Positions 1 through 64,000 of a stretch of DNA of 64,000 nucleotides are shown here, in pieces. Origin of the DNA: Escherichia coli (lineage in GTDB: Bacteria; Pseudomonadota; Gammaproteobacteria; Enterobacterales; Enterobacteriaceae); assembly GCF_013315695.1 (NCBI RefSeq), contig NZ_CP054353.1; one strand, written 5' to 3'. Made by a program: the position numbers and the translations under genes. The notes under the pieces were generated by a model. It worked only from the letters and a program-made list of their open reading frames with translations. It ran no database searches and was not told the origin of the DNA. The number at the start of each line of letters is the position of its first letter. Positions within the stretch are counted from its first letter, which is position 1.

Positions 1-364
1 TGATAGGAGTGTTGGTGCGAAAGCGCAGCTGCCAGAAAGTGAGGTCGCGAAACTGCCAGCGCATATGTAACAAGCTCTGCCAGACATCCAGCGCCAGAGT
101 AACGCGTTTAACCGAAAATTCGCCGCCATCTTTTAGTTCTGCACGGATGTCGTGCGCTTCAAGCGTCGGACCAAAATTCTGCCAGCTGGCTGAGAGCTGA
201 CTGGCTTCTACCGGCATGCCAGTCGCGGATTCTATTTTGTTGAGGATTTCCGGACGCCAGGCGTCAAGATGCGGTAAAGCAATACGCAGGCCGCTAACCA
301 GCAGGGCAGCGATCACAACGAGCGCAGCTCCAGTAAGCAGTAAAATCCCCGGCAATCGCCTCAC
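1..364 (-). CDS. yhdP: YhdP (AsmA-family envelope protein), N-terminal part only; gene runs off the window edge
   Basis: Reverse-complement of 1..364 translates from a GTG at 364..362 as (M)RRLPGILLLTGAALVVIAALLVSG..., matching the remembered YhdP N-terminus; lies immediately downstream of rng on the same strand. Not in the ORF track because the stop is outside the window. Confidence 0.8.
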   Translation of the reverse strand, partial: MRRLPGILLLTGAALVVIAALLVSGLRIALPHLDAWRPEILNKIESATGMPVEASQLSASWQNFGPTLEAHDIRAELKDGGEFSVKRVTLALDVWQSLLHMRWQFRDLTFWQLRFRTNTPI

Positions 365-431
365 CCGTCACTCCTTGTCTGCTAAAAATGTGACTCAAAA
401 ACCCTTTGCCGGATGGCGGCCCAGCATCTGT

Positions 432-1901
432 TTACATCATTACGACGTCAAACTGCTCCTGGTTATAGAGCGGTTCAATTTGTACTTTAACCTGTTTGCC
501 AACGAAAATTTCCACTTCCGCCAGCGAGTGTGACTCTTCGCCTTTCAAGGCTTCGGCTACTGCCGGAGAAGCATAGACCAGGAAACGGTCGGAGTCGTAA
601 GCATGGTGGACACGAACAATCTCGCGCATGATTTCATAGCATACCGTTTCCACGGTTTTCACCGTTCCGCGACCGTGGCAGGTTGGGCATTCGTTACACA
701 GTACGTGCTCAATGCTTTCGCGGGTGCGTTTACGCGTCATCTCCACCAGCCCCAGCGCCGAAAAACCATTAACGCTGGTTTTCACCCGATCTTTGCTCAA
801 CGCCTGCTCCAGCGAGTGCAGCACGCGGCGGCGGTGATCTTCATTATTCATATCGATGAAATCAATAATGATAATCCCGCCCAGATTACGCAACCGTAAC
901 TGGCGAGCGATAGCCTGCGTCGCTTCAATATTGGTATTGAAAATGGTGTCGTCCAGATTGCGATGACCGACAAACGCCCCGGTATTGATGTCCACGGTGG
1001 TCATCGCCTCGGTCTGGTCGATAATCAGATAGCCACCGGATTTCAGTTCTACTTTGCGTTCCAGCGCCCGCTGGATTTCGTTTTCGACATCAAAGAGATC
1101 GAAAATCGGCTGGCGTCCGGTGTAATGCTCCAGCTTGCTGGTCATCTCGGGAATGTACTCCGAGGTAAACTCCAGCAATGCTTCGTAAGTCAGGCGTGAG
1201 TCAACGCGAATGCGGTCGAGTTCGGCGTCGGCGAAATCACGCAGAACACGCTGCGCCAGCGCCAGTTCGCCGTACAGCTGATAACGGGTCTGTGGGCGCT
1301 TTTTACGCTCCATAACTTTGGTCCAGACGCGTTTCAGATAAGCGGCATCGGAGGCCAGTTCAGCCTCGCCAACCCCTTCCGCTGCGGTACGGATGATAAA
1401 CCCGCCCTGCTCGTCGCAATACTCTGCGACCACTTTTTTCAGGCGTTCACGTTCTGATTCGCTTTCAATTCGTTGGGAAACCCCAACGTGAGAAGCCCCT
1501 GGCATAAATACCAGATAGCGAGAAGGCAGCGTGATATCGGTGGTCAGGCGCGCACCCTTAGTGCCAAGCGGATCTTTCACCACCTGCACCATCAGATCTT
1601 GCCCCTGACGGACCAGCTCCGAGATGTCGCGCACCGTGAATTGCTTTTGTTCTTCACCCGCCACACATTCGGTGTGCGGCATGATGTCAGATGCATGAAG
1701 AAACGCGGCTTTATCCAGCCCAATATCTACAAAAGCCGCCTGCATACCCGGAAGTACACGACTTACACGACCCTTGTAGATATTGCCTACTATTCCGCGT
1801 CGCGCCTCACGTTCAATATGAATTTCCTGCAGAATACCGCCATCAATATACGCCACTCGCGTTTCCGAAGGCGTTACGTTTACTAACAATTCAGCCGTCA
1901 T
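432..1901 (-). CDS. rng: Ribonuclease G
   Basis: ORF-track protein 432..1919 contains [22 protein letters not shown]..., the remembered RNase G N-terminus; start placed at that Met (489 aa) rather than the upstream in-frame Met. Confidence 0.93.
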
Positions 1902-2484
1902 GTTTATCCCTTTTCTCACGCAGTGCGTTAAAATTACTTAATAATTCATACGTTTCAACCAGCGGTAAGCCGACTACGGCGTGATAGCTGCCATTTATCT
2001 TCCTGACAAAACAGCCACCCAGCCCCTGAATACCGTATGCACCTGCTTTATCTAACGGTTCACCGCTGGCGACATAGCCCGCGATGTCTTCGTCTGTTAA
2101 CGTTCTGAAAGTCACATCGGTGACCACCAGGCAATCGAGAATGTGCTGGCTGTCGGCCAACGCCACTGCCGTCATTACCTGATGGGTCTGACCCGATAAT
2201 TTGCGCAACATCTGCGCCGCATGCTCTGCGTCGCGCGGTTTCTCCAGTACTTCTCCGTTCAGGATAACGATAGTATCCGCACCCAGCACCGGGAGATCCT
2301 GCGCCGTTTGCGCGACACCCGCCTGTGCTTTCTCGCGCGCCAGACGCACAACATACTGCTGCGCGCTCTCCTGCGGCTGACGCTGCTCCTCAATGCCCGT
2401 AACAATACGTTCAAAGGTTACGCCAAGTTGCGCAAGTAACTCCTGACGACGCGGAGAACCGGAAGCTAAATACAGAGAAGTCAT
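1891..2484 (-). CDS. yhdE: Maf-like nucleotide pyrophosphatase
   Basis: 197-aa translation [21 protein letters not shown]... (Maf family); position between mreD and rng as in E. coli. Confidence 0.93.
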
Positions 2485-2492
2485 AGAAACCT

Positions 2493-4084
<1,592 letters not shown>

Positions 4085-4149
4085 AAGTTATGCGTATTCT
4101 CGTATCAGACCAGGCAGGGTAAACAGACGCTTCCCCTGCCTGCATCCGA

Positions 4150-5319
<1,170 letters not shown>

Positions 5320-5497
5320 TTACAAATCTCTGCCTGAGTCCAGAAAGGCTTAATGCATCAGCAGCATTCCTCGCCTGTTTGCAACCGCGTAAGGTCATTC
5401 ATCTGCATATGTGCTGCAACAATCTGGCGAGCAGACAAGCACACTCCCATGAGACGCAGCGCGCGTTATTCTACGTGAAAACGGATTAAACGGCAGG

Positions 5498-7438
5498 TTA
5501 AACCGAGTATCTTTGTGAATATTTTTTCACGTTAGTATCAAGTGGCTGTGAGGACGCGAAAAAATCCCCTTGCCCACCTGTAACACCGCGCTGAATCAGG
5601 GTCTGCCACTCGCTTCGCGAACGCACGCCGGTGGCGTAAACCTGGGTGCTGGTCCCGGAGCAGGCTTCCACCAGGCTTTGAACCAGCAGCTGGTTCTCCG
5701 TTCGCTTCTCAATGTTTCTGACCAGCCCCGGATGGAGCTTGAGTAACTCAACATTAAGTTCTTTGATCCAACTGGTGCTTACCAGCGTCAAACCAGCCTG
5801 GTTGACGGCTACCCGTACCCCTAAAGCATTCACTAAACGAATAACAGGTTGTAAGCGACTGATATGTTGACCTACATCGGCCTCTGCAAGTTCAATAATT
5901 ATGCGTTTTCGTTGCGATCTTTCACATTGCATTAACGTATCGCGCAGCCAACGCTGAAAACGCGGGCGAATCAGCGACTCAACGGTAACCTGAATCGCCA
6001 GATTTTCCTCCGGCCAGTAACGCAATAGTGGAATCAGACGGCTGATTTGCAGGCGGTCATACTCTTCCGATAAGCCAAACTGCAAGACCATCGGCATATA
6101 CTCCGCCGAGCTAACCTCTTCATTACCATCGAAGATGCGGCACATGAGTTCGCGATGATGAACCTGACCTTCGCGAGTAACCGCCGGTTTTTGATAAAGG
6201 CGCGGGCCGCCGCGACTCAGCATTTGCTCGATAAGCGTACGCCAGCGAACATTACCGCGTCCTTTTTCAGGCAACGAGTCATCGTAAATAGCCCAGCTAT
6301 TGCCGCCCTGCAATCCCGCATTACGCGTGGCAGACTCTGCATGTTCCATTACCTGCTCGGTATCCTGACCACTACGCCAGGCACAGATACCAATGTGGAT
6401 CATATCGTCGCGATCGAGCATTTTATTGTTCGGCAAGGTATCGACGGCTTTGATTAACTGACTGGCGATGCTCTCTGCCTCTTTTAACGTCCGGTGCGGT
6501 AACAGCGCAGCAAAATCACTGCGGTGGTAACGCGCCAGCAGTGCGCCAGGGTAGCGCATCATAAATGTCGATAGCAGATTCGTCAGAGAGAAGAACTGTT
6601 CTTCAACCTGGCTGTGCCCCCAGGTATCACTCAACATATTGAAATCCGGCAGACGAATCATCATCACGATCCCGTGGGTACCTACTTTCTCCTGATCTTC
6701 CAGTAACGTTGCTAACTGATTATCGAAGAAGAGTCGGTTATTGAGGCCGGTTTTCATGTCCTGGGCGGCATAAGAGCGGATCAGCGTATCAAGACGGCTG
6801 TGTTGTTCGCGTGCGTTCTGAATTTCACAAAGCAGCGTATCCAGCGCACTGCTGGTTCTGGGCGGCCATTCATAGATGGTTCCCAACACATTAGAGCCAC
6901 GCTCACCGTTTAAGATACGAGTAGCCCGGGTTTCCAGCAATTCTTGCCCGGCAAGTTGCCGTTGTAACCAGCGTACCGCCAGGAAGAGCATAAGAATGAT
7001 AAAGCCAATCGCCCCCGTGAGCGGCGCGGTAGTCATTAAAGAATGGAAATAGTTGCCCATCGGATCCTGATAAACCAGACGCAGCGACATCCCCGGATGC
7101 TTTATCAACGGAACGCTCAGTTCGCGAAACAGATCGCTGGTGCCAACCGGACGATAACTACCATTTCTGGCCAGGGTATATACCTGTTTATCACTATGCA
7201 GCAGGTCTACACGAACGATATCTGCTGACATCATTAATTCGGTAATTTGTGGCCTTAATGCGCTGAAGTCATTCGACACAAGATGGGTATCAATCGCCGT
7301 CGCCACCGCCTGAACGCGATGACTAAACTTATACTGAATGGCGTTGTAGAAACTTAGCGAACAGCCCAGCAAAGTCACAAAAATTGTTAACCCGGTGAGC
7401 AGCGTAACAAAGGCCGAAAATTTCGTCGTTAATCTCAT
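5498..7438 (-). CDS. csrD: CsrD, degenerate GGDEF-EAL protein that targets CsrB/CsrC sRNAs for decay
   Basis: 646-aa translation with N-terminal transmembrane segments and GGDEF/EAL-like domains; matches remembered CsrD (YhdA). Confidence 0.92.
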   Translation of the reverse strand: MRLTTKFSAFVTLLTGLTIFVTLLGCSLSFYNAIQYKFSHRVQAVATAIDTHLVSNDFSALRPQITELMMSADIVRVDLLHSDKQVYTLARNGSYRPVGTSDLFRELSVPLIKHPGMSLRLVYQDPMGNYFHSLMTTAPLTGAIGFIILMLFLAVRWLQRQLAGQELLETRATRILNGERGSNVLGTIYEWPPRTSSALDTLLCEIQNAREQHSRLDTLIRSYAAQDMKTGLNNRLFFDNQLATLLEDQEKVGTHGIVMMIRLPDFNMLSDTWGHSQVEEQFFSLTNLLSTFMMRYPGALLARYHRSDFAALLPHRTLKEAESIASQLIKAVDTLPNNKMLDRDDMIHIGICAWRSGQDTEQVMEHAESATRNAGLQGGNSWAIYDDSLPEKGRGNVRWRTLIEQMLSRGGPRLYQKPAVTREGQVHHRELMCRIFDGNEEVSSAEYMPMVLQFGLSEEYDRLQISRLIPLLRYWPEENLAIQVTVESLIRPRFQRWLRDTLMQCERSQRKRIIIELAEADVGQHISRLQPVIRLVNALGVRVAVNQAGLTLVSTSWIKELNVELLKLHPGLVRNIEKRTENQLLVQSLVEACSGTSTQVYATGVRSRSEWQTLIQRGVTGGQGDFFASSQPLDTNVKKYSQRYSV

Positions 7439-7589
7439 CCTTGTGTTAACTCCGATAGTGAGGAAGCGGGCATACTAGCAAATCAGATTTATCTCGCAAT
7501 TTATTGCGCTTCATCGGCTTTGCTTTTCCATTAGCGAGTATAGTCTTCAGAAATTATTTTCCAATCCATCATGCACATGAGGACCACTT

Positions 7590-8564
7590 ATGCAGGCGTT
7601 ACTTTTAGAACAGCAGGACGGCAAAACTCTCGCATCAGTACAGACTCTGGACGAAAGTCGCCTGCCGGAAGGCGATGTCACGGTTGATGTTCACTGGTCG
7701 AGCCTGAACTACAAAGATGCGCTGGCAATTACCGGTAAGGGAAAAATCATCCGTAATTTTCCGATGATTCCTGGGATCGATTTTGCCGGAACTGTACGCA
7801 CCAGCGAAGATCCGCGTTTTCATGCCGGTCAGGAGGTGTTACTCACTGGCTGGGGCGTTGGTGAAAACCACTGGGGTGGGCTGGCGGAGCAGGCGCGAGT
7901 GAAAGGTGACTGGCTGGTTGCCATGCCGCAAGGGCTGGACGCGCGTAAAGCAATGATTATCGGTACTGCCGGTTTTACCGCCATGCTGTGTGTGATGGCG
8001 CTGGAAGATGCCGGTGTTCGCCCGCAGGACGGCGAGATTGTCGTAACGGGTGCCAGTGGTGGCGTCGGCAGTACCGCCGTGGCGCTGCTGCATAAGTTGG
8101 GTTATCAGGTCGTTGCCGTTTCCGGTCGCGAAAGTACCCATGAATATCTGAAAAGTTTAGGAGCCAGCCGTATTCTCCCTCGCGATGAGTTTGCCGAATC
8201 CCGTCCTCTGGAAAAACAAGTCTGGGCTGGGGCAATTGACACCGTTGGCGACAAAGTGCTGGCAAAAGTGCTGGCGCAAATGAATTACGGCGGCTGCGTG
8301 GCGGCCTGTGGTCTGGCGGGTGGTTTTACTCTGCCAACCACGGTCATGCCATTTATTCTGCGTAATGTCCGTTTGCAAGGGGTGGATTCAGTAATGACGC
8401 CACCAGCACGCCGCGCACAAGCCTGGCAGCGACTGGTCGCCGATTTACCGGAATCATTCTATACCCAGGCGGCAAAAGAGATATCTCTGGCAGATGCACC
8501 GAAGTTTGCCGAGGCCATCATTAATAACCAGATCCAGGGTCGCACGCTGGTGAAGGTTAACTAA
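7590..8564 (+). CDS. acuI: Acryloyl-CoA reductase / quinone oxidoreductase-like (MDR superfamily)
   Basis: 324-aa translation MQALLLEQQDGKTLASVQTLDESRLPEGDVTVD... with Gly-rich nucleotide-binding motif (VTGASGGVGS); matches remembered YhdH/AcuI. Confidence 0.92.
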   Translation: MQALLLEQQDGKTLASVQTLDESRLPEGDVTVDVHWSSLNYKDALAITGKGKIIRNFPMIPGIDFAGTVRTSEDPRFHAGQEVLLTGWGVGENHWGGLAEQARVKGDWLVAMPQGLDARKAMIIGTAGFTAMLCVMALEDAGVRPQDGEIVVTGASGGVGSTAVALLHKLGYQVVAVSGRESTHEYLKSLGASRILPRDEFAESRPLEKQVWAGAIDTVGDKVLAKVLAQMNYGGCVAACGLAGGFTLPTTVMPFILRNVRLQGVDSVMTPPARRAQAWQRLVADLPESFYTQAAKEISLADAPKFAEAIINNQIQGRTLVKVN

Positions 8565-8600
8565 CCATTTAGCAAGGATTAATAAGAGAGGGAACTCATT

Positions 8601-9431
8601 TTGAAATCATTATTCAATCGGTTAACGGGAAAAGCGGTTAGCCGGACAGCTTTCGTCGAACATCTTGGTCATGAAGTTGTACAACATCATCCAAACTGGA
8701 AAGTCATGATTTCGACTGACCATAAATTGATGCGCATTGATACGGGTCACCAAACGGTGGAAATCACTCTTGATGATGCCTACAAACGTTATCAAGCCGC
8801 ACCAGACCCGCTGGAAGAAGTGGCTGCAGATATGCTGAAACAGCTTGCAGAAATGCTGCCGACCGGGCGCTGTATTGTTCCGGTGATTAAAGAAAAAGCC
8901 TGGCTGGATACCGTTCGCCAACAGCTTAGCCAGTATGAATCTGATCCAGAGATCCTCAACGCCTCGCTGGATTTTGCCTGGGAAGACTTTAACGATGAGT
9001 TAATTATCTTGTTTGCTGAAGATGGTAGCGAAACCATGCGCTATCTGATGCGCTACGAAGTGACCATTGACCGCGAACAAGCCATCAATAATTTGAAGCA
9101 AATATTGCCGGAAGTTTCGGCTGAAATCGTTGATACAGGCGCAAACGCTGGAAAAGTTGCCGTTATCTCCGCAGGGGGTACTTATGAGCCCAGTCTGATG
9201 CTCATTGACGATCTTTGGGTGCAATCACCCGATCCTGAATGCGGCGACCTGTTAGTGACTGTTCCCTCCAGAGGAAAACTGTTTTTCACCTACAATGATC
9301 AGCCAGCAAATCTCAGCGCATTACGACAGTTAACAGAACAATGCTTCCGTGAGGATGACCATCCTCTGACAACACAGATATTCATCCGCCGTAACGGTCA
9401 CTTTTATCCCTGGGTAGAAACCTTGCATTAA
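8601..9431 (+). CDS. Hypothetical protein, 276 codons, function unknown
   Basis: Long uninterrupted ORF 36 bp downstream of acuI, TTG start preceded by a purine-rich stretch (agagaggg); first in-frame ATG is at 8706. Composition is protein-like, with some rare codons (AGA, ATA, CGA). A hairpin plus T-tract lies about 65 bp downstream. I do not recognise the product. Confidence 0.45.
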   Translation: MKSLFNRLTGKAVSRTAFVEHLGHEVVQHHPNWKVMISTDHKLMRIDTGHQTVEITLDDAYKRYQAAPDPLEEVAADMLKQLAEMLPTGRCIVPVIKEKAWLDTVRQQLSQYESDPEILNASLDFAWEDFNDELIILFAEDGSETMRYLMRYEVTIDREQAINNLKQILPEVSAEIVDTGANAGKVAVISAGGTYEPSLMLIDDLWVQSPDPECGDLLVTVPSRGKLFFTYNDQPANLSALRQLTEQCFREDDHPLTTQIFIRRNGHFYPWVETLH

Positions 9432-9494
9432 CGCAACCTCCGTCATGCTTGAAAAAGCTTGTCGGAGTATGTGATGAATGCTGCAAACTCACCG

Positions 9495-9527
9495 AAGCCG
9501 ATTTTGCCACCAAATCGGCTTTTTTAT
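9495..9527 (+). terminator. Candidate intrinsic terminator downstream of the 276-codon ORF
   Basis: Inverted repeat gccgattt / aaatcggc around a short loop, followed by ttttttatt. Confidence 0.5.
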
Positions 9528-9989
9528 TGTCACGCGGCAAATTCTGAATGCATCACATAGCCGCACTGCCGCCTGACAAAACAGTTTACCTTCTGCAAAA
9601 TGGGGGGAATAATCTGATTTTATTTGATTACAAATTAACCACTTAAACCTATTTAATGCTGAGCATTGTCAGTCGGTTGATTTTGCGTGCTTTAGCATTC
9701 ACATCTATCCAGACGATGCAGTGAAAATTGGGTAATCCCCAGCAACCGCTGCGTAATGTCGTCTATCTTGTCGCGATCCTGGCATCCCTACATTATTTGT
9801 GGTCTGTGAAGATTATCTCATTGCAGCCCCTCATCTTCGCAGGGCTGGCTTTACAGCTTTTCACCTTACGTTATAAGAAGTTCCGTCGATGATGGCGCTA
9901 ATTTCGTGAATTGTGCGGCTTGTTGCAAATTACACGGTGTTGAAGGTTATTTACATGTTAGCTGTTGATTATCTTCCCTGATAAGACCA

Positions 9990-10035
9990 GTATTTAGCTG
10001 CCAATTGCTACGAAATCGTTATAATGTGCGACCTC
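9990..10035 (+). promoter_or_regulatory. Candidate accBC promoter, -10 hexamer tataat at 10020..10025
   Basis: Perfect tataat about 270 bp upstream of accB; the accBC promoter is known to sit unusually far upstream of accB. The -35 assignment is ambiguous by eye. Confidence 0.4.
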
Positions 10036-10296
10036 GTCCTCCCTGACGCAGTTTTTGCGCTGCGGAAAAGGTGACATTGGCGCAACGAAGGTATATTTTG
10101 TTTTTTGCCGGAGGATAGCAGCAGATCGCTGCACAATGTCCGTCAAGTCTAACATTGACACTCTGGGGCAAAATAGACCGGCGTCCCGGCCTGCTGGAAT
10201 TTATCGCTATGCATACAGCTGTCGGGGCATACGCTTTACAGACGGCGGTGAAACGCCTGTCACAATCACACTAAACAAAGAGTACGGAACCCACTC

Positions 10297-10767
10297 ATGG
10301 ATATTCGTAAGATTAAAAAACTGATCGAGCTGGTTGAAGAATCAGGCATCTCCGAACTGGAAATTTCTGAAGGCGAAGAGTCAGTACGCATTAGCCGTGC
10401 AGCTCCTGCCGCAAGTTTCCCTGTGATGCAACAAGCTTACGCTGCACCAATGATGCAGCAGCCAGCTCAATCTAACGCAGCCGCTCCGGCGACCGTTCCT
10501 TCCATGGAAGCGCCAGCAGCAGCGGAAATCAGTGGTCACATCGTACGTTCCCCGATGGTTGGTACTTTCTACCGCACCCCAAGCCCGGACGCAAAAGCGT
10601 TCATCGAAGTGGGTCAGAAAGTCAACGTGGGCGATACCCTGTGCATCGTTGAAGCCATGAAAATGATGAACCAGATCGAAGCGGACAAATCCGGTACCGT
10701 GAAAGCAATTCTGGTCGAAAGTGGACAACCGGTAGAATTTGACGAGCCGCTGGTCGTCATCGAGTAA
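10297..10767 (+). CDS. accB: Biotin carboxyl carrier protein of acetyl-CoA carboxylase
   Basis: 156-aa translation [28 protein letters not shown]... with Ala/Pro-rich linker and the biotinylation motif [10 protein letters not shown]. Confidence 0.97.
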
Positions 10768-10777
10768 CGAGGCGAAC

Positions 10778-12127
10778 ATGCTGGATAAAATTGTTATTGC
10801 CAACCGCGGCGAGATTGCATTGCGTATTCTTCGTGCCTGTAAAGAACTGGGCATCAAGACTGTCGCTGTGCACTCCAGCGCGGATCGCGATCTAAAACAC
10901 GTATTACTGGCAGATGAAACGGTCTGTATCGGCCCTGCTCCGTCAGTAAAAAGTTATCTGAACATCCCGGCAATCATCAGCGCCGCTGAAATCACCGGCG
11001 CAGTAGCAATCCATCCGGGCTACGGCTTCCTCTCCGAGAACGCCAACTTTGCCGAGCAGGTTGAACGCTCCGGCTTTATCTTCATCGGCCCGAAAGCAGA
11101 AACCATTCGCCTGATGGGCGACAAAGTATCCGCAATCGCGGCGATGAAAAAAGCGGGCGTTCCTTGCGTACCGGGTTCTGACGGCCCGCTGGGCGACGAT
11201 ATGGATAAAAACCGCGCCATTGCTAAACGCATTGGTTATCCGGTAATTATCAAAGCCTCCGGCGGCGGCGGCGGTCGCGGTATGCGCGTAGTGCGCGGCG
11301 ACGCTGAACTGGCACAATCCATCTCCATGACCCGTGCGGAAGCGAAAGCTGCTTTCAGCAACGATATGGTTTACATGGAGAAATACCTGGAAAATCCTCG
11401 CCACGTCGAGATTCAGGTACTGGCTGACGGTCAGGGCAACGCTATCTATCTGGCGGAACGTGACTGCTCCATGCAGCGCCGCCACCAGAAAGTGGTCGAA
11501 GAAGCACCAGCACCGGGCATTACCCCGGAACTGCGTCGCTACATCGGCGAACGTTGCGCTAAAGCATGTGTTGATATCGGCTATCGCGGTGCAGGTACTT
11601 TCGAGTTCCTGTTCGAAAATGGCGAGTTCTATTTCATCGAAATGAACACCCGTATTCAGGTAGAACACCCGGTTACTGAAATGATCACCGGCGTTGACCT
11701 GATCAAAGAACAGCTGCGTATCGCTGCCGGTCAACCGCTGTCGATCAAGCAAGAAGAAGTTCACGTTCGCGGCCATGCGGTAGAGTGCCGTATCAACGCC
11801 GAAGATCCGAACACCTTCCTGCCAAGCCCGGGCAAAATCACCCGTTTCCATGCACCTGGCGGTTTTGGCGTGCGTTGGGAGTCTCATATCTACGCGGGCT
11901 ACACTGTGCCGCCGTACTATGACTCAATGATCGGCAAACTGATTTGCTACGGTGAAAACCGTGACGTGGCGATTGCCCGCATGAAGAATGCGCTGCAGGA
12001 GCTGATCATCGACGGTATCAAAACCAACGTTGATCTGCAGATCCGCATCATGAATGACGAGAACTTCCAGCATGGTGGCACTAACATCCACTATCTGGAG
12101 AAAAAACTCGGTCTTCAGGAAAAATAA
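10778..12127 (+). CDS. accC: Biotin carboxylase subunit of acetyl-CoA carboxylase
   Basis: Translation from [33 protein letters not shown]... (449 aa), ATP-grasp fold; the ORF-track start at 10739 is an upstream extension overlapping accB. Confidence 0.97.
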
Positions 12128-12172
12128 TTTGTGATGCGCGGTGTTTTCATCGCGCTTAGCAAAGAACGTAAT

Positions 12173-12206
12173 CAACGCCGGGCCTGTTAACGCTGCCCGG
12201 CGTTTT
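12173..12206. terminator. Bidirectional intrinsic terminator shared by accC (+) and the convergent island gene (-)
   Basis: GC-rich inverted repeat cgccgggc ... gcccggcg followed by ttttta on the plus strand; sits between two convergent stop codons (12127 and 12219). Confidence 0.6.
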
Positions 12207-12218
12207 TATTGCCGTTAG

Positions 12219-13265
12219 CTAACGGTAGCTTGCAATTTCCGCTTTCAACGCGCTAATTTCAGCATCGCCATCAACAATTCCCAGCTCAAAGCAGTATGTC
12301 TTTGTTTCCCCTGGCTCTATAAAGGGCAGACGCCCCTGCGCTCGTTCTTTATCACGACCGTCAGGAAAACTATTGCTGACCTCCAGCCCCATAACATATT
12401 CACCCGCGCCTAAATTTTTCCAGTGGATAAAGTTGGGTAGCTGCATGGTGTCGAATTTCTCGTAAATTCCCCACCCCAGTTCGGCGTTCACCAGCGCAAC
12501 TTTACTCATCCCCTGACTGTCGCTATTCAACGTGAGATAGTAAACCTGCTCGTCAAAACCGGGCTGTGGGGTACAAATCTCCAGATGACTGGTTAACCCT
12601 TCCGCCGCATGCGGGGTTCGTGGCGTTACGCTTTTAGCCGACAGCAAGATTTCTGCCTGTGGCGATAATAAAGGCCAGCCGTAATTAAAGTGATAAAGAA
12701 TTTGCAGCGGCTGGCGGGTGAAACCATGATTAGTCACCTTGTCTTCAATGCGCAGCACATTTTCGCCATAACGGCAGCGAATGGTCCTTTCCAGCGTCAG
12801 ATTTTCACCGAACAATCGTGTTTCCCGTACTTTGCCATTGATGACAAATTCAATGCCGTCGTCGGTCCGTTCTGTGCGATACCCCACCTCTTCTGCTGGA
12901 GTCGCAGCCAAACGCCCGTGTAACCCCAGCGTTTCTCCGTTATCCTCACAGGGCGTGCCAATGTAGCTAAGTCCGCAGGTAGTCAGTAACCCCGCGTAGA
13001 AGCTACGTAAAAACCCGTTGCCCTGAGACTCAAAAAAAGCGGGGGCGACAATGCCGTTGGGGGTGATAAAAGAGAGCGCAGTATCCTTGTAGCTGGCCCA
13101 TGCAATATCCAGCGCGCGATCTTTTACCACCGTAAATGCCAGTCCCGCACCAGTACGGACATCAAACGCTTCTGTCCCCTTTGCTCTGCCACTACGTAAC
13201 TCATAGTGTTTAATTCCGGCAACCTGCGAGAGATCGCCAATCCACGACCAAATTTCGTTTTTCAT
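12219..13265 (-). CDS. Island protein, 348 aa; possibly aldose-1-epimerase (mutarotase)-like, assignment tentative
   Basis: Complete ORF whose stop/start overlaps the start of the downstream kinase gene (13262..13265), i.e. operon-coupled. No signal peptide or transmembrane segment seen. Family call is impression only. Confidence 0.65.
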   Translation of the reverse strand: MKNEIWSWIGDLSQVAGIKHYELRSGRAKGTEAFDVRTGAGLAFTVVKDRALDIAWASYKDTALSFITPNGIVAPAFFESQGNGFLRSFYAGLLTTCGLSYIGTPCEDNGETLGLHGRLAATPAEEVGYRTERTDDGIEFVINGKVRETRLFGENLTLERTIRCRYGENVLRIEDKVTNHGFTRQPLQILYHFNYGWPLLSPQAEILLSAKSVTPRTPHAAEGLTSHLEICTPQPGFDEQVYYLTLNSDSQGMSKVALVNAELGWGIYEKFDTMQLPNFIHWKNLGAGEYVMGLEVSNSFPDGRDKERAQGRLPFIEPGETKTYCFELGIVDGDAEISALKAEIASYR

Positions 13266-14224
13266 TGTGCTGCTTCCCGAATGGACATGTCATGGCGCTG
13301 GATGAACGCTTCGATTTCCGCAAGGCGAGACGTTCCCTCCATTGGGCCACGTCGGGTTACCGCCAGTGCACCGCAGGCGTTGGCATATTGTAATGCCCGA
13401 TGGGCGTCAAACCCTAGCTGGCGGCAGGCAATCCACGCGCCACCAAAACAGTCTCCCGCACCGGTCGGGTCAACTTCTTCCACCGGATAGCTCTCAACAT
13501 GAAACTGCTCATTCGCGGAGTAGTAACTGGCACCTTGATTGCCGCGCTTCACAATCACCTCTTTAACACCTTCTTCAAGAAAACCAGCGATTGCACGCTC
13601 CGGTGTCGAGTGTGGCGACAAGAGCAACACTTCTCCCTCGCTGGGCATATAGATATCTGTTAACTCAAGAACAAAGTGGAGGGCGTCACGCATTTCTGGA
13701 ATATCGAGCATCTCTTTCCGAATATTAGGGTCAAAAGAAATAACGCCACCATTCTCTTTTACAATGGTTACCGCTTTCTTTACTGCGTCTACCATATGGA
13801 ATGAAAACAGGGATGAACCCATAATATGAAAATGGGTACAGTCCTTCAGAATATTTTCATCAACATGCTGCGCCGATAATTTACCGCAAGCGGCATTCTT
13901 GATATTAAAAATAAAATCGCGATCGCCAGAGTTATGATAAGTAACAAAGGCACTCCCGGTAGCTTCCAGAGGTAAGACTGAAATCCCCCTGATATCCACA
14001 CCGTCAGCAGCCAGACGATGTATATTAATATCACCAAAGCCATCATTCCCCACACAGCTAATGATGCCGCACGGAACGCCAAGACGTGTCACCTGGTCGA
14101 TAAAAATAGCGGGTGCGCCACTGGGATAAGGGCCGTTCCAGATACCTGGTTGATCAAATGGCTGGCCGATTTTACTCGCCATAATTTCAACCAGAATTTC
14201 TCCAATTGTGAAGACCTTACTCAT
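13262..14224 (-). CDS. pfkB/ribokinase-family sugar (phosphate) kinase, copy 1
   Basis: 320-aa translation with the family's C-terminal signature DPTGAGDCFGGA and an N-terminal Gly-rich substrate region. Confidence 0.85.
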   Translation of the reverse strand: MSKVFTIGEILVEIMASKIGQPFDQPGIWNGPYPSGAPAIFIDQVTRLGVPCGIISCVGNDGFGDINIHRLAADGVDIRGISVLPLEATGSAFVTYHNSGDRDFIFNIKNAACGKLSAQHVDENILKDCTHFHIMGSSLFSFHMVDAVKKAVTIVKENGGVISFDPNIRKEMLDIPEMRDALHFVLELTDIYMPSEGEVLLLSPHSTPERAIAGFLEEGVKEVIVKRGNQGASYYSANEQFHVESYPVEEVDPTGAGDCFGGAWIACRQLGFDAHRALQYANACGALAVTRRGPMEGTSRLAEIEAFIQRHDMSIREAAQ

Positions 14225-14245
14225 ATGATTAATTCCTTGAAATGA

Positions 14246-15235
14246 TTAGCTGCGTTTTCTTTTATTTCTTACGTCAAAATAAACGGCTACAAGAATGACT
14301 AATCCTTTAACCACCATCTGATAGAAATAGGGAACGTTCATTAAGTTCATGCCATTATTAATAACGCCGATGGTTAATGCCCCGATTACCGTCCCCACCA
14401 CGGTTCCATAGCCGCCGTTCAGGCTGGTGCCTCCCAGTACAGCCGCAGCAATAGCATCCAGTTCGTAGCTCAACGCGGAATTCGGTTGCCCGGAATAGAG
14501 GCGTGAGGCGAGGATCATCCCGCTGATACCTGCCAGCACAGCTGTAATCATAAAGACTTTTATTTTCAAGCGGGTGACATTTATCCCTGAATAAACTGCC
14601 GCTTCTTTATTACCACCAGTGATATAAATCTTTCGTCCAAAGGTTGTTTTAGTAAGAATGAAATGGTTAATCAGCAATAAGATAATTAATATCCAGATTG
14701 GAATAGGTATATAGAGAAATTCTCCATTCCCCAGCGCCAGAAAGGCATCATCTTTAATCATGATGGGCATACCATCGGTCACTATATAAGCGATACCACG
14801 GAAGATCCCCATAGTAGCAACGGTGACAATAAACGACGGGATCCCCGCTATAGCCGTCAAGCCACCATTTATCATCCCCAGAGCCAGGGCTGCAATAATG
14901 GATAATGGGACCAATAAAATAAATGGAATTCCCCATGAAGCCCCAAGCGCAGCAAATGTGCCAATCAATGCAATGGTTGAACCAACCGATAAATCAATAT
15001 CGCCAAGCAAAAGTACGTAAGTCATTCCATAGGCGGTAATTGCAATTATCGAAACCTGAAGAATAATATTAGTAATGTTATTGGCGGTAAAAAAACTGTC
15101 ATTAATAAAACTGAACAGAATGATTAACACCACCATTCCACTGAGGATACCGCCATATTGCCTGAAGACTTTTTTAAAATTATTTGCAATGGGAATTTCC
15201 GAAGGTTTCGGACTGGCAAGAGTTTTCTCTGTCAT
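14246..15235 (-). CDS. ABC sugar transporter permease (RbsC-like)
   Basis: 329-aa highly hydrophobic protein with multiple predicted membrane spans; immediately downstream of, and contiguous with, the ATPase gene. Confidence 0.85.
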   Translation of the reverse strand: MTEKTLASPKPSEIPIANNFKKVFRQYGGILSGMVVLIILFSFINDSFFTANNITNIILQVSIIAITAYGMTYVLLLGDIDLSVGSTIALIGTFAALGASWGIPFILLVPLSIIAALALGMINGGLTAIAGIPSFIVTVATMGIFRGIAYIVTDGMPIMIKDDAFLALGNGEFLYIPIPIWILIILLLINHFILTKTTFGRKIYITGGNKEAAVYSGINVTRLKIKVFMITAVLAGISGMILASRLYSGQPNSALSYELDAIAAAVLGGTSLNGGYGTVVGTVIGALTIGVINNGMNLMNVPYFYQMVVKGLVILVAVYFDVRNKRKRS

Positions 15236-16735
15236 TTAACGTACTCCTGTTGCAGCGGTCATTACCTGTGTCTGCGTTAAATTTTCACATGAATAAATAT
15301 CGGCAATCGTTTTATTACGCATTACCACCAGACGATCGCTAAGTGCCATGACTTCTGGCAGTTCAGAGGACACCAGAATAATTGCTGTCCCTGCCGCAGC
15401 CAGTTGACGTATCACGTTATAGATTTCAAATTTTGCGCCGACATCCACTCCGCGCGTTGGCTCATCGAGCAATAAAATACGCGGAGTTTTCTCCAGCCAC
15501 TTCGATAACACGATTTTCTGTTGATTACCGCCGCTCAGTGCTCCCACTGCCTGATGTACAGAACTCACTTTAGTGTTCATTCTGGCAATTGATTGCAGCG
15601 TCTTCGCCTCTTCTTGTCGGTGATTGATAAGTCCTATCCGCGAAGCGTTATATTGAAACGCCACATGGTGCGTGTTCATATTGACGTCGTGCATCAGCAC
15701 TAACCCTTCTTCCTTGCGGTTTTCGGTCACAAAAGCAATGCCATGATCAATAGCCTGTTTGGGATTAGCGATCCTGACTTCCTTACCATCAATCAACACA
15801 GTCCCGTGATACGAAACGAGGCCAAATAGCGCCTTCATCACATCGGAACGCCCGGCCCCCACCAGGCCAAAAAATCCGAGGACTTCCCCCGGACGCACAG
15901 CGAAACTGACCTCTTTAAAAAGCGAAGGATGGGAAAGGTTTTTTACTTCCAGTTTTGCAGGAACATTTTCATCCGGCTTTTCCCCAAGACGTGCTGGCCA
16001 AATATTTTTCATTTCCCGACCAACCATTTGGGCAATCAAATGCTGGATATCACTGTTTTTCTTTTCATGCGTAGCGATATACTCACCGTCGCGGATCACC
16101 GAAATATCATCTGAAATCCGCATAATTTCATCCATGCGATGAGAGATATAAATAACCGCACAACCTCGCTGCTTTAATTTCTCAATAATGTTAAACAGAA
16201 TCTCTGCTTCATTATCACTTAGCGAAGATGTCGGTTCATCCATAATCACGACATCTGCTGCATAGCTTAAGGCTTTGGCAATTTCTACCAGTTGCCTATG
16301 TGCCATCGACATATTGCCGACCATTTCCAGCGGATCCAGTGGGATGCCCAGTTCCGCGAGGAGATTCTGGCAATCTGCGAGCATTTTTTTATCGTTAATA
16401 ATGCCAAAACGTCGCGGTTCATTATTGGCATAAATATTTTCCGCCACGGTCATATTATTACTCAGGCTCAGTTCCTGAAAAATAATCGCAATCCCTAACT
16501 GGCGAGAATGCTGCGGATTATTAATGGTGATGGTTTCACCACGTAGTGTTATCGTTCCCTGGGTTGGCGGATAAACACCGGCGAGTATTTTCATTAATGT
16601 CGATTTACCGGCACCATTCTCGCCTAATAAAGTATGCACCCGCCCTTTACGTAAAGAGAGGGTAATATCTTTTAATGCCTGAACATGACCAAATGTCTTC
16701 GCAATATGCGAAACATCAAGAATAACATCCGTCAT
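15236..16735 (-). CDS. ABC sugar transporter ATP-binding protein with duplicated nucleotide-binding domains (RbsA-like)
   Basis: 499-aa translation with two Walker A motifs (GENGAGKST; GLVGAGRS) and two ABC signature motifs (LSGGNQQK-type), typical of monosaccharide importer ATPases. Confidence 0.9.
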   Translation of the reverse strand: MTDVILDVSHIAKTFGHVQALKDITLSLRKGRVHTLLGENGAGKSTLMKILAGVYPPTQGTITLRGETITINNPQHSRQLGIAIIFQELSLSNNMTVAENIYANNEPRRFGIINDKKMLADCQNLLAELGIPLDPLEMVGNMSMAHRQLVEIAKALSYAADVVIMDEPTSSLSDNEAEILFNIIEKLKQRGCAVIYISHRMDEIMRISDDISVIRDGEYIATHEKKNSDIQHLIAQMVGREMKNIWPARLGEKPDENVPAKLEVKNLSHPSLFKEVSFAVRPGEVLGFFGLVGAGRSDVMKALFGLVSYHGTVLIDGKEVRIANPKQAIDHGIAFVTENRKEEGLVLMHDVNMNTHHVAFQYNASRIGLINHRQEEAKTLQSIARMNTKVSSVHQAVGALSGGNQQKIVLSKWLEKTPRILLLDEPTRGVDVGAKFEIYNVIRQLAAAGTAIILVSSELPEVMALSDRLVVMRNKTIADIYSCENLTQTQVMTAATGVR

Positions 16736-16795
16736 AATGACCTCGGTGTCACAACAAAACGTCGATAACGTTTTGTTGTGAAATGAAGATGTTTA

Positions 16796-17686
16796 TCATT
16801 TACCTGTATAAACGCCGGGTTGTACCGGGATCATTTTTTCTACCGGTTTACCATTGAGGTGATCAACAGCGGCATCAATGGCTTTAGCACCCATTTGATC
16901 GGGATATTGCCGAATCACGGCCGCAAACGTTTTTTCACTGTCAACGGCATCACGCGCTTCTTTCATGCCGTCAAAACCAATGATTTTGATGTTGTCGTTA
17001 TGCGCAGATTTCGCTGCGATAACCGCTGCCAGCGCCGCATCATCACCAAAGCCAAACAGACCATTCAGGTTGGCATTTGCCTGCATAATGTTTTGCGCAG
17101 TCGTTAACGCTTCAGCCCGCGTAATACCAGGCTGTTCAGCAACAATTTTAATATCCGGTGTATCGCTTAACCCTTTCTTAAAACCATCAACGCGCGCAAC
17201 CACCGATTGTAATGCCGGATAAGAAATAATGGCTACAGTACCTTTACCATTCAAAAGTTTGCCCATTAACTTGCCTGCTTCAACGCCTCCCGCGTAGTTA
17301 TCGGTCGCAACATGCGATACGACCGGAACGCCTTCCGCAGCGACGTCGACGGTGATAACGGGAATACCGGCCTTATCGGCTTTAATTATCGCCGCCTGGA
17401 CGCCTTTCGAATCGACCGGAGAGATAATAATGGCATCCACTTTTTTAGTAATAAAATCCTCAACATCAGAAAGTTGTTTGTTTAAATCCTGATTGGCAAT
17501 AGAGACACTTAAATTGACATTGTCTTTTTTTGCCTCTTCTTTCATGGCATTCGCAAGATCAATATAGAAAGGATGTTGCTGTGTTAATAATGACGCACCA
17601 ATTTTATACTCTTTTGCCAACGAGCTTTGCGAGAACAATGCCAGGCTCACCAACATAGCTGAACCAAGTAATTTAATATTTTTCAT
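16796..17686 (-). CDS. Periplasmic sugar-binding protein (RbsB-like)
   Basis: 296 aa with N-terminal signal peptide (MKNIKLLGSAMLVSLALFSQSSLA) and periplasmic-binding-protein-like sequence. Confidence 0.85.
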   Translation of the reverse strand: MKNIKLLGSAMLVSLALFSQSSLAKEYKIGASLLTQQHPFYIDLANAMKEEAKKDNVNLSVSIANQDLNKQLSDVEDFITKKVDAIIISPVDSKGVQAAIIKADKAGIPVITVDVAAEGVPVVSHVATDNYAGGVEAGKLMGKLLNGKGTVAIISYPALQSVVARVDGFKKGLSDTPDIKIVAEQPGITRAEALTTAQNIMQANANLNGLFGFGDDAALAAVIAAKSAHNDNIKIIGFDGMKEARDAVDSEKTFAAVIRQYPDQMGAKAIDAAVDHLNGKPVEKMIPVQPGVYTGK

Positions 17687-17721
17687 AAATAATCCTCATT
17701 GTTTTTGTAGGGTACAACATC

Positions 17722-18603
<882 letters not shown>

Positions 18604-18697
18604 TTACAAAATGAAGAAAGAGAATCTTCACTTTCATTTTGAAAGCAAACTAGCACAGCAAAAGCGGCAAAAAGCGTGATGCATGTCGAATATCATC

Positions 18698-18722
18698 AAA
18701 ATAACTTACAAAAAATAACTTA
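18698..18722. repeat. Tandem direct repeat aaaataactta (two copies, 14-bp register) in the divergent island control region
   Basis: Exact 11-bp repeat at 18698..18708 and 18712..18722, between the divergent aldolase operon and the DeoR-family regulator gene. Confidence 0.35.
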
Positions 18723-18917
18723 ATTTGTTTTTTACTTTGTAAGTGAAACCAATGACACCTCTGCATAAATATGAATATATTCATTTATTTTTCAATGTAT
18801 TAAGCTATTTTCGTTGCGATTTTTGACCCATGATTTTCTTTTCGAATTGTCGATATTATTGAAGGGTAACTTTCAAAGAAAAATACAAGGGGCTATAGTG
18901 TTACGCATTAAAGGCCA

Positions 18918-19748
18918 ATGAAGAGTGTTAACGTGCCGAGAAAATCGTCTAACCTACTGAAACGCAGATTAAAAATTGCAGAAATTGTTGCCGCCCAGGG
19001 TGAAATCAAAGTTGATGACTTATCTGCGCAACTTGGTGTCTCTAGCGTGACGATCCGCGGCGATCTCAGTTATCTGGAGCAACAGGGATATTTAAAGCGA
19101 TCATTTGGCGGTGCTATTGCGACACCACTCTCCTCTGAACCAGAAGCGATACAACCGATCGCGCCGTTGTCTCTGGCACAACAAATGGAAATAGCACGAC
19201 ATTGCGCACGGTTAATTCGGGATCGTGACACGCTATTTCTTGGACATGGGACAATCTGCCGTAAGATCATTCCCTTGCTCAGCGAAGTGAAAAAACTGCG
19301 TCTGATCACCAACGATCCCGAACATGCGCTGCTGGCAAATCAGTTTATTGATGGCGAAATAATACTGGCTGGCAGTGAAATGCTGCGCCCCGATACCGCA
19401 CTGGCCGGAAAACCTCTCGAACAGGCACTTCAGCATTTCACCATTACACATAGCATTCTGGAAATCAGCCATCTGGATGCTGATGGTACTTTAAATATCA
19501 ACGTTCCCAGACTTGCCGCTGCCTGGCAGCTCTGTTTCGATAATGCCCAGAATAAGACGGTTATCGTTGCCGCCGATCCTGCGCCATCAACGGCTGCTAT
19601 CGGGCATTTGCATCAAGCAGAAAATGTGATCGTCAGCCGCAGCATTAACGAACAATATCAGCAACAATTGCAGTCGGCTGATTTCGTTATCCTTTATACC
19701 AGTAATGAGTGCTTTACCTGGTCCAATCGCGAAAGGCTTCAGGAATGA
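18918..19748 (+). CDS. DeoR-family transcriptional regulator
   Basis: N-terminal helix-turn-helix pattern ...IAEIVAAQGEIKVDDLSAQLGVSSVTIRGDLSYLEQQGYLKRSFGGA..., as in GlpR/DeoR proteins; transcribed divergently from the transporter/aldolase operon. Confidence 0.8.
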   Translation: MKSVNVPRKSSNLLKRRLKIAEIVAAQGEIKVDDLSAQLGVSSVTIRGDLSYLEQQGYLKRSFGGAIATPLSSEPEAIQPIAPLSLAQQMEIARHCARLIRDRDTLFLGHGTICRKIIPLLSEVKKLRLITNDPEHALLANQFIDGEIILAGSEMLRPDTALAGKPLEQALQHFTITHSILEISHLDADGTLNINVPRLAAAWQLCFDNAQNKTVIVAADPAPSTAAIGHLHQAENVIVSRSINEQYQQQLQSADFVILYTSNECFTWSNRERLQE

Positions 19749-19758
19749 GAGGGGTTTT

Positions 19759-20715
19759 GTGACAATAACTATCTGCGCTATGGGCGAATTGCTGGCCGAG
19801 TTTTTGTCCCGCAACCCACATCAAAAATTCACTCAGCCTGGGGAGTTTATCGGGCCATTTCCCAGCGGTGCACCAGCAATTTTTGCTGCTCAGGTGGCAA
19901 AACTGTCCCATCGGGCCATCTTCTTCGGATGTGTTGGTAATGATGATTTTGGCCGACTCATTATAGAGCGTCTCCGTCATGAAGGTGTCATTACCGATGG
20001 GATTCACGTTATGAACAATGCCGTCACAGGTACGGCGTTCGTGAGTTATCAAAATCCCCAGCAGCGGGATTTCGTCTTTAATATCCCTAACAGCGCCTGC
20101 GGTTTGTTTACTGCCGAGCACATTGATAAGGATCTGCTTAAACAGTGTAACCATCTGCATATTGTGGGCTCATCGTTGTTCTCATTTCGCATGATCGATG
20201 TCATGCGTAAAGCAATAACGACGATCAAATCGGCTGGCGGAACCGTTTCTTTCGATCCCAATATTCGCAAAGAGATGCTGAGCATTCCTGAAATGGCGCA
20301 GGCCCTCGATTATTTGATTGAATATACGGATATTTTTATCCCCAGCGAAAGCGAACTCCCTTTCTTCGCGCGTCACAAAAATCTGTCAGAAGAACAGATT
20401 GTTAGCGATCTTCTCCACGGCGGCGTAAAACATGTGGCGATAAAACGCGCCCAGCGTGGGGCCAGCTATTACAAGCTTAAAAACGGTACATTACACGCCC
20501 AGCATGTTACAGGCCACGATATCGAAATTATCGATCCAACGGGTGCAGGCGACTGCTTTGGCGCAACGTTTATCACTCTTTTCTTATCCGGTTTCCCGGC
20601 ACACAAGGCGCTGCAATATGCAAATGCCAGCGGCGCGCTCGCCGTAATGCAGCAAGGTCCGATGGAAGGGATATCCTCACTGACTGACATTGAAGACTTT
20701 TTGCAGCAGCACTGA
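19759..20715 (+). CDS. pfkB/ribokinase-family sugar (phosphate) kinase, copy 2
   Basis: Paralogue of the 13262..14224 kinase (shared blocks PSGAPAIF, GSSLFSF, SFDPNIRKEML, DPTGAGDCFG, LQYANA.GALAV). Start set at GTG 19759, just after the regulator stop and a gagagggg stretch; the ORF-track start at 19705 overlaps the regulator. Confidence 0.85.
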   Translation: MTITICAMGELLAEFLSRNPHQKFTQPGEFIGPFPSGAPAIFAAQVAKLSHRAIFFGCVGNDDFGRLIIERLRHEGVITDGIHVMNNAVTGTAFVSYQNPQQRDFVFNIPNSACGLFTAEHIDKDLLKQCNHLHIVGSSLFSFRMIDVMRKAITTIKSAGGTVSFDPNIRKEMLSIPEMAQALDYLIEYTDIFIPSESELPFFARHKNLSEEQIVSDLLHGGVKHVAIKRAQRGASYYKLKNGTLHAQHVTGHDIEIIDPTGAGDCFGATFITLFLSGFPAHKALQYANASGALAVMQQGPMEGISSLTDIEDFLQQH

Positions 20716-20807
20716 ACGGCAATTTTCTGTCAGATTATTTTCCCTGCCTGAAGAGTTGCCGTAGAATTGCCCGTTTCTCGTATCCCCCCATGAGGAGGAC
20801 CCCTTCC

Positions 20808-21050
20808 GTGGACACTCGTTTTGTTCAGGCCCATAAAGAGGCGCGCTGGGCGCTGGGGCTGACCCTTTTGTATCTGGCGGTATGGTTAGTAGCCGCTTAC
20901 TTACCTGGCGTTACCCCCGGTTTTACCGGCTTTCCACGCTGGTTTGAGATGGCTTGCATCCTGACGCCGCTGCTGTTTATTGGACTGTGCTGGGCGATGG
21001 TGAAATTTATCTATCGCGATATCCCACTGGAGGATGACGATGCAGCTTGA
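20808..21050 (+). CDS. yhdT: Small membrane protein YhdT
   Basis: Translation (V/M)DTRFVQAHKEARWALGLTLLYLAVWLVAAYL... (80 aa) from a GTG; overlaps the panF start. Confidence 0.85.
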   Translation: MDTRFVQAHKEARWALGLTLLYLAVWLVAAYLPGVTPGFTGFPRWFEMACILTPLLFIGLCWAMVKFIYRDIPLEDDDAA

Positions 21051-22491
21051 AGTAATTCTACCGCTGGTCGCCTATCTGGTGGTGGTGTTCGGTATCTCTG
21101 TTTATGCGATGCGTAAACGAAGCACTGGCACCTTCCTTAATGAGTATTTCCTCGGCAGCCGCTCTATGGGCGGTATTGTGCTGGCGATGACACTCACCGC
21201 GACCTATATCAGTGCCAGTTCGTTTATCGGCGGGCCTGGAGCTGCTTATAAATACGGCCTGGGCTGGGTATTGCTGGCGATGATTCAGCTTCCTGCAGTC
21301 TGGCTTTCGCTCGGTATTCTCGGCAAGAAGTTCGCAATTCTTGCGCGCCGCTACAATGCGGTGACGCTGAACGATATGCTGTTTGCCCGCTACCAGAGTC
21401 GTCTGCTGGTGTGGCTGGCGAGTTTAAGTTTGCTGGTTGCGTTCGTTGGTGCGATGACCGTGCAGTTTATCGGCGGTGCGCGCCTGCTGGAAACCGCGGC
21501 GGGTATCCCTTATGAAACAGGTTTGCTGATTTTTGGCATCAGCATTGCGCTCTACACCGCCTTTGGCGGCTTTCGCGCCAGCGTGCTGAACGACACCATG
21601 CAAGGGCTGGTGATGCTGATTGGCACCATTGTGCTGCTTATTGGCGTGGTCCATGCTGCTGGCGGCTTAAGCAATGCAGTAGAGACGCTGCAAACCATCG
21701 ATCCGCAACTGGTTACGCCACAAGGCGCTGACGATATTCTGTCACCTGCGTTTATGACGTCGTTCTGGGTGCTGGTGTGCTTTGGCGTTATAGGCCTGCC
21801 GCATACTGCGGTGCGCTGTATCTCTTATAAAGACAGCAAAGCAGTACATCGGGGGATCATCATCGGTACGATTGTAGTCGCAATCCTGATGTTCGGTATG
21901 CATCTGGCCGGAGCGTTAGGTCGGGCGGTGATCCCCGATCTCACCGTACCGGACCTGGTGATCCCGACGTTGATGGTAAAAGTACTGCCACCGTTTGCTG
22001 CCGGGATCTTCCTTGCAGCTCCTATGGCTGCGATCATGTCGACGATCAACGCCCAATTGCTGCAAAGTTCCGCTACGATCATTAAAGATCTCTATCTGAA
22101 TATCCGTCCGGATCAAATGCAAAACGAGACGCGCCTGAAGCGGATGTCGGCGGTGATTACGTTGATTCTCGGCGCGTTGCTGCTGCTTGCTGCATGGAAG
22201 CCGCCTGAAATGATCATCTGGCTGAATTTGCTGGCCTTCGGCGGGCTGGAAGCTGTCTTCCTGTGGCCGCTGGTACTGGGTCTTTACTGGGAACGCGCTA
22301 ACGCCAAAGGCGCGCTAAGTGCGATGATCGTTGGCGGCGTGCTGTATGCCGTACTTGCGACACTGAATATTCAGTACCTGGGCTTCCACCCTATCGTGCC
22401 CTCGTTGCTGCTAAGTTTGCTGGCTTTCCTGGTCGGAAACCGTTTCGGTACGTCCGTCCCGCAAGCTACCGTTTTGACTACTGATAAATAA
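21040..22491 (+). CDS. panF: Sodium/pantothenate symporter
   Basis: Translation [30 protein letters not shown]..., multi-span SSS-family transporter; start at second Met of the ORF-track protein. Confidence 0.95.
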
Positions 22492-22502
22492 AGAGTTTTG
22501 CC

Positions 22503-23384
22503 ATGCCTTGGATCCAACTGAAACTGAACACTACCGGCGCGAACGCGGAAGATCTTAGCGATGCGCTGATGGAAGCGGGTGCCGTTTCTATCACTTTTCA
22601 GGATACCCACGATACGCCAGTATTTGAGCCGCTGCCGGGCGAAACGCGCCTGTGGGGCGACACCGATGTGATTGGTCTGTTCGACGCTGAAACCGATATG
22701 AACGACGTGGTGGCGATTCTGGAAAACCATCCGCTGCTCGGCGCGGGCTTCGCGCATAAAATCGAACAACTGGAAGATAAAGACTGGGAGCGCGAATGGA
22801 TGGATAATTTCCACCCGATGCGCTTTGGTGAACGACTGTGGATCTGCCCAAGCTGGCGTGATGTGCCGGACGAAAACGCCGTCAACGTGATGTTAGACCC
22901 AGGGCTGGCGTTTGGTACGGGTACCCATCCAACTACCTCTCTGTGCCTGCAATGGCTCGACAGCCTCGATTTAACCGGTAAAACGGTCATCGACTTTGGC
23001 TGTGGTTCCGGCATTCTGGCTATCGCGGCGCTGAAGCTGGGTGCAGCAAAAGCCATTGGTATTGATATAGACCCGCAGGCGATTCAGGCCAGCCGCGACA
23101 ACGCCGAACGTAATGGCGTTTCTGACCGTCTGGAACTCTACCTACCTAAAGATCAGCCAGAAGAAATGAAAGCCGACGTGGTGGTCGCTAACATCCTTGC
23201 AGGCCCATTACGTGAACTGGCACCGTTAATCAGCGTCCTGCCGGTTTCAGGTGGCTTGCTGGGCCTTTCCGGTATTCTGGCAAGCCAGGCAGAGAGCGTT
23301 TGTGAAGCTTATGCCGACAGCTTCGCTCTGGACCCGGTCGTGGAAAAAGAAGAGTGGTGCCGCATTACCGGTCGTAAGAATTAA
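22503..23384 (+). CDS. prmA: Ribosomal protein L11 methyltransferase
   Basis: 293-aa translation [26 protein letters not shown]... with SAM-binding motif ([15 protein letters not shown]). Confidence 0.95.
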
Positions 23385-23639
23385 CCTTCGCATCGCCGTA
23401 GGGTGACGCAAGGCGAAGTGCGAGCAAGGTCACAAAAGGCACGTTAATTTGCCCATTATTTACGCAAATTTGCGTGCCAAAATTTTCATTCATAAAGAAA
23501 AATTGAGAACTTACTCAAATTTCTTGGAGTGTAAATTTTAGTCACTATTTTCTAATATAATGATTTTTATGAGTAATTATCGCGCCAAGCTCATTTTAAA
23601 TGCAATTCTTTGATCCATCTCAGATGATTGGTCAAAGTT

Positions 23640-23690
23640 TGGCCTTTCATCTCGTGCAAAAAATGCGTAATATACGCCGCCTTGCAGTCA
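23640..23690 (+). promoter_or_regulatory. Candidate dusB-fis operon promoter (-35 ttcatc, -10 taatat at 23668..23673, GC-rich discriminator)
   Basis: Sequence tttcatctcgtgcaaaaaatgcgtaatatacgccgcc about 40 bp upstream of dusB; GC-rich discriminator is consistent with the known stringent/growth-rate control of fis. The preceding 250 bp is AT-rich, as expected for Fis/IHF sites. Confidence 0.5.
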
Positions 23691-23712
23691 CAGTATGGTC
23701 ATTTCTTAACTC

Positions 23713-24678
23713 ATGCGCATCGGACAATATCAGCTCAGAAATCGCCTGATCGCAGCGCCCATGGCTGGCATTACAGACAGACCTTTTCGGACGTTGTGCT
23801 ACGAGATGGGAGCCGGATTGACAGTATCCGAGATGATGTCTTCTAACCCACAGGTTTGGGAAAGCGACAAATCTCGTTTACGGATGGTGCACATTGATGA
23901 ACCCGGTATTCGCACCGTGCAAATTGCTGGTAGCGATCCGAAAGAAATGGCAGATGCAGCACGTATTAACGTGGAAAGCGGTGCCCAGATTATTGATATC
24001 AATATGGGTTGCCCGGCTAAAAAAGTGAATCGCAAGCTCGCAGGTTCAGCCCTTTTGCAGTACCCGGATGTCGTTAAATCGATCCTAACCGAGGTCGTCA
24101 ATGCAGTGGACGTTCCTGTTACCCTGAAGATTCGCACTGGCTGGGCACCGGAACACCGTAACTGCGAAGAGATTGCCCAACTGGCTGAAGACTGTGGCAT
24201 TCAGGCTCTGACCATTCATGGCCGTACACGCGCCTGTTTGTTCAATGGAGAAGCTGAGTACGACAGTATTCGGGCAGTTAAGCAGAAAGTTTCCATTCCG
24301 GTTATCGCGAATGGCGACATTACTGACCCGCTTAAAGCCAGAGCTGTGCTCGACTATACAGGGGCCGATGCCCTGATGATAGGCCGCGCAGCTCAGGGAA
24401 GACCCTGGATCTTTCGGGAAATCCAGCATTATCTGGACACTGGGGAGTTGCTGCCCCCGCTGCCTTTGGCAGAGGTTAAGCGCTTGCTTTGCGCGCACGT
24501 TCGGGAACTGCATGACTTTTATGGTCCGGCAAAAGGGTACCGAATTGCACGTAAACACGTTTCCTGGTATCTCCAGGAACACGCTCCAAATGACCAGTTT
24601 CGGCGCACATTCAACGCCATTGAGGATGCCAGCGAACAGCTGGAGGCGTTGGAGGCATACTTCGAAAATTTTGCGTAA
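23713..24678 (+). CDS. dusB: tRNA-dihydrouridine synthase B
   Basis: 321-aa translation [26 protein letters not shown]... (Dus family TIM barrel). Confidence 0.95.
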
Positions 24679-24703
24679 ACAGAAATAAAGAGCTGACAGA
24701 ACT

Positions 24704-25000
24704 ATGTTCGAACAACGCGTAAATTCTGACGTACTGACCGTTTCTACCGTTAACTCTCAGGATCAGGTAACCCAAAAACCCCTGCGTGACTCGGTTAAAC
24801 AGGCACTGAAGAACTATTTTGCTCAACTGAACGGTCAGGATGTGAATGACCTCTATGAGCTGGTACTGGCTGAAGTAGAACAGCCCCTGTTGGACATGGT
24901 GATGCAATACACCCGTGGTAACCAGACCCGTGCTGCGCTGATGATGGGCATCAACCGTGGTACGCTGCGTAAAAAATTGAAAAAATACGGCATGAACTAA
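24704..25000 (+). CDS. fis: Nucleoid-associated protein Fis
   Basis: 98-aa translation [98 protein letters not shown]. Confidence 0.98.
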
Positions 25001-25026
25001 TTCAGGTTAGCTAAATGCTTGATTAA

Positions 25027-25062
25027 AAAGGCGCTACTCGGCATGGGGAAGCGCCTTTTTTA
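25027..25062 (+). terminator. Intrinsic terminator after fis
   Basis: aaaggcgc ... gcgccttt inverted repeat followed by a T-run (ttttttat) about 25 bp after the fis stop. Confidence 0.55.
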
Positions 25063-25085
25063 TAGGTGTCACAAAGGGAGTGACC

Positions 25086-25970
25086 ATGAGAACAGGATGT
25101 GAACCGACCCGATTTGGTAATGAAGCAAAGACCATCATCCAAGGTGATGCATTAACCGAACTTAAAAAGATCCCCGCCGAAAGTGTAGATCTGATCTTTG
25201 CCGACCCACCGTATAACATCGGTAAAAATTTTGATGGTCTGATCGAAGCCTGGAAAGAAGATCTGTTTATCGACTGGCTGTTTGAAGTGATTGCAGAGTG
25301 CCACCGCGTTCTGAAAAAGCAGGGCAGCATGTACATCATGAACAGCACGGAAAACATGCCCTTTATCGATCTCCAGTGCCGCAAGCTTTTTACCATCAAA
25401 AGTCGCATCGTCTGGTCATATGACAGTTCTGGAGTGCAGGCGAAAAAACACTACGGCTCCATGTACGAACCCATCCTGATGATGGTGAAAGACGCAAAGA
25501 ACTACACGTTCAACGGTGATGCTATTCTGGTAGAAGCCAAAACCGGATCGCAGCGCGCGTTGATCGATTATCGCAAAAATCCTCCACAGCCTTACAATCA
25601 TCAAAAAGTACCGGGTAACGTCTGGGATTTTCCGCGCGTGCGTTATTTGATGGATGAATATGAGAATCACCCGACGCAAAAACCGGAAGCCTTACTGAAA
25701 CGCATTATTCTCGCCTCTTCCAACCCAGGCGATATCGTTCTCGACCCGTTTGCCGGTAGCTTTACTACCGGTGCCGTAGCCGCCGCCAGCGGGCGAAAAT
25801 TCATTGGTATTGAGATCAACAGCGAGTACATCAAAATGGGGCTTCGACGGCTGGATGTCGCGTCGCATTACTCTGCGGAAGAACTGGCGAAAGTGAAAAA
25901 AAGAAAGACCGGCAACCTGTCAAAACGAAGCCGGTTAAGCGAAGTTGACCCCGATCTCATTGCAAAGTAA
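25086..25970 (+). CDS. yhdJ: N6-adenine DNA methyltransferase YhdJ
   Basis: Translation MRTGCEPTRFGNEAKTIIQGDALTELKKIPAESVDLIFADPPYNIG... with the DPPY catalytic motif. Confidence 0.9.
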   Translation: MRTGCEPTRFGNEAKTIIQGDALTELKKIPAESVDLIFADPPYNIGKNFDGLIEAWKEDLFIDWLFEVIAECHRVLKKQGSMYIMNSTENMPFIDLQCRKLFTIKSRIVWSYDSSGVQAKKHYGSMYEPILMMVKDAKNYTFNGDAILVEAKTGSQRALIDYRKNPPQPYNHQKVPGNVWDFPRVRYLMDEYENHPTQKPEALLKRIILASSNPGDIVLDPFAGSFTTGAVAAASGRKFIGIEINSEYIKMGLRRLDVASHYSAEELAKVKKRKTGNLSKRSRLSEVDPDLIAK

Positions 25971-26053
25971 AGGAAGTGTAAGCCTGGTTTTCAGATTATT
26001 CATTTCGTGTATATTTCCTGCCAGACTTGGTTAAACATGCACAGGCTCAGGTA

Positions 26054-26233
26054 ATGATTCGCAAGTATTGGTGGCTCGTCGTTTTCGCTGTCTTCGTTTT
26101 TCTGTTTGATACTTTACTGATGCAGTGGATTGAACTGCTGGCAACAGAAACAGACAAATGCCGCAATATGAACTCAGTTAATCCACTAAAACTGGTTAAC
26201 TGTGACGAACTGAATTTTCAGGACAGAATGTGA
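26054..26233 (+). CDS. yhdU: Small membrane protein YhdU
   Basis: Translation MIRKYWWLVVFAVFVFLFDTLLMQWIELLATE... (59 aa) with one hydrophobic span; start taken at the internal Met of the ORF-track protein. Confidence 0.7.
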   Translation: MIRKYWWLVVFAVFVFLFDTLLMQWIELLATETDKCRNMNSVNPLKLVNCDELNFQDRM

Positions 26234-26235
26234 AT

Positions 26236-26898
26236 TTATATGACACTTAATTCATTCGTTTGATGAATTAATTTCGTTATGTTTTCATCTGGCATGAACA
26301 TTCTTAATACGTTATCGACCAGTGCGGGTGCTTGTTTATAAAGATCATAACCCGCCATATTCATTAACCAGTTTTGAACAATTCCGCTGAAGGCACCATC
26401 AATAATAATCATCACAACATCTAAATCGAGATTATTTGCTATACAACCTTGTTGCTGACATGCCTGCAATACTTCGCGGAGAGTCTGCGGATTAAAGCCC
26501 ATCTTTTCGCGTATCACTCCCTCTGCCAGCATCTCATCATTAAATTCACATTTGTGATATAAGATTTTCAGCAACGCCTGCTGGCGGGGAATTTTGGCAA
26601 TATATTGCAAGCCAACAATCAATTTTTCACGCAATTGCTGAAACGGGTCATGCTCTAACCCAGCAGTCAAGTGATCCTGGATTAACTCCCGCAATGAAGG
26701 CTGTTGCAACCACATCTCATTAAACAGTTGGGTCTTGTTCTCGAAGTGCCAGTAGATAGCGCCACGCGTAACGTTAGCGGCGTCGGCAATGTCGTTGAGC
26801 GTCGTCTTGCTTACGCCATGCTGCGCAAACTGGGCGATGGCAGTTTCAATCAGTTCTTGCCGGGTCTTCAGAGCTTCGGCTTTGGTTCTTTTTGCCAT
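26236..26898 (-). CDS. acrS: TetR-family repressor of acrEF (AcrS/EnvR)
   Basis: 220-aa translation MAKRTKAEALKTRQELIETAIAQFAQHGVSKTTLNDIADAANVTRGAIYWHFENK... (TetR helix-turn-helix), divergent from acrE. Confidence 0.92.
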   Translation of the reverse strand: MAKRTKAEALKTRQELIETAIAQFAQHGVSKTTLNDIADAANVTRGAIYWHFENKTQLFNEMWLQQPSLRELIQDHLTAGLEHDPFQQLREKLIVGLQYIAKIPRQQALLKILYHKCEFNDEMLAEGVIREKMGFNPQTLREVLQACQQQGCIANNLDLDVVMIIIDGAFSGIVQNWLMNMAGYDLYKQAPALVDNVLRMFMPDENITKLIHQTNELSVI

Positions 26899-27296
26899 GA
26901 TTAATTATTCAGGAAATAAATATATTCGACACAGAGTGAGAAAATAGCGAAGGTTAATCTATCACCTAATGTGTATTTATACGAGAGGCTAATATTGAGT
27001 TGCTATAAATCGTTAAATAAATAATATATATTATTTACCTAAGATACATTCACTACATCAATATATATTTCAATTTACGAGGATTTGATTCTACCTCTTT
27101 CAACCCGCGTCAAAATAAAACAGTAGAATATTAATCTTTTTTTGTGTTTATGTGCCTTGAGACGCCAGTATTCATAACTATTCCTTACATCGACGAATGA
27201 TAATTTGTAGGATAGCGAACTGTATTTTTCTTTCTGCGAGTTAACGCGTTGCCTTTTTGGGTAAATAACGCGCTTTTGGTTTTTTGAGGAATAGTA

Positions 27297-28454
27297 ATGA
27301 CGAAACATGCCAGGTTTTTCCTCCTGCCCTCCTTTATTCTGATCTCCGCGGCTTTAATCGCCGGTTGTAACGATAAGGGAGAAGAGAAAGCTCACGTCGG
27401 TGAACCGCAGGTTACCGTTCATATTGTGAAAACGGCCCCGTTAGAAGTTAAGACTGAATTACCAGGCCGCACCAATGCTTACCGTATAGCCGAAGTTCGC
27501 CCACAGGTTAGCGGGATCGTACTGAGTCGCAATTTCACTGAAGGCAGCGATGTGCAAGCAGGCCAGTCTCTGTACCAGATCGATCCCGCGACCTATCAGG
27601 CAAGTTATGACAGCGCGAAAGGCGAACTGGCGAAAAGTGAAGCCGCCGCCGCCATCGCGCATTTGACGGTAAAACGTTACGTTCCGCTCGTGGGTACGAA
27701 ATACATCAGTCAGCAGGAGTACGACCAGGCCATTGCTGATGCTCGCCAGGCCGATGCCGCCGTGATTGCCGCAAAAGCCACAGTCGAAAGCGCTCGCATC
27801 AATCTCGCTTATACCAAAGTGACTGCGCCAATTAGCGGACGTATCGGCAAATCGACTGTGACCGAAGGCGCTCTTGTCACTAATGGGCAAACGACTGAAC
27901 TGGCGACTGTCCAGCAGCTCGATCCTATCTACGTTGATGTGACCCAATCCAGCAACGATTTTATGAGGCTGAAGCAATCCGTAGAGCAAGGAAATTTGCA
28001 TAAGGAAAACGCCACCAGCAACGTAGAGTTGGTCATGGAGAACGGTCAAACCTATCCCCTGAAAGGTACGCTGCAATTCTCCGATGTGACCGTTGATGAA
28101 AGCACCGGCTCCATAACCCTACGTGCTGTCTTCCCTAACCCGCAACATACGCTTTTGCCGGGTATGTTTGTGCGCGCACGGATTGATGAAGGCGTCCAAC
28201 CTGACGCCATTCTTATCCCGCAACAAGGCGTTAGCCGCACACCACGTGGTGCTGCAACCGTGCTGATTGTTAACAATAAAAGTCAGGTTGAAGCGCGCCC
28301 TGTCGTTGCCAGTCAGGCGATTGGCGATAAGTGGTTGATTAGCGAAGGTCTGAAATCTGGCGATCAAGTCATTGTCAGCGGCCTGCAAAAAGCGCGTCCG
28401 GGAGAGCAGGTTAAAGCCACTACCGATACCCCCGCAGATACTGCATCGAAGTAA
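27297..28454 (+). CDS. acrE: Periplasmic adaptor subunit of the AcrEF-TolC efflux pump
   Basis: 385-aa lipoprotein (signal peptide plus lipobox LIAGC), membrane-fusion-protein family; matches remembered AcrE. Confidence 0.95.
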   Translation: MTKHARFFLLPSFILISAALIAGCNDKGEEKAHVGEPQVTVHIVKTAPLEVKTELPGRTNAYRIAEVRPQVSGIVLSRNFTEGSDVQAGQSLYQIDPATYQASYDSAKGELAKSEAAAAIAHLTVKRYVPLVGTKYISQQEYDQAIADARQADAAVIAAKATVESARINLAYTKVTAPISGRIGKSTVTEGALVTNGQTTELATVQQLDPIYVDVTQSSNDFMRLKQSVEQGNLHKENATSNVELVMENGQTYPLKGTLQFSDVTVDESTGSITLRAVFPNPQHTLLPGMFVRARIDEGVQPDAILIPQQGVSRTPRGAATVLIVNNKSQVEARPVVASQAIGDKWLISEGLKSGDQVIVSGLQKARPGEQVKATTDTPADTASK

Positions 28455-28465
28455 GGTAATCTGAC

Positions 28466-31246
28466 ATGGCAAACTTTTTTATTCGACGACCGATATTTGC
28501 ATGGGTGCTGGCCATTATTCTGATGATGGCGGGCGCACTGGCGATCCTACAATTGCCCGTCGCTCAGTATCCAACCATTGCACCGCCTGCGGTTTCTGTT
28601 TCAGCAAACTATCCGGGCGCTGATGCGCAGACTGTGCAGGATACGGTGACGCAGGTTATCGAACAGAATATGAACGGTATCGATAACCTGATGTATATGT
28701 CCTCCACCAGCGATTCCGCCGGTAGCGTGACAATTACCCTTACCTTCCAGTCCGGGACCGATCCTGATATCGCGCAAGTGCAGGTGCAGAACAAACACCA
28801 GCTCGCCACGCCGTTGCTGCCGCAGGAGGTTCAGCAGCAGGGGATCAGTGTTGAAAAGTCCAGTAGCAGCTATTTGATGGTGGCGGGCTTTGTCTCTGAT
28901 AACCCAGGCACCACACAGGACGATATCTCGGACTATGTGGCCTCTAACGTTAAAGATACGCTTAGCCGTCTGAATGGCGTCGGTGACGTACAGCTTTTCG
29001 GCGCACAGTATGCGATGCGTATCTGGCTGGACGCCGATCTGCTAAACAAATATAAACTGACACCGGTTGATGTGATTAACCAGTTGAAGGTACAGAACGA
29101 TCAGATCGCTGCCGGACAGTTGGGCGGAACGCCAGCGTTACCAGGGCAACAGTTGAACGCCTCGATTATTGCTCAGACGCGGTTAAAAAATCCGGAAGAA
29201 TTCGGCAAAGTGACCTTGCGCGTAAACAGTGACGGCTCGGTGGTACGCCTGAAAGATGTCGCACGGGTTGAACTTGGCGGTGAAAACTATAACGTTATCG
29301 CTCGCATCAACGATAAACCGGCGGCGGGCCTGGGTATTAAGCTGGCAACCGGCGCGAATGCTCTCGATACCGCGAAAGCCATTAAGGCAAAACTGGCGGA
29401 ATTACAGCCATTCTTCCCGCAGGGAATGAAGGTTCTCTACCCTTATGACACCACACCATTCGTCCAGCTTTCTATTCACGAAGTGGTAAAAACGCTGTTC
29501 GAAGCCATTATGCTGGTGTTCCTGGTGATGTATCTGTTCTTGCAGAATATGCGAGCAACGCTGATCCCCACCATTGCGGTACCCGTGGTGTTGTTAGGGA
29601 CGTTTGCCATCCTCGCCGCTTTTGGTTACTCCATCAACACACTAACGATGTTCGGGATGGTGCTTGCCATCGGGCTGCTCGTCGATGATGCGATAGTGGT
29701 GGTGGAGAACGTCGAGCGCGTGATGATGGAGGATAAGCTCCCGCCAAAAGAAGCGACGGAAAAATCGATGTCGCAAATTCAGGGCGCACTGGTGGGTATC
29801 GCGATGGTGCTGTCAGCGGTATTTATTCCAATGGCATTCTTCGGCGGTTCTACTGGGGCAATTTACCGCCAGTTCTCTATCACCATCGTTTCGGCAATGG
29901 CGCTTTCTGTTCTGGTGGCATTGATTCTTACCCCAGCGTTATGTGCAACACTGCTCAAACCCGTCTCTGCTGAGCATCACGAAAATAAGGGCGGTTTCTT
30001 CGGCTGGTTTAATACCACCTTCGATCATAGCGTTAACCACTACACCAACAGCGTCGGCAAAATCCTCGGTTCCACAGGACGATATTTACTGATCTATGCA
30101 CTAATTGTTGCTGGAATGGTGGTGTTGTTTTTACGTCTTCCGTCTTCCTTCTTACCTGAAGAGGATCAGGGAGTCTTTCTGACTATGATTCAGTTACCCG
30201 CTGGCGCGACGCAAGAGCGGACGCAAAAAGTGTTGGATCAAGTGACGGATTACTATCTGAAGAACGAGAAAGCGAACGTAGAAAGTGTCTTTACGGTTAA
30301 CGGCTTTAGCTTCAGCGGCCAGGCACAAAACGCCGGTATGGCCTTCGTCAGTCTGAAACCGTGGGAAGAGCGTAGTGGTGACGAAAACAGTGCGGAAGCG
30401 GTAATCCATCGTGCCAAAATGGAATTGGGCAAGATCCGCGACGGTTTTGTCATTCCATTCAATATGCCAGCCATTGTTGAACTGGGCACGGCAACGGGTT
30501 TCGACTTTGAGTTAATTGATCAGGCTGGGCTGGGTCACGATGCCCTGACCCAGGCCCGTAACCAGTTGCTTGGCATGGCGGCGCAACATCCTGCCAGCTT
30601 AGTCAGCGTGCGTCCTAATGGTCTGGAAGACACCGCGCAGTTTAAACTGGAAGTTGACCAGGAAAAGGCGCAGGCATTAGGTGTTTCACTTTCTGACATC
30701 AATCAGACCATTTCAACGGCGTTGGGTGGGACTTACGTTAACGACTTCATTGACCGTGGTCGCGTGAAAAAGGTGTATGTTCAGGCGGATGCCAAATTCC
30801 GTATGCTGCCAGAAGATGTCGATAAACTTTATGTCCGCAGCGCCAACGGCGAAATGGTGCCATTCTCTGCCTTTACCACTGCACATTGGGTGTATGGCTC
30901 TCCGCGACTGGAGCGCTACAACGGTCTGCCGTCAATGGAGATTCAGGGGGAAGCCGCGCCAGGAACCAGTTCCGGCGATGCCATGGCGTTGATGGAAAAC
31001 ATTGCGTCAAAATTACCGGCGGGCATTGGTTATGACTGGACGGGTATGTCATATCAGGAACGTTTATCGGGAAACCAGGCTCCCGCTCTGGTAGCAATTT
31101 CCTTTGAGGTTGTTTTCCTGTGCCTTGCTGCACTCTATGAAAGCTGGTCAATTCCTGTCTCGGTTATGTTGGTCGTGCCGTTAGGGATTGTCGGCGTGCT
31201 ACTGGCGGCAACACTCTTTAATCAAAAAAATGACGTCTACTTTATG
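28466..31246 (+). pseudogene. acrF: acrF (RND inner-membrane transporter) truncated at its 3' end by IS1
   Basis: Translation matches AcrF from [23 protein letters not shown]... through ...[11 protein letters not shown] (about 927 codons); the frame then runs into the IS1 inverted repeat and stops after 9 IS1-encoded codons (GDAANLLI*). Full-length AcrF is about 1034 aa, so roughly the last 107 codons are absent. Confidence 0.85.
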
Positions 31247-31301
31247 GGTGATGCTGCCAACTTACTGATTTAGTGTATGATGGTGTTTTTGAGGTGCTCC
31301 A

Positions 31302-31577
31302 GTGGCTTCTGTTTCTATCAGCTGTCCCTCCTGTTCAGCTACTGACGGGGTGGTGCGTAACGGCAAAAGCACCGCCGGACATCAGCGCTATCTCTGCTCT
31401 CACTGCCGTAAAACATGGCAACTGCAGTTCACTTACACCGCTTCTCAACCCGGTACGCACCAGAAAATCATTGATATGGCCATGAATGGCGTTGGATGCC
31501 GGGCAACAGCCCGCATTATGGGCGTTGGCCTCAACACGATTTTACGTCACTTAAAAAACTCAGGCCGCAGTCGGTAA
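31302..31577 (+). CDS. insA: IS1 InsA (transposition inhibitor / N-terminal part of the transposase)
   Basis: 91-aa translation [43 protein letters not shown]...; an A6C slippery run (aaaaaac, 31553..31559) lies near its 3' end. Confidence 0.9.
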
Positions 31578-31999
31578 CCTCGCGCATACAGCCGGGCAGT
31601 GACGTCATCGTCTGCGCGGAAATGGACGAACAGTGGGGCTATGTCGGGGCTAAATCGCGCCAGCGCTGGCTGTTTTACGCGTATGACAGGCTCCGGAAGA
31701 CGGTTGTTGCGCACGTATTCGGTGAACGCACTATGGCGACGCTGGGGCGTCTTATGAGCCTGCTGTCACCCTTTGACGTGGTGATATGGATGACGGATGG
31801 CTGGCCGCTGTATGAATCCCGCCTGAAGGGAAAGCTGCACGTAATCAGCAAGCGATATACGCAGCGAATTGAGCGGCATAACCTGAATCTGAGGCAGCAC
31901 CTGGCACGGCTGGGACGGAAGTCGCTGTCGTTCTCAAAATCGGTGGAGCTGCATGACAAAGTCATCGGGCATTATCTGAACATAAAACACTATCAATAA
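31496..31999 (+). CDS. insB: IS1 InsB frame (transposase InsAB' is made by -1 frameshifting from insA)
   Basis: 167-aa translation [64 protein letters not shown]..., matching remembered InsB. Confidence 0.88.
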
Positions 32000-32069
32000 G
32001 TTGGAGTCATTACCCGTTAATAAGAGAGTTAACTTATTAAGCGTTAGCGTTTATTACTGAGGTAACACC

Positions 32070-32291
32070 ATGAAAAGATTAATTCCTGTGGCATTGCTCA
32101 CCGCATTGCTGGCGGGCTGTGCTCACGATTCGCCCTGCGTTCCGGTTTATGATGATCAGGGGCGACTGGTTCACACCAATACCTGTATGAAAGGCACGAC
32201 TCAGGATAACTGGGAAACGGCTGGGGCTATTGCTGGCGGGGCAGCAGCTGTTGCTGGCCTGACGATGGGGATCATCGCTCTGTCGAAATAA
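32070..32291 (+). CDS. yhdV: Small lipoprotein YhdV
   Basis: 73-aa translation MKRLIPVALLTALLAGCAHDS... (lipobox LAGC) with a Gly/Ala-rich C-terminal hydrophobic segment. Confidence 0.85.
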   Translation: MKRLIPVALLTALLAGCAHDSPCVPVYDDQGRLVHTNTCMKGTTQDNWETAGAIAGGAAAVAGLTMGIIALSK

Positions 32292-32295
32292 CTGA

Positions 32296-32320
32296 ACAGA
32301 GCGCGGAGTACCGCGCTCTG
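32296..32320 (+). terminator. Candidate terminator hairpin after yhdV
   Basis: cagagcgcgg agta ccgcgctctg inverted repeat just after the yhdV stop; the following T-tract is weak (tttaa). Confidence 0.4.
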
Positions 32321-32721
32321 TTTAACGATACAGTATCTCACCATAAGATAAAATATTGCTATATTCTGCTGGCTAATTCCCTGCTGATTTAGCATGTTAT
32401 ATCGCGTTATTTCGCTGCTTTCGAAATAACGCATCAATTTAATTTTCACACTTCCCACCAGAATTATACTCACGCTAACAATCATTATTCTGCTTAGTAA
32501 AAAACGCGTAAATATTTTGCGCCAAAATGTGGCGCATGTTTCATTTTCGCACCATTGCGGGGCGCTGTTTTTATTATTTCCTGTCTACACTCAGCTTATT
32601 GCGACGCGAAATCGTGCGCAAAAACTGGCACTACTTTTGCTTATAAGAGGATGGCCACAGACAGGTAAAAGACGTTTCCCAAATGTCCTATAACGATAAT
32701 TTTCGCCTCACAGGAAGCATT

Positions 32722-33747
32722 ATGAAAAAGATGATGATAGCCACACTGGCTGCCGCCAGCGTGCTGCTTGCCGTTGCAAATCAGGCGCATGCTGGCGCGA
32801 CGCTTGATGCCGTACAGAAAAAAGGTTTTGTGCAATGCGGGATCAGTGATGGATTACCTGGGTTCTCTTATGCCGATGCTGACGGTAAATTTTCAGGTAT
32901 TGATGTTGATATTTGTCGTGGTGTTGCCGCTGCTGTATTTGGTGACGACACGAAAGTGAAATATACCCCGCTCACTGCAAAAGAACGCTTCACCGCTTTA
33001 CAGTCAGGGGAGGTGGATTTGCTCTCCCGTAATACGACCTGGACTTCATCTCGCGATGCCGGGATGGGAATGGCATTTACCGGCGTCACTTATTACGACG
33101 GCATTGGCTTCCTGACTCACGATAAAGCGGGACTAAAAAGCGCGAAAGAACTGGATGGCGCAACCGTCTGTATTCAGGCGGGTACTGATACCGAACTCAA
33201 CGTTGCCGATTACTTCAAGGCAAACAATATGAAGTACACACCAGTGACTTTCGATCGCTCTGACGAATCAGCGAAGGCACTGGAATCTGGTCGCTGCGAT
33301 ACGCTGGCCTCGGATCAATCACAACTGTATGCCCTGCGCATCAAATTAAGCAACCCAACTGAATGGATTGTCTTACCGGAAGTTATCTCTAAAGAACCAC
33401 TTGGGCCGGTAGTTCGTCGTGGCGATGATGAATGGTTCTCGATTGTACGCTGGACGCTTTTCGCCATGCTGAATGCTGAAGAGATGGGCATCAATTCCCA
33501 GAACGTCGATGAAAAAGCGGCTAATCCAGCAACGCCCGATATGGCCCATCTGCTGGGTAAAGAGGGCGATTACGGCAAGGATCTGAAGCTGGATAATAAA
33601 TGGGCTTACAACATCATCAAACAGGTGGGTAACTACTCGGAAATTTTTGAGCGTAACGTAGGTTCAGAAAGCCCGCTGAAAATTAAACGTGGGCAAAATA
33701 ATCTCTGGAATAACGGCGGTATTCAGTACGCGCCGCCCGTGCGTTAA
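32722..33747 (+). CDS. yhdW: Periplasmic amino-acid-binding protein of an ABC transporter (intact here)
   Basis: Translation MKKMMIATLAAASVLLAVANQAHAGATLDAVQKKGFVQCG... (signal peptide plus solute-binding fold); first gene of the yhdWXYZ cluster. Confidence 0.9.
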   Translation: MKKMMIATLAAASVLLAVANQAHAGATLDAVQKKGFVQCGISDGLPGFSYADADGKFSGIDVDICRGVAAAVFGDDTKVKYTPLTAKERFTALQSGEVDLLSRNTTWTSSRDAGMGMAFTGVTYYDGIGFLTHDKAGLKSAKELDGATVCIQAGTDTELNVADYFKANNMKYTPVTFDRSDESAKALESGRCDTLASDQSQLYALRIKLSNPTEWIVLPEVISKEPLGPVVRRGDDEWFSIVRWTLFAMLNAEEMGINSQNVDEKAANPATPDMAHLLGKEGDYGKDLKLDNKWAYNIIKQVGNYSEIFERNVGSESPLKIKRGQNNLWNNGGIQYAPPVR

Positions 33748-33814
33748 GTCGGTGTGAGGTAACGAGCGTCGCTACGGCGGCGCTCTCTTCAGCGTTATGC
33801 TTTCCGAGGTTTCT

Positions 33815-34996
33815 ATGTCTCATCGCCGCTCAACCGTTAAAGGCTCACTCTCCTTTGCCAACCCTACGGTTCGCGCCTGGTTATTCCAGATCCTTGCCGT
33901 TGTTGCTGTTGTCGGCATTGTTGGTTGGCTATTTCACAACACTGTGACGAATCTCAGTAATCGTGGCATTACTTCAGGTTTTGCCTTTCTGGATCGCGGC
34001 GCTGGCTTCGGTATTGTCCAGCATTTGATCGATTACCAGCAGGGTGATACCTACGGACGCGTTTTCATTGTTGGCTTACTCAATACGCTACTGGTTTCTG
34101 CATTGTGTATTGTATTCGCTTCTGTTCTGGGCTTCTTTATCGGTCTGGCGCGACTTTCGGATAACTGGCTGCTACGAAAGCTTTCCACAATTTATATTGA
34201 GATCTTCCGTAATATTCCGCCGCTGCTGCAAATCTTCTTCTGGTACTTTGCCGTGCTGCGCAATTTGCCCGGACCACGCCAGGCAGTGAGTGCGTTTGAT
34301 CTGGCCTTTTTGAGCAATCGTGGGCTTTATATTCCGTCGCCGCAGCTGGGAGACGGATTTATTGCGTTTATCCTGGCTGTTGTTATGGCTATAGTCCTTT
34401 CTGTTGGGCTATTCCTCTTTAATAAAACATACCAGATAAAAACCGGACAACTGCGCCGCACCTGGCCGATCGCCGCAGTGTTGATCATAGGTTTGCCTTT
34501 ACTGGCGCAATGGCTTTTTGGCGCAGCACTACACTGGGATGTCCCAGCCTTACGAGGCTTTAACTTCCGTGGCGGGATGGTTTTAATTCCTGAACTGGCA
34601 GCCTTAACGCTGGCACTTTCGGTTTATACCTCTGCATTTATCGCCGAGATTATCCGCGCTGGGATCCAGGCAGTGCCTTATGGTCAACATGAAGCGGCTC
34701 GGTCACTGGGATTACCCAATCCGGTTACGCTACGCCAGGTCATTATTCCCCAGGCACTGCGAGTGATCATTCCGCCGTTAACCAGCCAGTATCTCAACAT
34801 CGTCAAAAACTCCTCTCTTGCCGCCGCTATTGGCTATCCGGATATGGTTTCGCTGTTTGCTGGCACCGTGCTGAACCAGACGGGGCAAGCCATCGAGACG
34901 ATAGCCATGACCATGTCGGTCTATCTGATTATCAGCCTGACTATCTCGCTGCTGATGAATATCTATAACCGCCGCATCGCGATCGTTGAACGCTAA
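33815..34996 (+). CDS. yhdX: ABC amino-acid transporter permease
   Basis: Translation MSHRRSTVKGSLSFANPTVRAWLFQILAVVAVVGIVGW..., polytopic membrane protein. Confidence 0.9.
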   Translation: MSHRRSTVKGSLSFANPTVRAWLFQILAVVAVVGIVGWLFHNTVTNLSNRGITSGFAFLDRGAGFGIVQHLIDYQQGDTYGRVFIVGLLNTLLVSALCIVFASVLGFFIGLARLSDNWLLRKLSTIYIEIFRNIPPLLQIFFWYFAVLRNLPGPRQAVSAFDLAFLSNRGLYIPSPQLGDGFIAFILAVVMAIVLSVGLFLFNKTYQIKTGQLRRTWPIAAVLIIGLPLLAQWLFGAALHWDVPALRGFNFRGGMVLIPELAALTLALSVYTSAFIAEIIRAGIQAVPYGQHEAARSLGLPNPVTLRQVIIPQALRVIIPPLTSQYLNIVKNSSLAAAIGYPDMVSLFAGTVLNQTGQAIETIAMTMSVYLIISLTISLLMNIYNRRIAIVER

Positions 34997-35005
34997 GGAG
35001 TCATG

Positions 35006-36109
35006 ATGACAAAAGTATTGCTGTCTCATCCCCCGCGCCCGGCGAGCCATAACTCAAGCCGCGCGATGGTGTGGGTGCGAAAAAATCTGTTCTCCAGCTG
35101 GAGCAATAGCCTGCTGACTATTGGCTGCATATGGTTGATGTGGGAACTGATCCCACCGTTGCTGAACTGGGCATTTTTGCAGGCTAACTGGGTTGGCTCA
35201 ACGCGTGCCGACTGCACAAAAGCCGGTGCCTGTTGGGTCTTCATCCACGAACGATTTGGTCAGTTTATGTATGGGCTTTACCCACACGACCAACGCTGGC
35301 GAATTAACCTCGCATTACTGATTGGGCTTATGTCGATCGCACCAATGTTCTGGAAAATACTCCCGCATCGCGGTCGCTATATTGCGGTATGGGCGGTGAT
35401 TTACCCACTGATTGTCTGGTGGCTGATGTATGGCGGGTTTCTTGGTCTTGAGCGGGTTGAAACCCGGCAATGGGGCGGGCTGACGCTAACTTTAATTATT
35501 GCATCAGTTGGGATTGCGGGGGCGCTGCCGTGGGGGATCTTACTGGCGTTAGGTCGCCGCTCCCATATGCCGATTGTGCGTATCTTATCGGTCATTTTTA
35601 TCGAGTTCTGGCGCGGTGTACCGCTGATTACCGTTCTGTTTATGTCTTCGGTCATGCTGCCGTTGTTTATGGCAGAAGGCACCAGTATCGACAAATTGAT
35701 CCGCGCGCTGGTTGGCGTGATCCTGTTTCAGTCAGCATATGTTGCGGAAGTCGTGCGAGGCGGATTACAGGCGCTGCCTAAAGGGCAATATGAAGCGGCA
35801 GAGTCGCTGGCGTTGGGTTACTGGAAAACCCAGGGGCTGGTTATTCTGCCACAGGCGTTGAAGCTGGTGATTCCTGGGCTGGTAAATACCATCATCGCAC
35901 TTTTCAAAGATACCAGCCTGGTGATCATCATCGGGTTGTTCGATCTTTTCAGTAGCGTTCAGCAGGCAACCGTTGATCCCGCCTGGTTGGGTATGTCGAC
36001 GGAAGGGTATGTTTTCGCCGCACTGATCTACTGGATCTTCTGTTTCAGCATGTCACGTTATAGCCAACATCTGGAAAAACGTTTTAACACCGGGCGTACA
36101 CCGCATTGA
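35006..36109 (+). CDS. yhdY: ABC amino-acid transporter permease
   Basis: Translation [32 protein letters not shown]..., polytopic membrane protein. Confidence 0.9.
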
Positions 36110-36116
36110 GGACACT

Positions 36117-36875
36117 ATGAGCCAAATTTTACTGCAACCTGCTAACGCGATGATTACGCTGGAAAACGTCAATAAATGGTATGGGCAATTCCATGTTTTG
36201 AAAAATATAAATTTAACCGTGCAACCGGGCGAACGGATCGTTCTGTGTGGCCCTTCTGGTTCCGGTAAATCGACAACCATTCGTTGTATTAATCATCTGG
36301 AAGAACACCAACAGGGACGGATCGTGGTAGATGGCATCGAGCTTAACGAAGATATTCGCAATATTGAGCGCGTCAGGCAGGAAGTGGGAATGGTCTTTCA
36401 GCATTTCAATCTCTTCCCTCATCTGACCGTTCTACAGAACTGTACCCTGGCACCGATTTGGGTACGCAAGATGCCTAAGAAAGAGGCTGAAGATCTGGCG
36501 TTGCATTACCTTGAGCGGGTGAGAATTGCCGAACATGCCCAGAAGTTTCCCGGACAGATTTCTGGTGGTCAGCAGCAACGCGTTGCCATAGCACGTTCAC
36601 TTTGTATGAAACCAAAGATCATGCTGTTTGACGAACCTACGTCTGCGCTCGATCCGGAGATGGTGAAAGAAGTGCTGGATACAATGATTGGGCTGGCGCA
36701 GTCAGGTATGACAATGTTGTGCGTAACGCACGAGATGGGGTTTGCGCGAACCGTCGCTGACAGGGTGATTTTTATGGATCGTGGGGAGATAGTGGAACAA
36801 GCTGCACCGGATGAGTTTTTTGCGCATCCTAAGTCAGAGCGTACGAGGGCATTTTTATCGCAGGTGATCCATTAA
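36117..36875 (+). CDS. yhdZ: ABC amino-acid transporter ATP-binding protein
   Basis: 252 aa with Walker [10 protein letters not shown], signature ISGGQQQR and Walker [12 protein letters not shown]. Confidence 0.93.
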
Positions 36876-36889
36876 TTGAATGTTAGTTC

Positions 36890-36932
36890 GAAAAGCAAAA
36901 AGGCCATCCTTTCGGATGGCCTTTCGCTTGAT
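36890..36932 (-). terminator. rrnD operon terminator (also positioned to terminate yhdZ on the other strand)
   Basis: ggccatcc tttc ggatggcc perfect hairpin flanked by A/T runs, immediately downstream of the distal 5S gene. Confidence 0.7.
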
Positions 36933-36935
36933 TTG

Positions 36936-37055
36936 ATGTCTGGCAGTTCCCTACTCTCGCATGGGGAGACCCCACACTACCATCGGCGCTACGGCGTTTC
37001 ACTTCTGAGTTCGGCATGGGGTCAGGTGGGACCACCGCGCTACTGCCGCCAGACA
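36936..37055 (-). rRNA. rrfF: 5S ribosomal RNA, distal copy of rrnD
   Basis: 120-nt reverse-complement match to E. coli 5S rRNA (…ccatgccgaactcagaagtgaaacgccgtagcgccgatggtagtgtggggtctccccatgcgagagtagggaactgccag…). Confidence 0.9.
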
Positions 37056-37092
37056 AATTCTTTTCTAATCTGCCGAACTTTAACCTAAAAAG

Positions 37093-37168
37093 TGGTGCTG
37101 ATACCCAGAGTCGAACTGGGGACCTCACCCTTACCAAGGGTGCGCTCTACCAACTGAGCCATATCAGC
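37093..37168 (-). tRNA. thrV: tRNA-Thr
   Basis: Reverse complement reads gctgatatggctcagttggtagagcgcacccttggtaagggtgaggtccccagttcgactctgggtatcagcacca (anticodon GGT, CCA end encoded). Confidence 0.9.
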
Positions 37169-37180
37169 ACGCTAAATTTG

Positions 37181-37300
37181 ATGCCTGGCAGTTCCCTACT
37201 CTCGCATGGGGAGACCCCACACTACCATCGGCGCTACGGCGTTTCACTTCTGAGTTCGGCATGGGGTCAGGTGGGACCACCGCGCTAAGGCCGCCAGGCA
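37181..37300 (-). rRNA. rrfD: 5S ribosomal RNA, proximal copy of rrnD
   Basis: Second 120-nt 5S copy; reverse complement begins tgcctggcggcc and ends ctgccaggcat. Confidence 0.92.
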
Positions 37301-37394
37301 AATTCTGTTTATCAGACCACTTCTGCGTTCTGATTTAATCTGTTATCAAGCTTACTTATCGATGTCTCTTCCGCCAAAACATCTTCGGCGTTGT

Positions 37395-40298
<2,904 letters not shown>

Positions 40299-40481
40299 TC
40301 ACAACCCGAAGATGTTTCTTTCGACTCATCATCGTGTTGCGAAAATTTGAGAGACTCACGAACAACTTTCGTTGTTCAGTGTTTCAATTTTCAGCTTGAT
40401 CCAGATTTTTAAAGAGCAAAACTTCGCAGTGAACCTTTGCAGGTACACTCTGAAGTATTTTTTATTTAATCACTACAGAGA

Positions 40482-40557
40482 TGGTGGAGCTATGCGGGAT
40501 CGAACCGCAGACCTCCTGCGTGCAAAGCAGGCGCTCTCCCAGCTGAGCTATAGCCCC
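40482..40557 (-). tRNA. alaU: tRNA-Ala (UGC) in the 16S-23S spacer
   Basis: Reverse complement reads ggggctatagctcagctgggagagcgcctgctttgcacgcaggaggtctgcggttcgatcccgcatagctccacca. Confidence 0.92.
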
Positions 40558-40599
40558 ATAACATGTAGTTAAAACCTCTTCAAATTTGCGGTGCAAATT

Positions 40600-40676
<77 letters not shown>

Positions 40677-40744
40677 GTAGAGGTTTTACTGCTCATTTTC
40701 ATCAGACAATCTGTGTGAGCACTTCAAAGTACGCTTCTTTAAGG

Positions 40745-42286
<1,542 letters not shown>

Positions 42287-42413
42287 AAAAGTTTGATGCT
42301 CAAAGAATTAAACTTCGTAATGAATTACGTGTTCACTCTTGAGACTTGGTATTCATTTTTCGTCTTGCGACGTTAAGAATCCGTATCTTCGAGTGCCCAC
42401 ACAGATTGTCTGA

Positions 42414-42430
42414 TAAATTGTTAAAGAGCA
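42414..42430 (-). promoter_or_regulatory. rrn leader boxA antitermination element
   Basis: Reverse complement is tgctctttaacaattta, the conserved rrn boxA, in the leader between the P2 promoter and the 16S 5' end. Confidence 0.65.
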
Positions 42431-42470
42431 GTTGCGACGCGGCTTTCAGCTCACTGTCGCGAGGTGGCGT

Positions 42471-42498
42471 ATATTACGCTTTCCTCTTTCAGAGTCAA
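42471..42498 (-). promoter_or_regulatory. rrnD P2 promoter (-35 ttgact, 16-bp spacer, -10 taatat)
   Basis: Reverse complement of 42471..42498 reads ttgact ctgaaagaggaaagcg taatat, followed by a GC-rich discriminator (acgccacc). Confidence 0.6.
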
Positions 42499-42577
42499 CC
42501 CTGAATTTCAGGATTTTTTCTCTTTGTTGTTACGCCCACTTGTGAAGTGTTTCACGTTGTCGTCTCAACGGAGGCGC

Positions 42578-42605
42578 ATTATAGGGATCCCAATTTTTTG
42601 CACAA
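42578..42605 (-). promoter_or_regulatory. rrnD P1 promoter (-35 ttgtgc, 16-bp spacer, -10 tataat, GC-rich discriminator gcgcctcc)
   Basis: Reverse complement reads cttgtgcaaaaaattgggatccctataatgcgcctccgttg; an AT-rich upstream region follows toward yrdA, as expected for the UP element and Fis sites. Confidence 0.6.
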
Positions 42606-42757
42606 GTACTTTTTTGATCTTTTTTTCTGTTTGTTGCTTTTTCACCCTTTTTGCTGCATTCGCACACAAAACGGTGCTTTTTTGCATGCTAAAAGACTTG
42701 CACAAGGCCAATAATGCACCCAAAGTCATTAGTAAATCATTTATTGTTGAGGTAATT

Positions 42758-43312
42758 ATGTCTGATGTTTTACGCCCATACCGCGATCTTTTTCCACAAA
42801 TCGGTCAGCGCGTAATGATCGACGATAGCAGCGTCGTGATTGGTGACGTTCGTCTGGCTGATGATGTGGGGATCTGGCCGCTCGTTGTGATTCGTGGAGA
42901 TGTACATTATGTACAGATCGGAGCACGCACCAATATCCAGGATGGCAGTATGTTGCATGTCACTCATAAATCCTCGTACAACCCAGATGGCAACCCATTA
43001 ACCATTGGCGAAGATGTCACTGTTGGTCACAAGGTGATGCTCCACGGCTGCACCATTGGCAATCGAGTTTTGGTTGGGATGGCATCAATTTTACTTGATG
43101 GTGCAATAGTAGAAGATGATGTGATGATTGGTGCGGGTAGCCTGGTCCCACAAAATAAACGGCTGGAGAGCGGATATCTGTATCTCGGTAGCCCCGTCAA
43201 ACAGATCCGCCCGTTAAGTGATGAAGAGAAGGCCGGGTTACGCTATTCCGCGAATAACTACGTGAAATGGAAGGACGAATATCTGGATCAAGGTAACCAG
43301 ACCCAACCTTGA
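42758..43312 (+). CDS. yrdA: Hexapeptide-repeat (gamma-carbonic-anhydrase-like) protein YrdA
   Basis: Translation MSDVLRPYRDLFPQIGQRVMIDDSSVVIGDVRLADDVGIWPLVVIRGDVHYVQIG... (184 aa); the ORF-track start at 42464 is a spurious upstream extension through the rrnD promoters. Confidence 0.9.
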   Translation: MSDVLRPYRDLFPQIGQRVMIDDSSVVIGDVRLADDVGIWPLVVIRGDVHYVQIGARTNIQDGSMLHVTHKSSYNPDGNPLTIGEDVTVGHKVMLHGCTIGNRVLVGMASILLDGAIVEDDVMIGAGSLVPQNKRLESGYLYLGSPVKQIRPLSDEEKAGLRYSANNYVKWKDEYLDQGNQTQP

Positions 43313-43545
43313 TCATCTTCACTTTGTTCCTGAATTAAGTTTTCCGCTTCTTCTTCCAGGTCCCAGCGATGCTGACGAAAACTCGCTAACCACTGTTCTG
43401 GCGTATCTCCAGTAAAGCGATACGCCAGACTCTCGCCAGAGATCGCACATGTCAGTTTCATACCATTCACGAGAGCGGGAAAACATACACATTGTTTATT
43501 CTCGTCCCACTCTTCCCTATCCGGAAACTGGATGGCCTGATTCAC
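43288..43545 (-). CDS. yrdB: Small conserved protein YrdB
   Basis: 85-aa acidic protein immediately downstream of, and overlapping, aroE; matches remembered YrdB. Confidence 0.8.
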
Positions 43546-44360
43546 GCTGACAATTCCTGTTGCAATAGTTTGATGACCGGTTCTACATCAGGCAGAACGC
43601 CATGCCAAAGAAGGAAGGCATGAGCCGCCTGTGCCACCAGCATTCCTAAACCATCAGCATTACGCTTTGAGCCTCGCTGCTCACACCATGCCAGAAAAGG
43701 AGTTTTTCCTTTCTGATAGAACATGTCATAGCAATAAATGCCTGAATGAATGAGCGATGCCGGGATCGCGGGAATATCACCACTGATGCCACTGGATGTT
43801 GCATTAATAATGAGATCGAACTCATGCCCCTCCAGTTCGTCCATACCCAACGCCTGAATACTGCCCGTGTGCGCAAACAATTTAGCCAACTCTTCCGCGC
43901 GGGATACCGTCCGATTAGTGATTGTCACCGCGCAGTCCAGAGAAAGGAGTGGAAGTAATACACCACGAGACGCCCCACCAGCGCCGATGAGTAGAATACG
44001 TAAACCAGGACGGATAAAAGACAGACGTTCCAGATCGCTTAACAAACCTATACCATCGGTATTGTCACCCAGCAGGCGTCCATCTTCTAACCGCTTGAGG
44101 GTATTAACAGCACCAGCCAACGCAGCCCGTTCAGTAAGCTCATCCGCTCTGGCAAAAGCCTCTTCTTTAAAAGGTACCGTCACATTCGCACCTTTACCAC
44201 CAGCACTAAAGAAAGCGTTCAGTGTGTTGATGAAATCATTGATGGGTGCCAACACGCGCCCATAGGGATGTTCAATATTCAGTTGCTGAGCAAATTGCTG
44301 ATGAATGAATGGCGATTTGCTGTGGGCTATCGGATTACCAAAAACAGCATAGGTTTCCAT
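43542..44360 (-). CDS. aroE: Shikimate dehydrogenase
   Basis: Translation [39 protein letters not shown]... (272 aa), with NADP-binding GAGGASRG motif. Confidence 0.93.
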
Positions 44361-44364
44361 TATG

Positions 44365-44937
44365 TTACCCCTGTCGAAACAGTTCACCCGTCAGGGCATC
44401 GCGGATTTCTGAAGGATTTAAACGCCCCCCCGTTTCACCAGGCACAACCGGGAACGCCGCGCCAAATTGTGCGCGAACTTCGTCTACTGTTCGACAAGGC
44501 GGCAATCCACTCAAGTTGGCACTGGTAGAAACCAGCGGTTTACCATAAGCCTGGCACAAAGCAACCACCAACGGATGGTCGGTGACTCGTACAGCAAGCG
44601 AATCAAAGCGGCCCGTCAACCAGCGCGGTGTTGTCGCAGGCGCGGGAAAAACAAAGGTGACAGGACCTGGCCAGCGAGAAAATATAGTTTCACGCTGCGC
44701 GTCAGTCAGCATGGTGTCATCAATATAGGGTTTAAGCTGCTCGTAATTTGCGGCGATTAGAATCAGCCCCTTATCAACCGGACGCTGTTTTAACTCCAAC
44801 AGTCGCATCACTGCTGTTTCGCTATCAGGATCGCACCCGACACCGAAAACGGCTTCCGTTGGATAGGCGATGACACGTTCTTCATTGAGGACATCTATCG
44901 CAGCTGCGATAGCGTCTCCTTGCAGGTTATTATTCAC
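44365..44937 (-). CDS. tsaC: tRNA threonylcarbamoyladenosine biosynthesis protein TsaC (YrdC/Sua5 family)
   Basis: Translation ...[42 protein letters not shown]... (190 aa from a GTG at 44937). Confidence 0.9.
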
Positions 44938-44941
44938 GTTA

Positions 44942-45484
44942 TTATTCCGCCGAAACCGGCTTTCCACATTGTTTACTGGCACAAAAGTGTTTTACACCCT
45001 GCGCGGTTTTCTTTTCGATGAGTAGCGGATAATGACACTCAGGGCATTCTCCAGCTATGGGTTTGAAGTTAATGGCAAATTGACACTCCGGGTAGCGATC
45101 ACAGGAGTGAAACGTTTTGCCATAACGGGTGCGGCGCTGGACCAGATGGCCCGTCCGGCATTGGGGGCATGTAATTGCTGTTTCGTCCGGTTTATCGATA
45201 AGTTCAGTATGTTCGCATTCAGGGTAGTTACTGCAACCAATAAACATACCAAAGCGTCCCTGGCGTAATACCAGATTTGCGCCACATGCGGGGCAAACCT
45301 GCCCCTCCAGAACTTTGACGATATGTCCATCCGCTGAAGATTTCAGAGGACGGACGTAGTCACACGCCGGATACTGTGAGCATCCAAGAAACGGACCGTG
45401 TTTCCCGGATCGAATAACCAGTTCAGCCCCGCACTTTGGGCAGGACTCATTATTACGCACCGTGAACAGTGCTGATTTCGCCAT
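44942..45484 (-). CDS. yrdD: Zinc-ribbon DNA-binding protein YrdD (topoisomerase I C-terminal-domain-like)
   Basis: 180 aa with repeated Cys-x2-Cys zinc-ribbon motifs (CPKCGAEL..., CPACGANL..., CPQCRTGH..., CPECHYPL...). Confidence 0.88.
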
Positions 45485-45512
45485 AACAACTTATGCTGAA
45501 TTAAAGAAATGA

Positions 45513-45986
45513 TTAATGCAGCATACCTTCATTCACTTCAAAGAGTAATTCTTCCATTTGCTGGTACGCATTTTCGCAGCCCGGAATATTGAACAACACC
45601 ATCAGGATTACCCATTTCAGGTCTTCCAGGTCGAACTCTGCGGTATCCAGCGCGAGCACTCGCTCTATCACCATTTCACGGGTTTCAAGGTTAAGCACCT
45701 GAATTTGCTCAAGGAAAAGCAGAAAACCACGACAGCTGGCATCCAGCCTTTCACACTCTTCAGGGGTATAAATACGCATGGAGAGTGGATCAGAGGCCAG
45801 TTGCATCGGTTCTGCCAGTCCTTCCTGATAATCCGCAAGCTTTTCCAGCCAAAGCAGGGCATTGTAGATATCTTCTCGATCAAATCCTGCGTCGGTAAGA
45901 TCCTGTTCAAGTTTGTCTTGATCCACACGCAACTCAGCTTCTGTGTGAATATAGGTTTCAAACAAATACATTAGTACGTCGAACAT
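45513..45986 (-). CDS. smg: Smg protein (DUF494)
   Basis: 157-aa translation [54 protein letters not shown]... Confidence 0.9.
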
Positions 45987-47082
45987 GGCATGCCCTCCTC
46001 AATCGGACATAGCCGCCGGGTACAGCTGCGATCCATCCTGCTAACTCCAGTTCGAGTAGTTGAGTTACTACCTCTGGCACAGGTTGGCCGGCACGTTCAG
46101 CGACGACGTCAACAGGTGTTACCTCATCTCCTACGTTAGCCAGGAGCTCAGGAAATGGCAATGCCACGTCTTCCTGATCTGGTGAATAAAATGAATTTTC
46201 AGGGGCGTCTGGCAACCAGTGCAATCCAAATTGCAAGTTTTCCAGAATTTCTTCCGGTTCCGTCACAAGAATCGCACCTTGTTTTATTAACCAGTGAGGC
46301 CCTTCGCTTCCCGGATTCCCTAATGGACCCGGCAAGGCAAAAACTTCACGCCCCTGCTCAAGCGCACAACGTGCTGTCACCAGCGAACCACTGCGCAAAG
46401 CCGCTTCCACCACCAGTACACCTTTACTTAGACCACTGATAATGCGATTTCTTCGTGGGAAATTGTAAGCAAGGGGAGGAACATCGAGGGGAAATTCCGA
46501 GACAAGAGCCCCACCATGTTCAAGCAAACTGGTAGCCAGTCGGGCATGGCGACGCGGATGAATGGTATTAAGTCCATTCCCTAATACAGCAATGCTGACG
46601 CCATTTACCTGTAAGGCCGCTTTATGCGCCACACCATCGATTCCACGCGCCAGTCCACTCGTAATTGTCACTCCACGCGTCGCCAGAGTTTCGCAAAATA
46701 ATCGTCCCCAGCGTTCGCCATACCATGAATGCGCCCGACTCCCCACTACGGCAAGCTGAAATGAATGCAGCGCGTGCAGTTCTCCTTCAACAAACAGTGC
46801 GCCGGGGTAATCTGTCGTCGCAAGAAGTTGAGGAGGATAAAATTCGCTGTCCGCAGGAATTAAATGATGGTTGGGTTGCTCCAACCAAGAAAGTGAGCTT
46901 TCGATACTCTTTCGCGGAAATGAAAGAAAGCGTTGTGCCTGCCGCAATGTAAGCCCAGTTTGCTGCAATACAACCGCATCAATATGCGACTGTTTTGCCA
47001 GCCAGTGAGCTATACGGACCATATCATCGCCGTACAAGCTGCTGATGCTCATTAAACGCAGCCAAATTTCTGTATCGACCAT
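45958..47082 (-). CDS. dprA: DNA-protecting protein DprA (Smf)
   Basis: 374-aa translation with Rossmann-like DprA core (…[60 protein letters not shown]…). Confidence 0.92.
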
Positions 47083-47211
47083 CCTTATCTCCCTGCCATA
47101 AGCAGCCTTAGCAATCTTTGCGATTGGTCAGTGATGCTGTCAATCAGAGGGGGATTTGTCTAGAATAGAAGAAATAATCTTTCTAACTCCTGAACACATC
47201 TCTGGAGATTT

Positions 47212-47721
47212 ATGTCAGTTTTGCAAGTGTTACATATTCCGGACGAGCGGCTTCGCAAAGTTGCTAAACCGGTAGAAGAAGTGAATGCAGAAATTCAGCG
47301 TATCGTCGATGATATGTTCGAGACGATGTACGCAGAAGAAGGTATTGGCCTGGCGGCAACCCAGGTCGATATCCATCAACGTATCATTGTTATTGATGTT
47401 TCGGAAAACCGTGACGAACGGCTGGTGTTAATCAATCCGGAGCTTTTAGAAAAAAGCGGCGAAACAGGCATTGAAGAAGGATGCCTGTCGATCCCTGAAC
47501 AACGTGCTTTAGTGCCACGCGCAGAGAAAGTTAAAATTCGCGCCCTGGACCGCGACGGTAAACCATTTGAACTGGAAGCAGAGGGTCTGTTAGCCATCTG
47601 TATTCAGCATGAGATGGATCACCTGGTCGGCAAACTGTTTATGGATTATCTGTCACCGCTGAAACAACAACGTATTCGTCAGAAAGTTGAAAAACTGGAT
47701 CGTCTGAAAGCCCGGGCTTAA
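47212..47721 (+). CDS. def: Peptide deformylase
   Basis: 169 aa with the three deformylase motifs [14 protein letters not shown] and HEMDHLVG. Confidence 0.97.
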
Positions 47722-47735
47722 GGATAAGAACTAAC

Positions 47736-48683
47736 GTGTCAGAATCACTACGTATTATTTTTGCGGGTACACCTGACTTTGCAGCGCGTCATCTCGACGC
47801 GCTGTTGTCTTCTGGTCATAACGTCGTTGGCGTGTTCACCCAGCCAGACCGACCGGCAGGACGCGGTAAAAAACTGATGCCCAGCCCGGTTAAAGTTCTG
47901 GCTGAGGAAAAAGGTCTGCCCGTTTTTCAACCGGTTTCCCTGCGTCCACAAGAAAACCAGCAACTGGTCGCCGATCTACAGGCTGATGTTATGGTTGTCG
48001 TCGCCTATGGCTTAATTCTGCCTAAAGCCGTGCTGGAGATGCCGCGTCTTGGCTGTATCAACGTTCATGGTTCACTGCTGCCACGCTGGCGCGGTGCTGC
48101 ACCAATCCAACGCTCACTATGGGCGGGTGATGCAGAAACTGGTGTGACCATTATGCAAATGGATGTTGGTTTAGACACCGGTGACATGCTCTATAAGCTC
48201 TCCTGCCCGATTACTGCAGAAGATACCAGTGGTACGCTGTACGACAAGCTGGCAGAGCTTGGCCCACAAGGGCTTATCACCACGTTGAAACAATTGGCAG
48301 ACGGCACGGCGAAACCAGAAGTTCAGGACGAAACTCTTGTCACTTACGCCGAGAAGTTGAGTAAAGAAGAAGCGCGTATTGACTGGTCACTTTCGGCAGC
48401 ACAGCTTGAACGCTGCATTCGCGCTTTCAATCCATGGCCAATGAGCTGGCTGGAAATTGAAGGACAGCCGGTTAAAGTCTGGAAAGCATCGGTCATTGAT
48501 ACGGCAACCAACGCTGCACCAGGAACGATCCTTGAAGCCAACAAACAAGGCATTCAGGTTGCGACTGGTGATGGCATCCTGAACCTGCTCTCGTTACAAC
48601 CTGCGGGTAAGAAAGCGATGAGCGCGCAAGACCTCCTGAACTCTCGTCGGGAATGGTTTGTTCCGGGCAACCGTCTGGTCTGA
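47736..48683 (+). CDS. fmt: Methionyl-tRNA formyltransferase
   Basis: 315-aa translation [46 protein letters not shown]... with [15 protein letters not shown] motif. Confidence 0.97.
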
Positions 48684-48728
48684 TAGTCCACTCTTCTAAG
48701 CCCGGTCTTGCCGGGCATTTTTATACTT

Positions 48729-50018
48729 ATGAAAAAACAACGTAATTTACGTAGCATGGCGGCCCAGGCCGTTGAACAAGTCGTCGAGCAAGGGCAATCA
48801 TTAAGCAACATTCTGCCACCGCTCCAGCAAAAAGTTTCCGATAAAGACAAAGCACTTCTTCAAGAGTTGTGCTTTGGCGTACTGCGTACGCTTTCACAGT
48901 TAGACTGGCTGATTAATAAGTTAATGGCCCGTCCGATGACCGGCAAACAGCGCACTGTGCATTACCTGATTATGGTTGGTTTGTATCAACTGCTTTATAC
49001 CCGCATTCCACCTCATGCCGCGCTGGCTGAAACGGTTGAAGGCGCAGTTGCAATTAAGCGCCCGCAACTTAAGGGATTGATTAACGGTGTATTACGTCAG
49101 TTCCAGCGTCAGCAAGATGAGTTATTAGCCGAGTTTAATGCCAGTGATGCACGTTATCTGCATCCTTCCTGGTTGCTGAAGCGTCTGCAAAAGGCGTATC
49201 CCGAGCAGTGGCAATCCATCGTCGAAGCCAATAACCAGCGTCCGCCAATGTGGCTGCGCGTTAATCGTACGCATCATTCCCGCGACAGCTGGCTTGCATT
49301 GCTGGATGAAGCAGGAATGAAAGGTTTCCCGCATGCGGATTACCCTGATGCTGTACAGCTGGAAACACCTGCACCTGTTCATGCGCTACCCGGTTTTGAA
49401 GAAGGATGGGTTACCGTTCAGGATGCTTCAGCACAAGGTTGCATGACCTGGCTTGCTCCACAAAATGGTGAACACATTCTGGATCTTTGCGCTGCCCCCG
49501 GCGGTAAAACAACGCATATTCTTGAGGTTGCTCCAGAGGCGCAAGTTCTGGCGGTCGATATTGATGAGCAGCGCCTCTCTCGCGTTTACGACAATTTAAA
49601 ACGCCTTGGTATGAAGGCAACCGTGAAACAAGGTGATGGCCGTTACCCTTCCCAATGGTGTGGCGAGCAACAGTTTGATCGCATTTTATTAGATGCGCCT
49701 TGTTCAGCAACCGGTGTGATTCGTCGCCATCCGGATATTAAATGGTTACGTCGCGATCGCGATATCCCGGAACTCGCGCAATTGCAGTCTGAAATTCTCG
49801 ACGCCATTTGGCCGCATTTAAAATCCGGTGGAACCCTGGTCTATGCCACCTGTTCAGTGTTACCGGAAGAGAATAGCCTGCAGATTAAAGCCTTTTTGCA
49901 ACGTACCGCTGATGCCGAACTTTGCGAAACAGGAACACCAGAGCAACCGGGTAAACAAAATCTGCCTGGTGCCGAAGAGGGCGACGGCTTCTTTTACGCT
50001 AAGCTAATCAAAAAGTGA
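48729..50018 (+). CDS. rsmB: 16S rRNA m5C967 methyltransferase
   Basis: Translation [27 protein letters not shown]... (429 aa) with NusB-like N-domain and SAM methyltransferase domain ([20 protein letters not shown]). Confidence 0.93.
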
Positions 50019-50039
50019 TGAGATAACGGGTCGCGACTG

Positions 50040-51416
50040 ATGAAAATTATCATTCTGGGTGCCGGCCAGGTTGGCGGCACACTGGCGGAAAACCTGGTTG
50101 GCGAGAACAACGATATCACTGTTGTCGATACCAACGGTGAGCGTCTGCGGACCTTGCAGGATAAATTTGACCTGCGAGTCGTGCAGGGACATGGCTCTCA
50201 TCCACGCGTATTGCGGGAGGCAGGTGCCGACGACGCCGATATGCTGGTTGCTGTAACCAGTTCAGATGAAACCAATATGGTTGCCTGCCAGGTAGCCTAC
50301 TCACTTTTCAACACCCCTAATCGCATCGCTCGTATCCGCTCACCAGACTACGTGCGCGATGCCGATAAGCTATTTCATTCAGATGCTGTACCGATTGATC
50401 ATCTGATCGCACCAGAGCAGTTGGTTATCGATAATATTTACCGACTGATTGAGTATCCCGGCGCATTGCAGGTGGTAAACTTCGCTGAGGGTAAAGTCAG
50501 CCTGGCTGTGGTTAAAGCCTATTACGGCGGCCCGCTGATTGGTAATGCACTTTCGACCATGCGCGAACATATGCCACATATCGATACTCGTGTGGCAGCA
50601 ATTTTCCGCCATGATCGCCCCATTCGTCCGCAAGGTTCGACCATTGTTGAAGCTGGTGATGAAGTGTTCTTTATTGCCGCTTCACAGCATATCCGCGCGG
50701 TGATGAGTGAATTACAGCGACTGGAAAAACCGTATAAGCGGATCATGCTGGTTGGTGGTGGTAATATCGGTGCAGGGCTGGCGCGTCGTCTGGAAAAAGA
50801 TTACAGCGTCAAACTCATCGAACGTAATCAGCAGCGCGCTGCCGAACTGGCGGAAAAGTTGCAGAATACGATCGTCTTTTTTGGTGATGCGTCGGATCAA
50901 GAACTGCTGGCCGAAGAACATATCGATCAAGTTGATCTGTTTATTGCTGTCACCAACGATGACGAAGCCAATATCATGTCCGCCATGCTTGCCAAACGTA
51001 TGGGTGCGAAAAAGGTGATGGTATTGATCCAGCGTCGCGCTTATGTGGATCTGGTTCAGGGGAGCGTGATCGATATTGCGATTTCACCGCAACAAGCAAC
51101 TATTTCTGCGTTGCTTAGCCATGTGCGAAAAGCTGATATTGTTGGTGTTTCCTCACTGCGCCGCGGCGTAGCAGAAGCTATTGAAGCCGTTGCTCACGGT
51201 GATGAAAGCACCTCACGCGTTGTCGGCAGAGTCATTGATGAAATCAAGCTACCGCCAGGAACGATTATTGGAGCGGTGGTACGTGGAAACGACGTGATGA
51301 TTGCCAATGACAATCTGCGCATTGAGCAAGGCGATCACGTAATTATGTTCCTCACAGATAAAAAGTTTATTACCGACGTCGAAAGACTCTTCCAGCCAAG
51401 TCCTTTCTTCTTGTAA
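50040..51416 (+). CDS. trkA: Potassium uptake regulatory protein TrkA (tandem NAD-binding domains)
   Basis: 458 aa with two Rossmann motifs ([14 protein letters not shown]; [14 protein letters not shown]). Confidence 0.95.
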
Positions 51417-51429
51417 TTAATAAGGCGTC

Positions 51430-51460
51430 TAATGACGCCTTATTATTTCCCTTTGATTAT
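51430..51460 (+). terminator. Candidate intrinsic terminator after trkA
   Basis: aataaggcgtc taat gacgccttatt perfect hairpin followed by atttcc. Confidence 0.45.
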
Positions 51461-51545
51461 CAGGGATTAATTAAATTCACTCCTGGCAGGAAAATAGCTT
51501 AACATTTGTTAGACTTATGATTGTCGGCTTCATAGGGAGAATAAC

Positions 51546-51956
51546 ATGAGCATTATTAAAGAATTTCGCGAATTTGCGATGCGCGGGAACGTGGTGGATT
51601 TGGCGGTGGGTGTCATTATCGGTGCGGCATTCGGGAAGATTGTATCTTCACTGGTTGCCGATATCATTATGCCACCTCTGGGGTTATTAATTGGCGGGAT
51701 CGATTTCAAACAGTTTGCTGTCACGCTACGCGATGCGCAGGGGGATATCCCTGCTGTTGTGATGCATTACGGTGTCTTCATTCAAAACGTCTTTGATTTT
51801 CTGATTGTAGCCTTTGCCATCTTTATGGCGATTAAGCTAATCAACAAACTGAATCGGAAAAAAGAAGAACCAGCAGCCGCGCCTGCACCAACTAAAGAAG
51901 AAGTATTACTGACAGAAATTCGTGATTTGCTGAAAGAGCAGAATAACCGCTCTTAA
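51546..51956 (+). CDS. mscL: Large-conductance mechanosensitive channel
   Basis: 136-aa translation [59 protein letters not shown]... Confidence 0.97.
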
Positions 51957-52171
51957 CAAGCGCCTGAAAGCAGAAGGCCAGTGGTAAAAAAGTGATTTAC
52001 TTTCTTGCCACTGGCCTCCCAGTTCCCCCGATTGCCATGTTTTCCTTTTCGCATGTAACTGCCTTTCCCTTTCTTATTTCTCTCTACGCGCTGTCGGAAT
52101 AAGGGATCATGTAGTAATGCTTCTATCGCATTATCCTTTATCTGCCCTTTAGTATGCTGATATCGGCTCAT
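51953..52171 (-). CDS. arfA: Alternative ribosome-rescue factor A
   Basis: 72-aa translation [72 protein letters not shown]; convergent with mscL with a 4-bp overlap. Confidence 0.9.
51975..52017 (-). promoter_or_regulatory. Hairpin inside the arfA 3' coding region (the RNase III-processed stem that makes arfA mRNA non-stop)
   Basis: aggccagtgg ... ccactggcct 10-bp inverted repeat with a 23-nt loop, inside the last codons of arfA. Confidence 0.6.
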
Positions 52172-52226
52172 AAAAACTCCAATTGGTTATTTAACGGCGC
52201 GAGTGTAATCCTGCCAGTGTAAAAAA

Positions 52227-52652
52227 TCAACAGCCACTCTTAACGCCACTCGCCCCTTGTTCAAGAGCTTCAAGAATCGAGCAATAAACACTGCTATGGG
52301 CGGTCCCACAACAGGCATCGTTAAGGCGTTGGAGGGAACGCTGCATACTCTGCAACTCGGCTATCCGTGCTTCGACTTCCTGCAATCTTTCCTGCACAAT
52401 GCCTTTTGACTCCTGACAGGTATGGTGTTCAGGATCGATACGGATCGACAGCAACTCGCGGATCGACTCCAGACTGAAACCAAGTTGTCTGGCATGGCGG
52501 ATAAATTTCAATCGCTGGAGATCGCTTTCGGTATACAGGCGAAACCCACCTTCGGTGCGTACTTCATGCTCCATCATCTGCTGCTTTTCGTAATAACGAA
52601 TCGTGTCGGGTGTTACTTCCGCCATTTTTGCCAGCTCACCAATGCGATACAT
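52227..52652 (-). CDS. zntR: MerR-family Zn(II)-responsive regulator
   Basis: 141-aa translation MYRIGELAKMAEVTPDTIRYYEKQQMMEHEVRTEGGFRLYTESDLQRLKFIRHARQLGFSLESIRELL... with C-terminal Cys/His metal ligands. Confidence 0.93.
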   Translation of the reverse strand: MYRIGELAKMAEVTPDTIRYYEKQQMMEHEVRTEGGFRLYTESDLQRLKFIRHARQLGFSLESIRELLSIRIDPEHHTCQESKGIVQERLQEVEARIAELQSMQRSLQRLNDACCGTAHSSVYCSILEALEQGASGVKSGC

Positions 52653-52662
52653 ACATACTCCA

Positions 52663-53031
52663 CTAGTTATCGTTGATTTTGTTCAACAACTTGTCAGCAT
52701 AATCGCCGCGTAAAAAATCGGTACTCAATCCAGCTTGTCGCAGCTTCAATTCCAGTAATGACAATCGACGACTAACCTCTTGATATTGCGGATCATCATG
52801 ACGGATACCTTTGAGAATATCCAGAAGCTGTATTGCTTCCCTCCTATGCTCAAGTTCTGGCGGTAAGCAACCAGCGTTCTTCAGCAAGCGATACCCCGCA
52901 CGTAATTCCGGTGGCACATGAGAATCATCATCCAGAATCAATGGCTCGCCACTTCCCGGAAGATTATCAAACTCACCTTTGGATTGTGCCTCAGTAATAT
53001 GACGCTCTGCCCACTGGTCAAGTAACCACAT
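52663..53031 (-). CDS. yhdN: DUF1992-family protein YhdN
   Basis: 122-aa translation MWLLDQWAERHITEAQSKGEFDNLPGSGEPLILDDD... Confidence 0.85.
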   Translation of the reverse strand: MWLLDQWAERHITEAQSKGEFDNLPGSGEPLILDDDSHVPPELRAGYRLLKNAGCLPPELEHRREAIQLLDILKGIRHDDPQYQEVSRRLSLLELKLRQAGLSTDFLRGDYADKLLNKINDN

Positions 53032-53093
53032 AAATACTCCAGGGGATGAACAAAAAGAGTACAGCTATTGTAGATAAGTGGGGATACTACGGG

Positions 53094-53124
53094 TATAAAA
53101 AAACCCGCCGGGGCGGGTTTTTTT
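53094..53124 (-). terminator. Alpha-operon terminator downstream of rplQ
   Basis: aaaaaaacccgcc gggg cgggttttttt, a symmetric hairpin with A/T runs on both sides, 14 bp after the rplQ stop. Confidence 0.65.
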
Positions 53125-53137
53125 ACGTTGCTTCAGA

Positions 53138-53545
<408 letters not shown>

Positions 53546-53561
53546 TTAACCTGTGATCCGG

Positions 53562-54551
53562 TTACTCGTCAGCGATGCTTGCCGGTGGCCAGTTTTCCAG
53601 GCGCATGCCCAGAGACAGTCCACGGGAAGCCAGCACGTCTTTAATCTCAGTAAGAGATTTTTTACCAAGGTTAGGCGTTTTAAGGAGCTCAACCTCGGTA
53701 CGCTGTACCAGATCACCGATATAGTGGATAGCTTCTGCTTTAAGGCAGTTAGCAGAGCGGACAGTCAATTCCAGATCGTCAACAGGGCGCAGCAGGATCG
53801 GATCGAACTCTGGTTTCTCTTCTTTCACTTCAGGCTGACGTACATCACGTAAGTCAACGAAAGCTTCCAGTTGTTCAGCCAGAATGGTTGCCGCACGACG
53901 AATCGCCTCTTCAGGATCGATTGTGCCGTTGGTTTCCATTTCGATGACCAGCTTGTCCAGGTCGGTACGCTGTTCTACACGCGCTGCTTCAACATTGTAG
54001 GCAATACGCTCCACAGGGCTGTAGCATGCGTCGACCAGCAGACGGCCGATTGGGCGCTCATCTTCTTCCGAATGAATTCGGGTAGAAGCCGGCACATAAC
54101 CACGACCGCGCTGAACTTTGATACGCATGCTAATAGACGCGTTCTCATCGGTCAGGTGGCAGATCACGTGCTGCGGCTTGACGATTTCGACATCACCGTC
54201 GTGGGTGATATCGGCTGCAGTCACAGGGCCAATGCCAGATTTATTCAAGGTAAGAATAACTTCATCTTTGCCCTGAACTCTCACCGCCAGCCCTTTCAGG
54301 TTGAGCAGGATTTCCAGGATATCTTCCTGAACGCCTTCTTTGGTGCTGTACTCATGTAGTACACCATCAATCTCAACCTCGGTCACCGCGCAACCCGGCA
54401 TCGATGAGAGCAGAATACGGCGCAGTGCGTTACCCAGAGTATGGCCAAAGCCACGCTCTAAAGGCTCAAGGGTCACCTTGGCGTGCGTCGAACTCACTTG
54501 CTCGATATCAACCAGGCGCGGTTTTAGAAACTCTGTCACAGAACCCTGCAT
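53562..54551 (-). CDS. rpoA: RNA polymerase alpha subunit
   Basis: 329-aa translation [53 protein letters not shown]... Confidence 0.98.
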
Positions 54552-54576
54552 TGTGTCCTCTCTTTGGTACTAAGCT

Positions 54577-55623
<1,047 letters not shown>

Positions 55624-55636
55624 TCAATCACCCCGA

Positions 55637-57619
<1,983 letters not shown>

Positions 57620-57626
57620 CTGCTAC

Positions 57627-58760
<1,134 letters not shown>

Positions 58761-58765
58761 CTACC

Positions 58766-60073
<1,308 letters not shown>

Positions 60074-60100
60074 TTACTCCCGTGATTCAATTGGTGACAA

Positions 60101-60409
<309 letters not shown>

Positions 60410-60420
60410 GTAACCCTACC

Positions 60421-61776
<1,356 letters not shown>

Positions 61777-61809
61777 TAGAAAAAATAAACGGCTCATTTC
61801 TGAGCCGTT
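61777..61809 (-). terminator. S10-operon terminator downstream of rpsQ
   Basis: Minus-strand hairpin aaacggctca gaaa tgagccgttt followed by a U-run (atttttt in the transcript), 27 bp after the rpsQ stop. Confidence 0.6.
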
Positions 61810-61835
61810 TATTCGTATCGAGAGAGTGTACTGTA

Positions 61836-63764
<1,929 letters not shown>

Positions 63765-63769
63765 CTACC

Positions 63770-64000
<231 letters not shown>

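What the first reader, a model, noticed from the sequence alone, without database searches (positions are those of the whole stretch)
26899..27296. The acrS-acrE intergenic region is a long AT-rich tract; the downstream pump gene is IS-disrupted
The roughly 400-bp divergent control region is very AT-rich, with runs such as aataaataatatatattatttacc. acrEF is known to be transcriptionally silent under laboratory conditions and can be activated by IS insertions upstream. In this window the only IS element sits inside acrF rather than upstream, so here the IS inactivates the locus instead of activating it.
Basis: partly seen in the sequence, partly recalled or inferred. Interest (0 to 1): 0.25.

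Follow-up and report, generated by a model that had tools for sequence, protein, structure and literature searches.

The report
Silent acrEF pump locus, IS1-truncated
This is the well-known AT-rich control region of E. coli's normally silent back-up drug-efflux pump AcrEF, in a strain where an IS1 element and a 520-bp deletion have cut off the end of the pump gene; it is ordinary and already explained.

Summary
Window 26899-27296 is exactly the 398-bp acrS(envR)-acrE divergent spacer. At 30.9% GC it is the most AT-rich 398-bp stretch of the 64-kb window, and it contains the longest pure A/T run (25 nt).

Published work already shows that acrEF is H-NS-silenced and can be switched on by IS insertions upstream. 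The K-12 spacer is listed as an H-NS and RNA-polymerase binding spacer.

My cross-genus comparison shows three zones. A 148-bp core keeps its AT composition (24-31% GC) but not its sequence. The acrE-proximal 158 bp is 52% invariant and holds a weak promoter-like pair, a previously predicted marbox-like site and the ribosome-binding site.

The IS claim is right but imprecise. A complete 768-bp IS1, the only IS in the window, is not simply inserted in acrF. It replaces 520 bp (the last 323 bp of acrF plus 197 bp of the downstream spacer) and has no target-site duplication, so a secondary deletion occurred. AcrF loses part of TM10, all of TM11-12 and the proton-relay residues, so the pump is almost certainly dead. 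acrS and acrE are intact.

The same junction occurs in only 2 of 5,426 complete E. coli genomes. Other IS lesions at this locus are common.

Verdict: already known, low interest.

The parts
26236..26898 (-). acrS (envR), TetR-family repressor gene, intact, 220 aa, GC 43.6%
   Evidence: ORF; annotated as acrS in K-12 and in NZ_LR898874.1; 97.9% nucleotide identity to K-12
26899..27296 (.). acrS-acrE divergent intergenic control region, 398 bp, GC 30.9%
   Evidence: present in 5,230 of 5,426 E. coli genomes, and 398 bp without indels in every strain aligned
26991..27138 (.). AT-rich core (GC 24%). Composition is conserved across genera but sequence is not. Inferred H-NS nucleation/spreading tract
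   Evidence: GC 24-31% in nine taxa with only 10% invariant columns; within-E. coli substitutions cluster here
27013..27037 (.). 25-nt pure A/T run, the longest in the window
26995..27025 (+). TTGAGT-19-AATAAT, the acrEF 'constitutive promoter' predicted by genomic SELEX in K-12
   Evidence: Motif given in PMC3946193 and located in the window; it lies in a region poorly conserved across genera
27044..27066 (.). Semi-palindrome ATACATTCA-N5-TCAATATAT (core CATTCA-N5-TGAATG, 10 of 12 here). Candidate TetR-type (AcrS) operator, unproven
   Evidence: 12/12 in E. albertii, 11/12 in E. marmotae and C. amalonaticus, weaker in the other taxa
27139..27158 (-). Marbox-like 20-mer AAGGCACATAAACACAAAAA (minus strand), a conserved block
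   Evidence: Located; conserved across nine taxa; the same sequence was predicted as a mar/sox/rob site in PMC2453137; binding not demonstrated
27184..27213 (+). CTTACA-18-TAGGAT, a weak sigma-70-like pair (8 of 12) inside the most conserved blocks; contains the -10 half (27201-27213) of the invariant TAATTTGTAGGATA, which spans 27201-27214
   Evidence: the consensus scan found no promoter of 9/12 or better anywhere in the spacer
27286..27296 (+). acrE ribosome-binding region (GAGGAATAGTA before ATG)
27297..28454 (+). acrE, periplasmic adaptor gene, intact, 385 aa
28466..31246 (+). acrF', truncated RND permease gene with 927 native codons. The open frame runs on to 31273, adding 8 IS1-encoded residues (GDAANLLI)
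   Evidence: annotated as a pseudogene 'missing C-terminus' in NZ_LR898874.1; alignment to AcrB structures shows loss of the K940, R971 and T978 equivalents
31247..32014 (+). IS1, complete at 768 bp. It has 23-bp inverted repeats (18/23 matching), insA at 31302-31577, the A6C frameshift site at 31551, and the insB' frame to 31999
   Evidence: annotated as an IS1A-family transposase. Flanks TACTTTATG and CGTTAATAA show no target-site duplication
32015..32069 (.). Remaining 55 bp of the acrF-yhdV spacer. The acrF terminator and 197 bp of the spacer are deleted
32070..32291 (+). yhdV, small lipoprotein/membrane protein gene, intact, now 55 bp from the IS1 right end

Best explanation
The 398-bp tract is the native, vertically inherited control region of the cryptic acrEF multidrug-efflux operon and its divergent regulator gene acrS.

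Its upstream two-thirds is a tract kept AT-rich by selection on composition rather than sequence. This is the kind of DNA that the nucleoid protein H-NS binds and spreads over, and that keeps both divergent promoters silent. The acrE-proximal third carries the sequence-conserved elements: a marbox-like site, a weak promoter-like pair, the 5' leader and the ribosome-binding site.

In this strain no IS has landed upstream, so the operon is expected to remain silent. The pump gene is also structurally dead. An IS1 that entered the AT-rich acrF-yhdV spacer was followed by a deletion extending leftwards. This was most likely an IS1-mediated adjacent deletion by intramolecular transposition. It removed 197 bp of spacer, the acrF terminator and the last 107 codons of acrF.

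Shown: coordinates, composition, conservation pattern, IS1 anatomy, the 520-bp replacement, the absence of a target duplication, and the loss of part of TM10, all of TM11-12 and the proton-relay residues.

Inferred: H-NS occupancy and silence in this strain, loss of pump function, and the order and mechanism of insertion and deletion.
For: Identity of the locus: collinear with K-12 and with annotated NZ_LR898874.1.

AT-richness: this is the lowest-GC 398-bp stretch and holds the longest A/T run in 64 kb.

Conservation: spacer length is 395-413 bp and GC is 30-34% in E. marmotae, E. albertii, E. fergusonii, Salmonella and four Citrobacter lineages. The core is 24-31% GC with 10% invariant columns; the acrE-proximal 158 bp is 52% invariant.

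Literature: H-NS represses acrEF, expression is very low in the laboratory, and IS insertions upstream activate it. The envR<>acrE spacer is flagged H-NS-binding and RpoD-binding by genomic SELEX. No promoter of 9/12 or better was found.

IS1 and deletion: K-12 positions 11350-11869 of locus L001 are replaced by a 768-bp IS1. The IS1 is complete and its flanks differ.

AcrF: truncated at residue 927, before the equivalents of AcrB K940, R971 and T978.

Not an artefact: the identical junction occurs in two independent complete genomes.

IS1 target: the acrF-yhdV spacer is 34.5% GC. It carries simple IS1 insertions at four or more other positions in other genomes.
Against: No expression or H-NS occupancy data exist for this strain. 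The high-affinity H-NS 10-mer motif match in the spacer (27010-27019) is no more than chance gives. The acrE transcription start is not established; the SELEX-predicted promoter and the conserved promoter-like pair are different sites. No intermediate genome (IS1 with target duplication at this right junction and intact acrF) was found, so the order of events is inferred.
Confidence: 0.85

Rival explanations
1. The AT-richness is just ordinary intergenic composition of a divergent promoter region and has no special silencing role; acrEF is weakly expressed simply because its promoter is poor.
For: Intergenic DNA in this window is generally AT-richer than genes (median about 41% GC), and another divergent spacer reaches 32%. 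No promoter of 9/12 or better is present. The H-NS motif match is at chance level.
Against: This is the extreme of the whole window. Low GC in the core is maintained across genera while the sequence turns over, which argues for selection on composition. Published hns deletions derepress acrEF in E. coli and Salmonella, and SELEX maps H-NS to this spacer.
Confidence: 0.08
2. The 520-bp loss arose by homologous recombination between two directly repeated IS1 copies, one in acrF at codon 927 and one in the acrF-yhdV spacer, rather than by IS1 intramolecular transposition (adjacent deletion).
For: The end product would be the same: one IS1 and no target duplication. The host lineage is IS1-rich, with at least 40 matching pieces per genome. 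The spacer is a repeated IS1 target in other strains.
Against: It needs two independent insertions within 520 bp plus a recombination event, against one insertion plus one IS1-catalysed event. No genome carrying either single insertion at these exact positions was seen among 5,426.
Confidence: 0.3
3. The lesion has a regulatory gain rather than being pure decay. For example, IS1 read-through or a hybrid promoter may now drive yhdV, or intact AcrE may be retained because it can serve other RND pumps.
For: The IS1 right end lies 55 bp from the yhdV start, and the native upstream 197 bp and the acrF terminator are gone. acrE and acrS are intact, with few lineage-specific changes. IS1 ends are known to create hybrid promoters (citations).
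Against: There is no evidence of expression. Only 2 of 5,426 genomes share the allele, so there is no sign of spread by selection. Many different IS and point lesions hit this locus, which is the pattern of drift in a dispensable locus, as already proposed in PMC6790063.
Confidence: 0.07

Closest known systems
E. coli K-12 acrS(envR)-acrEF locus, the H-NS-silenced cryptic RND efflux operon
   Same: Gene order is the same (yhdJ-yhdU-acrS<>acrE-acrF-yhdV). The spacer is the same 398 bp, with 98.7% identity and 5 substitutions. acrS and acrE are intact.
   Different: acrF lacks its last 107 codons and its terminator. IS1 replaces 520 bp.
IS-activated acrEF mutants (IS1/IS2 in E. coli, IS1/IS10 in Salmonella, selected in acrB mutants)
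   Same: The locus is the same, the element (IS1) is the same, and IS1 again targets AT-rich DNA flanking the operon.
   Different: In those mutants the IS sits upstream of acrE and raises expression. Here nothing is inserted in the spacer, and the IS lies at the 3' end and destroys acrF.
Classical IS1-mediated adjacent deletions
   Same: One IS1 end abuts its original neighbourhood. The other end abuts sequence 520 bp away, the intervening DNA is lost, and there is no 9-bp target duplication.
   Different: The mechanism cannot be told apart from recombination between two IS1 copies using the sequence alone.
Other natural lesions of the same locus in E. coli
   Same: These all reflect decay of a silent locus. 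They include IS903B in acrE (179 of 5,426 genomes; 126 of them also lack acrS, the spacer and the acrE 5' end), IS3 in acrF, IS1 in the spacer with loss of acrEF through yhdW', an internal stop in O157:H7 acrF, and a frameshift in strain ECCNB12-2. Premature stops in envR, acrE and acrF were reported in PMC6790063.
   Different: The window's IS1/520-bp allele is a separate and rare event, found in 2 complete genomes.

Membership tests
acrS-acrEF locus of Escherichia coli | Synteny and near-identity with the K-12 locus (acrS divergent from acrE-acrF, between yhdU and yhdV) | tested here: met
   97.9-98.7% identity segment by segment and the same order
H-NS-silenced AT-rich regulatory region | GC content far below the genome average over a few hundred bp including the promoters | tested here: met
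   30.9% against 50%; lowest 398-bp stretch in the window; conserved low GC across genera
H-NS-silenced AT-rich regulatory region | Physical H-NS binding to the region | not testable with these tools
   For K-12 only, the envR<>acrE spacer is flagged HNS in genomic SELEX (PMC3946193). The 10-mer high-affinity motif match is at chance level.
H-NS-silenced AT-rich regulatory region | Derepression of the downstream genes when hns is deleted | not testable with these tools
   Reported for E. coli and Salmonella in papers cited by the reviews read; not known for this strain
IS-mediated activation of acrEF | An IS element inserted upstream of acrE (in the spacer or in acrS), providing or creating a promoter | tested here: not met
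   The spacer is uninterrupted at 398 bp and aligns end to end with K-12. The only IS is at 31247-32014.
IS1 insertion sequence | About 768 bp, about 23-bp imperfect terminal inverted repeats, and insA and insB' frames with an A6C frameshift site | tested here: met
   768 bp, inverted repeats 18/23, insA 91 aa, A6C at 31551, insB' frame open; annotated IS1A family
IS1 insertion sequence (simple insertion) | Direct duplication of about 9 bp of target on both sides, with no loss of target DNA | tested here: not met
   Flanks are TACTTTATG and CGTTAATAA, and 520 bp of target is missing relative to K-12. The element is therefore filed as IS1 plus a secondary deletion.
Functional RND (HAE-1) permease | Twelve transmembrane helices with the proton-relay residues (AcrB D407, D408, K940, R971, T978) | tested here: not met
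   Native sequence ends at residue 927. The AcrF equivalents K939, R970 and T977 and TM11-12 are absent.
mar/sox/rob regulon promoter | A 20-bp marbox matching the consensus at a suitable distance and orientation from the promoter, and bound by MarA, SoxS or Rob | tested here: inconclusive
   AAGGCACATAAACACAAAAA lies at 27139-27158 on the minus strand and is conserved across genera. It was predicted earlier (PMC2453137), but binding has not been shown and the promoter is not mapped.
TetR-family (AcrS/AcrR-type) operator | A palindromic operator in the regulator's own divergent spacer | tested here: inconclusive
   CATTCA-N5-TGAATG-like element at 27047-27063: 10/12 here, 12/12 in E. albertii, only 9/12 or off-site in several taxa. 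The half-site spacing differs from the acrAB operator as I recall it.

The most novel reading that the evidence does not exclude
The AT-rich, H-NS-type DNA that brackets the silent acrEF operon (the upstream spacer and the acrF-yhdV spacer) may act as a preferred landing pad for IS elements. The same property that silences the locus would then make it evolve mainly by IS events. Those events are activating when selected in pump-deficient cells and destructive otherwise. About 4% of complete E. coli genomes carry such structural lesions, and the window's allele would be one rare example.
Probability: 0.3. Interest if true: 0.3.

Novelty: already known. Interest (0 to 1): 0.1.

Why it matters
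It matters little beyond strain annotation. This lineage has lost the AcrF back-up pump, so the well-known escape route of activating acrEF when AcrB is lost or inhibited is closed for it. Intact AcrE could still partner other pumps.

More generally, the locus illustrates that silent, H-NS-covered genes drift and are repeatedly hit by insertion sequences. That point has already been made in the literature.

Tried and rejected
- Consensus sigma-70 scan of 26700-27500: no promoter of 9/12 or better, against 1.8 expected in shuffles. No strong promoter can be named.
- High-affinity H-NS motif TCGWTWAATT with one mismatch: one hit in the spacer, but 19 hits window-wide against 17.4 expected, so it is uninformative.
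- Rfam scan of 25900-32800 at E<=1: nothing in the spacer. The only hit is a sub-threshold match inside acrE (Bcj14, 35.9 bits against a gathering score of 59), dismissed as chance.
- Repeat search in the spacer: only low-complexity AT palindromes.
- Looked for a second IS in the window: none.
- Looked for intermediates of the IS1/deletion event among 5,426 genomes: none.
- Tried to read the primary papers on IS activation and AcrS (PMC95182, PMC90490, PMC2546796, PMC538886): not held. Exact published IS insertion sites could therefore not be mapped onto the window.
- Lineage-specific substitutions in acrF' (5 nonsynonymous of 20, including L111H, G283D and V881E) hint at relaxed selection, but the sample of comparators is too small to conclude.
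- The regex for the SELEX-predicted envR promoter TTAAAA-17-TATATT found no match in the window on the strand tried.

Full report
**What is at the coordinates**

Window 26899-27296 is exactly the 398-bp spacer between the start of acrS (envR; minus strand, 26236-26898, 220 aa) and the start of acrE (27297-28454, 385 aa). The annotated K-12 locus and the annotated genome of E. coli MSB1_4I (NZ_LR898874.1) confirm the gene names and order: yhdJ-yhdU-acrS<>acrE-acrF-yhdV. The whole 64-kb window is collinear with MSB1_4I, with 7 mismatches. The source is therefore an E. coli chromosome of that lineage.

**Is the AT-richness real and unusual?**

Yes. The spacer is 30.9% GC in a window that averages 50%. 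Of all 398-bp windows, only 0.02% are as low, and all of those overlap this spacer. The 100-200-bp core reaches 20-25.5% GC. Among intergenic regions longer than 100 bp it ranks lowest. A 341-bp divergent spacer inside an accessory sugar island comes next at 32%.

**Variation within E. coli**

The spacer is present in 5,230 of 5,426 complete genomes. In every strain I aligned it is 398 bp without indels. Identities fall into two classes: at least 96% (about 4,100 genomes; K-12 98.7%) and about 94% (about 1,100 genomes, phylogroup-B2-type such as ATCC 25922 and ST131). The substitutions cluster in the central core (about 26993-27118), while the ends next to acrS and acrE are nearly invariant.

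**Variation across genera**

I fetched the locus from E. marmotae, E. albertii, E. fergusonii, Salmonella enterica and four Citrobacter lineages. Spacer length (395-413 bp) and low GC (30-34%) are conserved in all of them. The alignment splits the spacer into three zones:

| Zone | Coordinates | Length | Invariant columns | GC |
|---|---|---|---|---|
| acrS-proximal | 26899-26990 | 92 bp | 12% | 26-38% |
| Core | 26991-27138 | 148 bp | 10% | 24-31% in every taxon |
| acrE-proximal | 27139-27296 | 158 bp | 52% | 36-40% |

In the core, composition is conserved while sequence is not. That is what is expected of DNA whose role is to be bound by a composition-reading silencer.

The conserved acrE-proximal blocks are:
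- a marbox-like 20-mer (27139-27158; minus strand AAGGCACATAAACACAAAAA);
- CTTACATC (27184-27191);
- the invariant TAATTTGTAGGATA (27201-27214);
- GGTAAATAAC (27260-27269);
- the ribosome-binding site.

CTTACA-18-TAGGAT (27184-27213) is the only conserved sigma-70-like pair, and it is weak at 8 of 12. The consensus scan found nothing at 9/12 or better in the whole spacer.

A semi-palindrome in the core (27044-27066, core CATTCA-N5-TGAATG) scores 12/12 in E. albertii and 10/12 here. It is a candidate AcrS operator, but the evidence is modest.

**What the literature already says**

- acrEF expression is very low in laboratory conditions, H-NS represses it, and deletion of acrEF has no resistance phenotype (review PMC4462101; PMC6599122).
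- IS1 or IS2 upstream of acrEF in E. coli, and IS1 or IS10 in Salmonella, activate the operon in acrB mutants.
- Genomic SELEX in K-12 lists the envR<>acrE spacer as bound by RpoD holoenzyme and flags it as containing an H-NS site. It predicts TTGAGT-19-AATAAT as the acrEF promoter (PMC3946193). That motif is at window 26995-27025.
- envR is described as H-NS-silenced in Salmonella and as mainly a repressor of acrAB (PMC9780535).
- The marbox-like site was predicted in 2008 (PMC2453137).
- Higher variation of envR-acrEF in Escherichia, premature stops in envR, acrE and acrF, and the drift explanation were published in 2019 (PMC6790063).

**The IS element**

- IS1 occupies 31247-32014. It is complete at 768 bp, with 23-bp inverted repeats (18/23 matching), insA, the A6C frameshift site at 31551 and an open insB' frame.
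- It is the only IS1 copy in the window, and the only transposase in the collinear annotation.
- Compared with K-12, the IS1 replaces 520 bp: the last 323 bp of acrF and the first 197 bp of the 252-bp acrF-yhdV spacer, including the acrF terminator.
- The flanks (TACTTTATG and CGTTAATAA) are not a target duplication.

The structure is therefore not a simple insertion inside acrF. It is an IS1 with an adjacent deletion. The most economical history is insertion into the AT-rich (34.5% GC) acrF-yhdV spacer followed by IS1-mediated adjacent deletion leftwards. Recombination between two IS1 copies would give the same product and cannot be excluded.

That spacer is a repeated IS1 target. Other genomes carry simple IS1 insertions at four or more other positions within it. 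The exact junction of the window occurs in only two complete genomes, MSB1_4I and NZ_OZ547117.1, both IS1-rich. This also argues against an assembly artefact.

**Consequence for the pump**

The acrF frame keeps 927 native codons and then reads 8 codons into IS1 (GDAANLLI, stop at 31271-31273). Alignment of full-length AcrF to solved AcrB structures is collinear with a one-residue offset. It places the equivalents of AcrB K940, R971 and T978 (AcrF K939, R970, T977), and all of TM11-12, beyond the break.

From established knowledge of RND transporters, these residues form the proton relay, so the truncated protein should be inactive. This is an inference and was not measured. acrS and acrE are intact. 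RefSeq already annotates this acrF allele as a pseudogene in MSB1_4I.

**Context: the locus decays often**

| Feature or lesion | Genomes (of 5,426 complete) |
|---|---|
| Spacer absent | 196 |
| The 520 bp at the acrF 3′ end absent | 75 |
| IS903B in acrE at the position equivalent to window 27488 | 179 |
| Of those, yhdU', acrS, spacer and acrE 5' end also lost | 126 |

Single examples include:
- IS3 in acrF (strain I3);
- IS1 61 bp into the spacer with loss of acrE through yhdW' (strain 035152);
- a net 45-bp insertion with an internal stop in O157:H7 acrF;
- a frameshift in strain ECCNB12-2.

The window's allele is one rare member of this series.

**Verdict**

Everything important here is already known or is strain-level pseudogenisation. 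The only modestly new points are descriptive. One is the three-zone conservation pattern of the spacer. The other is the frequency of IS lesions at the locus. Interest is low.

Noticed in passing
window 12128-20808: An 8.7-kb accessory sugar-utilisation island lies between accC and yhdT and is absent from K-12. It encodes an aldose 1-epimerase, two sugar kinases, an ABC transporter, a tagatose-bisphosphate-type aldolase and a DeoR regulator. Its own divergent spacer (18577-18917) is 32% GC.
   Followed up: partly
L010 (NZ_CP093226.1) 2535-3587; L012 (NZ_CP027701.1) 2916-3968; equivalent to window 27488: IS903B is inserted in acrE in 179 of 5,426 complete E. coli genomes. In 126 of them an adjacent 1.37-kb deletion also removes the yhdU 3' end, acrS, the whole spacer and the acrE 5' end, leaving IS903B directly upstream of an intact acrF. 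Whether IS903B drives acrF there is unknown.
   Followed up: partly
K-12 locus L001 11673-11924 (acrF-yhdV spacer); window 32015-32069 is its remnant: This 252-bp, 34.5% GC spacer is a recurrent IS1 target. IS1 copies occur at four or more distinct positions in other E. coli genomes, with spacing consistent with about 9-bp duplications where both junctions were recovered (three of the positions). One position is shared by about 10 pig-associated isolates.
   Followed up: partly
L006 (NZ_CP101705.1) 4062-4830; equivalent to window 26960-32965: Blood isolate 035152 has an IS1 61 bp into the acrS-acrE spacer, with everything from there to inside yhdW deleted (acrE, acrF, yhdV). This is a natural IS1 event in the spacer itself, but a destructive one.
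   Followed up: yes
L008 (O157:H7 F8798) 9429-9481; equivalent to window 30327-30334: O157:H7 acrF carries a net 45-bp insertion and is annotated as a pseudogene with an internal stop. Several O157:H7 genomes show the same two-piece match.
   Followed up: partly
window 28466-31246: The truncated acrF has lineage-specific nonconservative substitutions relative to five comparators: L111H, G283D, and V881E in a transmembrane segment. This may reflect relaxed selection after inactivation, but the sample is too small to conclude.
   Followed up: partly
L017 (E. marmotae, Logan SRR25724274) 1-1105: acrE is called as two ORFs (230 and 143 aa) in this E. marmotae contig. This is either a frameshift/stop or an assembly error.
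   Followed up: no
window 26236-26898 and homologues: AcrS diverges quickly for a core gene: 82% identity in E. albertii, 72% in E. fergusonii and 69% in Salmonella. The gene is AT-rich (42-44% GC) in all taxa, so the low-GC domain probably includes acrS as well as the spacer.
   Followed up: partly
window 8601-10296: MSB1_4I annotates a hypothetical protein (276 aa) between acuI and accB, followed by an 865-bp gene-free stretch. I did not compare this with K-12.
   Followed up: no
E. coli genomes, spacer query: The spacer query gave 5,250 places in 5,230 matching genomes, at most two per genome, so about 20 genomes have it in two places, and 16 have under 80% coverage in one place. Some of these may be natural IS insertions upstream of acrE, but the tool could not list them.
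   Followed up: no

Follow-up and report, generated by a model that had tools for sequence, protein, structure and literature searches.

In the 64,000-nucleotide stretch of Escherichia coli DNA analysed here (the window), the 3′ end of acrF is missing and a complete IS1 element stands in its place. We read this structure as the outcome of two IS1 events that followed one another in a single E. coli clone, and on balance we lean towards an IS1 adjacent deletion, a mechanism that we infer, as the second of them. In the first event, recorded in sister genomes, IS1 entered acrF between codons 927 and 928, splitting the gene and leaving a 9-bp duplication of TACTTTATG. In the second, the 530 bp beyond the right end of IS1 were lost, and the outcome is visible in the window: CGTTAATAA now directly follows the element, and yhdV begins 55 bp past it. 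The phenomenon is ordinary and already known, and the pseudogene is already flagged by RefSeq; as a case of ordinary, well-understood gene decay, the finding matters little by itself. The sister genomes, in turn, form a clean natural allelic series, comprising a simple insertion, a second insertion, an inversion and two deletions on the right-end side of an element, in which one IS1 copy can be followed as it remodels its surroundings.

IS1 and the missing end of acrF

The element is an IS1 of the IS1A type, complete at 768 bp, at 31247..32014 on the forward strand, an assignment based on the sequence, the open reading frame (ORF) list, RefSeq and identity to the copies in the UK blood isolate AF3. 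It opens with GGTGATGCTGCC from 31247 and closes with ...GGAGTCATTACC up to 32014. Its terminal inverted repeats are imperfect and ~23 bp long, as is typical of IS1A: the left repeat (IRL, GGTGATGCTGCCAACTTACTGAT, 31247-31269) and the right repeat (IRR, ...ATCAATAAGTTGGAGTCATTACC, 31992-32014) match at 18 of 23 positions, and the 64-kb window holds a single match to the IRL pattern, against an expectation of zero by chance. The transposase frames are intact, with an insA ORF at 31302-31577, an insB frame at 31496-31999 and, between the insA and insB′ frames, the −1 programmed frameshift at an A6C motif (31553-31559). The copy is 100% identical to both IS1 copies at the same locus in AF3 and to IS1A-annotated copies in other genomes.

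Upstream of the element, the acrF reading frame (28466-31273) encodes 927 AcrF codons up to ...NDVYFM, then eight IS1-encoded residues (GDAANLLI) and a stop codon at 31271-31273. The product of the intact acrF allele has 1,034 amino acids; the remnant, acrF′ (28466..31246, forward strand), therefore holds codons 1-927 of 1034, as judged by translation and by comparison with the intact allele and with AF3. The first base of IS1, a G, is also the next base of acrF, which leaves a 1-bp ambiguity at the left junction; we set this junction at 31246/31247 by the canonical IS1 end. The flanks of the element differ, reading TACTTTATG on the left (31238-31246) and CGTTAATAA on the right (32015-32023), and comparison of the 9 bp on each side revealed no target-site duplication of 8-9 bp.

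The neighbouring genes are intact. The acrEF repressor gene acrS lies at 26236..26898 on the reverse strand, as supported by the ORF list, the RefSeq annotation of a near-identical record and an intergenic comparison with E. coli MS 21-1; acrE, encoding a periplasmic adaptor of 385 amino acids (WP_000160360.1), lies at 27297..28454 on the forward strand. Downstream, yhdV (32070..32291, forward strand; WP_000825639.1) encodes a 73-amino-acid lipoprotein or membrane protein, and its ATG at 32070 is 55 bp from the IS1 right end. These 55 bp (32015..32069, forward strand), identified by alignment to the intact sequence, are all that survives of a 252-bp acrF–yhdV intergenic region, and they include the yhdV ribosome-binding region. 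On the near-identical MSB1_4I record, RefSeq lists acrF among the pseudogenes ('incomplete; missing C-terminus') and, next to it, an IS1A-family transposase with a programmed frameshift. Elsewhere in the window, an eight-gene sugar-utilisation cluster (~12219-20715) lies between accC and yhdT, encoding a DeoR regulator, two sugar kinases, a tagatose-bisphosphate-type aldolase, an ABC transporter and an aldose 1-epimerase. AF3 carries at least the yhdT-proximal end of this cluster (the DeoR regulator and one sugar kinase). To our knowledge, accC and yhdT have no genes between them in K-12.

The missing interval was sized against the intact allele of MS 21-1, the closest intact relative, whose flanks are 99.9% identical to those of the window. 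Exactly 521 bp are absent (positions 2001-2521 of the intact locus L002); 324 bp come from acrF (107 codons and the stop) and the other 197 from the 252-bp intergenic region. Relative to the ancestor carrying the insertion, the loss amounts to 530 bp, since it takes in the duplicate copy of TACTTTATG together with these 521 bp, all to the right of IRR. At the deletion junction (32014..32015), placed by the alignment and by the allelic series, the last base of IS1 directly adjoins sequence that in the intact locus lies 521 bp further on. The start of the deletion coincides with the final nucleotide of the element and shows no microhomology; IS1 is kept and its direct repeats are gone, as is characteristic of adjacent deletions. 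In our scans, the deleted intergenic part held a terminator-like hairpin after acrF and the sole promoter-like match upstream of yhdV; promoter and terminator counts were no higher than in shuffled sequence, so the loss of a 'yhdV promoter' is to be taken as a possibility only.

These results bear out an earlier sequence-only reading of the locus, which had followed the acrF frame to ...NDVYFM and into the left repeat of a complete 768-bp IS1, placed the yhdV start 55 bp past its right end and put the loss at roughly 107 codons including the final transmembrane helices; the count is exactly 107 codons and the stop, and the helices are TM10-12. Its observation that the two 9-bp flanks are not a direct repeat held on re-reading, and the alignment to an intact acrF–yhdV region that it had proposed for sizing the deletion gave the 521 bp reported above. 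Within the window there is neither a flank duplication nor an acrF 3′ segment beyond the element, either of which it had named as grounds for giving up its interpretation.

Sister genomes and the order of events

The window is 99.989% identical to the MSB1_4I chromosome (NZ_LR898874.1; rectal swab, Australia), with seven substitutions in 64 kb and none within 31000-32400. The differing positions are 10184, 18214, 19044, 38818, 42197, 42208 and 42239; four of the seven fall in 23S/16S genes of the adjacent rRNA operon, and three are clustered in a 43-bp span inside the 16S gene. These differences indicate that the window derives from another assembly or from a very closely related isolate. A search of 5426 complete E. 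coli genomes located the exact left junction in two (MSB1_4I and AF3) and the exact right junction in one (MSB1_4I). At the protein level, the exact 935-amino-acid fusion occurs in 31 blocks of public assemblies and its L111 variant in 156. We also tried the 108-amino-acid product of the 3′ ORF as a gauge of assemblies retaining the acrF 3′ end (1587 blocks) and dropped it as unspecific to the clone, because the same product arises from frameshifted assemblies of the long-read-error type and from other disruptions. Several public assemblies (including L032 and L034) split acrF into overlapping ORFs of ~930 and 108 amino acids at an A7 run (window 31217-31223, ...aatcaaaaaaatgacg...), and splits at or near this run suggest frameshifts or long-read homopolymer errors.

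The clone carries this locus in several arrangements. In form B (L020 and L021), the order is acrS, an inverted IS1, acrE and acrF′, the last ending in TACTTTATG and followed by IS1, a second TACTTTATG, the acrF 3′ end (beginning GTGGGC...) and yhdV; here the acrF 3′ end is 100% identical to that of the intact allele. The upstream, inverted element has its own 9-bp duplication, CACCTAATG, on both sides, and lies in the acrS–acrE intergenic region ~335 bp upstream of the acrE start codon, 4.3 kb from the acrF insertion. Its position is 1730-2497 in L020 and from 1730 in L023, with copies at 8372-9139 and 13424-14191 in L007. In form B′ (AF3 and L022), the acrE–acrF′ segment is inverted between two IS1 copies. 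AF3 carries the TACTTTATG duplication split across the inversion: the right end of its second IS1 copy is followed by TACTTTATG-GTGGGCTTGC..., that is, by the second copy of the 9-mer and then the missing acrF 3′ end, and over this 3′ segment and a further 500 bp AF3 matches the intact allele at 100% identity. The 4.3-kb acrE–acrF′ segment is thus found in both orientations, and among the contigs read the un-inverted form appears to be the commoner. L023 is form B with a further deletion, running from the right end (IRR) of the upstream IS1 into acrS. Finally, form C (the window, MSB1_4I, L024 and the scaffold L017) has a single IS1 joined to CGTTAATAA. Across these genomes, the acrE–acrF′ segments have at most two differing sites in 4284 bp.

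The inversion in AF3 and its inverted 9-bp target copies could be read as proof that transposition there was replicative and intramolecular. We rejected this argument, because the un-inverted form B exists and recombination between inverted copies after a simple insertion yields an identical structure.

Together these arrangements indicate where the history of the window began. The same 9-mer stands at both ends of IS1 in L020, L021 and L023 and after IRR in AF3, which identifies the TACTTTATG at 31238..31246 (forward strand) as the retained left copy of the original 9-bp target-site duplication. Because sister genomes show this duplication and an intact acrF 3′ end for the same insertion, the history began as a simple insertion, and the absence of the duplication from the window reflects a later deletion, not a different element. 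The acrS–acrE intergenic region of the window has no IS1 (comparison with MS 21-1; the CACCTAATG site is at 26963-26971), and form C would therefore descend from a single-IS1 ancestor and not from form B. That plain ancestor, with one IS1 and its duplication and no upstream element, was not recovered among the fetched loci, and we infer it from forms B and C.

Point changes extend this order. Compared with intact MS 21-1, acrF′ has two changes, both nonsynonymous: L111H (28797) and V881E (31107). All alleles that carry IS1 have V881E, which places a charged glutamate in a predicted membrane helix, and L111H is confined to part of the deleted form, L024 having the deletion without it. From this distribution the order is insertion with duplication, loss of 530 bp and then L111H. 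The pair is compatible with relaxed constraint on acrF′, a reading for which two changes prove nothing. With both junctions, the two substitutions make handy clone-specific markers.

Origin of the deletion

For the second event, we favour intramolecular replicative transposition, the IS1 'adjacent deletion'. Under this mechanism, transposase-cut IS1 ends would attack a nearby target in cis on the same molecule, here presumably CGTTAATAA (32015-32023); one IS1 copy would remain in the chromosome, fused to the target, and the intervening DNA would leave as a circle with a second copy and be lost. Adjacent deletions that start precisely at an IS terminus and leave the element without direct repeats are typical of IS1 and Tn9, as described in section 5.2.1 of PMC9330008. 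IS1 has been active in the lineage, with at least 40 IS1 places in the MSB1_4I source genome and the further IRR-side deletion into acrS at the second IS1 of L023.

The same product would be expected had a second IS1 entered CGTTAATAA, 521 bp downstream, in direct orientation and had RecA-dependent recombination between the direct 768-bp repeats then deleted one IS1 and 530 bp; sequence alone does not separate this from an adjacent deletion, and we hold it to be a serious possibility that falls short of probable. Such recombination would leave no trace, given the 100% identity of all the IS1 copies found at the locus. In other lineages, the acrF 3′ end and the intergenic region have been IS1 targets repeatedly (at least six same-orientation sites within ~120 bp, the shared orientation being an artefact of a search that joined pieces on one strand), and one further junction lies 23 bp from that of the window. 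The clone itself has acquired a second IS1 close by, flanked by a duplication of its own, and shows an inversion between the two copies; this second element and the apparently commoner un-inverted form suggest that recombination after insertion has been at work at this locus. Against it, this route requires one extra event, and no IS1 at the CGTTAATAA site was found besides the deleted form in the 5426 complete genomes and the fetched loci of the clone, an absence that counts weakly because a double-IS1 intermediate would be short-lived. We give a slight preference to the one-step adjacent deletion, on parsimony and on the classical behaviour of IS1. The sequence-only reading had proposed just these two routes, as opposed to a simple insertion, for the final state, and the 521-bp gap at the IS1 end agrees with it; the refinement is that the history started with a simple insertion carrying the TACTTTATG duplication, seen in L020 and L021 and split in AF3.

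We also considered whether the structure could be an assembly artefact, formed by repeat collapse in an IS1-rich genome, or an IS-independent deletion that abuts IS1 by chance. At least 40 IS1 places make assembly hard, and the window differs from the RefSeq record at seven positions. However, the same two junctions, including the unique joining of IRR to CGTTAATAA, recur in three further independently made assemblies (MSB1_4I, NZ_LR898874.1; GCA_000461175.1, contiguous; GCA_000460675.1, a scaffold), so they are not an artefact of one record, and repeat collapse is unable to make a novel junction. A deletion independent of IS1 that ends at its exact last base without microhomology is itself improbable, and we regard both variants as very unlikely. 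Still more remote is an original insertion at CGTTAATAA upstream of yhdV with a deletion running leftward from the IS1 left end into acrF: the window alone permits either direction and the intergenic region is often targeted by IS1, but sister genomes share the identical acrF left junction with a matching copy of TACTTTATG and a retained acrF 3′ end, and a leftward deletion would need to stop by chance at the exact nucleotide of that insertion.

Whichever route produced the deletion, the structure in the window is one instance of a process that recurs at this locus. In the 5426 complete E. coli genomes, we counted at least nine independent IS1 events within ~1.1 kb spanning the acrF 3′ end, the acrF–yhdV intergenic region and yhdV, three of them with one-sided deletions (loci L003, L004, L006 and L011-L016, placed on positions 1992-3096 of the intact allele L002, equal to window ~31238-32800). 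Six different IS1 sites fall within ~120 bp just past the acrF stop. Simple insertions with duplications of 8-9 bp, found near the acrF stop, between acrF and yhdV, within yhdV and shortly after it, served as positive controls. Among the events lacking a duplication, DA33135 has a one-sided deletion of 1446 bp (yhdV and the start of the next gene), and ECNB21-M121 and three other genomes have lost the whole of acrS–acrEF, with the right junction 23 bp from that of the window.

It is tempting to see the acrF 3′ end and the acrF–yhdV intergenic region as a genuine IS1 hot spot at which acrEF is repeatedly eroded in unrelated E. coli lineages; we put this forward only tentatively, as rather doubtful. 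If true, it could reflect a structural target preference (AT-rich, H-NS-silenced DNA), selection for loss of a silent pump, or both. A different element is found in the acrF of a divergent lineage (~96.5% identity): in GCA_964037445.1 (L030 1568-2993), an IS4-family element with a 442-amino-acid transposase has a 13-bp duplication, CTACTTTATGGTG, that overlaps the 9-mer targeted by IS1 in the clone of the window.

Predicted loss of AcrF function and comparison with known systems

AcrEF serves as a back-up of AcrAB and is normally silent. All that is retained of AcrF′ can be aligned to AcrB, with a numbering offset of one (AcrF 927 = AcrB 928); when intact AcrF is aligned to solved AcrB structures, the break falls at AcrB residue 928, so that everything from residue 929 onward is missing. 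In AcrB, K940, R971 and T978 are members of the proton relay in TM10/TM11; their counterparts in AcrF are residues 939, 970 and 977, all past the break at 927. Lacking TM10-TM12 and with them these residues, AcrF′ is predicted to be non-functional, in agreement with the earlier expectation from the sequence that the AcrEF pump is inactive in this genome. By the same prediction, acrF was already inactivated at the insertion step and the deletion only made the loss irreversible. The clone would thus be unable to recruit AcrF in place of AcrB, and IS-driven activation of acrEF would be futile, even with acrE still intact.

IS1 insertion and adjacent deletion are textbook biology, and the adjacent deletions of IS1 and Tn9 were first described in the gal region of E. 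coli K-12. A literature search on acrF, IS1 and pseudogenes found no published description of this acrF allele, and one on the strain name yielded a single unrelated mention. With the RND (HAE-1) permeases AcrB and AcrF, the product of acrF′ shares homology and the ACR_tran domain (PF00873) recorded on it; unlike them it has no TM10-12, which makes the gene a pseudogene. IS1-driven pseudogene formation and genome erosion have reportedly been seen in IS-rich lineages of E. coli and Shigella. The present case resembles them in its IS1-expanded genome (at least 40 places), in insertional inactivation and in IS-bounded deletions and inversions; it differs from Shigella in that it concerns a commensal or extraintestinal E. 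coli clone, and the comparison covers one locus.

The locus is also known for IS events with the opposite effect. According to work cited in PMC9330008, insertions upstream of acrEF activate the silent operon, involving IS1 and IS2 in E. coli and IS1 and IS10 in Salmonella. These share the locus and the element family with the insertion described here, and the second IS1 of the sister genomes lies in the same acrS–acrE region. Unlike the activating insertions, however, the IS1 of the window lies inside the acrF coding sequence and destroys it; because the permease is truncated, activation by an IS element is impossible in the window. The deletion itself compares with the adjacent deletions of IS1 and Tn9 set out in section 5.2.1 of PMC9330008 in its start at an IS1 terminus, its intact element, the missing flanking direct repeat and a far end at an AT-rich 9-mer. 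From these it shows no structural difference, recombination between two IS1 copies yielding the same product.

What the first reader, a model, noticed from the sequence alone, without database searches (positions are those of the whole stretch)
32404..32432. Perfect 11-bp inverted repeat in the yhdV-yhdW intergenic region, upstream of an intact yhdW
gcgttatttcg ctgcttt cgaaataacgc forms a perfect 11-bp palindromic pair with a 7-nt spacer, about 290 bp upstream of yhdW; a second shorter palindrome (gcgcca aaatg tggcgc) lies at about 32519..32536. These are candidate regulator-binding sites or RNA structures controlling the yhdWXYZ amino-acid ABC transporter. yhdW is full-length with an intact signal peptide here, whereas my recollection (not certain) is that the K-12 copy is annotated as disrupted.
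Basis: partly seen in the sequence, partly recalled or inferred. Interest (0 to 1): 0.3.

Follow-up and report, generated by a model that had tools for sequence, protein, structure and literature searches.

The report
E. coli-specific palindrome upstream of yhdW
A perfect 11-bp inverted repeat really sits 290 bp upstream of the amino-acid transporter gene yhdW, but it is confined to Escherichia, lies outside the conserved and already known NtrC/sigma-54 control region, and is most likely a by-product of a local duplication rather than a key regulator site.

Summary
GCGTTATTTCG-N7-CGAAATAACGC lies at 32404-32432, 290 bp before the yhdW ATG (32722). It is single-copy and far beyond chance. yhdW is intact here (341 aa). 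K-12 has a 1-nt deletion at nt 68, which is already published.

The palindrome is not part of the conserved control region. In 80 Enterobacteriaceae loci, conservation starts about 40 bp downstream of it. The 11-bp repeat occurs only in E. coli: about three quarters of complete genomes carry it perfect, B2-type genomes lose the outer pair, and O157-type genomes have a T·G.

Other Escherichia lineages keep the right arm but pair it differently (9 bp with a 4-nt loop, or imperfect). E. coli carries 11 extra nt that read as a tandem copy of the left half-site.

It matches no NtrC, ZraR or NagC/Mlc site, no terminator, no Rfam family and no phage or plasmid sequence.

Most likely it is a lineage-specific repeat under weak or no constraint (0.4). 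An unidentified operator (0.3) or an RNA hairpin (0.2) remain possible. Interest is low.

The parts
32404..32414 (.). Left arm of the palindrome, GCGTTATTTCG
   Evidence: E. coli-specific: 0 of 11 columns are invariant across four Escherichia lineages. It is polymorphic at 32404 (G>A, B2-type, 1042 genomes) and at 32405 (C>T, O157-type, 309 genomes).
32415..32421 (.). 7-nt spacer/loop, CTGCTTT
   Evidence: The loop is 4 nt (ACCT) in L003 and about 6 nt in L005.
32422..32432 (.). Right arm, CGAAATAACGC
   Evidence: 10 of 11 columns are invariant in four Escherichia lineages, against 53% invariance at yhdW four-fold sites (binomial p = 0.01).
32396..32405 (+). Degenerate tandem copy of the left half-site, GTTATATCGC, directly followed by GTTATTTCGC at 32406-32415
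   Evidence: Read from the sequence. It is homologous to the only left arm present in L003/L004 (GCATTTTATTTCG). E. coli and L005 are 11 nt longer here. The repeat is below the seed length of the repeat finder.
32295..32322 (+). yhdV terminator hairpin (12-bp G+C-rich stem, 4-nt loop)
   Evidence: An equivalent G+C-rich inverted repeat follows yhdV in most of the 80 loci.
32465..32497 (.). First block conserved across genera (ATACTCACGCTAACAATCATTATTCTG; majority ATATTCACGCC.GAAATCATT); function unknown
   Evidence: alignment of 81 upstream regions. The palindrome ends 33 bp upstream of it.
32518..32536 (.). Second palindrome, TGCGCCA-AAATG-TGGCGCA; NtrC-box-like site A
   Evidence: Each half matches the NtrC box halves TGCACCA/TGGTGCA at 6 of 7 positions, but the spacer is 5 nt instead of 3 (consensus from PMC8743547). 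TTTTGC and TGTGGC are conserved across genera. The perfect 7+5+7 symmetry occurs in only 3 of 81 sequences.
32548..32564 (.). NtrC-box-like site B, CGCACCATTGCGGGGCG
   Evidence: 9 of 12 matches to TGCACC-N5-GGTGCA at canonical spacing. The left half is TGCACCA in most genera.
32626..32642 (+). Sigma-54 promoter, CTGGCACTACTTTTGCT
   Evidence: Identical to sigma-54 ChIP-seq site OS34, 70 bp upstream of yhdW (PMC4591121). TGGCA-N7-TTGCT is kept in nearly all 80 loci.
32722..33747 (+). yhdW, intact (341 aa, periplasmic amino-acid-binding protein with signal peptide)
   Evidence: K-12 lacks the A at nt 68.
32070..32291 (+). yhdV (73-aa lipoprotein), the upstream gene

Best explanation
The 29-bp element is a genuine, E. 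coli-wide inverted repeat, but it is young and specific to one lineage.

Shown: it lies about 235 bp upstream of the sigma-54 transcription start. This is in the fast-evolving distal half of the yhdV-yhdW spacer, outside the module conserved across Enterobacteriaceae (two NtrC-like sites, sigma-54 promoter, 5' UTR) that accounts for the published nitrogen control of yhdWXYZ.

Inferred: the Escherichia ancestor had a shorter repeat of about 8-9 bp (TTATnTCG ... CGAAATAA), still seen as TTATTTCGA-ACCT-TCGAAATAA in another Escherichia species. In the E. coli lineage, an insertion of about 10-11 nt that reads as a tandem copy of the left half-site (GTTATATCGC|GTTATTTCGC) placed a fresh copy next to the unchanged right arm. 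The self-complementary GC at the junction lengthened the match to a perfect 11 bp.

On this reading the perfection comes from slippage or duplication at a hairpin-prone, A+T-rich site. The element is under weak or no selection and is not a necessary part of yhdWXYZ regulation.
For: 1. It is absent outside Escherichia. No match with up to 8 substitutions was found in 77 non-Escherichia loci. The only perfect repeats of 8 bp or more there are, with a few scattered unrelated exceptions, the G+C-rich yhdV terminators.
2. Cross-genus conservation starts at about 32465, downstream of the element.
3. Across four Escherichia lineages the surrounding distal spacer evolves at or above the neutral rate: 58% and 33% invariant columns, against 53% at yhdW four-fold sites. 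The proximal 251 bp are 92% invariant. E. coli is 79-81% identical to other Escherichia lineages in the distal spacer.
4. The repeat is imperfect in two of four lineages: 8 of 9 pairs in L004 and 8 of 10 in L005, whose fold is not better than shuffles (z = -1.3).
5. The distance between half-sites differs between lineages (4, 6 and 7 nt). E. coli and L005 carry 11 extra nt that look like a repeat of the left half-site (sequence).
6. Within E. coli the two outer pairs are already decaying in major groups: 1042 B2-type and 309 O157-type genomes out of about 5250.
7. It matches no known motif or family: NtrC, ZraR, NagC/Mlc, terminator scan, Rfam, phages, plasmids.
8. It is single-copy in the window and in each genome.
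Against: The right arm is more conserved than neutral sites: 10 of 11 columns invariant, p = 0.01. The right arm together with the ancestral left half-site region gives 24 of 28 invariant, p = 3e-4, though that window was chosen post hoc.

A perfect 9-bp repeat survives at the same place in L003 in a different configuration. This is hard to get by chance and suggests that pairing, or the half-site sequence, is being kept.

The inner 9 bp and the loop showed no polymorphism in the 11 E. coli sequences aligned.

The 17-nt distance between the ancestral left half-site and the right arm is the same in E. coli and L005, although the intervening sequence differs. This could reflect a spacing constraint.

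Only four Escherichia lineages were available.
Confidence: 0.4

Rival explanations
1. The repeat is an operator for an unidentified symmetric (dimeric or tetrameric) DNA-binding protein. The half-sites TTATnTCG / CGAAATAA would be read as DNA. This would add an Escherichia-specific input to yhdWXYZ, either as a far-upstream site looping to the sigma-54 promoter or as a site just upstream of a weak sigma-70-like promoter (TTTTCA-16-TATACT, 32443-32470).
For: Both half-site sequences, not only their pairing, are kept across four Escherichia lineages. After the 11-nt insertion the ancestral left half-site is still 7 of 8 intact. It sits exactly one helical turn further away, at the same 17-nt distance in E. 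coli and L005. The element is perfectly symmetric and single-copy, like a local operator. A sigma-70-like promoter match lies 10 bp downstream, and its -10 region falls in the first cross-genus conserved block. Lrp, NtrC and reportedly ZraR all act at this promoter, so multi-factor control is plausible.
Against: Spacing between the proximal half-sites varies (4, 6 and 7 nt) between lineages, which most dimeric operators do not tolerate. No regulator gene is adjacent. There is no match to NtrC, ZraR, NagC/Mlc, CRP, ArgR or Lrp-like consensus. No publication found reports a factor bound here, and the gSELEX and ChIP peaks in this spacer map to the sigma-54/NtrC part. It is absent from other genera that have the same operon and promoter.
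Confidence: 0.3
2. The repeat acts as an RNA hairpin. It would form in read-through transcripts from the strongly inducible yhdV, or in an unannotated short transcript, and would serve as a 3'-end barrier or stabiliser or as a weak secondary terminator insulating yhdV from yhdW.
For: The hairpin is stable for its composition: -13.9 kcal/mol, z = -4.1. Stems are kept while loop length and sequence change between lineages (ACCT, about 6 nt, CTGCTTT), which is the hairpin pattern. The O157-type C32405T change keeps a G·U pair only in + strand RNA. The yhdV terminator in this window is followed by only three U, so read-through is plausible. yhdV is induced about 70-fold by acid (PMC10746267). A U-rich tail (AUCAAUUUAAUUUU) follows the stem. 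An extended -10-like TGCTATATT at 32357-32365 could start a short + strand transcript (sequence).
Against: There is no evidence that the region is transcribed. It failed the terminator scan: there is no U-tract within 2 nt of the stem and the stem is A+U-rich. There is no Rfam hit at E <= 1. No compensatory double change was observed. The hairpin is weak or absent in L004 (-3.7 kcal/mol) and L005 (z = -1.3). It is absent in other genera.
Confidence: 0.2
3. The repeat is a binding site of a regulator already linked to this operon: NtrC (GlnG), ZraR or Lrp, or the ROK repressors NagC/Mlc, whose operators have similar A+T-rich arms.
For: NtrC ChIP-seq and gSELEX peaks and sigma-54 binding map to this spacer. 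Lrp ChIP signal is reported at yhdW. The operon is reported as ZraSR-regulated. The arms TTATTT/AAATAA look like NagC/Mlc-type arms.
Against: The NtrC box TGCACCAnnnTGGTGCA has no resemblance to the repeat, and the NtrC-like sites are at 32518-32564. The ZraR sites in zraP-zraS (GAGTAAAAATGACTCGC repeats) have no counterpart in the spacer. NagC/Mlc require TT-N9-AA (PMC4288165; verified on the nagE-nagB operators), whereas here the gap is N11 (N10 in L003, N8 in L005). ZraR gSELEX and ChIP-exo studies did not report yhdW.
Confidence: 0.05

Closest known systems
NtrC (GlnG) enhancer sites plus the sigma-54 promoter of yhdWXYZ (nitrogen-scavenging regulon)
   Same: It is the same spacer. The sigma-54 promoter is identical to the ChIP-seq site.
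   Different: The 11-bp palindrome has no sequence similarity to the NtrC box. It lies about 235 bp upstream of the start and is not conserved with the promoter in other genera. Site A has a 5-nt spacer rather than 3 nt.
Intrinsic (Rho-independent) terminator or 3' stabilising hairpins
   Same: It is a stable stem-loop downstream of a gene, followed by a U-rich stretch.
   Different: The stem is A+U-rich and there is no U-tract directly after it. It was not called by the terminator scan. The real yhdV terminator is 80 bp upstream and is conserved across genera.
NagC/Mlc (ROK family) operators
   Same: Both are quasi-palindromes with A+T-rich arms of the TTATTT/AAATAA kind and C/G flanks.
   Different: The defining TT/AA at positions +/-5,6 (TT-N9-AA) is not met. 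The gap here is N11, and it differs again in other Escherichia lineages.
ZraR (HydG) binding sites in the zraP-zraSR spacer
   Same: ZraR is an enhancer-binding protein reported to regulate yhdWXYZ, and its own sites are long inverted repeats far upstream of sigma-54 promoters.
   Different: There is no sequence similarity, and no GAGT-N7-ACTC-type site in the yhdV-yhdW spacer. Independent gSELEX and ChIP-exo studies did not find yhdW.
Hairpin-prone quasi-palindromes reshaped by slippage, tandem duplication or template switching (own knowledge of the replication-error literature; not tested here)
   Same: One arm is conserved and the other is rebuilt. There is an 11-nt length difference, a tandem half-site copy, and perfect symmetry in one lineage only.
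   Different: The mutational event itself cannot be reconstructed with four lineages. The above-neutral conservation of the right arm is not explained by mutation alone.

Membership tests
NtrC-box enhancer site | 17-bp TGCACCAnnnTGGTGCA-like sequence (PMC8743547) | tested here: not met
   A consensus scan of the spacer puts the only matches at 32518-32536 and 32548-32566. Nothing matches at 32404-32432 (consensus).
NtrC-box enhancer site | Position about 100-150 bp upstream of a sigma-54 promoter, conserved together with it | tested here: not met
   The palindrome centre is about 235 bp upstream of the start inferred from the -24/-12 element at 32626-32642. The palindrome is absent in 77 non-Escherichia loci that keep the promoter.
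NtrC-box enhancer site (second palindrome, 32518-32536) | Half-sites TGCACCA/TGGTGCA separated by 3 nt | tested here: inconclusive
   Each half-site matches at 6 of 7 positions, but the spacer is 5 nt. The block is conserved across genera and lies about 125 bp upstream of the start. Perfect symmetry occurs in only 3 of 81 sequences. NtrC ChIP-seq and gSELEX peaks map to the spacer, but not at base resolution.
Intrinsic terminator | G+C-rich stem followed immediately by a U-tract | tested here: not met
   It was not reported by the terminator scan. Only 5 of 11 pairs are G-C, and the tail AUCAAUUU has 4 U in its first 8 nt.
NagC/Mlc operator | Invariant TT and AA at positions -6,-5 and +5,+6 (TT-N9-AA) in a 23-bp quasi-palindrome | tested here: not met
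   Here the arrangement is TT-N11-AA (N10 in L003, N8 in L005). The rule comes from PMC4288165 and was confirmed on the nagE-nagB operators.
ZraR binding site | Similarity to the inverted repeats GAGTAAAAATGACTCGC / GCGAGTCATTTTTACTC of the zraP-zraS spacer | tested here: not met
   define the repeats. One search finds only two 6-of-8 chance matches elsewhere in the spacer and none at the palindrome.
Any Rfam RNA family | Covariance-model match | tested here: not met
   cmscan of 31000-34000 on both strands, E <= 1: 0 matches.
Mobile-element end, attachment site or repeat family (REP-like) | Multiple copies per genome, or homology to phage or plasmid DNA | tested here: not met
   There is one place per genome (median 1) in 5250 genomes. 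There was no phage match. The only 'plasmid' hits are 4.8-4.9 Mb records that are chromosomes. There is no second copy in the window.
Transcription-factor operator (generic) | Specific protein binding and an effect on transcription | not testable with these tools
   This needs EMSA, footprinting, ChIP and reporter assays. No report was found in the literature searches. No supplementary files were held for the ChIP-seq compendium paper.

The most novel reading that the evidence does not exclude
The two complementary half-sites (TTATnTCG / CGAAATAA), kept above the neutral rate in Escherichia and re-paired after an 11-nt insertion, are a functional genus-specific cis element. It could be the operator of an unidentified regulator, or the hairpin of an unannotated transcript. 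Either way it would add a new input, for example envelope, antibiotic or acid stress, to the nitrogen-controlled yhdWXYZ transporter only in Escherichia.
Probability: 0.3. Interest if true: 0.4.

Novelty: new member of a known kind. Interest (0 to 1): 0.17.

Why it matters
As it stands, it matters little. The control of yhdWXYZ by NtrC and sigma-54 and the K-12 yhdW frameshift are already published, and the palindrome lies outside that conserved module.

If the element did bind a protein or shape an RNA, it would be a small example of lineage-specific rewiring of a conserved sigma-54 promoter. That would be relevant to recent claims that YhdWXYZ affects antibiotic homeostasis in E. coli and gut colonisation in Citrobacter rodentium.

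The useful practical outcome is a map of the spacer that separates its parts: the conserved NtrC-like sites, a conserved unexplained block, the sigma-54 promoter, the conserved 5' UTR, and the variable distal half where the palindrome sits.

Tried and rejected
1. NagC/Mlc operator. The arms look similar but the spacing is wrong: TT-N11-AA against the required TT-N9-AA.
2. ZraR site, prompted by the report that ZraSR regulates the operon. There is no similarity to the zraP-zraS repeats.
3. NtrC, CRP, ArgR, Nac, IHF and Lrp-like consensus scans. Nothing matched at the palindrome. There is an IHF-like CATCAATTTAATT abutting the right arm with one core mismatch, which I judged uninformative.
4. 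Rfam: no hit.
5. Terminator: not called.
6. Small ORFs. An 11-codon ORF (ATG at 32395 to TAA at 32428-32430, MLYRVISLLSK) has no Shine-Dalgarno sequence and its ATG is E. coli-specific. The 94-aa minus-strand ORF 32201-32485 is broken by 11- and 13-nt indels between lineages. Both were rejected.
7. Relic of an IS1 end. A shared 9-mer, CTGATTTAG, is within chance (my own estimate) and was rejected.
8. Phage attachment site or plasmid sequence: no match.
9. Full-text search for the half-site strings returned only primers.
10. A metagenome scan with ATTWAGCATTTTATBTCG, meant to find more Escherichia lineages, returned 120 chance matches and no Escherichia locus.
11. A search for cryptic-clade genomes inside the E. 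coli collection found none. All genomes are 79-81% identical to L003/L005 in the distal spacer.
12. The identity bands of 41-mer BLAST searches turned out to be ambiguous for a mismatch near the query end (K-12 type). Only the B2-type and O157-type counts are used.
13. No supplementary files were held for the ChIP-seq compendium paper.

Full report
**Observation.** The sequence is as described. GCGTTATTTCG (32404-32414) and CGAAATAACGC (32422-32432) are perfectly complementary across a 7-nt spacer, and the flanking bases do not extend the repeat. The right arm ends 290 bp before the yhdW ATG at 32722. Perfect 11-bp inverted repeats with short loops are rare. First-order Markov simulations of the window give 0.26, against 19 hits (about 10 distinct structures) observed, most of them terminator-like. 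This particular pattern, even with 3 mismatches allowed, occurs once, against none in 100 shuffles. It would fold at -13.9 kcal/mol as + strand RNA (z = -4.1), -14.7 as - strand RNA and -11.1 as DNA. The second palindrome, TGCGCCA-AAATG-TGGCGCA, is at 32518-32536.

**Context.** The layout, left to right, is:
- acrF, cut short at 935 aa by an IS1 (31247-32014)
- yhdV (32070-32291)
- a G+C-rich terminator hairpin (32295-32322)
- the palindrome
- a sigma-54 promoter, CTGGCACTACTTTTGCT (32626-32642)
- yhdW (32722-33747), followed by yhdX

The promoter sequence is identical to the sigma-54 ChIP-seq site OS34, mapped 70 bp upstream of yhdW in K-12 (PMC4591121). NtrC ChIP-seq (PMC4066584) and RpoN/NtrC gSELEX (PMC8743547) also place binding in this spacer. 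Lrp ChIP signal at yhdW is reported as well. The start inferred from the -24/-12 element puts the palindrome centre at about -235.

**yhdW.** The gene is intact here: 341 aa with a typical signal peptide ending AHA/G. In the K-12 derivative XL1-Blue it is annotated 'frameshifted', and the alignment shows one A missing at nt 68. This is exactly what a 2026 preprint describes (10.64898/2026.05.04.722672). The same preprint says the operon is regulated by ZraSR and is absent from E. albertii and Salmonella.

**Distribution within E. coli.**
- The spacer is core DNA: 5376 of 5426 complete genomes match at 95-100% identity.
- A 41-mer centred on the palindrome is found with at most one mismatch in 5250 genomes, at one place per genome.
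- Eleven aligned E. coli sequences show two polymorphisms inside the repeat, both in the outer pairs: G32404A in B2-type strains (1042 genomes with that exact 41-mer) and C32405T in O157-type strains (309 genomes).
- By subtraction, about three quarters of genomes carry the perfect 11-bp form.
- The inner 9 bp and the loop were invariant in this small sample. Flanking distal-spacer sites vary at roughly 0.1 per nt, so this is only suggestive.

**Outside E. coli.** I fetched 80 loci encoding YhdW from different species.
- The sigma-54 promoter (TGGCA-N7-TTGCT) is present in nearly all. The palindrome, allowing 8 substitutions, is present in none.
- The only perfect repeats of 8 bp or more in the other genera are, with a few scattered unrelated exceptions, the G+C-rich hairpins right after yhdV.
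- An alignment of 81 upstream regions shows that cross-genus conservation begins at about 32465, which is 33 bp downstream of the palindrome. It then covers a block at 32465-32497, the region 32515-32566, CCTGTCTACACTCAG (32579-32593), the promoter, and most of the 5' UTR.

**The second palindrome.** It lies in the conserved part of the spacer.
- Its halves match the NtrC box (TGCACCAnnnTGGTGCA, PMC8743547) at 6 of 7 positions each, but with a 5-nt spacer.
- A neighbouring site, CGCACCATTGCGGGGCG (32548-32564), matches 9 of 12 at canonical spacing, and its left half is TGCACCA in most genera.
- The perfect 7+5+7 symmetry is seen in only 3 of 81 sequences. What is conserved is the NtrC-like sequence, not the symmetry.
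- I read these two sites as the NtrC enhancer. This is an inference from motif, position, conservation and published binding; it is not shown at base resolution.

**Within the genus Escherichia.** Three other lineages were available: L003 and L005 (both labelled E. coli) and L004 (E. whittamii). They are each about 7% divergent from the window in yhdW, too far for E. coli proper and about equally distant from one another, except that L003 and L004 are about 4% apart. The proximal 251 bp of the spacer are 92% invariant among the four. The distal part is at or beyond the neutral level, with 58% and 33% invariant columns against 53% at yhdW four-fold sites. E. coli genomes are 79-81% identical to L003 and L005 in the distal spacer.

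Inside this variable stretch two islands stand out.
- The right arm, TCGAAATAAC, has 10 of 11 columns invariant (p = 0.01).
- The stretch TTTAGCATnTTATnTCG just 5' of the E. coli left arm has 14 of 17 invariant. Together the two islands give 24 of 28, p = 3e-4, although this window was chosen post hoc.

The pairing differs between lineages.
- In L003 the 5' island pairs directly with the right arm as TTATTTCGA-ACCT-TCGAAATAA, with perfect 9-bp arms and a 4-nt loop.
- L004 has the same arrangement with one mismatch.
- L005 has only an 8-of-10 match and no significant fold.
- E. coli and L005 are 11 nt longer between the island and the right arm. In E. coli the extra DNA reads as a tandem copy of the half-site, GTTATATCGC|GTTATTTCGC. 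The proximal copy, together with the GC at the junction, makes the perfect 11-bp arm.

So an older 8-9-bp repeat is ancestral in the genus, and the striking 11-bp form is a derived E. coli state.

**What it is not.**
- NagC/Mlc operators have similar arms but require TT-N9-AA (checked on the nagE-nagB operators). Here the gap is N11, and N10 or N8 in the other lineages.
- ZraR sites in the zraP-zraS spacer are GAGTAAAAATGACTCGC repeats, with no counterpart here. Two independent ZraR studies did not list yhdW.
- There is no NtrC, CRP, ArgR or Lrp-like match at the palindrome.
- It is not called as a terminator and has no Rfam match.
- There is no second copy in the window and no phage or true plasmid homology.
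- Small ORFs across it are not conserved.
- Literature searches on yhdV, yhdW and the half-site strings found no mention of the element.

**Interpretation.** Three readings remain.

1. *By-product (0.4).* An ancestral short repeat in a neutral, A+T-rich spacer was reshaped by a half-site duplication into a perfect palindrome and has little or no function.
   - For: restriction to one genus, the neutral surroundings, imperfection in two of four lineages, variable spacing, decay of the outer pairs in B2 and O157, and the lack of any motif match.
   - Against: the above-neutral conservation of the right arm and the survival of pairing in a different configuration in L003.
2. *Operator of an unidentified symmetric protein (0.3).*
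   - For: conservation of the half-site sequences, and the one-turn (11-nt) displacement of the ancestral half-site, which has the same 17-nt distance in E. coli and L005.
   - Against: the 4, 6 and 7-nt spacing of the proximal half-sites, no adjacent regulator gene, and no reported binding.
3. *RNA hairpin in yhdV read-through or in a short unannotated transcript (0.2).*
   - For: loop turnover with stem retention, the G·U-preserving O157 change, the weak U-tract of the yhdV terminator in this window, and strong acid induction of yhdV.
   - Against: no evidence of transcription, no terminator features, and weak folds in L004 and L005.

A site for NtrC, ZraR, Lrp or NagC/Mlc is unlikely (0.05).

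**Verdict.** The feature is real and non-random, but ordinary. It is an uncharacterised, lineage-specific inverted repeat outside the conserved and already described NtrC/sigma-54 control region of yhdWXYZ. The intact-versus-K-12 status of yhdW is confirmed and already published. Interest is low. The experiments listed under next steps would settle function quickly.

Noticed in passing
window 31247-32014 (IS1) and its junctions at 31246 and 32015: A 768-bp IS1 replaces 521 bp that are present in K-12: the last 324 nt of acrF plus 197 bp of the acrF-yhdV spacer. acrF therefore ends at 935 aa, and only 55 bp of native DNA remain upstream of yhdV. The genome with the identical yhdV-yhdW spacer (L001) lacks this IS1 but has a frameshifted acrF.
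   Followed up: partly
L091 788-1485 (E. coli JE86-ST02), corresponding to about window 32390-32399: Another strain carries an IS1B inserted in the yhdV-yhdW spacer about 10 bp upstream of the palindrome. This separates yhdV and its terminator from the palindrome and the yhdW promoter.
   Followed up: no
window 32579-32593: CCTGTCTACACTCAG, between the NtrC-like sites and the sigma-54 promoter, is almost invariant in about 80 Enterobacteriaceae. It matches none of the consensus motifs tried, and its role (DNA-bending protein site?) is unexplained.
   Followed up: no
window 32655-32721: The yhdW 5' UTR is very strongly conserved across genera (GCCACAGACAGGTAAAAG ... TATAACGATAATTTTCGCCTCACAGGAAGCATTATG). 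It is more conserved than the coding sequence, which suggests post-transcriptional control such as a small-RNA target. Not tested.
   Followed up: no
window 32465-32497: This is the most distal block conserved across genera (ATACTCACGC...AATCATTATTC; majority ATATTCACGCC.GAAATCATT). It overlaps the -10 hexamer of a sigma-70-like promoter match (TTTTCA-16-TATACT, 32443-32470). Its function is unknown.
   Followed up: partly
window 32357-32365: TGCTATATT resembles an extended -10 promoter element on the + strand. It would start a transcript near 32372 that runs into the palindrome. The TG is E. coli-specific. Untested.
   Followed up: no
window 32283-32292 and 32421-32430: The 10-mer TCGAAATAAC occurs both at the yhdV stop codon and in the right arm, so the left arm could also pair with the end of yhdV. 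The yhdV copy is not conserved in L003 (TCAAAATAAC), so this is probably chance.
   Followed up: partly
window 32295-32322 compared with L002 (K-12): The yhdV terminator in this window is followed by only TTT, whereas K-12 has TTTTT. The stem also differs at several positions between E. coli groups, so terminator strength may vary between strains.
   Followed up: no
window 32620 and 32680: Two single-base differences appear in this window and in the identical-spacer genome L001, but in none of the other nine E. coli spacers aligned. One is an A instead of G six bases upstream of the sigma-54 -24 element, and the other is a T instead of C in the 5' UTR.
   Followed up: no

What the first reader, a model, noticed from the sequence alone, without database searches (positions are those of the whole stretch)
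36936..37055. The two 5S genes of rrnD differ, including a compensatory pair change in helix I
Relative to the proximal copy (37181..37300), the distal 5S copy carries C to U at RNA position 3 and the matching G to A at its pairing partner near the 3' end (RNA 5' end UGUCUGG..., 3' end ...CCAGACAU), preserving the terminal helix as a U-A pair. The two copies also differ in the GGC(A/C)(G/U)UAGC segment near the 5' end. The covariation indicates both copies are under structural selection.
Basis: seen in the sequence. Interest (0 to 1): 0.22.

Follow-up and report, generated by a model that had tools for sequence, protein, structure and literature searches.

The report
Known variant 5S gene of rrnD
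The extra 5S ribosomal RNA gene at the end of E. coli's rrnD operon carries two matched base changes that keep its terminal helix paired; this is real, but the allele is identical to K-12's rrfF and is found in nearly all E. coli, so it is ordinary.

Summary
Window 36936-37055 (-) and 37181-37300 (-) are two full-length 5S rRNA genes separated by tRNA-Thr(GGU), at the end of a 16S-Ile-Ala-23S-5S-Thr-5S operon next to yhdZ. This is E. coli rrnD.

The copies differ at four positions: C3U, C12A, U13G and G117A. Positions 3 and 117 pair in helix I, so C-G becomes U-A.

It is not an artefact. The distal copy is base-for-base identical to K-12 rrfF. With its upstream spacer, it is at least 99% identical in 5,248 of 5,463 E. 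coli records.

Across 121 post-tRNA-Thr 5S genes from Enterobacterales species, pair 3:117 is C-G in 69, U-A in 50, U·G in 2, and never mismatched. Where both copies could be read (37 loci), the proximal copy is always C-G.

Positions 12-13 lie in the hypervariable loop A.

The best explanation is an old, nearly neutral compensated substitution reached through a G·U wobble. Selection for helix I pairing keeps it paired. It persists because it lies at the edge of the homology block, where gene conversion between rrn copies seldom reaches.

Novelty: already known. Interest: low.

The parts
36936..37055 (-). Distal 5S rRNA gene (rrfF), 120 nt, with U3, A12, G13 and A117
   Evidence: Rfam RF00001 at 90.2 bits. 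Identical to K-12 rrfF.
37053..37053 (-). RNA position 3 of the distal copy: U (C in the proximal copy at 37298)
   Evidence: Pairwise comparison. Pairs with position 117 in the covariance-model alignment.
36939..36939 (-). RNA position 117 of the distal copy: A (G in the proximal copy at 37184), partner of position 3 in helix I
37043..37044 (-). RNA positions 12-13 of the distal copy (A, G; the proximal copy has C, U), in the unpaired loop A
   Evidence: Positions 12-14 take 10 different triplets among distal copies and 11 among proximal copies.
37181..37300 (-). Proximal 5S rRNA gene (rrfD), with C3, C12, U13 and G117
   Evidence: Rfam RF00001 at 93.2 bits. Identical to rrfA, rrfB, rrfC and rrfE of strain MS 21-1.
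37093..37168 (-). tRNA-Thr(GGU) (thrV) between the two 5S genes
   Evidence: ARAGORN and Rfam tRNA
37056..37092 (-). 37-nt spacer between tRNA-Thr and the distal 5S. It ends in AAAGAAUU, a conserved A/U-rich 5' processing motif.
   Evidence: Positions -8..-1 are nearly invariant in 123 loci. Assignment as an RNase E site rests on prior knowledge of 9S RNA processing (PMC6202311 for the two RNase E cuts; the site sequences are from memory).
36898..36925 (-). Intrinsic terminator hairpin (GGCCAUCC-GAAA-GGAUGGCC plus a U run) ending rrnD
   Evidence: Terminator scan. The same hairpin follows the distal 5S in several other genera.
37395..40298 (-). 23S rRNA gene of the same operon
   Evidence: Rfam RF02541
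40482..40676 (-). Spacer tRNA-Ala(UGC) and tRNA-Ile(GAU)
   Evidence: ARAGORN
40745..42286 (-). 16S rRNA gene of the same operon
   Evidence: Rfam RF00177

Best explanation
The distal gene is rrfF, the eighth 5S rRNA gene of E. coli. It is an old tandem duplicate that lies after thrV at the end of rrnD, is transcribed with the operon, and is excised at conserved A/U-rich flanks.

Its helix I carries U3-A117 where the other 5S genes have C3-G117. This is a nearly neutral compensated substitution, most likely reached through a U3.G117 wobble intermediate, and kept as a pair because helix I must stay closed.

The difference persists while the rest of the gene stays identical because positions 3 and 117 lie 2-3 nt from the ends of the 120-nt homology block. 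Gene conversion from the other rrn operons homogenises the interior but seldom reaches these ends.

Positions 12-13 lie in loop A, which tolerates almost any base.

Shown here: the sequence facts, the pairing, the covariation, the population and species distribution, and the hybrids with donor markers. Inferred: the wobble route, selection as the reason mismatches are absent, the conversion-edge effect, and processing and use of the product.
For: Identity and context.

Four differences, with 3 and 117 paired.

Not an artefact. The distal gene is identical to that of K-12 RV308 and MS 21-1. The 162-nt query (spacer, distal gene, CAAAT) is at least 99% identical in 5,248 of 5,463 records, and 100% in 24 of 30 evenly spaced rows.

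Covariation. In 121 distal genes from 120 loci of species genomes, the pair is C-G 69, U-A 50, U.G 2, mismatch 0. On 53 distinct sequences it is CG 34, UA 17, UG 2, unpaired 0, with a covariation score of 0.063 against 0.041 shuffled (0 of 500 shuffles reach it) and at most 0.042 with the partner slid. RNAalifold predicts the same helix I on its own.

Copy specificity. In 37 loci with both copies, the proximal copy is C-G in all 37 and the distal copy is U-A in 24. Differences pile up at positions 3 and 117 (24 each) and at 12-14 (7, 7, 4). In MS 21-1, rrfA, rrfB, rrfC and rrfE all equal the proximal copy.

Concerted evolution. The hypervariable 12-14 triplet is identical within a genome in 25 of 37 loci, against 16% expected by chance.

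Conversion makes hybrids. Thirty-one E. coli records have U3.G117 in the distal gene. None has an exact match with the window-type downstream flank. Fifteen of the 16 examined have the long rrnB-T1-like flank, and six of them carry donor-type markers downstream. The sixteenth is an unequal-crossover triplication.

Energetics on the reference fold: C-G -43.8, U-A -41.7, U.G -41.1, C.A -36.6 kcal/mol.

Conserved flanks: AAAGAAUU before the gene and CAA after it, in 110-123 of 123 loci.
Against: No expression, processing or ribosome-incorporation data were examined, so use of the rrfF product is inferred.

E. coli polymorphism does not by itself show selection against mismatches. In the distal copy, U.G outnumbers C.A by 31 to 1, but this is confounded by longer homology on the 3' side. 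In the proximal copy, the hybrids are 1 U.G and 1 C.A.

Some U.G cases are laboratory strains whose reference genomes have A117 (BL21, TOP10, Origami, J53). They may be polishing or assembly errors.

Interior departures from the consensus are shared by both copies only 11 times, against 13 times in one copy only, so homogenisation is incomplete.

U-A outside the core Enterobacteriaceae (Hafnia, Dickeya undicola, Leminorella) requires either several origins or an older origin with repeated loss. No tree-based reconstruction was done.
Confidence: 0.85

Rival explanations
1. U3-A117 is a selectively maintained, copy-specific signature. The 5S gene after tRNA-Thr would need a weaker A-U pair near its end, for instance for maturation in its own precursor context, or it would encode a distinct 5S isoform with its own role.
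For: The distal copy is U-A in 50 of 121 species-level genes, whereas the proximal copy is C-G in 37 of 37 loci. The state persists in both E. coli downstream alleles, including the T1 type, where position 117 sits inside long homology with other operons. U-A also occurs in Hafnia, Dickeya undicola and Leminorella, outside the core family. CFT073 and TUM2820 appear to keep only the distal-type 5S in rrnD.
Against: Sixty-nine of 121 distal genes are C-G with the same conserved flanks, so U-A is not needed for a post-tRNA-Thr 5S. U.G variants exist in two species and in 31 E. coli records. The energy difference between U-A and C-G is only 2.1 kcal/mol out of about 44. The distribution mostly follows taxonomy, as simple inheritance predicts.
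Confidence: 0.08
2. The distal copy is a decaying or unused duplicate, and the matched change is a coincidence.
For: It is the only divergent copy among the six 5S genes examined in strain MS 21-1. A compensated pair arises by chance in about 1% of four-substitution simulations. Some genomes appear to have lost one of the two genes.
Against: Positions 14-116, 103 of the 120, are identical to the proximal copy, and the Rfam score is 90.2 against 93.2. The allele is near fixation in E. coli. No mismatch occurs at 3:117 in 123 sequences, and a second covarying pair exists. The processing flanks and a terminator are conserved.
Confidence: 0.03
3. The differences are sequencing or assembly artefacts of a collapsed repeat.
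For: Short tandem rRNA repeats are error-prone. Several public assemblies show suspicious variants here, such as BL21(DE3) CP081489 and laboratory strains with G117.
Against: The same four differences, or three in strains with G13, recur in independent complete genomes, including K-12. The 162-nt distal query is at least 99% identical in 5,248 of 5,463 records. The U-A state recurs in 50 other species' assemblies.
Confidence: 0.01

Closest known systems
E. coli K-12 rrfF (second 5S gene of rrnD: rrlD-rrfD-thrV-rrfF)
   Same: The 120-nt sequence is identical (U3, A12, G13, A117). So are the 37-nt spacer after thrV, the gene order and the neighbouring yhdZ. That rrnD carries a second 5S gene with tRNA-Thr between the two is textbook (PMC7283268, PMC11883441, PMC4696680). 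To my recollection the sequence was first reported by Duester and Holmes, Nucleic Acids Res 1980, 8:3793. That paper is not held in the library, so this is cited from memory.
   Different: In this window the proximal partner has U13 where K-12 has G13. The operon ends in a single GGCCAUCC hairpin instead of K-12's rrnB-T1-like terminator, rrF sRNA and second terminator (PMC8144298).
Bacterial 5S rRNA family (Rfam RF00001)
   Same: Both copies match end to end far above the gathering score and fit the family's helix I-V layout. The 3:117 pair is the outermost pair of the model's helix I.
   Different: Nothing structural. The distal copy scores 3 bits lower.
Compensatory base changes (covariation) in rRNA helices, via G.U intermediates
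   Same: C-G and U-A alternate at one pair, with rare U.G and no C.A, across 123 sequences. A neighbouring pair alternates G-C and A-U.
   Different: Here the two states coexist as paralogues in one operon of one genome, not only between species.
Concerted evolution (gene conversion) among bacterial rrn operons
   Same: Five of the six 5S genes examined in MS 21-1 are identical. The hypervariable 12-14 triplet usually agrees within a genome. Hybrids carry donor markers from other operons.
   Different: The terminal pair of the distal copy escapes homogenisation in most Enterobacteriaceae. The conversion-edge explanation for this is inferred, not measured.
Classical 5S rRNA microheterogeneity of E. 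coli at positions 12/13
   Same: The window's proximal allele has U13 and K-12's has G13. In E. coli, rrfD alleles are C12-U13 in about 2,629 records, C12-G13 in about 2,118 and A12-G13 in about 265. From memory, G/U heterogeneity at position 13 was seen when strain MRE600 5S RNA was sequenced (Brownlee, Sanger and Barrell, 1967-68).
   Different: Those early reports concerned mixtures of RNA species, not assignment to genes.

Membership tests
5S rRNA (Rfam RF00001) | Covariance-model score above the curated gathering threshold over the full model | tested here: met
   Distal 90.2 bits and proximal 93.2 bits against a threshold of 38, model positions 1-120 of 120.
5S rRNA (Rfam RF00001) | Closed helix I formed by the 5' and 3' ends | tested here: met
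   Ten pairs, 1-10 with 110-119, are all standard in both copies. The distal copy has U3-A117.
5S rRNA (Rfam RF00001) | Located downstream of 23S in an rRNA operon and co-transcribed | tested here: met
   Gene order on the - strand, no promoter-like site between the genes, and a terminator only after the distal copy. Co-transcription itself is inferred.
5S rRNA (Rfam RF00001) | Matured and incorporated into the 50S subunit | not testable with these tools
   Only indirect: the flanks AAAGAAUU and CAA are conserved in 110-123 of 123 loci.
E. coli rrnD / rrfF allele | Order 16S, tRNA-Ile, tRNA-Ala, 23S, 5S, tRNA-Thr(GGU), 5S, next to yhdZ | tested here: met
E. coli rrnD / rrfF allele | Sequence identity to the reference rrfF | tested here: met
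   120 of 120 identical to K-12 RV308. The 162-nt query with its flanks is 100% identical in, for example, K-12 NEB 5-alpha and T7 Express.
Compensatory (covarying) base pair | The two changed positions pair with each other in the accepted structure | tested here: met
   Rfam alignment, the reference E. coli structure and an independent RNAalifold prediction.
Compensatory (covarying) base pair | Both states are standard pairs, and mismatched combinations are absent or rare in related sequences | tested here: met
   CG 69, UA 52, UG 2, unpaired 0 of 123. In E. coli, 31 distal U.G records and 1 distal C.A record among 5,463.
Compensatory (covarying) base pair | Excess over controls that keep column composition or relatedness | tested here: met
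   Covariation score 0.063 against a shuffled mean of 0.041 (0 of 500 shuffles reach it). Slid partners score at most 0.042 and have 0-1 double-sided cells against 25. The shuffle control ignores phylogeny.
Compensatory (covarying) base pair | Single-sided (mismatch) variants are functionally worse | not testable with these tools
   Only a predicted 5-7 kcal/mol loss for C.A. The population asymmetry is confounded.

The most novel reading that the evidence does not exclude
The U3-A117 pair is not just a tolerated variant. It is a selectively maintained mark of the 5S gene that follows tRNA-Thr throughout core Enterobacteriaceae. That would make rrfF a distinct 5S isoform, with its own maturation requirements or its own role (specialised ribosomes, or the 'surplus' 5S pool), held apart from the other seven copies despite ongoing gene conversion.
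Probability: 0.07. Interest if true: 0.45.

Novelty: already known. Interest (0 to 1): 0.08.

Why it matters
It matters little in itself. The allele is the reference K-12 rrfF sequence, and that rrnD carries a second 5S gene is textbook knowledge.

It is a clean small example of two general rules. RNA helices evolve by compensated changes through wobble intermediates. Gene conversion homogenises repeated genes only where flanking homology allows it.

There are two practical points. The U3/A12/A117 signature is a natural tag for following rrnD-derived distal 5S rRNA. Public assemblies are not fully reliable at this tandem repeat.

Tried and rejected
1. Assembly artefact: rejected.

2. Decaying duplicate: rejected on conservation.

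3. I tried to use E. coli polymorphism as a direct test of selection on the pair, by searching artificial hybrid sequences. The distal results were U.G in 31 records and C.A in 1. The proximal results were U.G in 1 and C.A in 1, with none in the U13 background. The distal asymmetry is confounded by the longer 3' homology in T1-type strains, and the proximal counts are too small. The test is inconclusive.

4. My first count of loci 'with both copies' (53) was inflated by a negative slice index that picked up the distal gene itself. The corrected count is 37. The apparent 'U.G in both copies' of Enterobacter mori was that bug.

5. The claim that interior species-specific changes are always shared by both copies did not survive the correction: 11 are shared and 13 are in one copy only.

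6. Literature. Duester and Holmes 1980 (DOI lookup; title search) and Ammons et al. 1999 (PMC148226) are not held. No paper in the library discusses the rrfF base differences.

7. rrnG and rrnH of MS 21-1 were not located, so 6 of its 8 5S genes were compared.

8. RNAalifold's interior fold differs from the accepted 5S structure, because the interior is invariant. Only its helix I and helix IV were used.

Full report
**What is there.** The window's - strand carries a complete rRNA operon:
- 16S (40745-42286)
- tRNA-Ile(GAU) (40600-40676)
- tRNA-Ala(UGC) (40482-40557)
- 23S (37395-40298)
- 5S (37181-37300)
- tRNA-Thr(GGU) (37093-37168)
- a second 5S (36936-37055)

Both 5S genes match Rfam RF00001 end to end, at 93.2 and 90.2 bits against a gathering score of 38. 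A terminator hairpin follows at 36925-36898, and then the convergent yhdZ gene at 36117-36875. This gene order and this neighbour define E. coli rrnD. The 571-nt stretch 36850-37420 is 100% identical to E. coli strain MS 21-1, and 5,392 of 5,426 complete E. coli genomes hold most of it. These are the only two 5S genes in the window.

**The observation.** A direct comparison gives exactly four differences, proximal to distal: C3U, C12A, U13G and G117A. In the covariance-model alignment, RNA position 3 pairs with 117, as the outermost pair of the model's helix I. The proximal copy has C-G there, and the distal copy has U-A, which is marked as a compensated pair. Four random substitutions would produce a double-sided change that keeps a standard pair in 1.15% of trials. 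The window alone is therefore suggestive, not conclusive.

**Not an artefact, and not new.** The distal gene is base-for-base identical to the second 5S gene of rrnD in K-12 (strain RV308) and in MS 21-1. A 162-nt query made of the thrV-5S spacer, the distal gene and CAAAT is at least 99% identical in 5,248 of 5,463 E. coli records. It is exactly identical in 24 of 30 rows taken evenly down the ranking, including K-12 NEB 5-alpha and T7 Express. The few variants I inspected differ elsewhere: U87A in O157:H7 and LH50-c, C35U in C325, or a spacer base. All keep U3 and A117. In MS 21-1, the 5S genes of rrnA, rrnB, rrnC and rrnE are all identical to the window's proximal copy, so the distal gene is the single divergent copy among the six examined. 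Papers in the library treat the second 5S gene of rrnD, with tRNA-Thr between the two, as standard knowledge (PMC7283268, PMC11883441, PMC4696680). To my recollection the original sequence paper is Duester and Holmes 1980, which could not be retrieved.

**Comparative test of the pairing.** I scanned one genome per species for the 3' end of this tRNA-Thr followed within 25-55 nt by the 5S start. Results for the 121 post-tRNA-Thr 5S genes:

| Pair | States |
|---|---|
| 3:117 | C-G 69, U-A 50, U.G 2 (Citrobacter sp. FP75, Enterobacter mori), never a mismatch |
| 2:118 | G-C, or A-U in 9 (Yersinia, Pectobacterium, Brenneria, Serratia marcescens) |

- On the accepted E. coli 5S structure, with identical rows merged (53 distinct sequences), pair 3:117 is CG 34, UA 17, UG 2, unpaired 0.
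- The covariation score is 0.063 against a shuffled mean of 0.041 (0 of 500 shuffles reach it) and at most 0.042 when partners are slid.
- RNAalifold recovers helix I, including 3:117, without being told the structure.
- The U-A state belongs to Escherichia, Salmonella, Citrobacter, Enterobacter, Lelliottia, Kosakonia, Pluralibacter and relatives. Outliers with U-A are Hafnia, Dickeya undicola and Leminorella.
- Pantoea, Erwinia, Rahnella, Tatumella, Buttiauxella and others have C-G.

**Copy specificity and concerted evolution.** In the 37 loci where both genes are complete, the proximal copy is C-G in all 37, while the distal copy is U-A in 24. Differences between the two copies concentrate at positions 3 and 117 (24 loci each) and at 12-14 (7, 7 and 4) (this corrects). 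Positions 12-14 are hypervariable between species, with 10-11 different triplets. Yet the triplet is the same in both copies of a genome in 25 of 37 loci, against 16% expected if they were independent. The two copies therefore exchange sequence, or are jointly replaced, and the outermost pair usually stays behind.

**How hybrids arise.** Artificial queries show that 31 E. coli records carry U3.G117 in the distal gene and one carries C3.A117.
- None of the U.G cases has an exact match when the window-type downstream flank is attached.
- Nine match exactly with the K-12 flank.
- Six more that I fetched all have the long rrnB-T1-like flank, with several donor-type markers downstream (G11, A25, C40, G67, T74). 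This is what a conversion tract, or a mis-assembly, coming from another operon's 5S-terminator region would leave.
- One strain, S103EC, has 5S-Thr-5S-Thr-5S with a hybrid middle copy, the product of unequal crossing-over.
- In the proximal gene, hybrids are very rare in both directions: one U.G (O103 RM8385) and one C.A (ACN002).

These data show that conversion happens and that it needs flanking homology. They do not by themselves prove selection against mismatches.

**Mechanism, and what is inferred.** Evaluated on the reference fold, the four combinations give -43.8 kcal/mol (C-G), -41.7 (U-A), -41.1 (U.G) and -36.6 (C.A). A C-to-U change at position 3 costs little, the later G-to-A at 117 costs nothing further, and the alternative route through C.A is expensive. 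The flanks of the distal gene are almost invariant where maturation occurs: AAAGAAUU before position 1 and CAA after position 120, in 110-123 of 123 loci. The proximal copy has the matching ACAGAAUU and CAA. RNase E is known to cut the 9S precursor twice to release pre-5S (PMC6202311). That these flanks are its sites is my recollection, not a test.

I conclude, at about 85% confidence, that rrfF is a functional 5S gene carrying an old, nearly neutral compensated substitution. Selection for a closed helix I keeps the two sites matched. Their position 2-3 nt from the ends of the homology block shields them from homogenisation.

**Rivals.**
- Copy-specific function for U-A (about 8%). This is not excluded, but 69 of 121 distal genes do without U-A, with the same flanks.
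- Decaying duplicate (about 3%). Contradicted by the conservation data.
- Assembly artefact (about 1%). Contradicted by the independent genomes.

**Verdict.** It is already known, and interest is low.

Noticed in passing
window 36856-36935 (-), compared with L001 and L123: This rrnD ends in a single terminator (GGCCAUCC-GAAA-GGAUGGCC) directly before yhdZ. K-12 and O157:H7 carry about 166 bp more: an rrnB-T1-like terminator, the rrF sRNA and a second terminator. Both alleles are common in E. coli, roughly 2,100-2,400 records against 3,100-3,300. The window-type hairpin also follows the distal 5S in E. whittamii, Citrobacter, Enterobacter, Hafnia and Dickeya, so it is probably the older allele.
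   Followed up: partly
L135-L137 (E. coli MS 21-1: rrnC, rrnA, rrnB, rrnE): In this strain, rrnA, rrnB and rrnE each end in their own single terminator hairpin. None has the K-12 type T1-sRNA-T2 tail, so the rrA/rrB/rrF sRNA genes described for K-12 appear to be absent from this lineage.
   Followed up: no
L130 (E. coli S103EC, NZ_CP076693.1) and L041 (Erwinia rhapontici): The tRNA-Thr-5S unit is tandemly amplified. S103EC has 5S-Thr-5S-Thr-5S with a U3..G117 hybrid middle copy. Erwinia rhapontici has two successive tRNA-Thr-5S units.
   Followed up: partly
L138 (CFT073, NC_004431.1) and L139 (TUM2820): rrnD has only one 5S gene and no thrV. That gene is the complete distal type (U3, A12, G13, A117), joined directly to the 23S-5S spacer. 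This is either a real deletion through the 8-nt AGAAUUUG microhomology or a collapsed assembly; it is unresolved.
   Followed up: partly
window 37288 (RNA position 13 of the proximal copy); E. coli collection: The proximal copy has U13 where K-12 has G13. Approximate rrfD allele counts in E. coli records are C12-U13 2,629, C12-G13 2,118 and A12-G13 265. In MS 21-1 the U13 form is shared by rrfA, rrfB, rrfC, rrfD and rrfE.
   Followed up: yes
L129 (BL21(DE3) assembly NZ_CP081489.1); records H89-H93: The 5' end of the proximal 5S is replaced by prophage tail-fibre sequence. Several laboratory-strain assemblies (BL21, Rosetta2, Origami2, TOP10) show only 6-7 5S places and G117 in the distal copy. 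Assembly or polishing errors at this repeat are likely.
   Followed up: no
window 40306-40414 (-): There is a strong Rfam hit to StyR-44 (123.9 bits; gathering score 54) in the spacer just upstream of the 23S gene.
   Followed up: no
L116 (CACSKA010000008.1, labelled Chryseobacterium sp. 18061); L095 and L099 (labelled Enterobacter): The organism labels look wrong. L116 has an Enterobacteriaceae-type thrV-5S tail identical in pattern to Citrobacter sp. 18056 (L119). L095 and L099 have Pantoea/Erwinia-like spacer lengths and 5S states.
   Followed up: no
window 36883-37137 (-) and 37016-37288 (+): ORFs of 84 and 90 codons overlap the 5S and tRNA genes. They are almost certainly spurious.
   Followed up: no

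Follow-up and report, generated by a model that had tools for sequence, protein, structure and literature searches.

The convergent mscL-arfA gene pair described here is very probably (probability about 0.93) the E. coli arfA locus with its built-in self-truncation device, a 26-pair hairpin in the distal part of the arfA coding sequence that would give rise to a message without a stop codon. This hairpin device is real, conserved and already known. Its mechanism has been published since 2011 and its antisense link to mscL since 2023, in keeping with the original prediction, which did not present it as novel. Gene identities, hairpin statistics, conservation, nucleotide-level selection and near-identity to the K-12 element were computed here, and RNase III cleavage, tmRNA tagging and the antisense effect are taken from the literature. 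From the near-identity to K-12, we infer that the published cleavage, tagging and antisense steps would proceed in the same way in this strain; no feature of the sequence speaks against the self-truncation explanation. In what follows, the window is the whole stretch of 64,000 nucleotides that was analysed. The genes and signals at the locus are as follows.

51546..51956, plus strand: mscL coding sequence, 136 aa (ORF list; Pfam PF01741, 160.8 bits; RefSeq), convergent on arfA
51953..52171, minus strand: arfA coding sequence, 72 codons plus stop, encoding alternative ribosome-rescue factor A (ORF list, Pfam PF03889, RefSeq)
51953..51956, both strands: 4-bp overlap of the mscL and arfA coding sequences, a TTAA palindrome with both stop codons inside
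52177..52180, minus strand: putative arfA Shine-Dalgarno sequence GGAG, 5 nt before the ATG
52202..52230, minus strand: candidate arfA sigma-70 promoter, TTGATT-17 nt-TACACT, picked by eye and overlapping the zntR stop codon
52227..52652, minus strand: zntR, adjoining arfA and encoding a MerR-type regulator (Pfam)

The identity of arfA is well established. Its product matches Pfam PF03889 with 88.1 bits (cut-off 25.5) over residues 4-45, the N-terminal, ribosome- and RF2-binding region, and is identical at 71 of 72 residues to the ArfA of PDB 5H5U and K-12, K31R being the sole difference. Residue 18 is an alanine that is invariant in the ArfA alignment; according to Morra et al. 2023 (PMC10070815), the A18T substitution abolishes rescue activity. 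The convergent overlap of 4 bp that had been claimed for the two genes is exact: within ...TCTTAAC..., the mscL stop codon TAA occupies 51954-51956 on the plus strand, and the TTA at 51953-51955 reads as the TAA of arfA on the minus strand. The RefSeq record of an identical strain gives the same genes by name and the same 4-bp overlap. The candidate promoter matches at 8 of 12 positions and lies under the threshold of the promoter scan, which reported nothing at that threshold upstream of arfA. A 36-codon plus-strand ORF antisense to arfA (51992..52102), located in the mscL 3′ UTR and beyond, is without support and was rejected as spurious.

The local gene order is trkA-mscL-arfA-zntR-yhdN-rplQ, where yhdN encodes a DJC28_CD/DUF1992 protein by Pfam, and the whole window corresponds to the usual E. 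coli rng-mre-acc-fis-acrEF-rrnD-def/fmt-trkA-mscL-arfA-zntR-alpha/spc/S10 operon region; ssrA, smpB and rnc lie outside it. A 1.3-kb stretch is 100% identical in several E. coli chromosomes and is matched in 5425 of the 5426 complete E. coli genomes. Elsewhere in the window, a sugar-utilisation cluster between yhdT and accC (about 12200..20700) comprises two sugar kinases, a DeoR regulator, a tagatose-bisphosphate-type aldolase, an ABC transporter and an aldose 1-epimerase; as only 1419 of 5426 complete E. coli genomes contain at least 80% of it, the cluster is accessory DNA. The coordinate offset relative to strain MS 21-1 shifts by 247 bases between this cluster and the 16S gene (20962 to 40745), which points to an indel relative to that otherwise near-identical strain. 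An rrnD-type operon occupies 36938..42286 on the minus strand (16S, tRNA-Ile, tRNA-Ala, 23S, 5S, tRNA-Thr and a second 5S), with a StyR-44 match at 40306..40414 in the spacer beside the 23S gene, and an Alpha_RBS element is found at 55961..56072.

The regulatory element itself lies near the end of arfA.

51966..52026, minus strand: arfA regulatory stem-loop (predicted fold), arfA nt 146-206, codons 49-69 of 72, 26 pairs
52008..52017, minus strand: 5′ arm of the core stem, RNA AGGCCAGUGG, in columns that are invariant across 80 Enterobacteriaceae sequences
51975..51984, minus strand: 3′ arm of the core stem, RNA CCACUGGCCU; position 51977 is C here and T in K-12, a synonymous change

A 10-bp stem at 51975..52017, within the last arfA codons, had been claimed from the sequence. 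Its coordinates are exact, since AGGCCAGTGG (51975-51984) and CCACTGGCCT (52008-52017) are perfect reverse complements, and its place within the last codons agrees with the span of codons 49-69 out of 72; however, the 10 bp are only the core of a helix of 26 pairs. A repeat finder returned 19-nt arms (51975-51993 and 51999-52017) that are 89% complementary and separated by a 5-nt spacer, and the RNA fold of the arfA strand extends from 52026 to 51966 in three segments of 4, 14 and 8 pairs with single mismatches between them, closed by a 5-nt loop at 51994..51998. Folding of the minus strand, the check put forward with the original prediction, indicates that the stem is thermodynamically favoured: the minimum free energy (MFE) is -34.0 kcal/mol, where shuffled sequences average -19.4 (sd 3.15; z = -4.63), no shuffle out of 200 reaches the same stability, and the hairpin is retained in both the MFE and the centroid structures of a 271-nt context. 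It ranks as the second most stable of 18,266 windows of 71 nt taken over both strands of the 64 kb (mean -15.7, sd 4.9), a rank that holds despite the presence of the rRNA operon within the window. Other very stable 71-nt folds, of -33 to -34.4 kcal/mol and hence similar in strength, were seen at 3025..3095 (plus strand), 1541..1611 (minus strand) and 32257..32362 (both strands).

One could suppose that the inverted repeat arose by chance or is some generic REP-like repeat devoid of any specific function, as 64 kb should, by our own arithmetic, contain by chance a few bare perfect inverted repeats of 10 bp confined to 80 nt. The full 26-pair hairpin, with the stability statistics given above, is not expected by chance in a sequence of this length. 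Nor is it a dispersed repeat, because it is present in a single copy per genome: among complete E. coli genomes it was found once in 5425 of 5426, the 61-nt sequence being identical in 2753 of them and 95-99% identical in 2672 others. Together with its conservation and its frozen synonymous sites in 80 genomes from many Enterobacteriaceae genera, this leaves a chance or REP-like origin virtually no probability, and we regard it as already refuted. No Rfam family matched over the hairpin, either at gathering thresholds in the whole window or at E <= 1 in 50000-54000; Rfam has no family for the arfA hairpin, and the absence of a match is no evidence against the element.

The hairpin corresponds closely to the one described in K-12. 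According to Morra et al. 2023 (PMC10070815), citing Garza-Sanchez et al. 2011 and Chadani et al. 2011, the regulatory stem-loop extends from nt 146 to nt 206 of arfA, and comparison with these published coordinates, which had also been suggested as a check, gives an identical interval when the folded helix is counted from the arfA ATG at 52171. The same study reports RNase III products spanning nt 166-189 and nt 190 to the stop codon, i.e., cuts after nt 165 and nt 189, which can be mapped onto the window.

52006..52007, minus strand: predicted 5′ RNase III cut, between arfA nt 165 and 166 at the conserved C.A mismatch, mapped from the published fragments
51982..51983, minus strand: predicted 3′ RNase III cut, between arfA nt 189 and 190, mapped from the published boundaries
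52007..52171, minus strand: predicted coding part of the active truncated ArfA, codons 1-55, ending ...NWEASG, from the mapped cut after nt 165

The sequence at both mapped cut sites is identical to that of K-12. Textbook RNase III products carry a 2-nt overhang; by our own count from the fold and the published cuts, the mapped positions would give a 3-nt 3′ overhang that includes the mismatch. This C.A mismatch (52007/51985, nt 165/187) lies between the 14-bp and 8-bp helices, and it is conserved in 78 of 80 Enterobacteriaceae sequences, the two exceptions, a Huaxiibacter locus (L078) and a Lelliottia locus (L080), being paired as C-G. It sits exactly on the 5′ RNase III cut as given in the published account. 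Cleavage at this site would end the mRNA exactly after codon 55. This end is consistent with a review in which active ArfA is described as missing its last 17-18 residues, and also with ribosome structures, which were obtained with ArfA constructs of 55-60 residues.

K-12 arfA (yhdL, b4550) thus shares with the window the gene, the chromosomal position, the hairpin interval and the cut-site sequences. Over 271 aligned nucleotides there are five differing positions, of which one falls in the hairpin, where 60 of 61 nt are identical: nt 195 (51977) is C instead of T, a synonymous change that turns a G.U into a G-C pair and strengthens that pair relative to K-12. The hairpin sequence of the window is carried by about half of the complete E. 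coli genomes. Besides the change at 51977, the window differs from K-12 arfA by K31R and three other substitutions in the coding sequence. With the same nt 146-206 interval and K-12-identical cut sites, the claimed match to the established RNase III and non-stop arfA mechanism appears sound.

Altogether, these observations can be placed in the following model. Transcription from a promoter at the zntR end would produce an mRNA with the 26-bp hairpin at nt 146-206, upstream of the arfA stop codon. RNase III would cut the helix after nt 165 and nt 189, and some transcripts may instead terminate at the hairpin; by either route, the message would lack a stop codon and end just past codon 55. Ribosomes reaching the end of this mRNA would stall and, when tmRNA-SmpB is present, the nascent ArfA would be tagged and degraded. 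Reviews describe the same course, from cleavage by RNase III or early termination at the stem, through a non-stop mRNA, to tagging of its product by tmRNA-SmpB and degradation. If trans-translation is overloaded or missing, ArfA of 55 residues would build up untagged, recruit RF2 and allow stalled ribosomes to be released. The rare full-length ArfA would carry a hydrophobic tail and be unstable; reviews give a half-life of 1.6 min for the full-length protein, an instability due to this tail. Lastly, the released 3′ fragment (nt 166-219) would lower the stability of the mscL mRNA.

The RNase III account on which the original prediction relied is supported, yet RNase III is not the sole route, because reviews describe the same stem-loop as also able to cause premature transcription termination, which likewise yields a non-stop mRNA. 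This raises the question of whether the hairpin acts mainly as an intrinsic terminator within the arfA ORF, with RNase III cleavage being secondary. Consistent with such a role, the 14-bp stem is followed by the U-rich UUCUGCUUUC, in which the T positions are invariant or at least 90% conserved, and clear U-runs follow the hairpins of several distant arfA genes (L087, L088 and L089). However, the U-tract is broken up and takes part in the pairing of the lower stem, the hairpin was called on neither strand by the terminator scan, and in vitro cleavage of the E. coli transcript by RNase III has been demonstrated and reproduced, as reported in Morra et al. 2023 (PMC10070815). A predominantly terminating hairpin is therefore possible but holds a minority share of our confidence; in any case, it would lead to the same regulation and amounts to a version of the main explanation, not a true alternative to it. 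The terminator scan called only a weak 5-bp stem, CGCUU...GAGCG, at 51948..51962 on the minus strand, across the overlapping stop codons; immediately downstream of it, antisense to the 3′ end of mscL, there is a hairpin of 8 bp. The 51948..51962 stem might mark the end of full-length arfA transcripts.

The hairpin is conserved irrespective of the encoded tail. Sampling one genome per species gave 80 Enterobacteriaceae loci; the genera include Escherichia, Citrobacter, Salmonella, Enterobacter, Klebsiella/Raoultella, Kluyvera, Buttiauxella, Leclercia and Kosakonia. Every locus has mscL converging on arfA, the mscL stop codon being 203-217 nt from the arfA start, and every locus folds the same hairpin, with energies of -27.7 to -45.5 kcal/mol. 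The arfA ORF varies from 68 to 93 codons, and the overlap of the two coding sequences from 0 to 65 bp; with the hairpin fixed and the overlap so variable, the 4-bp overlap is incidental and has no conserved role of its own. When the 80 sequences are aligned without gaps, standard pairs account for 91.6% of the cells, a share that drops to 42.8-63.8% if the partners are shifted by 1-3 columns. Covariation is seen at the pair that closes the loop (C-G in 46 sequences, U-A in 29 and U-G in 5). Covariation is otherwise modest, only 5 of the 26 pairs changing on both sides and 10 never varying, because the core stem is invariant in sequence.

The selection that maintains this stem can be read from codon positions. 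The entropy at third codon positions is 1.20 bits over codons 2-47, which encode the functional domain, and falls to 0.13 bits in the codons of the core stem; past the hairpin, it reaches about 1.5 bits at all three codon positions. Low entropy in the stem and high entropy in the tail argue for selection on the nucleotides of the stem, as RNA or DNA, rather than on the encoded tail, and nothing constrains the sequence of that tail. A T7-for-T6 allele in the 3′ arm of the upper stem (window 51986..51991), otherwise identical to the window, has an ORF of 88 codons overlapping mscL by 51 bp; two independent assemblies carry it, one an NCBI E. coli-type assembly (L083:601-867) and the other built from a read set (L084:601-867). 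This allele supports an unconstrained tail, although it may be a homopolymer sequencing error. Many database ArfA entries are 80-110 residues long, with differences confined to the tail. As for the genomic setting, one E. coli record includes a plasmid with a copy of the arfA hairpin/mscL segment, and an Enterobacter hormaechei ArfA is described as plasmid-borne in a database entry (P0074).

Owing to the convergence of the two genes, the 3′ fragment of arfA is perfectly complementary to the 3′ UTR of mscL.

51957..52020, plus strand: mscL 3′ UTR, +1 to +64 per Morra et al. 2023, with the complementary hairpin inside
51953..52006, minus strand: equivalent of yrdG, 54 nt (nt 166-219), antisense to the mscL 3′ UTR, by K-12 annotation and alignment

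In the K-12 reference record, the ncRNA yrdG (b4846), an 'arfA-derived small regulatory RNA', is annotated on the last 54 nt of arfA, and the corresponding segment of the window differs from it by one base. It had been stated that ORF-level annotation gives no hint of the device: this is the case for PGAP records but not for the K-12 reference, in which yrdG appears. According to Morra et al. 2023 (PMC10070815), the 3′ fragment cleaved from arfA serves as an antisense RNA in a K-12-type strain and makes the mscL mRNA shorter-lived; in vitro, RNase III also cleaves the mscL 3′ UTR. The earlier account of the hairpin, correct as to mechanism, had left out this antisense effect of the fragment on the mscL mRNA. 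The sRNA-mscL pair of Morra et al. 2023 shows the same convergence and the same 54-nt complementarity as the window, with no structural difference. In the window, the mscL stop codon ends at 51956, 10 nt from the hairpin base (51966). In that study, E. coli is grouped as 'proximal' rather than 'overlap', whereas the annotated coding sequences overlap by 4 bp in both K-12 and the window.

The arrangement leads one to ask whether the hairpin belongs to arfA at all, or is primarily a terminator or 3′-end stabiliser of mscL that falls inside arfA merely by convergence and plays no role there. The plus strand does fold strongly (19 pairs, -32.5 kcal/mol in a 101-nt window, z = -4.02); the published 3′ UTR (+1 to +64) stops at the base of the hairpin and is cleaved by RNase III in vitro, and the convergence with mscL at a nearly fixed distance is universal among the 80 loci. 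Several features nevertheless favour arfA. The sequence contains no U-tract 3′ of the hairpin on the mscL strand, and G.U pairs lengthen the helix on the arfA strand to 26 pairs, compared with 19. Published arfA mutants in which the stem is disrupted alter the behaviour of both arfA and mscL (Morra et al. 2023, PMC10070815), and plasmid-borne constructs in the literature imply a tmRNA-dependent control of ArfA away from mscL.

Distant relatives bear on the same question. Distant ArfA representatives (62% identity or less) were drawn from an exhaustive profile search, with eight encoding contigs. One of these, L085, entered as a 50%-identity representative, was rejected as a distant homologue because it is an internally frameshifted Enterobacteriaceae arfA, which leaves seven intact genes. 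Six of the seven contain a strong in-ORF hairpin that starts at nt 135-157 and precedes the stop codon, with z values of -4.3 to -11.5 against mononucleotide shuffles. Neighbours could be identified for only four of these six, and in all four cases they are not mscL: adk, a D12 methyltransferase gene, a lipoprotein gene and, by eye, a tRNA-like sequence. Since genes in such different company retain a strong in-ORF hairpin at a matching position, the hairpin is a property of arfA, which in Enterobacteriaceae is also common to the mscL 3′ UTR. Dual use by arfA and mscL is likely, exclusive use by mscL is not, and a hairpin serving primarily mscL, with no role in arfA, is quite improbable.

These distant genes agree with Schaub et al. 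2012, which, as cited in reviews, describes in-ORF hairpins or terminators in arfA homologues of other Proteobacteria. Like the Enterobacteriaceae genes, homologues of this kind have a strong stem-loop about 135-157 nt into the ORF, before the stop codon; they differ in having unrelated stem sequences, often clear U-tracts of the terminator type, and other neighbours, whereas the E. coli type has a long helix suited to RNase III and common to the mscL UTR. The seventh intact gene, in L092 (L092:901-1104), encodes a 67-aa homologue with a hydrophilic tail, adjoins a phage YunG-like gene and is without a strong in-ORF hairpin; this arfA may be unregulated or borne by a mobile element. In the rejected L085 (L085:901-1116; GCA_901420665.1, Enterobacteriaceae), the middle of arfA is out of frame and the hairpin is intact; no mscL was called between arfA and trkA, indicating either gene decay or a problem of assembly quality.

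One aspect of the arfA hairpin goes beyond the published mechanism. The 11-nt cores of the two arms, GAGGCCAGUGG and CCACUGGCCUU, are nearly invariant in sequence over many Enterobacteriaceae genera, and the conservation of these cores and of the C.A mismatch exceeds the demands of base-pairing alone. It is plausible that a double-strand constraint is at work, in which the same DNA serves two transcripts, the arfA mRNA and the mscL 3′ UTR, each of which must fold and undergo processing: a G.U pair on one strand is an A.C mismatch on the other, so that compensatory evolution would be blocked. Taken together, the proposal that the core is held invariant by this constraint, or by further sequence-specific partners of the arfA-derived sRNA, is speculative and rather unlikely to be correct as it stands; neither idea was found stated in the arfA/mscL literature cited here.

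The meaning of this locus is easily missed when only coding sequences are annotated. Such annotation presents a 72-codon protein that would hardly ever be produced in that form, and leaves an RNA element and an sRNA out of sight. The combination of frozen synonymous sites in a stem, a stop codon that wanders beyond it and natural frameshift alleles past the cut offers a clear signature by which other 'programmed non-stop' genes could be recognised.
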